A stretch of 64,000 bases of DNA, from the NCBI GenBank assembly GCA_004431415.1, contig QPMI01000649.1, positions 1 to 64,000 of the forward strand, given 5' to 3'. This DNA comes from Cyanophora paradoxa CCMP329 (lineage: Eukaryota > Plantae > Glaucophyta). Every line of letters starts with the position of its first letter. The stretch's first letter is position 1. Below are positions 1 through 64,000 of this stretch, one piece after another. Made by a program: the position numbers and the translations under genes. The notes under the pieces are model-generated. The model was given only the letters and a program-made list of their open reading frames with translations, did not search any database and was not told where the DNA came from.

Positions 1-192
1 GTAGCTTGAAGGAAATGCGATTTCCAACATTTATTCTCAAAAGTATTGCTGGGATTCACAACAACTAGAACTGGCTTAGACTTGGATTCGAGACCAAGCA
101 TAAGGGAGTTATCCAGGAAAAAGGCTTTCGCCTCCTCTGGGTTGTTAGGGCTTCTTCAGCGAAAGTCTTTGAAGAGTGGAAGTGATATCCAT
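1..192 (-). CDS. 5' fragment of a hypothetical viral gene running off the window (frameshifted)
   Basis: ATG at 192 after an A-rich leader. MDITSTLQRLSLKK continues as NNPEEAKAFFLDNSLMLGLESKSKPVLVVVNPS after a 1-nt shift. Confidence 0.3.
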
Positions 193-244
193 TATATTCT
201 CTTTTATTATACTGCAACATAAAAAATCTACCAATGATCCTTAA

Positions 245-1249
245 TTTATGCGAAGTTTGTAATAACTGGATAGGAAGGGTGAAGCTGTGACATTCGCATC
301 TTAAAGTATTCATAAACTGGGTCCCAGCTGGCTCATCACCATAGCGAATTTCAAAGGTAAGATGAACAGGTTGACCCTCAAAATCAATTGGTTCATTAAC
401 AGCATTACAATATCAACCGAGAAAGTGGATAATCCAACCTTTTTTTATAGTATTTGTAAAGTGGATGAGCCTCTGTTGAATTGTAAACAACATGCTCACC
501 ATAATCTTTGTCAGGACCACTATTTTATGAAGTAACCAGTCAGAAGACCATCCCCACATTGCACCAGATCACCCAGCTCCTTTACTCTCACAAACAAAAC
601 ACTGTCCCTGGTCTTCTCAGGCTCAAAAGAAGATATAATGCCATTCACTCGACATCAGTAAAGATTCCATCAGTGAGAGCATCATAAACTTGGGATTTGA
701 TTGGGAATTCCCATATCTTCCAGGATCAAGACCAAGCAGTCTAGCTGAACTCAATAGCTTTTGGATTGTTTGTTGGCTTGGGTTTACAGCAAGTGAGAAA
801 GCCAGGTAAAAAGGCACTGCCGAGTGGAATATAATTCGTTTCAGTGACTCATCCCATTTGCAGCGAATGGATGGTTGGGGAGTTCTGCCAATGAATTTTG
901 AGTTGATTACATTCACCAGCTGTTGGTGGCTTTGGATGGGGGTCTCGCGATTTACCATGAATTGTTTCCATTGTTCAAAATCAGCAGCTGGGCGAGTTGT
1001 TGGAATTCCTGAGCTTCCAGCTCCTGGAGTTTGTTCCGAATAATAAATACTAAATGTGTTATCAACTGTGACATCTCCTGCTTTGGTTTCACCACTCACC
1101 ATAGGGATGCTGTTATAAAATTCGGCTGAGACCAGTCTCACAGCCCTCACATTCTCATAACTACTGGGGAGTCTAGCCACAAAGCTTGATGTGGGACCAT
1201 CACCAGAGATTGTATTAAATGAGCTAACCTCGATGTAATCCACAGGCAT
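245..1249 (-). CDS. Minor capsid (penton-like) protein 1, frameshifted
   Basis: N-terminal SSFVARLPSSYENVRAVRLVSAEFYNSIP, then in shifted frames VLFVRVKELG and C-terminal NEPIDFEGQPVHLTFEIRY. These match motifs typical of PLV/NCLDV minor capsid proteins. The 3' end is approximate. Confidence 0.6.
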
Positions 1250-1277
1250 TCTTCTTTATCTATATTTATATATTAAA

Positions 1278-2204
1278 ATGAACCGGCTCGTTAATATTGA
1301 TAGCAGGGATAGAAGCCAAGGACAAAATGAAAACTCTTACAGGGTCACCCTCACAACTCCAGTAGAGAGACCAAGGAATGCAGGGTTCTATATGCAGAGA
1401 TTCCAAACAGCATCTATAACAGTGTGGGAACTGATCATCTAACAGTTCAGTTTAATTACCAAGATGGTTCATATAACCAAGTGATCACACAACAAGTGTA
1501 TCCCCTTCCCAGTGGCTACATCAATCAGGGTCATTTTGGGTAACACACCCTTATAATTATGGGCTGAACTATTCAAGCTTCCAAACCATTGCAGGCAAAA
1601 CAGTAGCTTTTGAGTTCAAGATATTCTATAACCCAACTACCTATAAAGTGGAGTTTTACAGCAACCATGAGTTTCGTTTTATTGCAAGCAACCAGAGAAT
1701 AGGAAGCTTTTGGGTGTGAGTTCTACTGAATACACCAATGGGTATTATAGCACTCCTCCTGTTGGTGGATCACCCTATCGACCTGAGAACCTGTTAAAGT
1801 ATGATGGCAAACCTATTACACCTGATCACCCAGCATGGGAACCACCTTTTCAGGACCCAGACTCTCATCTAAGCCCTTGCAATATTATTTGACAGCAGAA
1901 AGATGTCTGATATGAATGCTGAGCAGTATCTATACATGCACATTAAAGAGCTTGCCCCTTTTGCCAGCAGACACAATATAATTCCGAAATCGCAACCACA
2001 TAACCAGGGGCAATCCTTAGATTGCAATTGAGTAAGGATATAGGTGGCTATGTTTACCATAGTGGTGAACATGCAGAATTCATTCAGATAAATGACAGAA
2101 ACCTGGTGATAAGGGAACTCACAGTTGAGTTTAAAGATTACTTTGGTGAACTGATTGATATGAATGGAATCGATAATTCTTTTCAGTTGGAGTTTATCGA
2201 ATAA
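1278..2204 (+). CDS. Minor capsid (penton-like) protein 2, multiple frameshifts
   Basis: MNRLVNIDSRDRSQGQNENSYRVTL, then VLYAEIPNSIYN in a shifted frame, YLYMHIKEL, and C-terminal LTVEFKDYFGELIDMNGIDNSFQLEF. The IDSRDR, AEIPNS and IDxNGxxxSFxLE motifs are present. Confidence 0.65.
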
Positions 2205-3745
2205 AGGCACCTGTAAAGTCAACTCTCATTGTGGGAGCATTCACATACACAAGGGGATAAATGCGAATATATTTAATTCTGAGAGAAAAACCTATGTAAA
2301 AAGCATCCTTGATGCTGAGAGGAAATCCACTCAATAGAGCCACATCACCTGAGTTGTGAGCATTGTTAATGTTCTCACAGACATATATTTTGTTTTGCCA
2401 TCTGATCGAATAAAAGACCAGTTGATCCATCAGTGGATGTTGCCACATTGAAAGTCTTAATAAAAGCATTGGTGTCCCTGAACCATAGGCAATAACAGAG
2501 GAGAGTTCGAAAGTATATGGGAAAGCAACTTGAAGGTATTCAGTGGGGTTTCCCATATCTGCTCAGGAGCATAGGCTCCAGCTTCCCAGCCAAATGCTGA
2601 AGGTCTAGCCATGAAAGGCTCTTTACCTGTCACAGAGGATGAGGCAGTGAAGGCATCATCTGCAAGCTGATACAATTTGCATCCAAAGGAGGTGATGTAG
2701 TGAGAGTGGATGAGATGTAAGCCTTTGTAGGGTTCTTTAATTCATAGTTTGCTACTAGAATGCTGCAAAGCTTATTAATCATATCATTGTTTGCTGCTAT
2801 GTATGTTTCAGTGAATGCTAGCATATCTGGGATCTTAGAAGTGTCATCAAGGGAGCTTACTATGTGATTTGGAAGTGGGACTGATAGCCTATAGTATCTA
2901 CCATAATCTTGATCATAGTTGTAGGGTAACAACTCCTCCATCTTATCAAGGGCAGAAAGCTCACTTGCAGCCATGAGCATGTTAATCAATGGGCTTCCAT
3001 CTGTTGAGGCAATCCATGAGAGAATTCCCCAGCTGTTCACAGTCTCATAAGCATAACCCACATAATCAGACTCTAAATGTGGGTCCACCTCACCACAAGA
3101 GATACTTATTACTATTATATCATCATCATCACTGTAAATCTTCTTTGCATGGCTGTAACCACACACACTGGGATTATTGTTTCCCGAAATGGCACCATCA
3201 ATGAGACAGACAAATACTCCCCGATTGAAATCAACAATGCTTACAGGAGAGAAATATGTAGGAGCAGCAGAAGTAGCCCTAGCAGCAATCTTACAAGGCA
3301 TAAAGTTGTAGTTGTTGTCATTTGTGATAAATATTGGTTTCATATTCTGAGTATCAAAGGATGTAATCACAATGTCCTTTAGGGAATCCTGTATTAGTGA
3401 TTCACCAGTAACTGAATTAATTGCAGTCTCCAAGGGTCCCACATCATATTTTGTATTAAAAAGGGCATTTTCGATGATATTTCGAGGATTTGCGAAAATC
3501 AAGGGCAGTTGAGTTAGGTAAATATTGTGTAAATCGTTTGCTGTCAGTTTAGGTTCACCTGGTTTATCAGGATGCCTGATATTCAAACCTATTGCAATGA
3601 TCCCACCAGTGGAAGTTCCACTTACAAGATCCACAAGATCGATTACTCTTCTGCCAGTTCGATTTTCGATTTCTTTTAGCAGCCTGGTTATGATAATGCC
3701 CCTTGCACCCCCGCCAGAAAGACTTAAAACGACCTTGAGAGGCAT
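2194..3745 (-). CDS. Patatin-like phospholipase fused to a C-terminal discoidin (F5/8 type C) domain, frameshifted
   Basis: Patatin motifs LSLSGGGARG, GTSTG, ATSAAPTYF and IDGA. The 3' ORF pieces AFTASSS, EYLQVAF and KYIRIYPLVYVNAPTMRVDF follow the discoidin pattern. Confidence 0.8.
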
Positions 3746-3788
3746 CTTTTACTTATCAGGAATTTTATAAATCCATATAGTAAAAGCC

Positions 3789-6700
3789 ATGAGCTTCAAT
3801 TACCCACCAAATCTAGAAACCATTCAAGATGATAATGCAAGCAGCACCAAGCATGTGAACTTTGATAATATTAAAGTAAAGGGTTCAGTTTCAATTGACC
3901 ACAGCTCTGATAATTCATCAAAGACTCAATCAAGGGAGCATGCTTTATCTGTGAATCAAACCGATCCAGATAAGGAGGAAGTCAGTGTAGCTTTTAGCTT
4001 GGGTAATGTGAAAGCAAACCAAGTGGCAGAGATCAAAGCAACAAGAAGGAGACCTAGGAAACTAAAAACCAGTGGCACTCATCCAGATATACCTTCCAGG
4101 TTTGATAGTGGTCGTTTGGTTTTCAATGTTCAAGATGAGCAGGGCAAACAGAACACAGCTTTGCGAATTTACAATGAGGGCAGTACTGCAAAAGCTGAGG
4201 TCCCCCAAGTATTGCAAGTGGGTCCCATTGCCAACACAAATCAGGTCTCCTACACAAATGATGTATACCCCAAGGATATTACATATGACTTTGCGAGGAA
4301 TGAGCCTTTTGGGTTTTTTACTCCAAAAGATGTCCATCAAAAAAAGCCATCAATTACAATCAACAGTAGCCCCAGTCAACCAGTAGCAATCCATTTACAC
4401 CCTGATTTAGTCGAAATGGATAGGCACCTTTTGCCTTTGTATAGCAATGTGAAAGACCTTGGAATTCGAACCAGGCAATGGCGAAATATCCATGGCAGCA
4501 ATGTGTATGCAAATGGGAGAAACTTGTGAGTGAGAAAACTCTAAGGGAAATAATCGAGCATTATGGTCCCAATGGACCAACAGTCCCATTCCCTATTCCA
4601 TTTCCAAATGGACCTCCCGATTTAACACCAAAGAAACAGCCTGGAAGAGAATACACAGCAACTGAAGATGTAGCCTTTGGGCAGCATATTGTTAGTTGGG
4701 AGCAAGTTCGCAATAAACCTATAATTGAACCCAGAAAGCAAATAGATGAGCAGTATTTACCTCCTGAAGTCGATATATTAGAGCTTGATGAATATCAATT
4801 CGTTCCAGATGAGGAAGAATATTTACCAGATGGTTTTGACCCACAAGAATATGAATATGATCAGTTTGACCCCAATGAGGAGGAGATACTACCAGATGGC
4901 TTAGATCCTCAAGAGTTTGAGTATGAGCAGAACTATGAACCTGATGAGGAGTATTTACCAGATGGTCATGATCCACCAGCTGTTGACTATGAGCAACCTT
5001 ATGAACCCCATGAGGAATTATTACCAGATGGATTTCGACCTGAGATCTGGGAGTTCTTTCCTGATTATGAACAAATTAATAATAAACCTGCAAAGTATCC
5101 CCCAGAGGATCACAATCATGATTGGGATGAGATCTTAGGCAAACCTCAAAAGTATCCACCAGAGGATCACAGGCATGATTGGGGAGAAATTGATGGGATA
5201 CCTACTGAGTTCCCACCAAGCAAACATGAACATACTTGGGATGAGATCAATGACCAACCAGAATTCGCAAAGGTAGAGCCTCTTGATAACTTGGGGGTTT
5301 CTCTTTATCAGACTTGTAATGTCCCAGAAAGGATCTTTTTGAATGAACACTATGTTCATGTGAATGGGACACTTGCTAATTCAGCTATGAGAGGACCACT
5401 TCATATTAGGACATTACCAGGCTCTTATAATCCACCACCTGAACCAGGAGCAACCATACCAAATATCTTTGTGTCAAGCTACATGGAGGCTGACATTCCC
5501 ACAGATACATTCAGAGTCCCAACAGACCCAGCAACCTACCAAAATTACAACTCTGCTATACAGGTTCATGTAGCAGATGTAAGCAGTTTAGATGGCTCAA
5601 GACCAATGATAGTATTCAGCAGAGATAAATATTCCTACATTCCCATAGTGGGAACTGCAAATGATAATTATGGGAGAGCAGAGCTTGCATGGATTAAAAC
5701 CAACTATGGTGGGGTTCTGGAATCCAATCAGAGGATGGCTGCAAAAAACATACACAACGAAAATATTTCGAGAGTGGTCACAGAGGATTATTTAGAAGAT
5801 CAAGGATATATTGATGAAGGTGAACTCACAAATATTCTTTCTCTTTTTGTGATCAAAAATGACACAAACCTTACAGTCACAAGTAACATTTACACCAGTA
5901 ACCTTTATACAAGTAACATTTTCACAAGTAACCTGTGGGCAAGTAATATTTATGGAAGTAATCTAGAAGTCGACTATTTGACTGTGAATATTGAAGCGAA
6001 TCTACCAAATCATCCTACATCCAATGTAGTTTTAGGTTGGATCGATACCCACACCCACACAAAAGATGAAATAACAGATTTTGCACATGAGCATTTATGG
6101 GAGCATATAACAGATCCACCATTAACCTTCCCACCCAGTCCCCATGAGCATTTATGGGAACATATCACGAATCCACCATTAACCTTTCCACCTGATCCAC
6201 ACAGTCATGATTATTCCCAGATCACCAACTGCAATCACAGACACCCTTGGAGTGAAATCGATCAACAACCAGTGTTTGCACAGTTGAATGCAATCGGAAA
6301 TGTTTTTAATGGAGTCACACTTTACCAATCGAGTAATACACCTGAAAGATTGTATTTGAATAATCATTATGTTAGTCTCAATGGGACTTTTACAGGTCAA
6401 ACAGGCACTCCAATGGAGGGAACTCTTGCAGTAAGATTACCCAGGGATCCAATCGTAAATGGAGTGTATAGTGGCGATTTCAATGTAGGAGTAAACGATA
6501 CTTTCCCCAGTATCTATGTTACGAATTATCACCCAGGAGAAATAGGACAAGTAGCGGATTTTTCAGCAGCTATTCAAATTAACGTAACAGATCAAAGCGC
6601 ATATGATGGAGCAAGACCTAAAATAGTATTCACAAGGGAGAAAGTTGTAAACTACCTTCCTGTAGCAGGACAACCCACAGATGATCATGGGAAATGTGAG

Positions 6701-9349
6701 ATTGCATGGATAAAAACGACATCAGGTGGAGCCTTAGAAGTCAATCAGAGGATGGCAGCAAAAAACTTACACAATACAACCCTTTCAGGTGTGGTCACAG
6801 ATGATTACCTAACCAATAAAGGGTATCTTACAACAGCAGATTTAAGCAGCTATGTAACAGAAAGTGAATTGGGAACGACTCTAAATAATTATACAACAGA
6901 TGCAGAGTTAACAGCAGCTCTAGGAAATTATTTACCTCTTACAGGTGGGACAGTTAATGGAACTGTAAACGCTACTAGTCTACAAATTGGTGGAAACACA
7001 ATTCCAAAAGGATATGATTTCGATCAATTAGATGTAGTATCAACAGATAGAAGCGCAAATAATTGGAATTTGAATTGGTCACCAAGAACAGGACAAACAG
7101 GATGTTATACAACACCACAAAATGATGAAGATTGTAGCGGTTGTTTTATGAGGTGGACTGTCCCCACAGGTATGAAATCATTTTATATTCAGCATATGCC
7201 TTGGTATAATGGCAGATATTTTGATATCTATGGTCAGACTCTCAATAACAATCAGCATTTCTTAAAACGTGTAAACGATTATCAAGGAATACAGTCAGTA
7301 AATCATGATGGGACAAATAATACTATCTTGTTTGTATCAATTAATTGCGAGTTTTACAAGTATATTTATGTTCAAGGTCGAAAAGGTCGCATTCATCTCA
7401 CAGGAGTTTTTGGTTGGAGTAGGCAGAGGGCAACAGATAATGATGTTGGTATGATCTCTTGGGATAATGTATTTAGTAAACCTGATTTTGCAGGCACTTA
7501 TGCAACAAAGGCAGAAGTCCCTAACGTTTTAGGTGATCTATTGACAGTGAACTCTGTGGACTGGCACAAATCAACAGATAATATTCCAAGGTTTTGGTTT
7601 GGTAGTGGTAATACAACATATATTCGAGGGTATGGGAATGGTGAAGGTGTTTCGATTGAATTTAGAAATTCAGGAGATACAGCCATTTTGAAGTCTTATG
7701 ACAATGGTAACCTTTGGGTAAATAATACCATAACAGCATCTACAATAAATGCTACTACAAATCTCCAAATAAATGGGAATGCTGTTCCAAAGCTACACTC
7801 CAACGATGGATATGTTGCAGGGAGTTCTCCACACAATTATTCTGGAAGTTGGACATTTGGGTATGGCTCAGCTTGGGAACCCTATTTTAATTATGGTGGG
7901 CATGCATACAATAATGAAGTGGATGACCAAACCTCTTCCGCTTGGATTGAATACAATATACCCGATGGATTACACACAGGGTCAGCATTTCTGACTCATT
8001 TACCATGGGGCAACACACGAATTTTCGAGATTTGGGGAATTAATCGACAAGGCAATGCGATTTTCATAACAACTGTCAACAATTATCACCCTTATGCAGG
8101 GTCTGCAAATGATAACCATAGTGGTGTGAATAATGTCCCCATCTTCCTAGGAAACCGATTTGTAAGGATTCGAATTCAAGCAAGAATTGGAAGGGTTCAC
8201 ATTATGGGTATTAGTTTCATGAAAATATGGGTTGGGCATAGCTATGGTGGTCACACTGGTTATATTCATTGGAATAATGTGTACAGTAAGCCAAATATAC
8301 CTACATCCTATCTATCATTAACAGATGTCACCAATTCGATTGGAAACATTACAGGTTTTGATACTTGGAGTGGACATGGTAGTTACAGTCTTTATTATGT
8401 TGGATCTTGGACAGGAGGTTGGGTTCCTTCTAACAGTAATCCCATTGATGGATTTTATAGCAACAATGTAGATGATCAAACAAGTTCAGATTATGCACAA
8501 ATTGAAGTCCCAGCCAATATGAAAACATGTCATGTTCAGTATATGTGTTGGACGAATTGTAGATATTTCGATATTGGAGGTTATCGAAATGGGAGGTGGC
8601 ACCACATTATGCGAGTTAATACATATCAAGCAGTTTCAAATAATGGAGATTCAGATTGGCATGATGGGTTAACATGGACTTCTTTCTTTTGTGATACATT
8701 TTCACATATTAGATTTGTTGCAAGGAAAGGGAGATGTCACATTGGAATGATTGGATGGACAAAAGAAAAAGGAAGAACAGCCCCAGCAAATGGTTTTATA
8801 AGTTGGGATAATGTATATAGTAAAGATGCTCGCACAACTTGGGCAACCGGAACTTGGATAACATCAGATGAAGGTAATGGGAGAGTTTTTTTCGGTTCAT
8901 CATCAACTACATACATTAAAGGTTATGGTTACGAAATGATCCATTTTAGAGCAGGAAATGATATAACAATGCAAGCTTTTTATAATAATGGTGACGTTTA
9001 CTTTTGGGGATGGCTTACACAAGGAAGTGATAGAAGATACAAAACCGACATTAAAAATATAACCGGCGCCCTTTCAGCAATTGAGAAATTACAGGGTGTG
9101 AGTTACAAAAAGATTGGTGATGGAAAACAGAAAGTAAACTTAGGTTTGATTGCGCAAGATGTCGAAAAAGTCATACCAGAAGTAGTAGGTAAAAATCACG
9201 AAAATTATTTGACCCTTGCATACACAGGTTTAATTCCGGTTCTCATTGAAGCAGTGAAGGAGTTATCCCAAAAATGCAAAGATTTAACACAAACCTGTGA
9301 GAATCTCCAAAGTCAAATAGACCAAATTAAAAATATCACAGTATTATAA
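3789..9349 (+). CDS. Large virion fibre/spike protein with C-terminal peptidase S74 intramolecular chaperone; probably one gene split by a 1-nt shift near 4517
   Basis: C-terminal SDRRYKTDIKNI...GLIAQDVEKVIPEVV...YTGLIPVLIEAVKEL. HxH-W-xx-I tail-fibre repeats, acidic EEEYLPDGxDP repeats and duplicated internal domains. Adding one G in the GGG run joins ORF 3789-4529 to ORF 4478-9349 (NGEKLVSEK). Confidence 0.8.
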
Positions 9350-9655
9350 ATGGCGACCTATCCTCTTGGTGGAACCACCTATTCTACTGAGCCTGTTGCA
9401 CTTTCTTTTGATACAATCACCCTTGTAAACGCATTACAAACAGTTGAAAAAACGATTCAGCAAACTAACAAGCTCTCACCAGTTGTAAATGAGTATAAAA
9501 ACCTCTTGGTTAATGTCCTTGCTCAAGCTGCATATGGTGACCCTGTTGCTAAATACAATGAGTGTGATAACAACATTAAAGCAATGACGTCCAACCTGCA
9601 AGTTCTTTCAACTGTTTACCAATCCCTTGGATCGAATTTAATCACTTTGGCTTGA
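9350..9655 (+). CDS. Hypothetical viral protein (101 aa, probably helical)
   Basis: Intact ORF whose ATG immediately follows the fibre stop (TAAATG). Confidence 0.7.
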   Translation: MATYPLGGTTYSTEPVALSFDTITLVNALQTVEKTIQQTNKLSPVVNEYKNLLVNVLAQAAYGDPVAKYNECDNNIKAMTSNLQVLSTVYQSLGSNLITLA

Positions 9656-9694
9656 TGGTAGTTTATTTTTCTTTCCTTCTTAGTAAAAGAAGCA

Positions 9695-10540
9695 ATGGGT
9701 GAATATAATCGAGTTCAACTTCCAATATATTCCCTTGGATCCCCTGCAATGCATTTTCGCCAGCATGAAGTAAATGATGAGGTTCGTGGTTTAGAATCCA
9801 CAGAGAGACCCAATTCCAATGGTAACTCCTTTGATAAAAATTCGATTATTCGAGTAAAAGAGCTGAGAGCTGATAAGAATTCAGGTGTGGTTAAAACAAC
9901 TCGACTTCTTGTCACAAATGCTAACTTTTTCCAGCCTACAAATGGAGGTCCTGATGCTTACAGTGTTGATCTGAAAGCCCTAGATTTCGATAAGAATACT
10001 GCTGCTGTTACTGTGAGATCAGGAGGAGCATTTATTGGGGGTGGCTGCAGAGTTTCAGGTCAACTCTCATCCTCAATTTCGTATAATGATGTCCCAGATA
10101 CTCTAGAGCAAAATGTGGAAGACCCCCAACGAATTCGATTATATACTCCTGTCGCACAGCAGCCATTAATTCAATTTTACATTGGATATACTGTTACTCT
10201 TGAAAACTCGGAATTAATTGAAGGAACCAAAAGAGTACTGAGAGGTCTTGCGATTCCATCTGCAATGCTTTCCCTTTGTAGAGCCAACAACAATCAAGTA
10301 GGTCATAAATACTATTTCAATGTTCAGGGATATAATCATTTCGGTTATGGCTACTGTGTTTATAATAATAATTTCACCTTTGACTTGTTTGTTACAGATA
10401 TTGGGTTATATACTATAACTCTTATCGGTTTGAGAACAGATATAGCCGCTGTATCAGCTCTTAGAGGTGTAACTCCTGATACTCTTTCAGTTACAGGGTT
10501 TTACATGGAGCCAGATGTAATTGATGAGCCAACCCCATAA
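9695..10540 (+). CDS. Hypothetical viral protein, paralogue A (probably structural)
   Basis: Intact 281-aa ORF sharing GLxSTE...ELRxDKNxGxVKTTxLLVTNANF...SGGAxIGxGxRVxG with the next ORF. Confidence 0.75.
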   Translation: MGEYNRVQLPIYSLGSPAMHFRQHEVNDEVRGLESTERPNSNGNSFDKNSIIRVKELRADKNSGVVKTTRLLVTNANFFQPTNGGPDAYSVDLKALDFDKNTAAVTVRSGGAFIGGGCRVSGQLSSSISYNDVPDTLEQNVEDPQRIRLYTPVAQQPLIQFYIGYTVTLENSELIEGTKRVLRGLAIPSAMLSLCRANNNQVGHKYYFNVQGYNHFGYGYCVYNNNFTFDLFVTDIGLYTITLIGLRTDIAAVSALRGVTPDTLSVTGFYMEPDVIDEPTP

Positions 10541-10563
10541 AAGATATATCCCTTTAATGTAAA

Positions 10564-11397
10564 ATGGCTGAGCAACCCCCACTTGAACGAATTATTACAC
10601 CACAGCTATCATTAGCTGCCCCAGCAAACCATGTTTTACAGCATGCTACCTTTGATGATGTAGAGGGTCTCCAATCCACAGAGGTCCAACCTACAATGAA
10701 TACATTTGGTTCCACCCATAAACTGAGATTACAGGAACTCAGATGTGATAAAAATAATGGAATAGTTAAGACAACTAAGCTACTTGTCACAAATGCAAAC
10801 TTTTCTGCTCATTATGGAGACCCAGATAGCTATGGAGATCCTCTGTCTACTTATTCTTTTGAATCTAGGTCGGGAGCTATTAACTGCAAATCGGGGGGAG
10901 CTTATATTGGTGATGGTCTTAGGGTTGGTGGGGCTGTTGGAGCGCCTTTATTTGTGAATGATCAACCCAATCCCATTGATCCCAACACAAGAATTCGAAC
11001 CTATGTCCCCAGCATGAATGCCCCATACATTATAAAGATATTCCCCATTGTTGTAAATCAACAAACAGCAGTAGTTGACTCTCTTGTTGAGATTGGTGAT
11101 CACTACAAGGTGGTTGTTGATATCCCACCAGATGTTTATGCTGTATGCCAAGTTGAAGGTGGAACTCCCAACTTTGCAGTTGTGATCACCCCATATGATA
11201 ATTTCGGAATTGCTTATCATGGAGTCAATTTCGGTTTGGAAGACTATCAGTTTCTGGTGAGAGCCACCAAGTTTGGTATCTACAAGTGTGTGATGTTTGC
11301 AGAGAGAACCGATTTTATTGCAAAGCAGAATACCTATGCTGAGTACTATGGCACTAATCGATATTTCCCCATTTTTGGGCAGGATACTGCTCCATAA
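10564..11397 (+). CDS. Hypothetical viral protein, paralogue B
   Basis: Intact 277-aa ORF whose N-terminal half is clearly homologous to 9695-10540. Confidence 0.75.
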   Translation: MAEQPPLERIITPQLSLAAPANHVLQHATFDDVEGLQSTEVQPTMNTFGSTHKLRLQELRCDKNNGIVKTTKLLVTNANFSAHYGDPDSYGDPLSTYSFESRSGAINCKSGGAYIGDGLRVGGAVGAPLFVNDQPNPIDPNTRIRTYVPSMNAPYIIKIFPIVVNQQTAVVDSLVEIGDHYKVVVDIPPDVYAVCQVEGGTPNFAVVITPYDNFGIAYHGVNFGLEDYQFLVRATKFGIYKCVMFAERTDFIAKQNTYAEYYGTNRYFPIFGQDTAP

Positions 11398-11419
11398 GAA
11401 TATTGGTTATATATAGAGT

Positions 11420-11692
11420 ATGGATAGTAAAACAAAAAAGTTTATTGATGCTGCTATGACAGTTCATGGTAAAGATAAATTCGATTACAGTGAGACACAT
11501 TACATCAAAGCTCAAGAGAAAGTATCTGTTAGATGTTTGCAGTGTAATAAGGTGATCCTTACCTATCCCTTTAATCATGTGAAGGGATCAGGTTGCAGGG
11601 AATGCAACAAAAAGCATTCTCAGGCTTATAGGAAAAGGGCTTCTGCATCAATCACAGTAGAGTACAGGGATATTTGCATTAGGTTCGATTAG
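11420..11692 (+). CDS. DUF723-like zinc-ribbon protein (endonuclease-associated DNA-binding module)
   Basis: FIDAAMTVHGKDKFDYS...Y...KVSVRCxxC...PxNHVKGSGCxxC pattern, common in phage and giant-virus proteins. Confidence 0.7.
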   Translation: MDSKTKKFIDAAMTVHGKDKFDYSETHYIKAQEKVSVRCLQCNKVILTYPFNHVKGSGCRECNKKHSQAYRKRASASITVEYRDICIRFD

Positions 11693-11721
11693 GTTTAATT
11701 AATTTTTCTAAGGTATTCTTA

Positions 11722-12120
11722 ATGGAGACTAAATACAGAGGCTTTCATGTTATGCTTGATTACAAAGCTAAATCAGCTATTGCAACAGGACATGAGCATG
11801 TTAGCTTCCTAGGTAATTGGATTATGGGAACCCTTGAACAAGCTATATTGAGACAAGGTATTAGGATTGTTCATAAACACTGTGAAATATTTGATGGCAA
11901 AGTATCACCTCCTGGTTTTGCATTGGTTCTGCTATTAGATGAAAGCCATTGTACAGCTCATTGTTATTCCAATGAAGGCATGTTAGCAATTGATATATTC
12001 AGTTGTGGTAAAGAAGCTCAGCATAAAACACAAGCAGTTGCAGATGAGATCGATAAAACAATGAATTTCCTCACATTTGAGAAGACTGAGAGACATAAAC
12101 ATGATAGATTCCCGTTTTGA
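11722..12120 (+). CDS. speD: Pyruvoyl-dependent S-adenosylmethionine decarboxylase family proenzyme (bacterial short form)
   Basis: GxHxxxD N-terminus, PPGF...LLLDESHCTAHCY (ESH self-cleavage site) and AIDIFSCG in a 132-aa protein. Confidence 0.85.
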   Translation: METKYRGFHVMLDYKAKSAIATGHEHVSFLGNWIMGTLEQAILRQGIRIVHKHCEIFDGKVSPPGFALVLLLDESHCTAHCYSNEGMLAIDIFSCGKEAQHKTQAVADEIDKTMNFLTFEKTERHKHDRFPF

Positions 12121-12354
12121 TGGGTTTCTATAATGAATTTCTAAAGGATTCCTTTGTTTTCTAACAATAACATTGATAAGCTACTGTAACAAAAAGATAT
12201 AATATATCCTTTCACTACAGTAGATTTATACAATGATTATTTTCCGGATTCCGGACATTTTTTACGATAGAATTCTATTGTAAGTAATTGGAATAATGTT
12301 CGATTTCATTACAGTAAAACTCAACACTCCCCAAGATTCCCCCTATTACCCTAT

Positions 12355-12800
12355 TATTAAAGTGGACTCAAGGTTGACTCATATTAATCGTAAAAGTAGT
12401 AAAAGTATATGGATTTTGTTACGAATTCAATGCAAGGGTTGACTAAGTGGGTTGAGTTGACTCAAATTTCACAGGAAATATTTGGGACCAAAAGTTTTCT
12501 AAAAAGGATTTCAAAAAATGTGTCAACTCCCCCCACTTAGTCAACCCTGACCATAAACAGTAAGGATTTGAGCTAACATGTATCACAAAGTGAACATATT
12601 GAGTCCACTTAGAAGATCCACTTTTGAAATCCAAGTTGATTTTGCTTGAAATTTCAAAGTTGATCTAAAAGTGAGTCCACCCTGATTGATTATGGTAACA
12701 AAGTTGACTAAGTTGACTAAGTTGAGTCATATTAAGAAATTCAAGGAGACTAAGAGTTCAAAATGTTTATGAAAAGTGAGTCAACTTAGACCACTTATGA
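12355..12800. repeat. Array of GT(T/G)GACT(C/A)A motifs in both orientations
   Basis: About a dozen copies, e.g. agtggactcaaggttgactca, gttgactaagttgactaagttgagtca and gtgagtcaacttag. Confidence 0.75.
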
Positions 12801-12848
12801 TAACAAAGTTAAATATTTATTTGATTTAATCGGAAAAGAACATGATTT

Positions 12849-13072
12849 AATCGAATTTATTGATATAATTCCGATTAGATTCATTTAGGATTCAATTAAG
12901 ATCAATCGAAGTTATTGATATAATTCCGATTAACTACAATTAAGATACAATATCGATTAATCGAGTTTATCGAGATAACATCGATTAAATTAATTGAAAA
13001 TGCATGTAAAAATATGAAAATTCATGTGAAAATTCAAATAAATTAATCGATTTTATTGATATAACATCGAAT
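12849..13072. repeat. Four 28-bp dyad-symmetric subterminal repeats
   Basis: AATCGAnnTTA-TyGAkA-TAAnnnCGAwT starting at 12849, 12904, 12959 and 13045. Confidence 0.85.
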
Positions 13073-13147
13073 CACACATATGAATATTCATATTTTAATC
13101 CTGAGGCGGAACGCCGAGGGATTAAAATATGAATATTCATATGTGTG
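13073..13147. repeat. Terminal hairpin: perfect 29-bp inverted repeat around a 17-nt partly paired apex
   Basis: CACACATATGAATATTCATATTTTAATCC (13073-13101) and GGATTAAAATATGAATATTCATATGTGTG (13119-13147). Confidence 0.95.
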
Positions 13148-14552
13148 GCCGCGAGCTCAGCCTCGAGCGCCTCCTCTCCTCTGGCTCCGCCTCCTTCATC
13201 ATCGACAAGGTAAAATTCTAGAATATCTAATTAATATTCATCCAGAGACTCGAGATCGCGTCTCACGCCGCGAGTGCGCAGGTGTGGGATGCCACGCGGC
13301 GGCTGAGCCCGGTTGCTAGGCTGGCCGAGGACGGGCCCCACTCCCCCGAGCTGCGGGCGGCCTCGCCGCCGGCTGCGGCGCCGGCGCCGGCCAGGCTCTC
13401 GGCGTTCGCCTTCCTGCGCACCGTGGCGAGGGCGAAGCGGAGCGCCAGCCCCGGGCCGGCGCTCAACGCGGCGCCCAAGGCCGGCGAGGCGGCGGGCGAG
13501 GCCGAGGCGGCGGGCGCCTGGATCGACTTCCCCGCGTACGAGGCCTTCCACCACGCCCTCCACCGCTCCATCTCCAGCCCCGCCTTCCCCTGGAACCTCC
13601 AGGTAATTGCATAATTAACTAAAGAGCATGCCAAATTTATGCGACCCAGGCCTCGGCTTAATTTTGTGCCGGCAGGAGGCGGGGCGGCTGGCGCAGGCGA
13701 ACTGGGGCGTCGACTCGCGCGGCTCGGAGCGGATGTCGCGGCAGGCCTTCGACACCGCCATGCACAACATCGCCAAGGTGCCCCCGGCTTCTGTGCTATA
13801 AATAAACGTGGAGCGCGGCTAACGCGGCCCGGGTGCGGTGCGGCAGGCGTGGGCGGCGGACGTGGAGCGGCGGGACGTGGCAGTGGGGGTGCTCCTGCTG
13901 GCCGCCGACGCGGGGCTCCCCGCCTCCGCCCCCGCGCCCCTCGAGATCCTCTTCCTCGCCAGCTTCGCCGCGGTGCGACAGCGAGCGACCGGTTTTCATT
14001 TCATTTGGCGATGGACGCTCGATCGCTGACGCTGCGCCGACGCAGACGGTCGTGGCGGCGGGCGAGGCGGACTCGATCGCGATCGCTAAGCCGAAGGCGG
14101 GGCCCGAGCTGCAGCTCGGCCCGGCGCTCGCGCAGCTCAGCGGCCTGCGACGGCCCTCCGCATCCCCCTCCTCCTCCCCGTCCCCCTCGCCCCGCGGCCG
14201 GCCGGGGGCGCTGCTGCGGCCCTGGTTCGAGGTCGGGCTCGGGTGCTGCCAGCCGCGCGGCGTCATGAAGCTCCTCGAGGCGCACATCGCCAGCCGCCGC
14301 CCCCCCGGGGCCGCCGCCGGCCCCAAGGCGACCCGCCCCGCCCCCGTCCACTCGTGCCCGGAGCTTACCTCCGGCGCCCGCTCGGCCAGCGCGCCGGCCG
14401 GGGCCAGCTGCAGCCCGAAGGCGGAGGGCAGGGAGGCGGCGCTGGGGCTGTGCGGGACGGCGGCGCTGATGCGGCGCGCCCTCCACAACCGAATGGCCAC
14501 CCTCCTCGAGCAGCGCCGCTGCTCCTCCGGCTCCTCCCCGCTCGACTACTAG
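13147..14552 (+). pseudogene. Host gene of unknown function, 5'-truncated or interrupted by the viral element
   Basis: Near-identical exons to 16955-18320, but it starts mid-exon (GGCCGCGAGCTCAGCCTCGAG) directly after the hairpin. Confidence 0.85.
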
Positions 14553-16531
14553 TATTTCGACTAGTTCGAAGTTCGCACCCCAGCGAACTGTAATTGCTCA
14601 AGCTTGATTCAGTGTTCGCGCGCGCAGCAACAGTTACAGACACAGACCTAGAATTATCGTAGGTAGATTAATTATAAGAGCACGATGTTCAACAGTGCTA
14701 GCTAGTTTCAGGCATGTCCCATGCTGATACAGGACGCAGGGTCAGCCGGTTTCCAATTTGTTTCTCAGGACTGGATGTAGTCATGAGCAGTGCAATCGCT
14801 TTTTCCTCGTTTTCTCTCGACATGTCCATCGTACATAGGTTTCAGATCATTGTCACTGTAATATTGAACTTCGGAAAGCACCAATAAGGGGGAGCTCGAG
14901 TAAAATCGTAACTAGAAGGTAAGCCAAGCTAAAGCTTTGAGCTCGAGCTTATTTATATATAATCTTCTAAATTCGAACCGGCGTCGACGTCGGCGAACGC
15001 GAATGCGATATCGAAAACTTCCTCGGCCTCGAGATTCAATGATTCCAGCCGCGCCCCGCGGGCTGCAAGTGGCGCGGCGCCAGCGGAGTCCACTCACGCT
15101 CACGATCAGGTATATATATTTATACGTATACGTATATATCGATCGCGATCGGGTCGCTCGCATGCAGTGCATATGAGCCTCGCCGAGTCGAGCTCGCGTC
15201 GCAAGCTACTAGGCTACTAGTACCGTAGTACGCGATTGCAATATTTTAATTGCTGGTTGCAAAATTGAACACGGAGTTCGACGGTCACTGGCACTCGCCG
15301 AGTCGGCGCCGGCCGGCGCCGGCTAATTTTAAATGATCCTACTAGTACATATGACTCTGATATGAGCCTATTGCCGGCGCCATGGCCAATTGCAACTTGC
15401 CGCAGTGCGGCAAGTTCAACGGTTGAAGAGCTGTTAACTTAGTAATGTTATATATACGCAGCCTAACGTTAACGTATCATAGTACTAGTAGTATAACGTA
15501 GGTGCCGGCGTCGTGCCGCCGCTGCCGCGGTGCCACCGTTGCCACGGCGGCAAAGCTTCGAATTCAACCGTGCACCATGGCACGCGTACGTGCTTGCAAA
15601 TTGCAATTGTCGATAATGTCAACTTGGCCAAGTTGGCAACTTTAATTTGTCAAGTTATCAAGTTGGGTTGGCAATGTCAACTCATTGTCGATGGCCTTCG
15701 CGGTTCGTCACTGGTCAGCACAGGCCGAAAAACTTTGAAGCTTGCACCGGAGTGGTCGGCGCCTGTCACTGGGGGCGGCGGCCGCGGGGCCGCAACAGTC
15801 AACAAACTTACTCCGAACTCGGGAACTTGAACCGGTTTTTCGGCAATCAAATTTCAACTTGGCAAGTTATATAATTAACCGGCGAAACGTTTGTTCTGTT
15901 AGGCCGACTCTCGGCGAACGTTAACCGTTTTGAACGCTCAGCGGCCGGGCTTACGTACCGTATATAACGGTATATTATCGATACTATGATATCGTAGTCA
16001 GATTCGTAGAGCCTGCAGCCTGGAGATCGGGGTCTATGACCGTCTATCACCGTCTAGGCAGAGTCATTGCAGACTATGCCGCAGTGCGCTAGCGGCCGCC
16101 GGGCTAGCCTAGCCTAGTAGTACTACGGTATACGTAGCGCCTTGCAATTGTGCGGTGTTGTGCCTCCGTAGTAGAGTCCGTACGCGTGCGGTCTCTCGAG
16201 CCGGCGCCTCCATCTACTATAGTATAGCTGTAGCTCAGCGCTAGCTAGCAGGTCCGACGTCGACGGTCGGCGATCATCGGATCGCAATCCCGTCGACATC
16301 CGCCTCGATGGCCAGCACGGCGTCGAAGTCGACCAGCAGGCGCGTCGAGCTGCCCCGTATCGACACGGCCTTTGCGAGGGTCGCATCCACGTCGGCGTCG
16401 CCGTTCCCGGTGCGCTCGGCGCGGCGCCCGCGGCCGCTCACGTCGCACTGCCCGCCGCTCACAGCTCACCGGACCGCGCGTGCGCGTCTGTACATGTGCA
16501 GATGCCCCGCCCCCCGAGCTCGAGCGCGGCG

Positions 16532-18343
16532 ATGCAGATGAGCATAACGCGGCCGCCCTCTCCCCTCGAATCGGACGGCGCCGATGTCCTCTCCGGCGAC
16601 AGCGAGAGCGATGAGATGGATGACGCGTGCTCCGTCCTGAGCGACGACCGGACGGCCCCGCGCAGGCGGCGGTTGCGGACCCTGGCCCCCGACCGCGGGC
16701 CGCGCCTCAGCGCCCGCAGCGACCCGACCAGCTCCTCCCCCGCCTTCGCCTTCCCCCGGCGGCCGACGGCGACCGCCGACGAGCTCTCCTCCTGCAGGGG
16801 CGCCGAGGCCGCGCTGGCGCACTCCCTCTCCCGGCCCCGCTCCTGCCCCGACGTCAGCCTCGCCGGCCCCGAGGCCGCTCCCGCCCGCCCGCCAGTCGCG
16901 AGCTGCAGCGCCGACGTCGACTGTGCCCAGCCGCCCACCGCCGAGCCGGACGCCGGCCGCGAGCTCAGCCTCGAGCGCCTCCTCTCCTCTGGCTCCGCCT
17001 CCTTCATCATCGACAAGGTAAAATTATTCAATAAATTAAAAATCAATCCAAGCTTCACTCGAGATCGGCGTCTCACGCCGCGAGTGCGCAGGTGTGGGAT
17101 GCCACGCGGCGGCTGAGCTCGGGCGCCAGGCTGGCCGAGGACGGGCCCCACTTCCCCGAGCTGCGGGCGGCCTCGCCGCCGGCTGCGGCGCCGGCCAGGC
17201 TCTCGGCGTTCGCCTTCCTGCGCACCGTGGCGAGGGCGAAGCGGAGCGCCAGCCCCGGGCCGGCGCTCGACGCGGCGTCGAAGGCCGGCGAGGCGGCGGG
17301 CGAGGCCGAGGCGGCGGGCGCCTGGATCGACTTCCCCGCGTACGAGGCCTTCCACCACGCCCTCCACCGCTCCATCTCCAGCCCCGCCTTCCCCTGGAAC
17401 CTCCAGGTGATTAATATCACACAAATCACGGCCGATTTCCCCATCCAGAGCCCAGGCCTGACCTGTGCCGGCAGGAGGCGGGCCGGCTGGCGCAGGCGAA
17501 CTGGGGCATCGACTCGCGCGGCTCGGAGCGGATGTCGCGGCAGGCCTTCGACACCGCCATGCACAACATCGCCAAGGTGCCCCCGGCTTGTGTAGGAAAC
17601 GCTGCGCGTAGATAATTATATAACGTGGCCCGGGTGCGGTGCGGCAGGCGTGGGCGGCGGACGTGGAGCGGCGGGACGTGGCGGTGGGGATGCGCCTGCT
17701 GGCCGCCGACGCGGGGCTCCCCGCCTCCGCCCCCGCGCCCCTCGAGATCCTCTTCCTCGCCAGCTTCGCCGCGGTGCGACAGCGAGCGACCGGTTTTCAT
17801 TTCATTTGGCGATGGACGCTCGATCGCTGACGCTGCGCCGACGCAGACGGTCGTGGCGGCGGGCGAGGCGGACTCGATCGCGATCGCTAAGCCGAAGGCG
17901 GGGCCCGAGCTGCAGCTCGGCCCGGCGCTCGCGCAGCTCAGCGGCCTGCGACGGCCCTCCGCATCCCCCTCCTCCTCCCCGTCCCCCTCGCCCCGCGGCC
18001 GGCCGGGGGCGCTGCTGCGGCCCTGGTTCGAGGTCGGGCTCGGGTGCTGCCAGCCGCGCGGCGTCATGAAGCTCCTCGAGGCGCACATCGCCAGCCGCCG
18101 CCCCCCGGGGCCGCCGCCGGCCCCAAGGCGACCCGCCCCGCCCCCGTCCACTCGTGCCCGGAGCTTACCTCCGGCGCCCGCTCGGCCAGCGCGCCGGCCG
18201 GGGCCAGCTGCAGCCCGAAGGCGGAGGGCAGGGAGGCGGCGCTGGGGCTGTGCGGGACGGCGGCGCTGATGCGGCGCGCCCTCCACAACCGAATGGCCAC
18301 CCTCCTCGAGCAGCGCCGCTTCTCCTCCGCACTGGAGTACTAG
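16532..18343 (+). CDS. Host hypothetical protein, multi-exon, full-length paralogue of 13147-14552
   Basis: GT-AG introns join SFIIDK/VWDATR...FPWNLQ/EAGRLAQANWGIDSRG...NIAK/AWAAD. The start could be 16502. There is one probable C-run indel near 18105. Confidence 0.7.
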
Positions 18344-18879
18344 CGATAGTATTTTATTTCATCTAAGACGTTCGCACGTGGACCCCGCGGGCCGGCCCAG
18401 CAGTTTCGCTGGCCAGCGCTTGCAATAATTATAATTATAAGCAATAAGCAGGCTAGCGCTATAGCTAGGAGCGCGCGAGCCCAATTGCAAGCTCGCGATC
18501 GTGTTAACGTTTGAGGGAGGCCGGCCGCCGTCGGCGTCGGCCCGGAGGCTCGAGCTCGGGGCATGCATGTGCGTCTCGCGATCGGCATGATGCATGTGTA
18601 GAAAAAATGCGCTTATGCATGTGCGTCAAGGTCGATCACTCGAGCTCGTGATCGGAAGGCGCAATTGCAAATGGGCGGGGCGCGCAGAATCCAGCGCTGA
18701 TCACGAGTCACGACCCACGAGTTCGGCCGCCTGTTTTATTCATGTTCACGGCTTTTTCGATTCATGTGCAGAAAAAGCGTTTGCGGGGGGAAGTTACTAC
18801 GGGTACACGTGTAGAACTCGCTCCACCGGTACCAGCGCTCCACCAGACATCGTGTAGAACTCGCTCCTCGTGCTCCAAC

Positions 18880-21800
18880 ATGCAGCGATCCACCAGCGGC
18901 AACGAGCCGCTGGCCCACACAGGAAGCCTCATGAAGGCGAGCTCGGGCCCGCACGCGTTTGGAGCCGCGGACGGCGGTCTCCCGATCGAGTTGTGGGAGA
19001 AGATTGTGTCCTATCTCGATTCCGCCGACGCCGTCGTTGTCTCCGCCGTCTGCACGTACTTCAGAGGCGTCGTCCTCCGCGACGCCCCTCCCTTCGTCGG
19101 CGGCGGCATGCTGGCCGCCGAGTTGGACGCATACGCCACGGATGCGTGCTCTAAGGTGCGCCCGAGCCGACCCGGGCTCATATGGAGCGCTGAGCATCCG
19201 GCACCTCGGTGTCTCCCAGATCCTGTGCGTCACGGGCGACTCGGGTTGCGGCAAGAGCTGTGCGCACTCGCCTTCGTGCGCCCCTAGGTATCCTGCCGCC
19301 GCCCGACGCCGCCCGCGCATGCGCAGCGCTGCTCGCGCACTGGGCGGGCCGCTGGCGCGCCCGCGGGCCGGCAGACGCCGTCGTCGTCCACCTGAGCGGG
19401 GGCGCCACAGAGACGGCGCAAGCCTCCAGCCTCGTCCGGTGCCGCGGACGCAGCACCGCTCGTCCCCTCTCTCCCGCGCTCATCGGCCCGCGTACCGGTA
19501 CCGCAGCCGGGCCTACGGAGCGCTGCGAACCGCCCTGCCGTGGTCCCCGGAGCTGGAGATCAAAGGGGGGGACCCCCGCGCGCACCTCTGCCAGTTCGCC
19601 GTGCGACCCGAGTACCCCCTCCACGCTTCTTCCCCTCTCCCGAATCCCGACCCGCATTCGGCGCAGGCGTGGCTTGGGCGGGTACGCTCGGGCCTGGACG
19701 AGAAGGGAGAGGGGGCGATGAAGGTTGTCCTGGTCCTCGATGCCCTCGACCAGGTACCACCAAAGCCCGTCACAGGTTCCCCGTACCCCATTGGCTACTA
19801 CCCGCCCGCAGCTCGCCCTGGAGACGTCGACGGGAGGGGCGGCCCCGCTGATGATCATACCCCCCGGGGGCGCCTCCGCCAAGCTCCGCATCATCATCTC
19901 GTCTGATAAGGGTGCGTACCCCGCCTGCTTTCCGCCCCAGACCGCCCCCCCCCCCCCCCCCCGCCCCCCACCCCTCCTATGGCCCTTCGCTCGCTCACAA
20001 TTACCTCCTATTCCCCCGTAACCCCCCCCCCCCCCCAACAGGCCCGACGTTGGACGCGGCCATGCAGCTCCAGAGCGGCGCTAGGCGAGCTTTACCCTCC
20101 TTCCCCTCTGCCCCCCCCCGGCCCGATCGTGTACCCACCTCAGGCTTCTGCCCGTCTTGGGCCTCTCCAAATCGGAGCGCCGCGCGATCGTCCGCCACCA
20201 ACTTCCGGTACTCCCCCCCCCCAACTCGCGAAACGTGTACCCCTGCCAGCCGCCTCCGACGGCACCCCGCCAGGAGGCGGGCGACGCCCTCGCGTCCGCG
20301 ATCGCCGGCCTCGAACAGGTGCTTTTGTACCCCCCCCTCCCCCTCCACCTGCCCCCCTGCCCAATGCAGCCGGTAACCCCCCCCAGAGCGGGAACGCGCT
20401 GTGGCTGAGCGTCCTACTCGCCTACCTCCGCTCGGGCCCCGGCGCCCCCGACGAGTCCACCGTACCCCCTCCCCTCCCCCCGGCCCCGCACCCCCCTCCG
20501 GCCCGCCCGCCCACGCCCGCCCCCGCAGCTGGCGGCCGCGGCGGGGCGCGGGAGCGCCGAGTCTCTGTACGGGCTCTTGATGGAGCGCTGGGGGGCGACT
20601 TTCGGGGCCGGTGCGCCCCTCCTCCTCCTCCTCCTCCTCCTCCTCCTCCTCCTCGTCCTCGCCTTGAAGCCTCGGGGTACTGTATTCGAGCGAGGCTCAC
20701 CCGGCGCCGGCGGGCAGGCGCCGTTCGGGCGGCCCTCTCGGCGCTCGTCCTGAGCCGGCAGGTCCGCCGCGCCGCGCCGCGCCTGCTGCTCTACCCGCCC
20801 CCCTCCCCCCCCTCCCCCCTCCGCCTCCACCTGTACCCCCCCAGGGCATGTCGGAGGAGGAGCTCGCGTCGTTCCTCTCCGGCGAGGCGCCCGCGCCGGC
20901 CCTCGCTTCGCTCCTCCGGTCCGCCCGGCCCCGCCGAGCCCACTGAACTCAGATGTCATATGAGCCCCCGGCTGGGCCGTGCCCCGCGGCAGCGCGGGGG
21001 TCGCGGCAGGGGCGCTGGCCGACCGCGGCGGACTCGTCGCCCTCCGCCACACCGCCGCGCGCCTCGTGCGGGCGCTTTGAATTCGATCCGCGGCCGCGCT
21101 TCGCTCTCTCTCTCTCTTCTTCTCGCCTCTCGGAGGGTACGTTTAATTTGGTTTTGCAGGCCGCGACGGCGCACTGCGGCCTGCGGAGCGAGGCGGCGCG
21201 CAGGGTGCGCGGCGAGGCCCCTGAGGCTCCCTCGAATCTGGCTTGGCCTTACAGAGCGCTCATCAGGCCCGGTGCGCCGCGCTGGGGCGGTGGTGGGCCG
21301 CCCAGCCGCCCTCCGAGCGCCGCGCCCGCGAGGGGCCCCACGCCTTCGAGCGGGTCGGCGTACCCCCCTCCCCCTCACCCCCCCGCCTCTTCGACTTCCG
21401 TAACACGTACCCCTGCCGCAGGCGGGCGACTACGACGGGCTGGTCACCCTCCTCTGTGCGCCCGGCCGGCTTGAAGCTTAGCTTGATCGAGCTCAAGCCG
21501 CCCGGGGCGCCCGCCCCGCCCCCCCCTGAGGCCGCGCCTCTCCGCAGGGGACCTCGACGTGCTGCTGCGGCTGCGCTCGCCGGAGACGAACGACGCCGAG
21601 CTCCTCCGCCTCTGGGTCGCCTCCGGCCGCCAGGCCCGCCCCGCCCACGAGACCGGCCTGACCTCTTCCCCCCCCTCTGAGCTCGAGAGCGCGGCGGCAG
21701 GCGTCGGCGGCGGAGGGGTACGCGCGCGCGGTGGAGCGCGAGGAGGCGGCGGGGCGCGGCGGGCCGGCGCGCGTCGCCCGCGCCCTCCGCGACGCTGGCG

Positions 21801-24800
21801 CCGTCGTCCGCCAGCTCGGGTTCGAGTCCCGCGCCGCCCCGTTTCGGATTCGCTTCTAACGTCGTGCGCAGGTTCGACGAGCAGGCTCTACCCCTCCTCC
21901 GACGCGCCATCGAGGCGCCCTCTTTGATGCTTAAAGTCGATTGCGTACCCGGCCTGATTCGCGTACCCAGATCCAGAAGGGCCTCCCCGGCCCCCAGGAG
22001 GAGGCCCTCGCCTGGATCTACCGCGAGATCGGTGCCCCGTACCCCCCTCGCCCTCCCAATCTCGTACCCCTTTCGACGCCTCCGCAGCGAACGCGCTGGA
22101 GGGCGTCGACGACCTCGCGGAGGTCCGCGCACCCGGCTCGAACCCCGGCTGGGCCCTTTCTCACTTGGCTTTCGGCGCAGGCGGAGCAGTACTACCGACT
22201 GGCCCTCGAGGCGCGCCCCCTACCCCTCCCCCAAAATCCGCCCTCCTTTTCCCTCGATCTCACCCTCGCCCCAGGCGCGGCGCGTGGCGCTGGGGGCGGA
22301 CCACATCGACACGGCCGACGTCGGCGCTCCTCCCCCCCTCCCTCCCCCCTCCCTTCCCTCCCCCCCCCCCCCCCCCCCCCAATCCTTCTCGGGCAGGCGA
22401 TGAACAACCTGGGGACGGCGCTGCACCGGCCGGGCGTCTCCACGGACAAGGAGGTCCAGGTGCGAGCGTGCGGGCGGGCGAGCGGGCGAGCGAGCGAGCG
22501 GCGGGATGGAAAGGGAGGACGAAGCGGGGCCGCGTGCGAGCGGGGGCGCGCGGGCGTGCAGGAGGGGAGGTACGCGGAGGCGGAGGGCCTCTTCCACGCC
22601 GCCATCGCCGTCCTCGAGCGCGTGCGCCCGCCCCGCCCCGCCCCCCCCCCCCCCCCCCCTCATTTACTACTCTCCGGCCTTCATGTTGAATTTGATCCCC
22701 GCTCCCCGCGCCGCGCCGCCCCGCGCCGCCCCGCCCCTTCTTAACTACTCCCGCTCTCTGTCTGGCATGCCTGCCTCTTGCTTTACTTCTTCACCCCGCC
22801 CCGCCCCGCCCCGCCCCGCCCCGCCCCTTCCCAGCTCTCTTCTTTACTGCTATCTGATCTCTACTCTCTGATCTGGCAGCACCTGGGGCCCAACCACCCC
22901 AAGACCGCCACCGTGTACGGCCCCCGGCCCCGGCCCCGCCCCCGCCCCGCTCAGATCCGATCTGATCCGATCGCGCCCGGTGCGGCCCCAGGTACGCGAA
23001 CCTGGGCTTCCTCTTCGACTCCCGCAACGCCCCCGAGGTACGCGGGAGCGCCCCGTGCTGCCTGGCGGGCTGGCTTGGCTCGAGCCCCGCGTAGGCCTTC
23101 CTAGCTCGCTGTTCGCTAGCTCGGGTCCCCGAGACGCCGCCGCCGCCGCTGAGCCTCGCCTCGCCTCGCCTCGCCTCGCCTCGCTGAGCCCGGCGGGCCG
23201 GGCAGACGGCGGTGGGGTACACGGAGCGGGCGATGGCGGCGATGGAGGCCGCCCACGGGCCCGACTGCCTCGAGGCCCGTACCCCCCCGCCCTTCCCGCC
23301 CCAAAGCTGAAGCTAGGCCCTTGAGGGCGGGCGCAGGTGGGGATCGCGAGCAACAACCTGGCGACGACGTACGCGGCTCTGGGGCGCCTGGCCGAGGGCC
23401 TCGCCGCCGCCCGCCGCGCCGAGCCCGTCCGCCGCCCTCGCCCGCCCCCGCTCAGCTGAGCTCCCTCAGCTTAGCTTCGCGCAGATCTTCCGGCGCTTCT
23501 TCGGGGAGACGCACATCAACGCCGCCTACGTCCTCTGCCAGATGGCCCGCCCCGCCCTTCTTCTCGTTCGAGCGCGCCGCCGCCGCGCGCCGAGGCCGAT
23601 GCGCTGGCGCTGGGGGCGGCAGGGGCGGCTGCTGCTGCAGGTGGACCCGCCGCGCCCCGAGGAGGCCGCCGCCCGCCTCGCCGAGGCCGTCGCCATCCAG
23701 AAGTGCGCGCGACCAAAGGGGCCTCCGATCCCTGCGCAAGTGCATGGGGCGCTCTTGCTTTCGATAGGTCCTAGAGGGCATCCTTGGAGCGCCCCCCTCC
23801 CTCCCTCTCCTTTCGCATCCGCCCGCATCGCCATCGCCCGCCCTCGCTCTGCATGGATCCAAGAGGCGCCGCTTCCTTCTCGCGGTGCCCCTGATCCTGA
23901 CGACGGCGCGCCCCGCGCGCGCCGCGGCAGGCTGAGGAAGGGCCAGTACCACTTCGACACCGGTCCGCCCCGCCCCTGTTCGATCCGATCCAATTCGATC
24001 CGAGCGGCCGTATGCACATGCACAGGGAACGGGGTGTGCCAGCAGGCGCAGGCGCTGGCGCACGCTGGTCGCCGCCACGAGGCCGACCGCCTCCTCATCG
24101 ACTACCTCCAGGCCGCCGCCGTCCGCCCCGCCCGCCCCGCCCGCCCCGCCCCGCCCCAAGGACCCGCCCGTCCCCGCCCGCACCCCGCGCCCCGCCCGCC
24201 CTGCGCCGCGGCGCTCCCCTCTCCCTCCCCTCCCTCCATCGCCTCCCGCCTCGAGCGTCCCCTCGCCCCGCCGGCCCCGCCCCCTCCCCTCCCTCCCCAT
24301 CCCCGCACCGGCCCCCCCCTTCCCACCCCCCCCCCCCCCCCCCCCCCCTCATCGCCCCGCACACAGACGTCGGAGGAGAAGGCCACAGCGAACTTTACCT
24401 TCGGCCGCTTCCTCTACGAGATTGTCCGTCCCGCCCCGCCCCGCCCCGCCCCGCCGGGCCGCGCCGGGCCGCCTCTGCCGCTGAGCTCACGCCTGCGCGC
24501 AGGGGGAGGCGGACCACGCGCACCTGTACGCGGTGGAGGCGCTGCGGCTGCGGAGGGCCCTCGGGACGGCCGGCATGGCCATGCAGCAGGCGCGCCCTCA
24601 ACCGCCCCGCCCCGCCCCCCCCCTCGCCTGCCTCTAGATCTAGATCTACAATTCCGCTTCTCATGATCAGATGATGTTTATAATTAGAATAAGCGCGCGC
24701 GCCTCGCCTTCCTCCTTTGCCTCGAGTCCCGCCCCGCCCCGCCCCGACCCCTCGCCCCGCGGCTCAGATCTGAGCGCGCCGCGCCCCCCCTTCAGGCGCA

Positions 24801-24910
24801 GGACCTCTACGACTTCAGCAAGCCCGGGGCTTCGAATTCGGGGAGCGCCCCGCCCTAGGCCCGAGCGGCCCTCCGCCTCGCTGGAGGATGTACCCGTGCA
24901 GAAATTTTAA
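18880..24910 (+). CDS. F-box + NACHT-type NTPase + TPR repeat protein (nephrocystin-3-like), many short introns
   Basis: F-box LPIELWEKIVSYLD...VSAVCTYFR, Walker A CVTGDSGCGKS and Walker B VVLVLDALDQ. TPRs include AEQYYRLALEARRVALGADH, AMNNLG and HLGPNHPKTATVYANLG. Boundaries are approximate. Confidence 0.75.
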
Positions 24911-25384
24911 ATGTCGTAGTATTAATATTCGTCGGATTCGCGGCCATATGCATGCATTGGGGGCGCCCCGTCCCGGGCCCGTGTGGGCCCGCTACGGATA
25001 GAGAGCAGACGTGGACTTCGGGAGCTGGATTGATGTGGATCTATAGATCTAGATGTATACGTAGTTCGGATCGGAGCCCAAGAGCAGGCCTGGCTTGCGC
25101 AAGCTTAAGAAAATGCACGTTGCAAAATTGTGTCAGTTATTGAAATGATTATAAGTGTGTATATATATATATATCATGTATGTACAAGGACAGTATTCAT
25201 CTGAAGAGGATTCGATGCCTTGGAATGCAGTTACAGCAAGCCCGAAACCCTAATTATATAAGCTACGTTATCACTGAATCGAAAACACGAATACATTATC
25301 TCAAAAATCATTATTTGTAATTAGTATCTAATCATACGTATGTCACGGTACACCTAGACCTAAATCTACTGCAAGTCTGCGGTC

Positions 25385-25805
25385 TACAGGCCGACCTTGG
25401 GCCGTGGGATAAAGAGGAAAGGGTACGCCGTGGATACGCAGCAGAGGAAGGCGGAGAGGGCGCCCCCGCGGACGCAGCCGTCGGCCACGCGGCCCAGCAC
25501 CGCGTCCTCCTCGCCGATCGCGATCGCGAAGACCGCTTCGCGGTGGGACTGCGCCAGCCGGATGCCCTGCGGAGTCTAGGGCGTCAAATGAAGCCCGGGG
25601 CATGAAAGTGGAGGAATTCGAAGAGCGCGCCATGAGTGCGGCGGTGGGGTCGGGCAGCTCCCACGAGGGCGCGTCGGGCTCCTCGGGGCCGTCGCTGCAC
25701 TCAGATCTAGAAGCGGAGCTGTGGCTGGGGCTCGGAGGCAGGGCGGCGCCGCCGGTGGGCCGGGACGCGGCAACCGGCGAGAAAGCGCTCTTGGCCGTGG
25801 ACATT
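25385..25805 (-). CDS. Possible small two-exon hypothetical protein
   Basis: MSTAKSAF...AALM spliced by a putative GC-AG intron to GIRLAQSHREAVFAIAIGEEDAVLGR...PKVGL*. No homology recognised. Confidence 0.3.
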
Positions 25806-27043
25806 CTGACCCGCGCAAGCAAGGGCGGATCAGGTTTGATCGGTACAGCCAGACCGTCGGACCGCGCGCGAGGGCCCGGGCCGACGCATGCGCACGGGTC
25901 GCGGAGCCGACAGGCCTCACGAGGAGCTCCCATCCGGCGCTCGACAAAGAGGCGACGGTCGGAGCACGTGCACAATTGAGATTGCTGGTTGCCGCATGCG
26001 TGGGCGCATGCGCAGCTGCAGGTTCCGATTGCGGCGTTTTCATTCTTCATGGCGAGCTCCCAAAAGGAGCGAGCTGATGTTTTGCCGCCGCCGCCCATCT
26101 TCGGACTGAACGAGGGCGGAGCGGCGCGCGGGGCGGGCCGTACGTATACGCGTGGAGCCGATCTCTAGCTATAGCTAGCGCTAGCGCTTAGCACTATGTA
26201 CTATAGCTAGCTAAGGCGGCTGGAGATGTTTTTGATGCGTGCAGGTTTGCGCTGTTGGTCGATCACAGCTGTGGCTGCTCCTGGTGTCGGATATCGATGC
26301 GCATGCCTAGTCTCGGATCGCATCGCGATAACCCGAAGTTCGAACGCGATCGAAGGCTGTCGACGCGTACGCATGTCGTCGCTGCTGGCGTCGTCTTTTA
26401 TGCTTGCGTGCGGCGTGCCCGAATTGTCGAGGCTGTCGAGTGCCTGTCGTCATTCTGCGGGTACATTGTTTCTGCGCAGATTTTGGGGTACACGTGGTCG
26501 AGGGGGGGTGGAGGGAGGGGGATCGACTTTCGGTGGCTCCGACTCGCTTTCAATCGCCATAGTGCCGGCGGGCCTGCCCATGTGACCGCTGGCCGGGCCT
26601 GGCCCGCGCCGGGATTTCAAACGCCGCTGGGCCACCTGCGGTCACGGGACCGCACGGGTCATTCAGGTCGGCGTCAGGCCGCCCGCGTCACCGTGCGCGT
26701 GGTACTTACTTAAGTTAGGACTTTCCGGGGCGGGCCCGGCCGCGGGCCGCGGCGGCGGCGCGGGTCGGCGCGCAGTCTCAGAGCTCGAGAGTCTCGCCGA
26801 GTCGCGGCAGCTGCTCCCTGCCGGGCCGCCCGAGCCCGGCGAGGGCCGAGTTCCGCTGCTCCTGCGCATGCCAGGCTGCTTGAGGTTGTGAGTCGTGACT
26901 CGTGACCAGCTGCAGGCCGCGGCAGCTAACAGCGCTCTTCAAGGCTTGGATCCTAGAAGCAGCAGCTCTTATCGACATCGGTGTCAGCGATCGTCCTCGG
27001 CAGCATCAACAGAAGCAGAACTGAGAAGAACCAGAAGCGACCG

Positions 27044-28812
27044 ATGGGCATCTTCCAGCACCTCTCCTGCGCGGCCGGCCGGAGGCCGAAGCGCGTCTCG
27101 CCGACGCCCGACCCGGAGGAGGACGCGCAGGCGAGCCGCGCCGCCGCCGAGGTCCTCGGCCTGACGGAGACCCTGCTCACGGCTTTGGAGCCGCGCGGCC
27201 AGAGCGTCTGGCGGCCGACTTTCACCGCCGCCGCCCCGCCGAGCCCGCCGCCGCGGCCGTCGGCGGGCGACGAGCGCGGCGCGCCGATGAGCGCGGCGGC
27301 GGCGGCGCGGATCGCGGAGCTGGCGCCGCAGGTCGAGCGGCTGCGGATGCAGATTCACTTCCAGGCCCTCGAGGAGGAGGAGGAGGACGGCGAGCTCGAC
27401 GAGCCGGCGCCGCTCGTGAGCCCCCTCTCGCAGTCCCAGTCCTCCTCGCCCCGCACCAGCTGGACCTCCTGCTCCTCCTCCTCCTCCTCCTCCTCCTCCC
27501 TCTGCGGCTCCTCCTCGGCCGGCTCGCCCGCCTCGCCCGCCTCGCCGATCGCGCACCCGAAGCCCGCCGCGCCGTCCGCCGGCCCCGCGATTCTGAATTT
27601 CCTGAAATCCCTCGGCGGCGGGTCCCGGACGCCGCCCGAGCCTTCCCCCTCCTCCGCCTCCGCCTCGCCCAAGCCAGAGCCCCTCTCGTCCCTGACGATG
27701 CAGTCGGGCCGCTCCTTCGCCCGCTGCCTGCGGCGCCGCCTCGCCTCCTCGCCCTCCATCGCCGCCCTGATCGACCAGGTGCGCCCAGCAGCGCAAGTCG
27801 TACTCGTTAAAATGGTTGTACATGTTTGCTTACAACGCCTCGCGGCTACAGGTCTGGGCCGCCGTTCACGCCCCCCGGGCCAGCGGAGCGTCCGAGCCCG
27901 ACCACCTCTGCTACGACCGCTACACAAGGTCGGCGCTTCTCCCTACCTACCCTCCAACCTTCGAGATCCCACCTCGCCTCGTCGTTGACCTTGGACGCAG
28001 GTCGCACCTGATGATCCAGCGCGTCCTCACGCACTCGGCGCACGAGTACAACGCCCTCGCGGCGCTGGCGAAGGCCAAGCGGGACTGGGAGGTCGACCGC
28101 CAGGGGGCGCCCCACGTCTCCCGCGACCGCTTCGCCGAGAGCCTCGTCAAGGTCCGCTCAGATCCGATCCGATCTGATCCGACGAGATCCGGATCTGATG
28201 TCGATCTGACGCGCGCCCTTGCTCGCGGCAGATCTGCGCGTCGCACGTGGTGGCCGACCGGATCGACGCCCCGGCCTCGCCCGCCGCCCTCGAGGGCGTC
28301 CTCCAGTCCCACTCCCTCCGGTGCGCGCGGCCGTCTCTTAAACTGTAAATGAGAGCTCTGGATCTGGAGCGCCTTCGACGTCTGACTGGAAGCCGCCGCA
28401 GGGCGCTGGACTTTCTCCGGAGCCTCTCCGAGGCCCTCACGGTCCACGACCCCTCGCTCGGCTGCCGCCGCCTCCGCTCCTCCTCCGGTGCCCGCGCCTC
28501 CCGCCCGCCCGGCCCGCTGCTGCTACGCCCGGCCGCGAGCTCACCGACCGCCGATCGATCGCAGAGGTGACGCCCGAGTCGCTGGTCGCGATCTCGCTCT
28601 CCTCCGCACCCCTCTTCTCGGGCCCGACGGCGGGCCCGGTGCTGCCTTCGCCCCACAAGCCCAAGGCACCCCTCATGACCACCGCCCTCGAGAAGGCCCT
28701 CCGCGAGCTCTACACGACGCCCCCCGCGCAGCCGCCGGCGCAGCCGCAGCCGCGGCCGGAGCCGCGGCCCCGGGGGCGCAGCGCCTCGCGGGTCCTGCCC
28801 CCCCTCCGATGA
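27044..28812 (+). CDS. Host hypothetical protein, distant member of the same family as 16532-18343
   Basis: ALIDQ/VWAAVH, LCYDRYTR/SHLMIQRVL and AKRDWEVDRQGAPHVSRDRFAESLVK, joined by short GT-AG introns. Confidence 0.65.
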
Positions 28813-29725
28813 TGGCCAGTGGCGCCTGATACGATCGCGAGCCCCGTGCCTGGGGCTCGCCAGTTTTGACCTCGAATCTCCAGCCAGCTCGGTTTCCTCG
28901 CCTAGATATTGATGTTGCTTGCATCTCTCTATCTGTACAGCGTCGGTATCGCTATCCAGCCGGGACTCGCCCGATCTTCGCCAATTTTGTTCTTGAATTG
29001 CCCTCGAGTTTGATCTGATATCGGTCCGGCAATTTCGCTTTCCCTAGATGTAGCTGTTGCTTGCTTATTTATATCTCTATCGATATCCGGATCCGCAGTT
29101 GTACAGCATCGCTGTCGCTATTGATATCATGCATATTTGCGTGTATTGGTGGGTTTTCGCGTGCTCTTTGAACCAGAAATACAACGATTTCGAAACGAGA
29201 GACGGCATTTGCTTTTGATGGGCATGCCTCGGCTACCGCTTCGAATTCGGGCGGCGCGCGCGCGGGCTCAGCGGCTTGCGGCAAGGGCCAGGCCTGCGGC
29301 AGGGCCAGCGGCTGGCCACGGAGATGGTCAACCCGGCCTTGGTCTCGCGAGCGTCGTCGCTCCAAATTGTACTACGGTACATGTACTGAAGCACGTGCCC
29401 CTTCGAACTTTTGGAATTCTCTTAAGCTTCGAATTCCCCGGGGGGGGGGGGGGGGGGGGGGCCTTCCCTTCCAAGGACCTAGCTGGCCTCTAGACCTCAT
29501 AATCATGATCATATATATGCATGATCACTAGTAGCTATATCTTGCAGGGCCTAGCTAGCTATAGGGTGTCATGGCCATGGCATGCCATGATGCATGCGCA
29601 TGATCCTTGCAATCAACTCATGAATCAGTGACTGACTGATCATGAATGATTCGTGAAACCAACTAAGATCATCATAACGATCATGGTAATCATTGAAAAC
29701 CAAAAACATGAATCTTGATCACGAT

Positions 29726-32700
29726 TCAAGGCATCAGCGAGGGGCGCGGTTGAAGCCGAAGGGATCGTAGGGGCGCGTGGGGCGGGCGCCCGGGCCTCCA
29801 GGGGGCAGGTAGGGTCGGGCGGGGCGGGGCGCGGGAGCAGGAAACTGAGGAGGAGGGAGCTCGAGGGCATGCGCGGCGGCGGGGGTCAGGGCGGATCCGG
29901 ACCCCGGGGCGGCGGAGGCCGCCGTCGAATTCGAACCTGCGGGCCCCGCGGCCGGGGCGGGAGATGTCGGGGGCGGCCCCGGAAAGAGGGGCGGGGAGTA
30001 GGGCAGGGGGCGCGGGCGCGGGTGCGGGGCCGCGGGGGCGTGCAATTGGGAGAGCGGTTGGGGCGCGCTCGCGATCGGGGGCGGGGTCGGTGGGGGGCCG
30101 AGCTCGAGGGGGACGGAACCGGAAGGCAGATAGGGCGGAGCAGCGGGGCCGGCGCCGGCGATCGCAAGGAGAAGGGGCCGGGGTGCCGCCGGCCGCAGAG
30201 GCCCCGAGCCCGAGCCCGAGGCCGAGCCCGAGCCCGAGGCGGCGAGAGGAAGGGGCGCGGGCGAGGGGGCTCGCGGCGGGGGCCACGGCGCGACCGCGAC
30301 TGGCCGCGGGCCGCCGGCGACCGCGGGGGGCGGGTACGGGTCCGGGCGTCCGGGGCGAAGGGTAGCGGCCGGGGCAGAGGCGGAGGGGGCCCCGGCGCCG
30401 AAGCTCAGGGAAGGGTCCCCTTCCGCTGCCGCTGGCCAAGGGAGGGGGTTGGGAGCGGCTTGGGCGGGGGCCGGAGCTGCGGGAACAGGCACAGCAGCCG
30501 CCGCCGGCGGAGCGGAGGCGGGGCGGGGGCGGCGGGTGTGCTGGCGGGGGTCCAGACCCGCCGCTCTGTCCAGCCCCTGCCCCCGCCGCGGCCGAGGCCG
30601 CGGCGCCGGCCGCGCTGGCCGCGGCGAGGTCGAAGGGGGCGCGGCACTCGGGGCACCCGTTCTCCAGCGCGAGCGGCGTCGCCCGCCACGTCGCGATGCA
30701 CGCCGAGTGGAACCGGTCTGCAGGAGAAATCGAAGGCGTTAGTAGGTAGAAGGCAGAGGTCTAGAGCTCGTAGAAAGCTTCGCACGGGTGCAGGGGAGGG
30801 AGAGGGAGAGGGGGTCGGCGGAGGGCGCCGGCTCCAGGCAGATCGAGCAGACGAAGTCGGCGTCCTCTGGGGCGGGGCCAGCGGGCGGCGCCGGCGCCGG
30901 CGCGGGGCCAGGGGGCGCGCTTCTGCGCGAATCGGTGGGCAAACAGGGCCTAGGCTAGGCCTAGGCTTCCTTCGAAGCCGCGCACCGGCTTCCTTCGCAG
31001 TTAGAATTAGATGCGGGTCCGCGGGCGTCGTACGCGTCGTCGTCGGGGCTCGGGCTCGAGCTCGCCGTTGAGCGGCCCTCGAGGCCGCGACCGGCTGCGG
31101 CCACCGGCGCCGCCGGCGCCGCGGGTCCGGGGCTCGAGGCCGAGCTCGCGGGGCCCCCTCCCCCCTCGTCCCCGACGCCCCCTGCGCCGCCCGCGCGCGC
31201 CGGCGTCGCTTCCCCTCCAGCTCCGCGGCCGCCGCTTCTTCTTCCCCCTCCCCCGCTCCTCCTCCTCCTCGCGCCGCCCCGGGCCCCGCTCCTCCCTGTC
31301 GCGCTCCTGCCGCTCCTCCGCGGCCCGCCGGCGCGCCTCCGCTGCCGCCGCCGCCGCGGCCGCCGACTCCGCCTTCTCCCGCTCCTGCCGGACCCTGGCG
31401 CCGCCGCAGCCGCTCAGAGGGGGCGGGCCCAGAGCTCGAGGGCGAGGTGGGGGCGCGCCTGGCGAGCAGCTGGCCGTGGGGGCGTGAGCCGGCGCTGGGG
31501 CTCGAGCTCGACCCCGCGAGCTCGAGCTCGCGCTCCCAGGCCCCCGCCTCCCGCACGGCCGCCTCCAGCTGCCCCGCCCCCGCCATGCACTCTGCACTAA
31601 GATCAAATTCTGGGATTGCGCGCGAGGCCTATAGCCTGAAGAGCTGCGCACGGATTCGGAGCAGGCGCGCCTCGGCGTCCCCTGGTGACCTCTGCGCATG
31701 CGTGAGCGCGGCGCCGAAATTCAGGACTCGAAATCAAATCAAAATCAAAATTGAAGGGCACCCTGAGCAAGGCGTCGAGGAGGGGGCGCGCCTCGGCCCA
31801 GTTCGCCCTCTGCATCCGCCTGAGAGCGGCCCTCTGCTCGAACGTATACGGAACACGGTTAATTTATCAGTTCAACGGTTGTGGTTTGGTCGTCAGATTT
31901 TATAATGAGCGAGAATAGCGACTCGCCCGGTCGGCGGCGTCTTGTTTCGCCCGCTCGGCGCGCTCCGCCTCCTCCCGCGCCCGCCGGCGCTCCGCCTCCG
32001 CCGCCTTCCGCCCCTCCAGCGCCCGCCGCCGCTCCTCCAGCTTGCCCGAGAGCCGCTCCCTCCGTTGCCCGCGGAGTTCACCGGTACCGTGATCCAGTCG
32101 CTGTGTTGCTTTCAATCGAATCCGAGGCTTAAATATCTGCACTCATGAGCTCATGATCATACCTTCATGAGCTCCTGAGCCGGGCGCTCCTTGAATCGGA
32201 TCCGAATGTCGACGTCGCGGTCCATTAGCATTCGCTCACTTTCACTTGGCTGAGTGCAGAGAGACAGGTCTAGAGACAATACGGAGCCATTCTGCAGATG
32301 CTGCACAAACGGAATTCGAAGGGCCATGTGAGCTTGATGAACGCACTGATCATGATCTATCTCCTAATCAGAAGCTTTTCTAATAAGCGGCTCTTACCTC
32401 AATAAGCTTGTCTAAGCTCATGCCGCCAGTCGACAATCCACTGGGCATCCTCCCAGCCTTTTTTATAAAAGCGCAAAGTTTCTGAATTCGAAGGAAGATA
32501 CGAACAGTTAAACTTGCAATATGAATTTCGAACACTTAGCAAGCTTCAATCATCACTTAAGCTTGCATGTGCTCACCCGAGAAAAGAAGGCGGCAAATTC
32601 GCGATCGTCGATATTGTCGTTCGCGATCGCCAGCACGAGCACGTACCCGTACAGCTGCTCGAAATACTTTTCTGTGTCCTCGTGGACTAGCCCGTTGGCC

Positions 32701-34500
32701 TCCTCTCGCACAACAAAAGCCCGCTGCAACTGGCATCGGCGACGATAGTGAATTACGCAATTGAGAATGCGTGTAGCGCACGCGGGTAAGCGTTGTTGCC
32801 TCCTTCAAGCGTTTCAGCTTCGCGCAGACTTGCCCCAGATAGCAAAAGGCGATTGCAAGATTGTCGACGTAGTCTGGGCTGTTGACGACATTTTCTCTCT
32901 TCTCTGCTTCGAGTAGCTGCAGCGCCCTCTATTCGATTGCGCATATGTAATTTGAATATGCATAATTTGTCAGTGATACGGTCGGTGATTACGGGGAAAA
33001 TCAATAAATCCAATTAAAGTCTTACCCTGAAGTACGATTCGACTCTGTGGAGATTATAATTGTGATCAGAAGTACTCGTCATTAAATTGATTGTGGTGAT
33101 GGCAAGCTGATTCAACGCTATGGCTCTGGAAACGGTTTTGCGCTTGCAGACTTTGCAAGTGGAATCTTGCTCGAAAGCGTCAGCGTGCAACTTCGACTCT
33201 GTGGAGAGTGTAACTGTTATCGACTCTGTGGAGAGTGTAACTGTTATCAGAAGTAATAGCCATTCCTTTAAGGATAATGAGGCCAAGCTTATTCATCGTT
33301 ATGGCTCTGAAAACAGTGTTGTCCTTGCAGAGTTTGCAAGTGAAATCTCGCTCGAAAGCTTCCGCGTGCAACTGTACATGTGCCGCGTTTGTCATGCACA
33401 CGCGATTTTCACAAATCCAAGCACCTTCAGAATTTTCCGCGCCACCTTGAAGTCCCCTGTGTCCTCGTACATTTTCGCGAGGCTGTAGAGCCATGAAGCG
33501 CGAGATATCAGACAGCAGCGCCGATATTCTCCGATATTGGCGCCGTTTTCTGTTGCACACTGCGTACCGTAGCAACATGTACATAAGTGCATGCGCATGC
33601 ATATGCATGCATATGCACAGGATGCAAGTACCTGCAAGTACTTCCACGCGTCCTCTCGTTCTCTGAGCTTCACGCATGTGAATGCGAGGTTCCAGAGCGC
33701 CGCGGCGACGGATTTGTGCTCAAACCCATACTTCGCGATCCTTGTCCAGATGTCTAATGCTGCCTGTGGAACGATATCGATATTAATATTATTCCTGCGT
33801 ATCATATTTTAAGCCTCACTATACAAATATGCAAGCACCATAAAGCCCTTCTTGGCGGCTGCATAATGCTTTGCTTCGAAGCATATCGAACCATAGCCCT
33901 GCGCGTGCCATCCAAGGTTCCCCGGAGTGGAGGCGCCCAGCAGCTCGTCGCGCCGTCTCTCGTCCAGGAGGCGGGGCACAAGGAACCGCTGCGCCGTGCA
34001 TGTTTAATAAATTCGCCAGACATTGCCCACGCCTTGAAGTGTAAAGCCTTGATTAATTATAATTTGATTGCAGGCACCTGGTACATCTCGATGACCTCCG
34101 GGTCCGAGAAGTTGAAAAACTCGGTGAAACGAAGCGCATACGTGATAGCAGCCAGACTCTGCTCGCCTCTCTTGGCGACAAGATCCTCGATCTCGTTCTG
34201 AGCGGTGCACGCGCGCGAGTAATCATGATCATGATCATACTAGCTCAATAAATACGAAGCATGTCGACGACAACGGACCCGTCTTTGTGCTACGAAGTTG
34301 CTGGTCCTCCTTAGGAGTCGGTTTTCGAGTTTAATTCTTAAACTTTCCACGGTCACCTCCAGGTGCTTGATAAACTCGGTGCAAAAGCCGGCTGTCGCCG
34401 GCCCGGCCGGCGAGCGCGCCGTCTCGCATTTTTGGCATTTGCATTGATATTCGTTTTTGCACGCCCAAGGCTCCAGATCGGGACTGCATGCATATTCCAT
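29726..34500 (-). CDS. Multi-exon protein(s) with TPR-like helices, coiled coil and a RING-H2 finger (probable E3 ligase); may be more than one gene
   Basis: Splicing out 30718-30785 gives CSICLEPAPSADPLSLSLPCTHRFHSACIATWRATPLALENGCPECR (30644-30849). Upstream are E/R/A-rich exons and TPR-like HKSVAAALWNLA and WLYSLAKMYEDTGDF. The ends are uncertain. Confidence 0.55.
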
Positions 34501-36184
34501 GGCCAGTTCGAGAATTAGCCATGATCACGAACATTACCTACAGAATATAAAACGTAACACCAAATGCGCATGCGCACCGCATGCATTTTTCACAGTTGCA
34601 TATGTCCATGGGCTCGCGATCGGGCTCCGAGTCAGACGTCGACCCCGAGCTTAAGCTCGAGCTATAATCCGTATCCTAGATAGCGCTGTCATGATCAGTA
34701 TCGACGCCGGCCGGCATCATGATCAATGCAGCTGCAGGCACAGGCACCTCGAGCTCGGTAGTCTCCTCGAGCTCGATATCGGAATCGCGATCGGCCTCGA
34801 GCTCGAGCTCGACCCCTTGGTTCACGGCCGCATCGCACTCCGCCTGCAGATTGCTCGTCTGCGCGTGCACATGTGTCAGCGTCGGGATCGGGTGCATTGT
34901 GCTGCAGCTGTATGGATCTGGTCTTCGTTGTGCCATTTGCATGGCCATAATGGCTTACCCACGTTAAGGCGCCAGCGCGAGGTATTTGAGCTATCGCGTT
35001 TGCAATTGCAGCCGCGGCCGTGATATCACGGGACCCGCGGCCATCGCCATGGCCGCGGCTCTGGCCTCGGGGGCCCGCGGGCGCCACCGACGGCAACGGG
35101 TCCATAACCGCTAGCAGCCCGCCCGATCCTGAATTCAGTCACGATCGCGATGCCATGATCAGCGGCATCATCAGCCGCAGTGCCGTCTCAAGCGGCCGCG
35201 GTCGGCGCGCGCGCGCTCGCACCTCTGAGCCCGAAGCCCGGCGGCCGCCGGCGGATCTCTGCAGCTGCAGCTGGATCTCTAGATCTCTCGGCGCGTCCGC
35301 TTCGCCGGGTCCAGACTCGCACGCTCAACAGATCTAGATTGATGCGCTCCTGCAACGGGGATCAGCTAGCGCAGCTGCATGCGCAGCTGGCCATGGGGCC
35401 ATGGCCAGCGCTTCGCCGCGCGCGCTCGCACCTAACCCGAACTTGCGACCACGCTGTCGTCCACGGCGACCACGCTGGATCCAGCTGCAGGCTCACACGC
35501 TCAACAGAGTGATCCTAGGCCTAGGCCTGCGCAACGGCTACTGTCCATGGATGATGAGCTGCAGCTGCGCATGCAGCTGGCCACGGCCATATGCATGGAG
35601 CGCTAGCTATATAGCACGTGCACTACTAGGCTAGCGCGCTAGCGCTTCCAGATCTAGATCTAGACGTGTGCGCGCGCGCTCGCACCGAGACCGAACTCGC
35701 CAGGTGCACGGGATGAAAAGACGGATTGGTCGAACATGCTCGGCACCGGGATCAGCTAGCTGCAGACTGGGATCAGCACTAGAATCTTCGCCGCGCGCAC
35801 GCGCGCGCGCGCTTCACCGAGCGCTCTTCACCGGCGTCATCTGTATCGATATCTCTGTCTTAAACTTCTTTGGAGCTCAAACTATCGAGCTAGGAGGCCT
35901 CCGCAGCGCGCCCGTGCGCATGCGCTGCTCTCCCGCTTCTGCGCTCCCAGCGCGCGCCACCGCGACGCACTCGACCTGCTGGTGCGCCCGCACGAGGCGT
36001 CGACGTACCTGCGCTTCGAGCGCGACGTCGTCGACGGATATGCTGCTGTGCTCCACGCTGGCAGCTTGCCCTTCCGAGTTCGTACCCCCCTCCCCCCGGC
36101 CCCCCCCCCGCCCATAAGAGCCTAAGAATGAACGTTGACTGCGTGCATTGCACTGCGGCTTGCACCCATTGGCGACAGCACTGG

Positions 36185-38427
36185 CTACACTTCCTCGCGG
36201 TCCCCCTGCCTGCCCGGCCCCGCCCCGCTCCGCGCCGCCGCGCCCCGCGCCCCCGCCGCCGACCCGACGCCCCCTCCTCCCCCGCCGCTCTCCGCGTCCG
36301 CCCGGTCCTCCTCCTCCTCCCCCGCCTCTTCCGGGGGCAGCGAGTCCCCCAGGGAGCCGCCCCACATGCCCGGCGCGTCGCCCTGCTTCCAGGCCAGCAG
36401 CAGCACCGGCGAGAGCGTGCTCGGCACCAGGTACTGCCGAGGAACGGGCATCAGATCAGGCTGAGCTTGGAAGGACCGGAAGGATCAAGCTCGCACCAGG
36501 AGGGCAGGCTGCGCGACCCCGTACACAAAGGAAGCAACGAAGGCGCACGCGACGCCAACCGCGTATCCCCCCACCGACACGCGGAAGTACGGGGTACCGG
36601 GCTGCTCGGGGTACGTGAATCAGCGGTGAATCGACCGGGAAAAAGCATGCGGGAAGTCACATGCCTTGCCCGCGGCCAAGGCGCCCCGCAGACGGCTCTC
36701 AAATCGCAGGGCGTACGATATTAGCAGCCCAGGGATCGCCTGTTGGGGGAGGGGGTATGTCATTATCCCCGGGGTATACGGCGGTGCGGGGATAAAAGTC
36801 AGGGGGCGCACGATGTCACCGAGACCTGCCACGTGAGAGGATAGGCATCAGATTGTGGGGGGATTGGAGGGGGGGGGGGGAAGAGGGGGGGAAGAGGGGG
36901 GGGCCGGGGGGGGGGGGGGGGGGGGGGGGGCGCGGGGGCGGGCGCACCGAGCATGAGGGCGCCTTTCTCGGGGTCCGCCCAGATCAGGTCCCGGGGTACG
37001 ATGAGCTTGACCTGCGGATCAGCAATTAAGCGCGAGAAGATATGGCTCGGAAGCGCCGAAGGGTAGAGGGAAGGGGGGGGGGTACCGGCAGCTGCAGCTC
37101 CGCAACGGGTTGGAGAGCCTTTGGAACCTGCGGAAGGCGGCCTCAGGGGGATACAAGCTCGGATTGGGGGGTACGAGCCTTCAGGACCTCGGCGAGCTTC
37201 TGGGCCGGGTTCTGGGTCGGCTGCGGGGGTACGGCGTCAGAGACGGGTTGCGGGGGCTACCCGTCGCGCCCGCCCGCCCGTGCACCTGCGTTGCGACCTT
37301 GACCCTGGGAAAGAAAGGAGAGGCGTCAAGGACGGGGGGAGGGCGTCAGAAGGGGGGTACGCGCACATGACGTTCTCGCCGAAGAGGGGCTTGGAGTAGA
37401 AAACCCAGAATACGTCGTAGAAGAACCTGGAAGGGGTATCGGAAAGGAGAAGGGGGGGGCAGGGGGGGGGGGCAGGGGGCAGGGGGGTAGCGCACAGGGC
37501 GCCCAGGAGGATGGTGGCGACCTGTGCGGCGGCGGGCGCGGTGAGCGCGCGCGAGAGAATGAGCACCAGATGGCACGGAGTCGATTTAGTATAGAGAGGC
37601 CTCGTGGTCGTGCGGCGCAGCACCTTTATGTTTGGGAGGCGCAGGAAGGAGCAGCAGCCGATGCAGAGGGCGCAGCCTGCCGCCCCGGGCGTCGGCCCGG
37701 GTCCCAGGGGGTACGCGCGCGCCGCGCGGACCGATCAAATTGTTAAGGATGTAGTGACCCGAGAAGAGCCACAGGAGAATCACGCCAATCGCCGCGGACA
37801 CGACGCTGCGGGGTACCGGATCGTGGGCCCGGGCGCGGGGAGAGGGGTAGGTTCCCTTCCGAGGGCGTACCTCGTGTCGCGGGAGCCCTCGGGGACGTAG
37901 GCGGTGAGGGGGTACAGCGCGTAAGCGACGGCGCCGCCCGCGCTGAGGCACACTGTGTGTCGCGGGAGCGGATCAGCGGACGAATTAAGGGGGCGGGGCG
38001 GGCGCGGGCGGGTTCGGGCGCGGGCGTGCCCGACATCGTGATGATCATTTGAATGGCGGTCAGGTGAAACAGGAAGAAGAAGAACAGGAGGGAGGCCGAG
38101 CCCAGGACGGGGAACATCAGCTGCGCGACCGGCGCGTTGGAGTGGGCGGGGCGGGAAACTCGACTGCGGAGGAGGCGGGGCGGGGCGGGGCGGGGCGGTG
38201 CGGACCGCGTTCGAGGACGAGATGCTCTGCACCGTGAGCTCCAGATCGCGGCGCTTGCGGACCAGCGCTTCGAACTCGGAGGCGCGCTTCGCGGCGACGA
38301 TCACCGTGCCCACAGCGAGCGAGAAGAGCACGAGCGTCGGCGGCTCCAGGAGCGGCCTGCGCGAGAGCTTGAGCGCCGGTCCTGCCGCCGCGGCCGCATA
38401 CGTGTGTACGCACCCGAGGGACGGCAT
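36185..38427 (-). CDS. Signal peptide peptidase-like aspartyl protease (family A22B, SPPL3-like)
   Basis: FFYDVFWVF, GENVM, LQLPVKL, GLGDI, AIPGLL, QPAL and YLVP motifs spread across exons. Confidence 0.88.
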
Positions 38428-38692
38428 TGTGGCCCACGCGGCGGTCTCCGCCCTGCTTCCTCGCACTCAACCTTCAGCGCCAGATCAGCGTGAGCAGCTG
38501 CGGGCAGCGCTGCGGCGCGCAGTACCGTAGCCGGGAGAACGAGGGGCGAGCCAAGCCGTGTGATAAGCTGCGCGCCGGCTCTACGGAACTCCGGCAGCTC
38601 CGAATGCGTTCTCCCGAGCGTCGCGCGTCACAGATTGTCGCGAATCAGCGAGGCGAACCAGGACTTTGGGGGTACAGCGGAAGAAGGGGGCC

Positions 38693-41864
<3,172 letters not shown>

Positions 41865-42635
41865 CCCCCTCCTCCGCTCCGCACCCCCACTAGCCCGCCC
41901 CATCGCCTCCAAACCGAACCCCACCCGGCCCCGATCCTTGCTGCTTGTTTCATTATGCAGTTTCAATACATTTTTTTTTGGTGCAGTTTCAATACAGCCT
42001 CACGCTCCTCGAGCCCTGTCCTTGCTGCTATCGGGCGCTGCTCCCTGGGACCGACTCGCGCGCCGCGGCGCCGGCGTTGGCCCTCGCCGCCAGATGGGCC
42101 GCTGTGCTCAGCCGCCCCGAACGCAGCACGATTGCGCCGGCCACAATCCCCACGCTGATGCAGAAGCCTGCGAGCAGGGGTTAACTTTGGGGCGAACAGA
42201 GCGGCCCGCGGGCCGCGCCTGCGATAGCGATGCCGTCTCGCAGCTCGCTTCCGTGTTTCTGTAGCCCGCGCTCGATCGACTGCCCGATCTCGGTGCCGAT
42301 GAGCCTCGCATGCGCCTCGGAGACATCGGCTACGTTGCGCTTGCCAGACGCCAGCAGCTCCGCCGCCCACGCCTTTGCGGACGCTGCGCGTACGTCGAAT
42401 CGGGCCGCGAGGCGCCGCGGAGCACGCGCGCGGGTGTCGGCAGCGCACTGACGGGGTCGTCATCCTCCTTCCGTGCTCCCGAGCCCTCGCCGGTGCCGCC
42501 CTTCGCGTCCGCGCCGCCCGCCTCCTTCTTGCCGCCCCACACGGGCATCGAAGCCGATGGTAGCTGGCGGCTTTGCCGGACTTGGCAGACTTGGCACTGA
42601 CTTGCGTTGGCCAGGGTAGATCAAATCTTTTTCGG

Positions 42636-45600
42636 ATGGCGTTCTCAGCAGGCTTCTCGGCGAGTGAGCTGCTCGGGGCGCGCGTACGTGCGCCAGCGAC
42701 GTTCCATGCATCTTCGAGCTGCAGCTGGCAGCCCGCCACGGCACTGGCCGAGCATACTGCGACTCGAGGCAAACAGGGCGGCAAGCGCCGAGCGGGCGGC
42801 TCGAAGGTGAGCTAGCGCGCATCGATCGTCGTCATCGCTTCGGCTCACTCCAACTCGCAGGCGGCGAAGAAGGCCGCGATCGAAGCAAAGGTCAAGCCGC
42901 AGCTCAGCGAGGATGGGAAGTACGAGCGTTGGCGCGTCTTTGATGTGAAGCTCCCCTTGGATGCTGACGAAGCCACGGAGCTCCAGCGCCAGGTTCGCGT
43001 CCGCCCGATTCTTTCGATCAGCGGGGTCTTTCGCATCCCGCCTCCGGTCCTCTGCAGTGCAGCATCTTAAGATCGATCGAACCGTTAGCTACGATGCACA
43101 GACAACCTGTAGAAGCGCTTTTCGAACCGCCGCGCCCCCCTAGAGGAAGCGCTTGCCCCGCCTCGCGCGCCGGCGCCCGCACTGGCTTGGCAGAATCCCT
43201 CTCTGACCCGCCGCGCCCCTCTCGGCGCACCCGCAGGTCGTTGCCCGGGTTTCCCCGTGCGCGCTCTCGCCCGGCTCCATCAAGGACATGCGGAACATGA
43301 AGATCGTCCGCCGCGCATTCGACGCTCGGAAAGAGGAGTGCAAGTGGACATACGTAGGCAAGCGAGCCGCCAGCCGCGGGCCGCTCCGACCGCCCACCAT
43401 GGCCCGCACGCCGCTAAACGCGGCGTCTCCGTGCGCAGTCGACGTCGACATGCCCGCGGCTGCGCGGCTGCGGGAGCGGCAGAACCGCACTGCGCCCGCG
43501 CCGCCGCCCAACGTGCAGCCCTCTTCGCGCGTCGGCGAGGGGCACACGGGGGAGCGCGTGGTGGTGGTCGGGGCCGGCCCCGCCGGCCTGGTGCGCCCCG
43601 CCGTACCCCGTTTCGCACCTCTGGCGGCGCCGACGGGGTGCGCAGTTCGCGGCGCTTCGGCTGGCGCGGGCGGGCCTTAAGGTGACGCTGCTGGACCGCG
43701 GCAAGCCCGTCGAAAGGCGCGGCGCCGACATCGGATCGCTCTTCCACCGCGCCAAGGTCCTTCATGGCACACGTACCCCCCTCGCCGCCTCGTTGACGCA
43801 CCCGACGCAGCTCAACGCGGAGTCGAACCTCTGCTACGGCGGTGCACGCTGTACCCCCCTGCGCCTCGCCCTTCCTTCCTCACCCGTATCCCCTCTCAGA
43901 GGGCGGGGCCGGCACCTGGTCCGACGGGAAGCTCACGACGCGCGTGCACGCGGGCGAGGTCCGTTGCCGTACCCCTCCTACGCTGCGCCGTCCCCCCTCC
44001 GATCTTTCCCGTACCCCACGCAGGTGCGGACGGTCCTGGAGACGCTGGTGGAGTTCGGGGCCCCCGAGCACATCCTCACGGAGGGCAAGCCCCACCTGGG
44101 TACGCCTTTACGCCTCTCTGCGCCCCCTCGCCCCCCGCGGGCCGGTCTAACCGTCCGCCCGCCCGCTTCCCCGCTCGCCCCGGCGCGCCGCGCCGCAGGG
44201 ACGGACCGGCTGGTGAAGATCCTGAAGGGCTTCCGGGCGGCCCTGCTCGAGCTCGGCGTCGACGTTCGGTGCGCCCGCGCCCCACCCCGTCACGCACCCG
44301 GCGGCCCGCTGCCCCGCGGAGACGACTTAGGAAAGGCTACGAGGCTTCAATCTGGTCCAAGCCGCTCTAAAGAGCCCTCCACCCTCGCAGGTTCGACTCG
44401 CGGATGGAGGACCTGGAGGTGGGCCCCGACGGGGCCGTCCGCGGCGTCGCCGTCTCCCGCACCGGGCCCGACGGGTGCGCCCCCCCCCCCCCCCCCGCCC
44501 CCTCCCCCCCCCTCCTCTCCTCTCTGACCTCGCTCGATCCGGAAGGGAGTCGTACCCTGTGGAGCACCTCCCGGCCGACCGCGTCGTCCTCGCGGTGCGC
44601 TGAACTTGGAGAGAGGGAGGGAGGGCGTGAGCTCTTGAAGCCGGCCGCCCTCTGTTCCTCGCTCTGAGGCGGTGCCTGCCGGCCCCCTCGGCGCAGGTGG
44701 GCCACTCGGCGCGGGACGTGTACGAGCGCCTCCGCGAGCGCGGCGTCGCCATCGCCCCCAAGGCCTTCGGTCCGCCCCCGCCCCGCCCCGCCCGCCCCGC
44801 CCCCCCCCCCCCCCCCCCCCCCCCCTCTCTTTCCCCGCGCCCTCCTATCCCCACCCTTCCCGCCGCCTTCGCTTCGACCTCGTGCGGACCCGCCATTCGT
44901 CTCAACCCCATGCGCCCTGCCCTGCCCCCCCCCCCCCCCCCCCCCCCCCCCAGCCCCCGCCGCCCCCGCCCTTCCATCCCTTCTCCCCCCCCCCTTCCCC
45001 ACGCCCCCCCCTCCCCTCCCCCCCCTTTCCCCTCACATTCCGACGCCCGGGCGCCCCGTCGCAGCGGTGGGCTTCCGGATCGAGCACCCGCAGGAGCTCA
45101 TCAACCGCATTCAGTACGGCGCCCAGGCCGCCCACCCCGCCGTCCCCGTCGGCGCGCCTTTCTTCCCCGCCATCCCGGCCCCCGCCCCCCTTTAAGACTC
45201 GCGCCTCGACCCGCAGCGGACTACCGGCTGGCGACGCAGGTGGAGGACGGACGGGGCGAGGAGCGCGCCGTCTACTCCTTCTGCATGTGCCCCGGCGGCC
45301 AGGTACGTCCGACCCCTCGATCCATGCATCCATCTCTCTGCAGCTGCAGCTGTCGCCTCACGCGGCGCGGGGCGGGGCGCGCCGGGCAGATCGTGGTGAC
45401 GAGCACGACGGAGGAGGAGCTCTGCCTCAACGGAATGTCCTTCTCCCGCCGCGACTCCCGCTGGGCAAACTCCGCCCTCGTCCGCCCGCCCCGCCACGCC
45501 CCGCCCCGCCCCGCCCCACCCCGCCCCGCCCCGCCCCGCCCCGCCCCGGATCGGTTCTTGATCCGCGGCCGGCCGCAGGTGGTCTCGGTGGCGCCGGGGG

Positions 45601-46770
45601 ACTTCGCGGAGTGGGGCGGGGCCGACCCCCAGGACCCGTGCGCCCCCGGGGCCAGCGAGACGGGCCCGGGCCGGCTAACCCGCGGCCGGGCAGGCTGGCG
45701 GGGGTGGCGTTCCAGCGGGCCATGGAGCGCAAGGCGGCGGCCCTCGGCGGCGGTGCGCGCCGGCGTCTAGAGGCGGGGGGGAGGCGGGCGGGCTCACCAG
45801 GGCGGGGGGGGCGGGGGCAGGGGCCTTCCGGGCGCCGGCGCAGCTGGCGACGGACTTCATGGAGGGGCGCCCCTCCCAAGAGCTCCCCAAGACCAGGTCC
45901 GTAGATGCCAAGTATAAGTATAGAATCTGTAGCTCACCCATAGAGAGTCGACCGCTAATTATAAGTATAGAATCTGTAGCTCACCCTAAGTAAGAGTCTA
46001 TAGAAGCAATCCCTCAAGGGGCCACCATAGAAGCCATGTAGAATCTCCGCATCCGGCCAGGCCGCGCGGTCGACTGACCGCGGCCGGCCGGGGCCGGGGC
46101 GGGGCGGGGCGGCAGCTACCGGCTGGGGGTCGCCTCGCAGCGCTGCGACGAGATCTTCGCCCCGCCCGTCACAGAGGTCCCCCCCCCCCCCGCGCCCTCC
46201 CCGGGGCTCTCCGGCTCGGCTCCTCGGGCCGACGGGGCGGGGCGGCAGGCGCTGAGGGCGGCGCTCCTCCGCTTCGACCGCTCCATGCCGGGGTGCGCCC
46301 TCGAGGGGGCGGGGCGGGGCCTAGGCCTTGGCAGGCGACTGCGGGTCCCGGCCCCGGCCCCGGCCTCGAGCTCGCCCGGACGGCCCCCGATCGACCGGGC
46401 GGCGCGCAGGTTCCTGTGCGAGCACGCGGTGCTCCACGGCGTCGAGACCCGCACCAGCGCCCCCGTCCAGGCCCGCACGTACCCCCCTCCGTCGACGTCC
46501 CTTCTCTGCTGTACCCCCTCCCTCCCTCCCCCCTCACGCCCCGCCGCGCGCGCCCGCAGATCACGCGGGACGGGGCGAGCCTGCAGTCCCTCTCGACGCC
46601 GGGCCTGTACCCCTCCGGAGAGGTGCCCCGCCGTGCTTCGGAGATCCGGTGCCCGTCTCATTCGATGGGCATGCGCAGGGGCGGGTACGCGGGGGGATCG
46701 TCTCGGCGGCGGTGGACGGGCTGCGGATCGCGGAGCGCATAGTCGCGGAGCTCGCTCCCTCCCGGTTTAG
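42636..46770 (+). CDS. FAD-dependent oxidoreductase (COG2509-like) with putative plastid transit peptide
   Basis: VVVVGAGPAGL, EGGAGTWSDGKL, GKPHLGTDRL, VGHSARD, VGFRIEHPQ, YSFCMCPGG, ETRTSAPVQI and GYAGGIVSAAVDG. N-terminus MAFSAGFS. Confidence 0.88.
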
Positions 46771-47433
46771 CGTCCGGCAGCCGTAAACGAAGCCCCGCGC
46801 GCGATATCGATCGATGCCGTGCGGTCCGTGATCATGATGCGATATACATCACGATGACTCAGTCCTTGAGGGCGTTGACGCCGATGGAACGCCGCTCGCG
46901 TAAGCATGCGCACGTGCGCGTGCGCGGCGCAGTCGACTTCGCAATTGGATCCGATGATCCGATGATCGCGATATCGATATCGACCGATATCGAGTCGGCG
47001 ATCTGATCATGCATATGAGAGGCGCCGGCTTAAGCTTTGAGAGCTCGAAAGAGTTCTAGTCGCCGAGTCGACGTCGAGGCGGGCCGGGCCGCGGCCGATT
47101 ATCGGAATTCGAAGATAATCGGCGACGTCGACGGCTGGCGTATGCCAGCTGCAGTATGTTACGGTATACGTATATATGTACAAGTACACGCGCGCGTACG
47201 CGTACGTGCGCGTTGTTGTTGCTGTGAAGCGCTTGAAGCCAGAACTTGAAGAGCCGGTGGCGGCCGCGGATTCAATCGCTGTGCCAATGGGGGGTACTGG
47301 AGAGCCGGGCGGAGGGGGGGGAGAAGGTCGGTGCCGACTCACGCCCTGAGCTGTCGCTTAGCTGCCTCTGCTCCAGTGCCGGGAGCGCGTGCTCCGGGAA
47401 TCCGGGATCCTCGCGGGCATAAAGCAGCAGCAC

Positions 47434-50400
47434 ATGCGGCTCGACGGGAGGGTACGCGCTGGCTCGGCGGCTGCGCCTCGCGCGGGCCGTGCTGGTCCGG
47501 GGACGCTCGCCCTACGGGCCTGCGTCGTGGCGGCGCTGGTCTACGCGGCAGCCGCGCAGATGTCGATGCGATGGCTCGTGGGTGCCGAGCAACGACGCGT
47601 GCGTCGTGAACCCGGGAGCGACACTGCACGAACTACGTCCTCACGACGCCGACGGCCAACGCGGACCTTAACAACCTCTGCACGGCGATGAGCTTCATGT
47701 GCGGCCGCTTTCCCGGCGCCGCAGCGTCGCGCGCGCTGCTTCGCGCACGCCCACGGAGCCCGTCGATCGACTTCATTGATCGCGCTGCCGCGCAGGTCGG
47801 CTGCTCCGTGCGCTCGGCGTGCTACGAACGCGTCAACTCCGCGGGGTCGCCCTCTGCGATCCGGTCGGCCCGCTCGCAGCGATCTGCTCGAACGACGGGT
47901 GCGCCGCGTCGGCCTCCGCCGGCCCGCGCGCGTCCCCACGCTCCCTGACGCGTCCGGCCGGCGCGCAGCACCATGTACAAGATGCAGGGGTGCGGCAACT
48001 GGAACCGCATGTGCAACATGACCGCGCCGACGTCGTCCCAGGTCGCGTCGGTACGCCGCCGCACATTTGATCCCGCCGCGGCGCCGCCGGGCGCGCGCCC
48101 CGTGACGCGGAGCCGGCGCGCCAGTGCTCCTACTACGCGAACGCGGCGAAGCCCCTGCTCTCCACCTCGATCGTGCGCGCCCGCTGTACCCCCGCCCTCC
48201 TCCCCCTCCACCCCCCTCCCGCCCCGCCCCTGCCTTCCGACCGCCCCGGCCCGCGCGCGCAGGTCAATGCCCAAGTGCAGGCGATCTGCAACGACCACTA
48301 TATGGCCGAGTGCGTCGCCCGAGCCCTTCCGCCCGCGTGCCGCGCCGCGCCGCCCCGGCTGATCCGCCCCGGCAGCTGCGACCTGTGCATGCCGAAGAAG
48401 GTCGGCGAGTGGCTCCGCTGCGATATCATGTCCGTCTACGGAAAGGTGCCTAAGTTTCCTTTCCTTCTGCTGCCCCCGGCGGGCCCCTCCGCCCCCCGCG
48501 CCGTCCCTCGAGCGCCCCCTCCTTCCGCAGCTCTGCGCCGCCATGCCCGAGATGCCGCAGTGCTCCTACTGGTCCACCTCCTGCGCCGCCGTGCGCCCGC
48601 CCGCCCGCCCCCGGCTCAACCCCGCTCACCATCACCTCCCTGCCGGGCAGCTCCCCGGGGCGTGGCCCGAGTTCGGGTGCCCCGAAAAGACCGCCGCCTC
48701 TTCGTCCACGACGACCTCCGCGACCGCCGCGGGCACGACGGGCGTCCTCACCTGGGCGCCCCTCGCCGCGCCCTGCCTCGCCAACCCCTCCGCGGTCCGT
48801 GCCGCTCCGTTGCCGGCCCCCACCGCCTCCCTCACGCCCGCCCGCCCGCCCGCCCCCCTCGCAGGCGGACTGCGCGCCGTACATGCTCCCCGCCGCGACT
48901 GTTAAGGCCGACACCGACAACCTCTGCCAGGCCATGTCCTTCATGCGCGCCGCACCCCTCCGCCTGCCTCCCAGCAGCGACCTCAGCTGGTCCTGATCGA
49001 CCGCACCGCAGGGTCGGGTGCTCGCTGCGCAGCGCGTGCGCCGCGAAGGGCACCGCCGCGTCGGGCGTCGCGACGTGCGACGCGGCGGCGCCCATGGCCG
49101 CCGTCTGCGCCAACGACGGGTGCGGCGCGGCCCTCTTGGCCACCTAACTACCTACCCTGGCCTCCTCCTCTTCCTCACGCGGCGCGGCGGGCGGGCAGGA
49201 TGATGAGCAGGATGCAGGGGTGCGGCAACTGGAACCGCATGTGCAACGCCACGGCGGGCAGCGTCGTCGCCGCCGTGCGTCCTGGCCCCGCCCTGAGGGC
49301 TAGATCTAGACCCGGGCCTCCCTTGGAGCCGAGCCGAGCCCGGGCTTGACTCCGGATCCGCGGCCCGCCTGCAGTGCGCGAACCTCACGGCGACCACAAA
49401 GGCCCTCCCGACCTCCGACGCGGTGCGTGCCGCCGCCTCTCTGTCTGGTTGTTTGCACGCGGGGCCGGGCTCCCGGCGGCTTGTGGCGTCTCCTGATCGC
49501 TCCGCGCAGGTCAACGGGTTCGTTCAGGCGATCTGCGCTAACGACAGCTCCCTCGCCGGGTCCGCTTCTGTTTCGGCCCCGCTCTCGCAGCGGCCGCCGA
49601 CGCCGACCGCGCCCCGCGCCCCGCGCCCCGCGGCCGCAGCTGCTCGGACTGCCCCAAGGTCGGCGCCTGGCTCCGCTGCGACATCATGAAGACGTACGGC
49701 AAGGTCCGTCCGTCCGGGCGCTGTGTCTTGGACGCCGCGCGTTGTATCTGAAGCGCCGGGGGCGCAGCTGTGCGCCCAGCGGCCCGGCATGCCGCAGTGC
49801 GCGTCCTGGGCCTCGACCTGCGAGGCCGTGCGCCCGCCCCGCCCCGCCCCCGCGCTCACTTAAAAACGAGACGCGCCTGACGCGGGGCGCGCCGACGCAG
49901 CTGCCCGGCAACTGGCCCGAGTTCAGCTGCCCGACCAAGGCGGCCACGTCCGTCGTGGCGGCGACCGACGCCTGCATCAAGGACCCCACCCAGGTGCCTC
50001 GATTTCAAGCGCTCATAATCTTATAAGAATGTACCTGAGCCGCCGACTTCTTCCTTTGCCGCAGGCGTCGTGCTCGTCCTACGTCATGCCCGCCTCGACG
50101 GTCGCCGCCGGCATCGACTCCCTCTGCACCGCCATGCCCTTCATGTCCGCTGATTTGATCCCTCGTCCGCGGCCGCCGGCGCCTCCCTCCCGCTCTGAAC
50201 GAAGGCCAGGGTCGGGTGCTCGCTGAAGACGGCGTGCGCGGCGCGCTCGGCGGGCGGGAGCGGCGCCCTGTGCGACCCCATCGCGCCCATGGCCGCCGTC
50301 TGCTCCAACGACGGGTGCGGGGGGGCCGGGCCCGCCCCCAGGCCATCCCGCTGACGCGCGCCGCGCGCCCCCAGGACGATGTACAAGATGCAGGGGTGCG

Positions 50401-52840
50401 CCAGCTGGAACACGATGTGCTCGACGGGCACCAAGGTCCCCGCGTGCCCCACGTACGCCGCGGCGGTCAAGCCCCTCCTCACCACCGACGCCGTCCGCCC
50501 CGCCCCGCCCCGCCCCGCCCCCCCGCCCCGCCCGCCGCGCGCGTTCGAAGGCCGACGGCCGCGTCTGTCCGCCGCGCACGCAGGTGAACGCGCACGTGCT
50601 GGGCATCTGCGGCTCGCACTTCATGGACGGGTGCGACAAGTGCACCCTCGTCGGCAAGTACCTCCGCTGCGACACCTCGCCGTCTACGGACAGGCCCGCC
50701 GGCCCCCCCCCCCCCCGCCCGAGCCCTGCCCGCCTGACGCCGGCGGGGGGCGCAGCTCTGCGCGGCGATGCCCGAGATGCCGCAGTGCCAGGACTGGGCC
50801 GCGATGTGCTCCGCCGTGCGCCCCCGGCGCCGGGCCGCTCGCCCCCGCGCATCCCGCGCTCAGTCGGCGTGCGCAGACGCCCGGGGAGTGGCCCGAGTGG
50901 GGCTGCCCCTCCAAGGGCGGCGCGAGCCCGTCGGCCTCGTCGTTCCGCCCGGGGCCCTCCATGATCATGTACTTCCACACCGGTCCGCTCCGATCCGCCC
51001 CCGCCCGCCCCTCCAGCAGCCTGACGCCGCGGGCGGCCCCGCGCAGGGATCAACGAGTACATCCTCTTCAAGCAGTGGGTCCCCAAGACCGACGCCGAAT
51101 TCGTTCAGCCCGCCCTCCCCCTCCCCTCCGCCCTCCGCCCTCTCCCCCGCTCACGCCTCCCTCCACGGCAGGCGGGGGCCTGCCTCGCCCTCTTCTTCCT
51201 CGCCATGTTCCACGAGCTCCTCGTCGCCGGCCGCGCCCTCGCCGACCTCTGGGTGCCCGCCCCGCTTCATTCCCAATCAAGGAGTCTGGGCTCTTTTAGA
51301 TGTTAAGAAACACAAGGCATCTCAATTAAGAGGATTAGGCTCTAAATATACCTTAAGATACATAAGACCTTTAAGAGGATTAGGCTCTAAATACGATCCT
51401 CAAGAGATCAGGCTTCTAGACGCATAAGATCCTGGAAATGTCCTCTGATCGTCTGATCGACTGGGCCCTCGGGCCGCGCAGTCGGTGAACCGTGCGCGGC
51501 GGCGGCTGCGGATGGCGCGCCGCGCGGCGGCCTCCAAGGACGCGGAGGGCGGCGCCTGCCCGCCCCAGACCACCTTCCAGTGGTGGTCCCGCCCCCAGGT
51601 GAAGAAGCGCCCCAGCGCCCCGCTGACCTACCGGCCCCTGCTGACCGGCGCGGGCGCGGGCGCAGGCGCAGGCGGGTCCGGGGCCCGTGCTGGGCACGCC
51701 GGCGCCGGCGGTCGCGATGAAGGGCGTCGTCCAGTCGGAGGAGGCGGTCGACGCGAGCGGCGCCGTCGTCGCCGGCGTGCACGTCGTGCGCTCGCTCGCT
51801 CGCTCGCCCCCGCCCTGCTCCACAGCGAGCGGCGCTGAGGGCGCGCGCGCGGCGGTGCCGGCAGACCAAGGAGTCGTGCCCCTGCTCGGCCGCGGGGGCC
51901 GCCGGCAAGTGCATCAAGCTCAAGCCCGACCCGCTGTGCGCGCGCTCTCCCGCGCGCTCCTAATCTCCTCAGCTGCTCGCTGGGCGCTGAAGGGCGGGGC
52001 GGGGCGGCAGGGACCGCCCGGCGGCCGTCGCGCTGCTGACCGTCGCCCGCCGCTTTGGATTCCGCCTCGTCACCTCCGGCATCGGGTGCGCCCTGAGGAG
52101 AGACGTCCAATTGCAAGGGCGGTGGCGGTGGCAGGGATAGGATAGGGCAGCCAGCGGCTCCCCGCCCCCTCACAACCTGGCCTGCTCGGAGGAGAGACGT
52201 CCAGGGGCGGAGGCGGGGCTGGGGCAGGGATAGGGCAGCCACCGCTCCTCCGCCCCTGCCGCCCTCGTCCCTCCCCCCCCTCCCCCGCCCCCGCCCCCCC
52301 CCGCCCACCCCCCGCCTCCCTCCCTCCCCTCGCCCCCCCCTCCCCCGCCCTCCCTTCCCCCCCCCCCCCCCCCGGGACTCTAAAGCCCTCCGGGCCTCGT
52401 GCTTCCTCGTGGGCCCCCCTCACTCGCCCCGGCAGGTACTTCCTGATGCTCGTGGCGATGACGTACAACGCGGCGCTCTTCTGCTCCATCATCGCCGGCT
52501 TCGCCTTCGGCTCCATCGCCTTCGGCTGGATCCCCGAGTGGTGCGCCGGGGCGCTGAGAAGCTCGGGTTTAATATGCGTCAGAGGAGAAGCTCAGAAGCT
52601 TGTAGCTGTAGCTTACGCTTGTGGGGAAGAAGCTTCGCTTCACGTACTAGAAATGTTAGCCTTTAGAGTGGTGCGCGGGGCCCAGATCTAGAAGCCCGCG
52701 GCTTGATTCAGAGCTCGCTGGGGCTGTGAGCCGGGCTTGTTTTCTGACCTGGTGGGCGCAGGTACGCGCTGCAGGGGTACGGGGCCCCCGAGGACGATAT
52801 CATCCGCGGCGGCGTCGAGACGGAGGACTGCTGCACTTAA
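47434..52840 (+). CDS. Ctr-family copper transporter with three large Cys/Met-rich ectodomain repeats
   Basis: MIMYFHTG, YILFKQW, TM helix GACLALFFLAMFHE, YFLMLVAMTYN (MxxxM), GxxxG and C-terminal CC. Repeated LCxAMxxMxxC motifs. Confidence 0.88.
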
Positions 52841-53212
52841 AAATATATAACTACACGCGTCGTCTCTTTAACCTAATGATCTATTTGATGCAGCAAGATG
52901 GATTATTTCTCGATGCACTCAGTGGCTCTGTGTTTTGCAGGCTTGCTTATATTCGACATGTGGTTTTCTCTTCAGGGCTCCAGTTGTAGAGCCTGGTATA
53001 GTATTTTTGTTCCAGTGCTAGTATTGGAGGTGGTGACGGCGATTCTTTTTCATTTCTCTGCCAGACTCCATTCAGATTTAATTTAAAAAACTCTCAATCT
53101 TGATCCGACGACGCGCCCCGGGCCCCTTTCCCTGGTCGATCACGGTCTGCATGTTGCCCATGCTGCCGGTCTGGGCCGGCGGTGCTCGGCAGTCGACGAG
53201 CACCCCAGAGAC

Positions 53213-53218
53213 GGGGGG

Positions 53219-53280
<62 letters not shown>
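53213..53280 (+). repeat. Poly-G tract (about 60 nt)
   Basis: Seen directly; its length is unreliable. Confidence 0.9.
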
Positions 53281-53281
<1 letters not shown>

Positions 53282-53932
53282 TATCGATGTGGCTCGTGCA
53301 CGTACGCGTGGTACTCTTTTAGAAAAAGGCCCGCGCGCGCCGGTTGACGACAAGAGGGGCGCCTAATCTGCAGGAGCTGTGCGCGGTTCTAGGGCGGTAA
53401 CACTCGGGCTCAGGCGGCCTGCGCATGCCGCTGATCATGATCGGCCTGGCGCGCGGGCGGCGAGGAAGCGAGGGCGCGCCGCGGGGTCGGCCTGGACGAT
53501 ATCGATCGCGAGGAGCGCCGCGAACCTGGCCGCAGCCGCGGCGTTGGCCGCGGCGTGGGTGTCCTCCGTCGACGTCGGGGCAGTGGCGGATGCATATGTC
53601 CTCCGGGGGCGGGGGCTTCTTCGCGCGCCTTCTTAAGCTTCGATTCGTGCCCTCCGGGATCCAGTACTTCGAATTCGTACGTATCCCACGTGCACATCTA
53701 TATTATCAGTTTATCACCGTGCGATCATGCAGGTAAAAGCGAGGGGCTTGATTATAATTATTCAATACCGTAGTACGCTAAGCCTTGCCGCAGTACCGTT
53801 CGTGATCAGCATCGTCACGGATCCCCGGAAGAGATCACGCTAACGTTGGCATGCATATGTCCATGGACCGGAGGCACCGCGCGCGGGCGGCCGACGACGC
53901 CAACGCGAACGTTTAACGGCGGATCTGATCTG

Positions 53933-56900
53933 AGGTCAAGCCGCAGCTCAGCGAGGATGGGAAGTACGAGCGTTGGCGCGTCTTTGATGTGAAGCTCCCC
54001 TTGGATGCTGACGAAGCCACGGAGCTCCAGCGCCAGGTTCGCGTCCGCCCGATTCTTTCGATCAGCGGGGTCTTTCGCATCCCGCCTCCGGTCCTCTGCA
54101 GTGCAGCATCTTAAGATCGATCGAACCGTTAGCTACGATGCACAGACAACCTGTAGAAGCGCTTTCGAACCGCCGCGCCCCCTAGAGGAAGCGCTTGCCC
54201 CGCCTCGCGCGCCGGCGCCCGCACTGGCTTGGCAGAATCCTCTCTGACCCGCCGCGCCCTCTCGGCGCACCCGCAGGTCGTTGCCCGGGTTTCCCCGTGC
54301 GCGCTCTCGCCCGGCTCCATCAAGGACATGCGGAACATGAAGATCGTCCGCCGCGCATTCGACGCTCGGAAAGAGGAGTGCAAGTGGACATACGTAGGCA
54401 AGCGAGCCGCCAGCCGCGGGCCGCTCCGACCGCCCACCATGGCCCGCACGCCGCTAAACGCGGCGTCTCCGTGCGCAGTCGACGTCGACATGCCCGCGGC
54501 TGCGCGGCTGCGGGAGCGGCAGAACCGCACTGCGCCCGCGCCGCCGCCCAACGTGCAGCCCTCTTCGCGCGTCGGCGAGGGGCACACGGGGGAGCGCGTG
54601 GTGGTGGTCGGGGCCGGCCCCGCCGGCCTGGTGCGCCCCGCCGTACCCCGTTTCGCACCTCTGGCGGCGCCGACGGGGTGCGCAGTTCGCGGCGCTTCGG
54701 CTGGCGCGGGCGGGCCTTAAGGTGACGCTGCTGGACCGCGGCAAGCCCGTCGAAAGGCGCGGCGCCGACATCGGATCGCTCTTCCACCGCGCCAAGGTCC
54801 TTCATGGCACACGTACCCCCCTCGCCGCCTCGTTGACGCACCCGACGCAGCTCAACGCGGAGTCGAACCTCTGCTACGGCGGTGCACGCTGTACCCCCCT
54901 GCGCCTCGCCCTTCCTTCCTCACCCGTATCCCCTCTCAGAGGGCGGGGCCGGCACCTGGTCCGACGGGAAGCTCACGACGCGCGTGCACGCGGGCGAGGT
55001 CCGTTGCCGTACCCCTCCTACGCTGCGCCGTCCCCCCTCCGATCTTTCCCGTACCCCACGCAGGTGCGGACGGTCCTGGAGACGCTGGTGGAGTTCGGGG
55101 CCCCCGAGCACATCCTCACGGAGGGCAAGCCCCACCTGGGTACGCCTTTACGCCTCTCTGCGCCCCCTCGCCCCCCGCGGGCCGGTCTAACCGTCCGCCC
55201 GCCCGCTTCCCCGCTCGCCCCGGCGCGCCGCGCCGCAGGGACGGACCGGCTGGTGAAGATCCTGAAGGGCTTCCGGGCGGCCCTGCTCGAGCTCGGCGTC
55301 GACGTTCGGTGCGCCCGCGCCCCACCCCGTCACGCACCCGGCGGCCCGCTGCCCCGCGGAGACGACTTAGGAAAGGCTACGAGGCTTCAATCTGGTCCAA
55401 GCCGCTCTAAAGAGCCCTCCACCCTCGCAGGTTCGACTCGCGGATGGAGGACCTGGAGGTGGGCCCCGACGGGGCCGTCCGCGGCGTCGCCGTCTCCCGC
55501 ACCGGGCCCGACGGGTGCGCCCCCCCCCCCCCCCCGCCCCCCCCCCCCCTCCTCTCCTCTCTGACCTCGCTCGATCCGGAAGGGAGTCGTACCCTGTGGA
55601 GCACTCCCGGCCGACCGCGTCGTCCTCGCGGTGCGCTGAACTTGGAGAGAGGGAGGGAGGGCGTGAGCTCTTGAAGCCGGCCGCCCTCTGTTCCTCGCTC
55701 TGAGGCGGTGCCTGCCGCCCCCTCGGCGCAGGTGGGCCACTCGGCGCGGGACGTGTACGAGCGCCTCCGCGAGCGCGGCGTCGCCATCGCCCCAAGGCCT
55801 TCGGTCCGCCCCCGCCCCGCCCCGCCCCGCCCCGCCCCCCCCCCCCCCCCCCCCTCTCTTTCCCCGCGCCCTCCTATCCCCACCCTTCCGCGCCTTCGCT
55901 TCGACCTCGTGCGGACCCGCCATTCGTCTCAACCCCATGCGCCCTGCCTGCCCCCCCCCCCCCCCCCCCCCCAGCCCCCGCCGCCCCGCCCCTTCCATCC
56001 CTTCTCCCCCCCCCTTCCCACGCCCCCCCCTCCCTCCCCCCCTTTCCCCCTCACATTCCGACGCCCGGGCGCCCCGTCGCAGCGGTGGGCTTCCGGATCG
56101 AGCACCCGCAGGAGCTCATCAACCGCATTCAGTACGGCGCCCAGGCCGCCCACCCCGCCGTCCCCGTCGGCGCGCCTTTCTTCCCCGCCATCCCGGCCCC
56201 CGCCCCCCTTTAAGACTCGCGCCTCGACCCGCAGCGGACTACCGGCTGGCGACGCAGGTGGAGGACGGACGGGGCGAGGAGCGCGCCGTCTACTCCTTCT
56301 GCATGTGCCCCGGCGGCCAGGTACGTCCGACCCCTCGATCCATGCATCCATCTCTCTGCAGCTGCAGCTGTCGCCTCACGCGGCGCGGGGCGGGGCGCGC
56401 CGGGCAGATCGTGGTGACGAGCACGACGGAGGAGGAGCTCTGCCTCAACGGAATGTCCTTCTCCCGCCGCGACTCCCGCTGGGCAAACTCCGCCCTCGTC
56501 CGCCCGCCCCGCCACGCCCCGCCCCGCCCCGCCCCACCCCGCCCCGCCCCGCCCCGCCCCGCCCCGGATCGGTTCTTGATCCGCGGCCGGCCGCAGGTGG
56601 TCTCGGTGGCGCCGGGGGACTTCGCGGAGTGGGGCGGGGCCGACCCCCAGGACCCGTGCGCCCCCGGGGCCAGCGAGACGGGCCCGGGCCGGCTAACCCG
56701 CGGCCGGGCAGGCTGGCGGGGGTGGCGTTCCAGCGGGCCATGGAGCGCAAGGCGGCGGCCCTCGGCGGCGGTGCGCGCCGGCGTCTAGAGGCGGGGGAGG
56801 CGGGCGGGCTCACCAGGGCGGGGGGCGGGGCAGGGGCCTTCCGGGCGCCGGCGCAGCTGGCGACGGACTTCATGGAGGGGCGCCCCTCCCAAGAGCTCCC

Positions 56901-57784
56901 AAGACCAGGTCCGTAGATGCCAAGTATAAGTATAGAATCTGTAGCTCACCCATAGAGAGTCGACCGCTAATTATAAGTATAGAATCTGTAGCTCACCCTA
57001 AGTAAGAGTCTATAGAAGCAATCCTCAAGGGGCCACCATAGAAGCCATGTAGAATCTCCGCATCCGGCCAGGCCGCGCGGTCGACTGACCGCGGCCGGCC
57101 GGGGCCGGGGCGGGGCGGGGCGGCAGCTACCGGCTGGGGGTCGCCTCGCAGCGCTGCGACGAGATCTTCGCCCCGCCCGTCACAGAGGTCCCCCCCCCCC
57201 CCCCCCCCCCCCCCGGGGCTCTCCGGCTCGGCTCCTCGGGCCGACGGGCGGGCGGCAGGCGCTGAGGGCGGCGCTCCTCCGCTTCGACCGCTCCATGCCG
57301 GGGTGCGCCCTCGAGGGGGCGGGGCGGGGCCTAGGCCTTGGCAGGCGACTGCGGGTCCCGGCCCCGGCCCCGGCCTCGAGCTCGCCCGGACGGCCCCCGA
57401 TCGACCGGGCGGCGCGCAGGTTCCTGTGCGAGCACGCGGTGCTCCACGGCGTCGAGACCCGCACCAGCGCCCCCGTCCAGGCCCGCACGTACCCCCCTCC
57501 GTCGACGTCCCTTCTCTGCTGTACCCCCTCCCTCCCTCCCCCCTCACGCCCCGCCGCGCGCGCCCGCAGATCACGCGGGACGGGGCGAGCCTGCAGTCCC
57601 TCTCGACGCCGGGCCTGTACCCCTCCGGAGAGGTGCCCCGCCGTGCTTCGGAGATCCGGTGCCCGTCTCATTCGATGGGCATGCGCAGGGGGCGGGGTAC
57701 GCGGGGGGGATCGTCTCGGCGGCGGTGGACGGGCTGCGGATCGCGGAGCGCATAGTCGCGGAGCTCGCTCCCTCCCCGGTTTAG
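53933..57784 (+). pseudogene. Second copy of the FAD oxidoreductase, lacking promoter, exon 1 and transit peptide
   Basis: The duplication breakpoint falls inside exon 2. Confidence 0.8.
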
Positions 57785-58447
57785 CGTCCGGCAGCCGTAA
57801 ACGAAGCCCCGCGCGCGATATCGATCGATGCCGTGCGGTCCGTGATCATGATGCGATATACATCACGATGACTCAGTCCTTGAGGGCGTTGACGCCGATG
57901 GAACGCCGCTCGCGTAAGCATGCGCACGTGCGCGTGCGCGGCGCAGTCGACTTCGCAATTGGATCCGATGATCCGATGATCGCGATATCGATATCGACCG
58001 ATATCGAGTCGGCGATCTGATCATGCATATGAGAGGCGCCGGCTTAAGCTTTGAGAGCTCGAAAGAGTTCTAGTCGCCGAGTCGACGTCGAGGCGGGCCG
58101 GGCCGCGGCCGATTATCGGAATTCGAAGATAATCGGCGACGTCGACGGCTGGCGTATGCCAGCTGCAGTATGTTACGGTATACGTATATATGTACAAGTA
58201 CACGCGCGCGTACGCGTACGTGCGCGTTGTTGTTGCTGTGAAGCGCTTGAAGCCAGAACTTGAAGAGCCGGTGGCGGCCGCGGATTCAATCGCTGTGCCA
58301 ATGGGGGGTACTGGAGAGCCGGGCGGAGGGGGGGGAGAAGGTCGGTGCCGACTCACGCCCTGAGCTGTCGCTTAGCTGCCTCTGCTCCAGTGCCGGGAGC
58401 GCGTGCTCCGGGAATCCGGGATCCTCGCGGGCATAAAGCAGCAGCAC

Positions 58448-61400
58448 ATGCGGCTCGACGGGAGGGTACGCGCTGGCTCGGCGGCTGCGCCTCGCGCGGG
58501 CCGTGCTGGTCCGGGGACGCTCGCCCTACGGGCCTGCGTCGTGGCGGCGCTGGTCTACGCGGCAGCCGCGCAGATGTCGATGCCGATGGGCTCGTGGGTG
58601 CCGAGCAACGACGCGTGCGTCGTGAACCCGGGGAGCGACACCTGCACGAACTACGTCCTCACGACGCCGACGGCCAACGCGGACCTTAACAACCTCTGCA
58701 CGGCGATGAGCTTCATGTGCGGCCGCTTTCCCGGCGCCGCAGCGTCGCGCGCGCTGCCTTCGCGCACGCCCACGGAGCCCGTCGATCGACTTCATTGATC
58801 GCGCTGCCGCGCAGGGTCGGCTGCTCCGTGCGCTCGGCGTGCTACGAACGCGTCAACTCCGCCGGGGTCGCCCTCTGCGATCCGGTCGGCCCGCTCGCAG
58901 CGATCTGCTCGAACGACGGGTGCGCCGCGTCGGCCTCCGCCGGCCCGCGCGCGTCCCCCACGCTCCCTGACGCGTCCGGCCGGCGCGCAGCACCATGTAC
59001 AAGATGCAGGGGTGCGGCAACTGGAACCGCATGTGCAACATGACCGCGCCGACGTCGTCCCAGGTCGCGTCGGTACGCCGCCGCACATTTGATCCCGCCG
59101 CGGCGCCGCCGGGCGCGCGCCCCGTGACGCGGAGCCGGCGCGCCAGTGCTCCTACTACGCGAACGCGGCGAAGCCCCTGCTCTCCACCTCGATCGTGCGC
59201 GCCCGCTGTACCCCCGCCCTCCTCCCCCTCCACCCCCCTCCCGCCCCGCCCCTGCCTTCCGACCGCCCCGGCCCGCGCGCGCAGGTCAATGCCCAAGTGC
59301 AGGCGATCTGCAACGACCACTATATGGCCGAGTGCGTCGCCCGAGCCCTTCCGCCCGCGTGCCGCGCCGCGCCGCCCCGGCTGATCCGCCCCGGCAGCTG
59401 CGACCTGTGCATGCCGAAGAAGGTCGGCGAGTGGCTCCGCTGCGATATCATGTCCGTCTACGGAAAGGTGCCTAAGTTTCCTTTCCTTCTGCTGCCCCCG
59501 GCGGGCCCCTCCGCCCCCCGCGCCGTCCCTCGAGCGCCCCCTCCTTCCGCAGCTCTGCGCCGCCATGCCCGAGATGCCGCAGTGCTCCTACTGGTCCACC
59601 TCCTGCGCCGCCGTGCGCCCGCCCGCCCGCCCCCGGCTCAACCCCGCTCACCATCACCTCCCTGCCGGGCAGCTCCCCGGGGCGTGGCCCGAGTTCGGGT
59701 GCCCCGAAAAGACCGCCGCCTCTTCGTCCACGACGACCTCCGCGACCGCCGCGGGCACGACGGGCGTCCTCACCTGGGCGCCCCTCGCCGCGCCCTGCCT
59801 CGCCAACCCCTCCGCGGTCCGTGCCGCTCCGTTGCCGGCCCCCACCGCCTCCCTCACGCCCGCCCGCCCGCCCGCCCCCCTCGCAGGCGGACTGCGCGCC
59901 GTACATGCTCCCCGCCGCGACTGTTAAGGCCGACACCGACAACCTCTGCCAGGCCATGTCCTTCATGCGCGCCGCACCCCTCCGCCTGCCTCCCCAGCAG
60001 CGACCTCAGCTGGTCCTGATCGACCGCACCGCAGGGTCGGGTGCTCGCTGCGCAGCGCGTGCGCCGCGAAGGGCACCGCCGCGTCGGGCGTCGCGACGTG
60101 CGACGCGGCGGCGCCCATGGCCGCCGTCTGCGCCAACGACGGGTGCGGGCGCGGCCCTCTTGGCCACCTAACTACCTACCCCTGGCCTCCTCCTCTTCCT
60201 CACGCGGCGCGGCGGGCGGGCAGGATGATGAGCAGGATGCAGGGGTGCGGCAACTGGAACCGCATGTGCAACGCCACGGCGGGCAGCGTCGTCGCCGCCG
60301 TGCGTCCTGGCCCCGCCCTGAGGGCTAGATCTAGACCCGGGCCTCCCTTGGAGCCGAGCCGAGCCCGGGCTTGACTCCGGATCCGCGGCCCGCCTGCAGT
60401 GCGCGAACCTCACGGCGACCACAAAGGCCCTCCCGACCTCCGACGCGGTGCGTGCCGTCGCCTCTCTGTCTGGTTGTTTGCACGCGGGGCCGGGCTCCCG
60501 GCGGCTTGTGGCGTCTCCTGATCGCTCCGCGCAGGTCAACGGGTTCGTTCAGGCGATCTGCGCTAACGACAGCTCCCTCGCCGGGTCCGCTTCTGTTTCG
60601 GCCCCGCTCTCGCAGCGGCCGCCGACGCCGACCGCGCCCCGCGCCCCGCGCCCCGCGGCCGCAGCTGCTCGGACTGCCCCAAGGTCGGCGCCTGGCTCCG
60701 CTGCGACATCATGAAGACGTACGGCAAGGTCCGTCCGTCCGGGCGCTGTGTCTTGGACGCCGCGCGTTGTATCTGAAGCGCCGGGGGCGCAGCTGTGCGC
60801 CCAGCGGCCCGGCATGCCGCAGTGCGCGTCCTGGGCCTCGACCTGCGAGGCCGTGCGCCCGCCCCGCCCCGCCCCCGCGCTCACTTAAAAACGAGACGCG
60901 CCTGACGCGGGGCGCGCCGACGCAGCTGCCCGGCAACTGGCCCGAGTTCAGCTGCCCGACCAAGGCGGCCACGTCCGTCGTGGCGGCGACCGACGCCTGC
61001 ATCAAGGACCCCACCCAGGTGCCTCGATTTCAAGCGCTCATAATCTTATAAGAATGTACCTGAGCCGCCGACTTCTTCCTTTGCCGCAGGCGTCGTGCTC
61101 GTCCTACGTCATGCCCGCCTCGACGGTCGCCGCCGGCATCGACTCCCTCTGCACCGCCATGCCCTTCATGTCCGCTGATTTGATCCCTCGTCCGCGGCCG
61201 CCGGCGCCTCCCTCCCGCTCTGAACGAAGGCCAGGGTCGGGTGCTCGCTGAAGACGGCGTGCGCGGCGCGCTCGGCGGGCGGGAGCGGCGCCCTGTGCGA
61301 CCCCATCGCGCCCATGGCCGCCGTCTGCTCCAACGACGGGTGCGGGGGGGCCGGGCCCGCCCCCAGGCCATCCCGCTGACGCGCGCCGCGCGCCCCCAGG

Positions 61401-63883
61401 ACGATGTACAAGATGCAGGGGTGCGCCAGCTGGAACACGATGTGCTCGACGGGCACCAAGGTCCCCGCGTGCCCCACGTACGCCGCGGCGGTCAAGCCCC
61501 TCCTCACCACCGACGCCGTCCGCCCCGCCCCGCCCCGCCCCGCCCCCCCGCCCCGCCCGCCGCGCGCGTTCGAAGGCCGACGGCCGCGTCTGTCCGCCGC
61601 GCACGCAGGTGAACGCGCACGTGCTGGGCATCTGCGGCTCGCACTTCATGGACGGGTGCGACAAGTGCACCCTCGTCGGCAAGTACCTCCGCTGCGACAC
61701 CCTCGCCGTCTACGGACAGGCCCGCCGGCCCCCCCCCCCCCGCCCGAGCCCTGCCCGCCTGACGCCGGCGGGGGGCGCAGCTCTGCGCGGCGATGCCCGA
61801 GATGCCGCAGTGCCAGGACTGGGCCGCGATGTGCTCCGCCGTGCGCCCCCGGCGCCGGGCCGCTCGCCCCCGCGCATCCCGCGCTCAGTCGGCGTGCGCA
61901 GACGCCCGGGGAGTGGCCCGAGTGGGGCTGCCCCTCCAAGGGCGGCGCGAGCCCGTCGGCCTCGTCGTTCCGCCCGGGGCCCTCCATGATCATGTACTTC
62001 CACACCGGTCCGCTCCGATCCGCCCCCGCCCGCCCCTCCAGCAGCCTGACGCCGCGGGCGGCCCCGCGCAGGGATCAACGAGTACATCCTCTTCAAGCAG
62101 TGGGTCCCCAAGACCGACGCCGAATTCGTTCAGCCCGCCCCTCCCCCCTCCCCTCCGCCCCTCCGCCCCTCTCCCCCGCTCACGCCTCCCTCCACGGCAG
62201 GCGGGGGCCTGCCTCGCCCTCTTCTTCCTCGCCATGTTCCACGAGCTCCTCGTCGCCGGCCGCGCCCTCGCCGACCTCTGGGTGCCCGCCCCGCTTCATT
62301 CCCAATCAAGGAGTCTGGGCTCTTTTAGATGTTAAGAAACACAAGGCATCTCAATTAAGAGGATTAGGCTCTAAATATACCTTAAGATACATAAGACCTT
62401 TAAGAGGATTAGGCTCTAAATACGATCCTCAAGAGATCAGGCTTCTAGACGCATAAGATCCTGGAAATGTCCTCTGATCGTCTGATCGACTGGGCCCTCG
62501 GGCCGCGCAGTCGGTGAACCGTGCGCGGCGGCGGCTGCGGATGGCGCGCCGCGCGGCGGCCTCCAAGGACGCGGAGGGCGGCGCCTGCCCGCCCCAGACC
62601 ACCTTCCAGTGGTGGTCCCGCCCCCAGGTGAAGAAGCGCCCCAGCGCCCCGCTGACCTACCGGCCCCTGCTGACCGGCGCGGGCGCGGGCGCAGGCGCAG
62701 GCGGGTCCGGGGCCCGTGCTGGGCACGCCGGCGCCGGCGGTCGCGATGAAGGGCGTCGTCCAGTCGGAGGAGGCGGTCGACGCGAGCGGCGCCGTCGTCG
62801 CCGGCGTGCACGTCGTGCGCTCGCTCGCTCGCTCGCCCCCGCCCTGCTCCACAGCGAGCGGCGCTGAGGGCGCGCGCGCGGCGGTGCCGGCAGACCAAGG
62901 AGTCGTGCCCCTGCTCGGCCGCGGGGGCCGCCGGCAAGTGCATCAAGCTCAAGCCCGACCCGCTGTGCGCGCGCTCTCCCGCGCGCTCCTAATCTCCTCA
63001 GCTGCTCGCTGGGCGCTGAAGGGCGGGGCGGGGCGGCAGGGACCGCCCGGCGGCCGTCGCGCTGCTGACCGTCGCCCGCCGCTTTGGATTCCGCCTCGTC
63101 ACCTCCGGCATCGGGTGCGCCCTGAGGAGAGACGTCCAATTGCAAGGGCGGTGGCGGTGGCAGGGATAGGATAGGGCAGCCAGCGGCTCCCCCGCCCCCT
63201 CACAACCTGGCCTGCTCGGAGGAGAGACGTCCAGGGGCGGAGGCGGGGGCTGGGGCAGGGATAGGGCAGCCACCGGCTCCTCCGCCCCCTGCCGCCCTCG
63301 TCCCTCCCCCCCCCTCCCCCCGCCCCGCCCCCCCTCCCGCCCCACCCCCGCCCTCCCCTCCCCTCCCCTCGCCCCCCCCTCCCCGCCCCTCCCCTTCCCC
63401 CCCTCCCCCCCCCCCGGGACTCTAAAGCCCTCCGGGCCTCGTGCTTCCTCGTGGGCCCCCCTCACTCGCCCCGGCAGGTACTTCCTGATGCTCGTGGCGA
63501 TGACGTACAACGCGGCGCTCTTCTGCTCCATCATCGCCGGCTTCGCCTTCGGCTCCATCGCCTTCGGCTGGATCCCCGAGTGGTGCGCCGGGGCGCTGAG
63601 AAGCTCGGGTTTAATATGCGTCAGAGGAGAAGCTCAGAAGCTTGTAGCTGTAGCTTACGCTTGTGGGGAAGAAGCTTCGCTTCACGTACTAGAAATGTTA
63701 GCCTTTAGAGTGGTGCGCGGGGGCCCAGATCTAGAAGCCCGCGGCTTGATTCAGAGCTCGCTGGGGCTGTGAGCCGGGCTTGTTTTCTGACCTGGTGGGC
63801 GCAGGTACGCGCTGCAGGGGTACGGGGCCCCCGAGGACGATATCATCCGCGGCGGCGTCGAGACGGAGGACTGCTGCACTTAA
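58448..63883 (+). CDS. Ctr-family copper transporter, complete second copy
   Basis: Same exons as 47434-52840, from MRLDGRV to ETEDCCT*. Confidence 0.85.
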
Positions 63884-64000
63884 AAATATATAACTACACG
63901 CGTCGTCTCTTTAACCTAATGATCTATTTGATGCAGCAAGATGGATTATTTCTCGATGCACTCAGTGGCTCTGTGTTTTGCAGGCTTGCTTATATTCGAC

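What the first reader, a model, noticed from the sequence alone, without database searches (positions are those of the whole stretch)
1..13146. Integrated dsDNA virus with an unusual gene set in a GC-rich algal-type genome
Seen: an AT-rich intronless block joined sharply to GC-rich intron-rich DNA. Known: penton-like genes, lipases and S74 fibres occur in Polinton-like viruses, virophages and NCLDVs. Inference: two pentons, a patatin-discoidin fusion, SpeD and a hairpin end together do not fit a standard Polinton or virophage, so this may be an undescribed lineage. The long intact ORFs in 4.5-12.1 kb suggest recent integration or retained activity.
Basis: partly seen in the sequence, partly recalled or inferred. 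Interest (0 to 1): 0.85.

Follow-up and report, generated by a model that had tools for sequence, protein, structure and literature searches.

The report
Hairpin-ended virus integrated in glaucophyte alga
This is the right-hand 13 kb of a small DNA virus inserted into a host gene of an alga that is very likely Cyanophora paradoxa; it is one of many copies of a virus family already listed in published tables, and its lopsided hairpin tip would allow a direct test of whether such viruses start copying themselves from folded-back ends.

Summary
Real, but largely catalogued. Bases 1-13146 (GC 0.39, host 0.68) are the right part of an integrated Polinton-like virus. Its 5' end (192 to 1, minus strand) matches by eye, at 46 of the first 52 residues, a Cyanophora paradoxa major capsid protein printed in Bellas 2023 Table S2. 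That study counts 366 such genes in this alga, in two unnamed 'new' clusters. Bulzu 2025 tallies the same cargo in 156 glaucophyte elements (SpeD 66, lipase 89, S74 37, rve integrase 85) and mentions the patatin-discoidin fusion.

Public contigs show many variant copies ending at base 13146 beside at least nine other flanks. This copy sits inside an exon of a tandemly duplicated host gene. The contig holding this exact junction has only 27 viral bases. The two penton labels could not be confirmed. The left-hand frameshifts look like assembly errors.

Palindromic ends are described in a 2026 Halocafeteria preprint, and this scan found them before in other genomes. Here the 73-base hairpin has an asymmetric tip, so flip/flop ends could be counted in raw reads.

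The parts
1..192 (-). 5' end of the major capsid protein gene (runs off the window; single-base indels at 30, 138, 154)
   Evidence: Frames, ATG at 192; by-eye match of 46 of first 52 residues to C. paradoxa MCP gene_64235 in PMC10120064 Table S2; indels
300..1249 (-). Possible minor capsid (penton-like) gene A, frameshifted; left boundary approximate
   Evidence: ORF 623-1249, frames; label rests on recalled motifs only, no database support
1278..2204 (+). Possible minor capsid (penton-like) gene B, divergent from A, frameshifted
   Evidence: Frames; recalled N- and C-terminal motifs; no database support
2194..3745 (-). Patatin phospholipase, likely fused to a C-terminal discoidin domain (broken near 2397, 2426, 2544, 2672)
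   Evidence: PF01734 E 1e-20; factor VIII E 1.6; indels; such fusions noted in glaucophyte PLVs
3789..9349 (+). Fibre gene with C-terminal S74 chaperone; ORFs 3789-4529 and 4478-9349 are likely one gene broken near 4516
   Evidence: PF13884 E 3e-16; phage tail fibre PHROGs; PDB 6f45 E 1e-4; loose ends at 4516 in three runs
9350..9655 (+). 101-aa ORF directly after the fibre gene, no reliable family
9695..10540 (+). 281-aa orphan, paralog of the next ORF
   Evidence: 34% identity over 253 aa, E 2e-40; no homologs
10564..11397 (+). 277-aa orphan, paralog of the previous ORF
   Evidence: fold unusable, pLDDT 32
11420..11692 (+). 90-aa zinc-finger-like piece resembling domains of HNH endonucleases
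   Evidence: PHROGs 681 and 559, E about 1e-9 to 1e-8
11722..12120 (+). SpeD-type (class 1b) pyruvoyl decarboxylase with the DESH self-cleavage motif
   Evidence: PF02675 E 4e-11; alignment
12121..13146 (.). Non-coding terminal 1.03 kb, likely the terminal inverted repeat, with 55-bp and short subterminal repeats
   Evidence: GC 0.30; repeats; the other end lies outside the window
13074..13146 (.). Terminal hairpin: 28-bp perfect arms and an asymmetric tip (9 positions differ between the two orientations); element ends ...CATATGTGT
   Evidence: same end point beside other flanks
13147..13152 (+). Candidate 6-bp target-site duplication (GGCCGC), inferred only
   Evidence: Contigs of runs X1 and X2 start 24 bases upstream in host sequence, which fits a branch 6 bases into the flank; not seen in X10
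13147..14551 (+). 3' part of the host gene copy interrupted inside an exon
   Evidence: 94% identical to 16955-18329; the paralog's frame runs through the site
16310..18340 (+). Intact tandem paralog of the interrupted gene; shows what the empty site looks like (start approximate)

Best explanation
The block is the right part of one copy of a multi-copy Polinton-like virus family integrated in the genome of an alga that is very likely Cyanophora paradoxa, likely inserted by an rve-type integrase and possibly copied from its hairpin tips. Shown: a capsid gene of the catalogued C. paradoxa type, a fixed end at 13146, many other insertion sites, and insertion into an exon of one of two tandem host genes, the other copy staying intact. 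Inferred from family tallies and known biology: the unseen left part likely holds an A32 packaging ATPase, an rve integrase and a replicase; integration would leave a 6-bp duplication; the S74 fibre would attach the particle, the patatin-discoidin protein would bind sugars and breach a membrane, and the SpeD-type enzyme would raise polyamine supply. The terminal fold-back would prime DNA synthesis of an excised linear genome (about 45% likely). A virophage-like dependence on a giant virus is plausible but untested.
For: Capsid match 46 of 52 residues by eye to a supplement-printed C. paradoxa MCP. All 20 runs holding the stretch are one organism. Single contigs in the element have about 40-95 times the depth of a flank contig, for example 3746 against 39.9 in X4, and the fibre middle about 5-7 times (rough, not a copy number). 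The same end meets at least 9 other flanks in 5 runs, three of them seen in two runs each. X4 holds a 485-base contig over 13120-13604; X10 has a contig break exactly at 13147. Cargo agrees with Bulzu Table S6: of 156 glaucophyte elements A32 139, mCP_bulzu 97, lipase 89, rve 85, AdoMet_dc 66, pPolB 49, HNH_3 40, S74 37, tyrosine recombinase 0, protease 0. CpG observed/expected is 0.31 in the coding part against 1.1 in host DNA, in line with CpG methylation of repeats reported for this alga.
Against: No integrase, ATPase or replicase lies in the window and no genome was held. The junction contig has 27 viral bases, under the tool's 31-base rule, and X4 may be the source of the assembly. In X1 and X2 the flank contig continues into host sequence instead of virus, which may be an empty site or a collapse of the two paralogs. 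The duplication is inferred from a contig start and X10 does not show that break. Host identity rests on the capsid match, not on a host gene. The penton labels are unsupported by tools.
Confidence: 0.85

Rival explanations
1. The family is real, but this particular join is a mis-assembly between a high-copy viral end and one of two near-identical host paralogs, or is present in only some cultures.
For: X1 and X2 contigs run from upstream host sequence straight into the interrupted copy's sequence; the element's left part carries many homopolymer indels, a sign of poor polishing.
Against: X4 holds the join with 0 differences over its first 301 bases, and X10 breaks exactly at 13147, which needs a second predecessor there; the end point equals that of other copies to the base.
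Confidence: 0.08
2. It is a small relative of giant viruses (mriyavirus-like or Zoravirus-like) rather than a typical PLV.
For: HHpred best hits of these MCPs in Table S2 are NCLDV capsids; only 2 of 156 glaucophyte elements hit Polinton MCP models and 15 hit an NCLDV minor-capsid model; a 2026 preprint describes a continuum from PLVs to Nucleocytoviricota.
Against: The family tally has rve integrase 85 and pPolB 49 of 156; no HUH nuclease or VLTF gene was recognised in the 13 kb seen.
Confidence: 0.15
3. The hairpin is only an integrase or protein-binding end structure, or a by-product, and replication is protein-primed.
For: pPolB occurs in 49 of 156 glaucophyte elements; the two ends whose orientation I could read (the window and contig 17 of X16) are in the same orientation; the preprint itself offers accidental annealing as an alternative.
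Against: Palindromic ends go preferentially with non-pPolB replicases in Halocafeteria, and D5-type (40) and PIF1 (34) helicases are common in the glaucophyte tally; the hairpin is nearly invariant at very high depth.
Confidence: 0.4

Closest known systems
Cyanophora paradoxa endogenous viruses in Bellas et al. 2023 (PMC10120064, Tables S2 and S4; seen: passages and supplement rows)
   Same: Capsid N-terminus 46 of 52 residues like gene_64235; 366 MCP hits in that genome, 272 and 94 in two clusters marked 'new' whose totals are 273 and 94
   Different: The main text never names Cyanophora or glaucophytes; ends and gene order were not in the parts I saw; I could not tell which of the two clusters this copy is in
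Glaucocystophyceae PLVs in Bulzu et al. 2025 (PMC12220804; seen: abstract, passages, sections 7, 10, 33, 34, Table S6)
   Same: SpeD, lipase, discoidin-patatin, S74 fibre, HNH, minor capsids
   Different: Only tallied; the word hairpin does not occur in the main text; their MCP models hit 2 of 156
Palindrome-ended virophages and PLV subtype 4 of Halocafeteria seosinensis (bioRxiv 10.64898/2026.07.28.741278; seen: passages, section 7)
   Same: Palindrome at the tip of the terminal repeat next to the target site; hairpin-priming model
   Different: Other host supergroup; 52-nt palindromes shown there, a 73-nt hairpin with mismatched tip here
IMG/VR contig L001, a PLV-like genome with SpeD
   Same: SpeD, fibre genes, AT-rich
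   Different: Tyrosine recombinase-like gene, D5 helicase, Tlr6F; SpeD only 33% identical

Membership tests
Polinton-like virus (broad sense) | Double jelly-roll major capsid protein | tested here: met
   First about 64 codons only; by-eye match to an MCP listed as confirmed in Table S2 (HHpred probability 94; sibling gene_47449 98.5)
Polinton-like virus (broad sense) | Minor capsid (penton) protein | tested here: inconclusive
   No hit; model pLDDT 40, no fold match at E 0.001; genes frameshifted
Polinton-like virus (broad sense) | A32 packaging ATPase | not testable with these tools
   Outside the window, no genome held; family tally 139 of 156
Polinton-like virus (broad sense) | Integrase (rve or tyrosine recombinase) | not testable with these tools
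   Outside the window; tally rve 85, tyrosine recombinase 0 of 156
Polinton-like virus (broad sense) | Terminal inverted repeats and target-site duplication | tested here: inconclusive
   One end only; 1.03-kb non-coding end; 6-bp duplication inferred from contig starts in 2 of 4 DNA runs laid
Polinton-like virus (broad sense) | Multi-copy integration with GC contrast to host | tested here: met
Maverick/Polinton (strict sense) | pPolB plus rve integrase plus cysteine protease | not testable with these tools
   Outside the window; tally shows protease 0 of 156, which argues against
Virophage (Virophaviricetes) | Virophage-type MCP and protease | tested here: not met
   C. paradoxa MCPs fall outside the virophage columns of Table S4; MCP-VIR 0 of 156
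Mriyavirus-like small Nucleocytoviricota | HUH endonuclease, VLTF2/VLTF3 | not testable with these tools
   None recognised in 13 kb; the rest of the element is unseen

The most novel reading that the evidence does not exclude
An unnamed, glaucophyte-restricted lineage of protease-less integrating viruses that still moves in the genome, replicates from poxvirus- or parvovirus-like mismatched hairpin ends giving flip and flop forms, and took its SpeD from a freshwater giant virus that it parasitises.
Probability: 0.25. Interest if true: 0.65.

Novelty: new member of a known kind. Interest (0 to 1): 0.36.

Why it matters
As a catalogue entry it adds little: the family and its cargo are already in supplementary tables. 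The useful new point is the end. A perfect palindrome cannot reveal its orientation, but this hairpin differs at 9 positions between its two orientations and is present at roughly a hundred ends in a cultured alga with public DNA data. Counting flip and flop ends would test the hairpin-priming model proposed, but not tested, for PLVs and virophages. The family also gives a capsid lineage almost confined to one glaucophyte, worth placing in the PLV tree.

Tried and rejected
No genome was held, so the element could not be extended leftwards.

Homolog searches found nothing for the 281-aa orphan or the MCP fragment. The penton-like A piece gave no locus and two spurious repeat proteins. The penton-like B piece gave one 16-residue match in a phage contig, rejected. 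The terminal 20-mer had 0 matches in viral contigs, and SpeD alone gave no viral locus. The Atlas gave no answer.

Both single-sequence folds were unusable (pLDDT 32 and 40).

Expression: no RNA holder listed. Runs X15 and X16 are guessed RNA but their contigs cover the non-coding end and flanks, so they were used only as junction evidence.

Flip/flop could not be read from contigs. X4 breaks at 13074 and 13101 fit two orientations but also fit variants or flanks beginning GA.

SpeD trees were unresolved: a 90/91 group with L004 and P0003-P0005, open (L001, P0012, L008, L009, L012, L013 left out there). A giant-virus donor is therefore only a lead.

Biological decay of the left part was considered less likely than assembly error but not excluded. 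Contamination was rejected because of the many host flanks. No tRNA was found. No earlier notes exist on this genome.
Full report
Observation. The first 13146 bases have GC 0.386 and the rest of the window 0.682. The block is packed with intronless ORFs. Pfam finds patatin at 2630-3745, an S74 chaperone at the end of a 1623-aa ORF and an AdoMet decarboxylase at 11722-12120; PHROGs adds tail-fibre and HNH-like matches. The last 1.03 kb is non-coding with 55-bp repeats. It ends in a hairpin, 13073-13147, at -33.3 kcal/mol with z -10.05. The arms are perfect for 28 bases within the element, and 9 central positions differ between the two orientations.

The junction. From 13147 the DNA is 94% identical to 16955-18329. 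That second copy is an intact host gene whose reading frame runs through the matching site. So the element sits inside an exon of one of two tandem paralogs. All 20 public runs holding part of 5000-14600 belong to one organism. Laid contigs show many variant copies: single contigs in conserved parts have about 40-95 times the depth of a flank contig and the fibre middle about 5-7 times (the tool warns that depth is no copy number). The end at 13146 continues into at least 9 other flanks in runs X1, X4, X10, X15 and X16, three of them seen in two runs each; 14 further loose ends were not shown.

For this exact site the evidence is mixed. X4 has a 485-base contig over 13120-13604, with 27 viral bases, short of the tool's 31-base rule, and X4 may be the assembly's source. 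X10 has a contig that starts exactly at 13147. X1 and X2 have contigs that begin 24 bases upstream in host sequence and run into the interrupted copy. That may be an empty allele or a collapse of the paralogs. Their start point fits a branch 6 bases into the flank, as a 6-bp duplication would give, but X10 does not show that break. rve integrases are reported to leave 6-bp duplications.

What it is. Read on the minus strand, 192 to 1 is the start of a protein spread over three frames. By eye it matches 46 of the first 52 residues of gene_64235, a Cyanophora paradoxa major capsid protein in Table S2 of Bellas et al. 2023. Table S4 gives 366 MCP hits in that genome, 272 and 94 in two clusters marked new, whose totals over all genomes are 273 and 94. 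Host identity rests on this match; I did not test it with a host gene. Table S6 of Bulzu et al. 2025 tallies 156 glaucophyte elements: A32 ATPase 139, mCP_bulzu 97, lipase 89, rve 85, AdoMet_dc 66, pPolB 49, D5_N 40, HNH_3 40, S74 37, PIF1 34, tyrosine recombinase 0, protease 0, Polinton-type MCP 2. Their text notes discoidin, sometimes fused to patatin, in glaucophyte PLVs. SpeD also occurs in cryptophyte PLVs and in an unrelated PLV-like contig.

State of the copy. The 12 best-supported indels all lie in 1-2.7 kb (54 more were not shown). All 11 insertions adjoin the same letter, and 9 of 11 adjoin runs of two or more, against 18% expected; the one deletion is in a T run. This looks like long-read consensus error more than decay, though slippage would look similar. 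ORFs 3789-4529 and 4478-9349 are likely one fibre gene broken near 4516. The discoidin label has weak support (E 1.6; a second piece gave nothing relevant). The penton labels rest on recalled motifs and position beside the MCP; no search or fold supported them. The coding part is CpG-poor (0.31 against 1.1), which fits long residence under the CpG methylation of repeats reported for this alga.

How it likely works. Shown: capsid gene, fibre, lipase, precise multi-site integration. Inferred: an rve integrase inserts the linear genome at varied sites; the fibre trimerises through its S74 chaperone and binds the cell; patatin-discoidin helps entry; the SpeD-type enzyme, with its DESH cleavage motif intact, supplies polyamines. 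Viral SpeD homologs can be AdoMet, arginine or ornithine decarboxylases, so the substrate is open. Among 9 loci compared, the three best SpeD matches (L002-L004, 49-51% identity) are giant-virus fragments: L002 carries an NCLDV capsid gene and L003 and L004 are syntenic with it. The trees are unresolved, so exchange with a helper giant virus is only a lead. For the hairpin, a 2026 preprint describes palindromes next to target-site duplications in Halocafeteria virophages and one PLV subtype and proposes hairpin priming, untested. I put that at about 45% here. The two ends I could orient are alike.

What is in print. Searches pairing Cyanophora or glaucophyte with Polinton, capsid or endogenous-virus terms returned 0 to 5 papers each. 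None listed describes this family's genome or ends. Cyanophora is absent from the main text of Bellas 2023 and of two 2026 PLV preprints, whose supplements I could not see and which may place these capsids. Starrett 2021 mentions adintovirus-like variants in C. paradoxa contigs in one passage. I saw passages only of PMC12344493, PMC8502044, PMC11296320 and PMC9992855. Earlier notes of this scan report palindromic virus ends in four other findings; they are unchecked and I did not test them.

Verdict. A real integrated Polinton-like virus of a family already catalogued in tables, not a new kind of element. What remains of interest is an unnamed, nearly species-restricted capsid lineage and an asymmetric hairpin end that makes a published replication model testable. 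Novelty: new member of a known kind. Interest 0.36.

Noticed in passing
window 42889-52957 and 53933-64000: An 11-kb tandem duplication at 99% identity holding a gene with cysteine-rich repeats; recent duplication or assembly artefact.
   Followed up: no
window 39300-41900: Host queuine tRNA-ribosyltransferase gene with about 330-bp internal tandem repeats at 40374-41181.
   Followed up: partly
window 12121-13146: The terminal region is not CpG-depleted (0.89) but is GpC-depleted (0.31), unlike the coding part.
   Followed up: no
L002 (also L003, L004): GC-rich giant-virus metagenome fragments carrying the SpeD closest to the element's among loci with context.
   Followed up: partly
L007 9932-11289; L011 139-2611: Related SpeD genes lie beside deoxyhypusine-synthase-like genes (and an arginase-family gene in L011), suggesting arginine decarboxylase activity in that branch.
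   Followed up: no
L001: A 16-kb IMG/VR contig that looks like a PLV with integrase-like gene, D5 helicase, SpeD, collagen fibre, deoxynucleoside kinase and Tlr6F.
   Followed up: partly
window 32000-35000: Lower-GC host stretch (0.51) with a weak TPR match; not CpG-depleted, so not like the virus.
   Followed up: partly
window 5281-9021: The middle of the fibre gene has much lower depth than the rest and joints skipping parts of it, so fibre variants likely differ among copies.
   Followed up: no
window 18880-19150 and 37240-37734: Host F-box and signal-peptide-peptidase gene pieces.
   Followed up: no

What the first reader, a model, noticed from the sequence alone, without database searches (positions are those of the whole stretch)
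13073..13147. The virus-host junction is a 75-bp hairpin, possibly an opened telomere or resolvase site
Seen: a perfect 29-bp inverted repeat ending exactly where host sequence begins, with at most 1 nt (G13147) shared. Each arm contains the 16-bp palindrome ATATGAATATTCATAT, and the apex TGAGGCGGAACGCCGAG holds a GGCG-GAA-CGCC mini-stem with mismatches. Known: pox-, asfar- and chloroviruses have incompletely paired, covalently closed hairpin ends, and protelomerase and HUH sites are palindromic. Inference: a hairpin-ended linear genome nicked about 37 nt from its tip and joined to the chromosome would leave this signature. That implies an integration route different from the RVE-integrase/TSD route of Polintons.
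Basis: partly seen in the sequence, partly recalled or inferred. Interest (0 to 1): 0.85.

Follow-up and report, generated by a model that had tools for sequence, protein, structure and literature searches.

The report
Hairpin tip of integrated protist virus
A 73-base hairpin forms the exact tip of many copies of a virus-like element inserted in what is likely a protist genome; it likely helps copy or protect the virus's ends, while insertion likely follows the ordinary integrase route with a 6-base duplication, a kind of end already described in a 2026 preprint.

Summary
The hairpin is real and no assembly artefact, but it is 73 bp (13074-13146, 28-bp arms): G13147 is host DNA. Contigs from 4 of 4 public runs carry it unchanged, at about 65-100 times host depth, joined to at least 7 other flanks. 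It is the conserved tip of a multicopy, Polinton-like-virus (PLV)-type element that here split the first exon of a duplicated host gene. Contig break points on the intact paralog bracket exactly six bases (GGCCGC). Terminal palindromes next to such duplications in PLVs and virophages were described in a July 2026 preprint. New here is the asymmetric 17-nt apex, which allows a flip/flop test: the ends overwhelmingly share one orientation, with one candidate inverted end in 1 of 4 runs. This argues against pox-like or AAV-like end resolution and for a fold-back of the 3'-ending strand with fixed polarity. No integrase, polymerase or major capsid gene lies in the window.

The parts
13074..13146 (+). 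Terminal hairpin of the element, 73 bp; the + strand ends TGTGT-3' and folds back so that its last base pairs with 13074
13074..13101 (+). Inner arm, 28 bp, holding the 16-bp dyad at 13078-13093
13102..13118 (+). Asymmetric apex: T.G pair, 2x2 GA/GA bubble, 4-bp stem, GAA loop on the + strand; one orientation in the bulk of ends
13119..13146 (+). Outer arm, 28 bp, with the second dyad at 13127-13142; last base of the element is 13146
13147..13152 (+). Likely 6-bp target-site duplication GGCCGC (host; equals 16955-16960 of the paralog)
   Evidence: contig break points, arithmetic; far junction not seen directly
12848..13071 (.). Four copies of a 28-bp motif (starts 12848, 12903, 12958, 13044; 55-bp period) and two degenerate copies of the 16-bp dyad (13012, 13024); candidate protein-binding sites beside the hairpin, likely inside the terminal repeat
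   Evidence: role inferred
12435..12548 (.). Second, imperfect inverted repeat (35-nt arms, 17 perfect) among GTTGACT-type repeats in the non-coding end region
13147..14529 (+). 3' part of the interrupted host gene; the cut falls in its first coding exon
   Evidence: 93.8% identical to 16955-18329; paralog exon read
16502..18329 (+). Intact paralog of the host gene, used as a stand-in for the empty site
11722..12120 (+). S-adenosylmethionine decarboxylase gene of the element
   Evidence: Pfam PF02675, E 3.7e-11
11420..11692 (+). Short ORF like part of an HNH-type endonuclease
   Evidence: PHROGs 681, 4605, 559, E about 1e-8 to 1e-9
9695..11397 (+). Two paralogous ORFs (281 and 277 aa, 34% identical) of unknown family
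4478..9349 (+). Fibre-like protein with C-terminal S74 chaperone
   Evidence: Pfam PF13884, E 3e-16; PHROGs tail fibres
2194..3745 (-). Patatin-like phospholipase followed, across a frame break, by a discoidin-like piece
   Evidence: PF01734, E 1e-20; discoidin likeness is recalled from motifs, with no Pfam or PDB hit
68..2201 (.). Two divergent, frame-broken genes with minor-capsid-like motifs
   Evidence: frames; the label is recalled; no family hit and a poor model, pLDDT 43.6

Best explanation
The 73-bp hairpin is the conserved tip of a multicopy virus-like element, likely a Polinton-like virus, that was likely inserted by a retroviral-type (RVE) integrase with a 6-bp target duplication, and the hairpin likely serves to copy or protect the ends of the free genome rather than to provide another way in. 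Shown: the tip ends at 13146, is the same in the bulk of copies, joins many flanks, and has one apex orientation. Inferred: the strand ending TGTGT-3' folds back when single-stranded and puts its 3' end on 13074, where it would prime synthesis into the genome or cap a 3' overhang. The iterated motifs beside it would load the replication protein. The integrase would join the 3'-OH of T13146 to host DNA in a 6-base staggered cut. Because the apex keeps one orientation, the end is likely not regenerated by symmetric cruciform resolution or by copying through the hairpin from a nick in the parental strand, since both invert the apex.
For: Multicopy, conserved tip: contigs 13052-13100, 13072-13107, 13078-13116, 13087-13140 and 13111-13146 all have depth 4800-4980 and 0 other letters in X1, against 72 for single-copy host DNA; apex/host 69, 73, 102, 66 in X1, X2, X4, X10 and apex/inner 1.03-1.09. 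Flanks join at 7 break positions besides the window's own (table 7). Duplication: in X1 and X2 the contig holding the left half of the host gene ends at 16960 and the next begins 24 unlaid letters before 13147; in X10 the break is at 13147/16984; in X2 that left half is a variant not in the window (3 letters and a 6-base gap) and still runs through GGCCGC. Of duplication lengths 0-10 only 6 puts the branch after 16960. RVE integrases typically give 6-bp duplications and tyrosine recombinases do not (PMC12220804, passages). The gene set (decarboxylase, lipase, S74, HNH) fits best the glaucophyte row of its Table S6: of 156 elements 66, 89, 37 and 40 carry these, 85 carry rve and 0 a tyrosine recombinase. 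Palindromes inside terminal repeats next to duplications are reported with RVE integrases and non-pPolB replication genes (bioRxiv 10.64898/2026.07.28.741278, section 7). One orientation: the X1 contig 13072-13107 and the X10 contig 13073-13118 run from inner sequence into the apex at 1.02 and 1.01 of inner depth. Internal/terminal depth ratios of 0.47-0.68 in X1, X2, X4 fit a repeat present at both ends.
Against: The far junction was never seen as sequence; the duplication rests on contig ends and on a word length of 31 inferred from 30-letter overlaps. X1 and X2 show no contig for this site's right junction: either the assembler pruned it, or those cultures lack the insertion, which would undercut the 16960 argument. 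The junction contigs in X4 and X10 hold only 27 and 26 element letters, below the tool's 31-letter rule for a bridge, and one of these runs may be the window's own source. The tool warns that summed contig depth is no copy number. No integrase, polymerase, helicase, ATPase or major capsid gene lies in the window, and neither host nor virus class was identified by a call. 49 of 156 glaucophyte elements carry a protein-primed polymerase, which needs no hairpin primer. The two strands fold almost equally well (-30.6 and -29.5 kcal/mol), and a pyrimidine loop can be as stable as its GNA complement (PMC5449611, passage). One X4 contig may carry the inverted apex. By eye, no two of the visible flanks formed a duplication pair.
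Confidence: 0.7

Rival explanations
1. Opened telomere, integrase version: the free genome has covalently closed hairpin ends of fixed polarity. The integrase would nick at the base of the stem (after T13146, 36 nt from the tip), transfer that 3'-OH to the host, and host repair would unfold and copy the hairpin.
For: It predicts what is seen: the junction at the exact base of the stem, one apex orientation and a duplication. Some parvovirus ends occur in one form only (PMC8242256, passage). The bubbled apex resembles incompletely paired viral telomeres (PMC7909422, passages).
Against: Closed ends replicated through dimer junctions give flip and flop (PMC7909422; PMC2944168), so it needs an extra asymmetric step. 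Searches list no joint in which the tip runs on into the inverted inner sequence; these are contigs, which drop rare forms, so this is weak.
Confidence: 0.15
2. The hairpin is a recognition structure for protein-primed replication or end patching, as in Streptomyces telomeres, or a binding platform for the integrase; it never primes by itself.
For: Fixed orientation follows directly. A GNA loop stands on the 3'-ending strand, as in Streptomyces overhangs (PMC5449611, passages). The terminal ACACA repeat resembles slide-back termini (recalled). 49 of 156 glaucophyte elements carry pPolB.
Against: In the preprint, palindromes go with non-pPolB elements. The 3' end pairs exactly with the first base of the stem, the geometry of a primer.
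Confidence: 0.1
3. The site is an attachment or resolvase site (tyrosine recombinase, protelomerase, HUH), and the element integrates without an RVE integrase.
For: AT-rich inverted repeats flank phaeovirus attP sites (PMC13236599, passages). The 16-bp dyad repeats four times near the end.
Against: Both arms lie on one side of the junction, whereas recombination at an att or telRL core would split them. The flanks share no evident core. A 6-bp duplication is indicated. 0 of 156 glaucophyte elements encode a tyrosine recombinase. No such gene was found in the window's part of the element.
Confidence: 0.04
4. An assembly chimera or a one-off repair fold-back at this junction.
For: The window's viral genes carry frame breaks, so the assembly may be error-prone.
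Against: The whole hairpin stands unchanged at full depth in 4 of 4 runs from 2012, 2019 and 2024.
Confidence: 0.01

Closest known systems
Terminal palindromes of endogenous virophages and PLVs of Halocafeteria seosinensis (bioRxiv 10.64898/2026.07.28.741278; section 7 and passages read, figures and supplements not seen)
   Same: Palindrome at the tip of the terminal repeat, next to a target-site duplication, in multicopy endogenous small DNA viruses; hairpin priming proposed.
   Different: There a 52-nt palindrome found with at most 10 nt of gap, and the word flip does not occur in the text. Here 28-bp arms around an asymmetric, bubbled 17-nt apex whose orientation can be read and is fixed.
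Polintons and RVE-encoding PLVs (PMC12220804, passages and Table S6 rows 1-21; PMC10120064, passages)
   Same: AT-rich insert in a GC-rich host, many copies, S74 fibre, lipase, decarboxylase, likely terminal repeats and a 6-bp duplication.
   Different: Neither hairpin nor palindrome occurs in the main text of PMC12220804; capsid, ATPase and integrase genes could not be seen here.
Closed hairpin ends of pox-, asfar-, chloro- and kaumoebaviruses (PMC7909422, passages)
   Same: AT-rich, incompletely paired tip next to repeated motifs.
   Different: Those occur as flip and flop forms and are not joined to host DNA at the base of the stem.
Parvovirus terminal hairpins (PMC2944168, PMC8242256, passages)
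   Same: A 3' end that folds back as a primer; some ends exist in one form only.
   Different: AAV ends show flip and flop and need an HUH Rep protein; none was found in the window's part of the element.
Streptomyces telomeres (PMC5449611, passages)
   Same: The 3'-ending strand folds into hairpins with GNA loops; fixed polarity.
   Different: Several short palindromes and protein-primed patching, in bacteria; no sequence relation tested or expected.
Phaeovirus attP and telRL sites (PMC13236599, passages)
   Same: Inverted repeats near the host junction of an integrated algal virus.
   Different: Tyrosine recombinase, a CC core and no duplication; the telomere site is internal.

Membership tests
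Polinton-like virus / Polinton | Double jelly-roll major capsid, minor capsid and packaging ATPase genes | tested here: inconclusive
   Only minor-capsid-like motifs (recalled); no family hit, poor model; the rest of the element lies before the window and no genome is held.
Polinton-like virus / Polinton | Terminal inverted repeats at both ends | tested here: inconclusive
   Internal/terminal depth 0.47-0.68 in 3 runs fits two ends; the far end was not seen.
Polinton-like virus / Polinton | Many dispersed copies with GC content unlike the host | tested here: met
   31-42% against about 50-78% GC; 7 other break positions with flanks and 65-100-fold depth.
RVE-integrated elements | 5-6-bp target-site duplication | tested here: inconclusive
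   Contig ends bracket exactly 6 bases, but the far junction was not read.
RVE-integrated elements | rve integrase gene | not testable with these tools
   Not in the window; 85 of 156 elements of the best-matching group carry it.
Halocafeteria-type palindromic ends | Palindrome at the very tip, adjacent to the host junction, in the copies of a family | tested here: met
Halocafeteria-type palindromic ends | Association with non-pPolB replication genes | not testable with these tools
   No replication gene lies in the window.
Pox/asfar/AAV-type hairpin ends | Flip and flop forms both common | tested here: not met
   One orientation at 1.01-1.02 of inner depth in X1 and X10; one candidate inverted end in X4; the matching X2 piece was not listed. 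Integrated copies only.
Pox/asfar-type hairpin ends | Covalently closed ends in free DNA | not testable with these tools
   Only contigs were served, no raw or long reads.
Tyrosine-recombinase att or protelomerase site | Exchange at the centre of the dyad, shared core, no duplication | tested here: not met
   Junction at the base of the stem; both arms on the viral side; varied flanks.

The most novel reading that the evidence does not exclude
This virus family keeps hairpin-closed linear genomes of fixed polarity, and its retroviral-type integrase opens them itself: it nicks at the base of the stem, 36 nt from the tip, and joins that end to the chromosome, so that the telomere is written into the host as a palindrome with a 6-bp duplication. 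The apex bubble would set which strand is used, and occasional use of the inner arm would give inverted ends or free-standing 73-bp hairpin insertions such as the candidate in run X4.
Probability: 0.15. Interest if true: 0.8.

Novelty: new variant of a known kind. Interest (0 to 1): 0.42.

Why it matters
How most Polinton-like viruses copy their ends is unknown, and the hairpin-priming model of the 2026 preprint is untested. A perfect palindrome cannot show whether the tip is inverted during replication. This end has an asymmetric apex and stands in many copies, so its orientation is a direct readout. The fixed orientation already narrows the options: it speaks against pox-like and AAV-like resolution and for a polar fold-back. 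A host with public DNA runs from 2012 to 2024 makes snap-back, long-read and integrase tests feasible. The insertion also split one of two copies of a host gene inside an exon.

Tried and rejected
No whole genome is held, so the far end, the integrase and other full copies could not be read. The arm sequence has no exact match in viral contigs or metagenome contigs. Three single proteins found no related viral loci. The decarboxylase alignment gave 1 viral and 13 metagenome loci; none shares another gene with the element, and only 1 of 14 has a perfect inverted repeat of 14 bp or more. The 281-aa protein has no homologue at E 0.001; the 208-aa protein gave 2 spurious repeat proteins; 0 of 8 proteins are in the exact-sequence collection; a search of phage records with one minor-capsid-like fragment found nothing; the patatin search gave only generic relatives at 29-38% identity. 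The protein atlas gave no answer. The single-sequence model was too poor for a fold search. Rfam: the 5 matches on the hairpin are generic microRNA-precursor shapes far below their gathering scores. No RNA holder was listed. Four short words from other flanks and from the contig joined at 13111 do not occur in the window. I laid 4 of the 14 runs that hold half or more of the words; 227 pieces, and 2529 pieces and 728 loose ends, were not shown. Rejected: a 75-bp unit, a chimeric read, an att or protelomerase site. Literature searches for PLV hairpin ends found only the Halocafeteria preprint as a direct precedent; its supplements are closed and may hold imperfect palindromes like this one.

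Full report
Observation. The inverted repeat is as described: 29 paired bases at 13073-13101 and 13119-13147 around a 17-nt apex, with no outward extension. It is the longest perfect short-loop repeat in the window and far beyond chance. GC rises from about 20% to about 57% per 100 bases at the junction, and from 31-42% to mostly 60-78% per kb.

The two sides. Left of the junction lies a compact, AT-rich gene block: a patatin-like lipase, a 1623-aa fibre with an S74 chaperone, two unknown paralogs, an HNH-like fragment and an S-adenosylmethionine decarboxylase, plus two frame-broken genes whose motifs I recall from minor capsid proteins (not confirmed). No integrase, recombinase, polymerase or HUH protein was found in this part. 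Right of the junction, 13147-14529 is 93.8% identical to 16955-18329, an intact paralog whose first exon reads through the site. The element therefore sits inside an exon, and the paralog stands in for the empty site; the first 71 bases are identical.

Other copies. Twenty runs of one organism hold the stretch, 14 of them half or more of its words; I laid four (X1, X2, X4, X10), all contigs. In X1 five overlapping contigs cover 13052-13146 with no other letters at depth 4800-4980, against 72 for single-copy host DNA. The apex stands at 66-102 times host depth and 1.03-1.09 times inner depth in the four runs. Summed contig depth is no exact copy number, but flanks join at seven other break positions (table 7), so the family is dispersed and the hairpin is general. 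The terminal contig stops at 13146 in X1 and X4, and depth falls to about 0.3 at 13147 in those runs (X10 uninterpretable, X2 not estimated). The element ends in TGTGT at 13146, with 28-bp arms.

Target-site duplication. In X1 and X2 the contig with the left half of the host gene ends at 16960, and the next has 24 unlaid letters before 13147, a 30-letter overlap. In X10 the break lies at 13147, matching 16984. The two branch points enclose 16955-16960, GGCCGC. In X2 the left half is a variant absent from the window, likely the part beyond the element, and it still runs through these six bases. Of duplication lengths 0-10, only 6 gives a branch after 16960. This is indirect. The far junction was not read, X1 and X2 show no contig for the right junction, and the X4 and X10 junction contigs hold only 27 and 26 element letters. 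I put a 6-bp duplication at about 85%.

Orientation of the apex. Only words that span inner sequence, a whole arm and the apex can tell flip from flop. The X1 contig 13072-13107 and the X10 contig 13073-13118 do so, at 1.02 and 1.01 of inner depth, so the inverted form is at most rare among integrated ends. One exception: in X4 a long GC-rich contig joins directly before 13074, and the main contig breaks there. Listed junction contigs appear to need 30 matching letters (an X4 contig joined at 13073 is missing), so this one likely includes apex bases in the inverted sense, or it is a free-standing hairpin. It was not seen in the other three runs.

Both ends? Not shown. Internal-to-terminal depth ratios of 0.47-0.68 in X1, X2 and X4 fit a repeat present twice per element, and an X4 contig at 0.92 of terminal depth suggests that it reaches inward to at least 12831. 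That stretch holds four 28-bp motifs and two degenerate copies of the 16-bp dyad.

What is known. RVE integrases typically give 6-bp duplications and tyrosine recombinases do not (PMC12220804, passages). In its Table S6 (rows 1-21 read) the glaucophyte elements fit the window's gene set best: of 156, 66 have the decarboxylase, 89 a lipase, 37 S74, 40 HNH, 85 rve, 0 a tyrosine recombinase, 49 pPolB, 40 a D5-type domain. The three cryptophyte rows with the decarboxylase have 0, 0 and 1 lipases. The paper also reports patatin fused to discoidin in glaucophyte and rhizarian elements. No call identified the host. A July 2026 preprint reports palindromes inside terminal repeats, next to duplications, in four virophage subtypes and one PLV subtype, linked to non-pPolB genes and particular RVE integrases, and proposes hairpin priming. 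Three earlier notes of this scan describe perfect palindromic tips in other genomes (unchecked). Closed viral telomeres and AAV ends occur as flip and flop; some parvovirus ends occur in one form; Streptomyces 3' overhangs fold into GNA-loop hairpins. PMC8547959, PMC11161782 and bioRxiv 10.64898/2026.10.13.758929 (passages) added nothing on hairpin ends.

Mechanism. Shown: a conserved, polar 73-bp hairpin ends the element exactly at the host junction in many copies. Inferred: an RVE integrase joins T13146 to host DNA with a 6-base stagger; in the free form the 3'-ending strand folds back, placing its last base on 13074, and primes or caps the end. The purine-rich apex (GAA loop, GA/GA bubble; the stability of tandem G.A pairs is recalled) lies on that strand, though computed energies differ by only 1.1 kcal/mol. 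Fixed orientation speaks against symmetric resolution.

Verdict. A real and general feature, of a kind described in 2026, with a new and informative twist: a readable, fixed apex orientation. The claimed new integration route is not supported. Interest 0.42.

Noticed in passing
window 13111: In 4 of 4 runs one long contig joins foreign sequence exactly at the loop tip and runs outward; the depth step suggests about one copy. It may be another mobile element inserted in the loop, or a copy broken at the tip.
   Followed up: partly
window 13074: One X4 contig joins GC-rich DNA directly to the inner arm: a candidate inverted apex or a free-standing 73-bp hairpin insertion.
   Followed up: partly
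window 12435-12548: A second strong inverted repeat (z about -7); contigs in the laid runs carry its right arm (12513-12546) with other sequence on either side, so a related family likely shares the motif (table 7).
   Followed up: partly
window 68-2630: The two minor-capsid-like genes and the patatin/discoidin-like gene carry several frame breaks, while the 4.9-kb fibre gene is intact; decay and assembly error were not told apart.
   Followed up: no
window 11722-12120; L002, L003, L004: The closest decarboxylase relatives found (49-52% identity) lie in contigs whose neighbours look like those of algal giant viruses (labels recalled from reading the ORFs), a hint of gene exchange with a giant virus.
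   Followed up: partly
window 42889-52957 and 53933-64000: A host block of at least 10 kb is tandemly duplicated at 99.1% identity.
   Followed up: no
window 40374-41181: A tandem array with a unit of about 324 bases next to a tRNA-guanine transglycosylase-like gene.
   Followed up: no
L001 1-14605: An unrelated small-virus contig with a decarboxylase, a recombinase-like and a primase-helicase-like ORF (labels recalled, not tested) and two internal inverted repeats of 36-40 nt.
   Followed up: no
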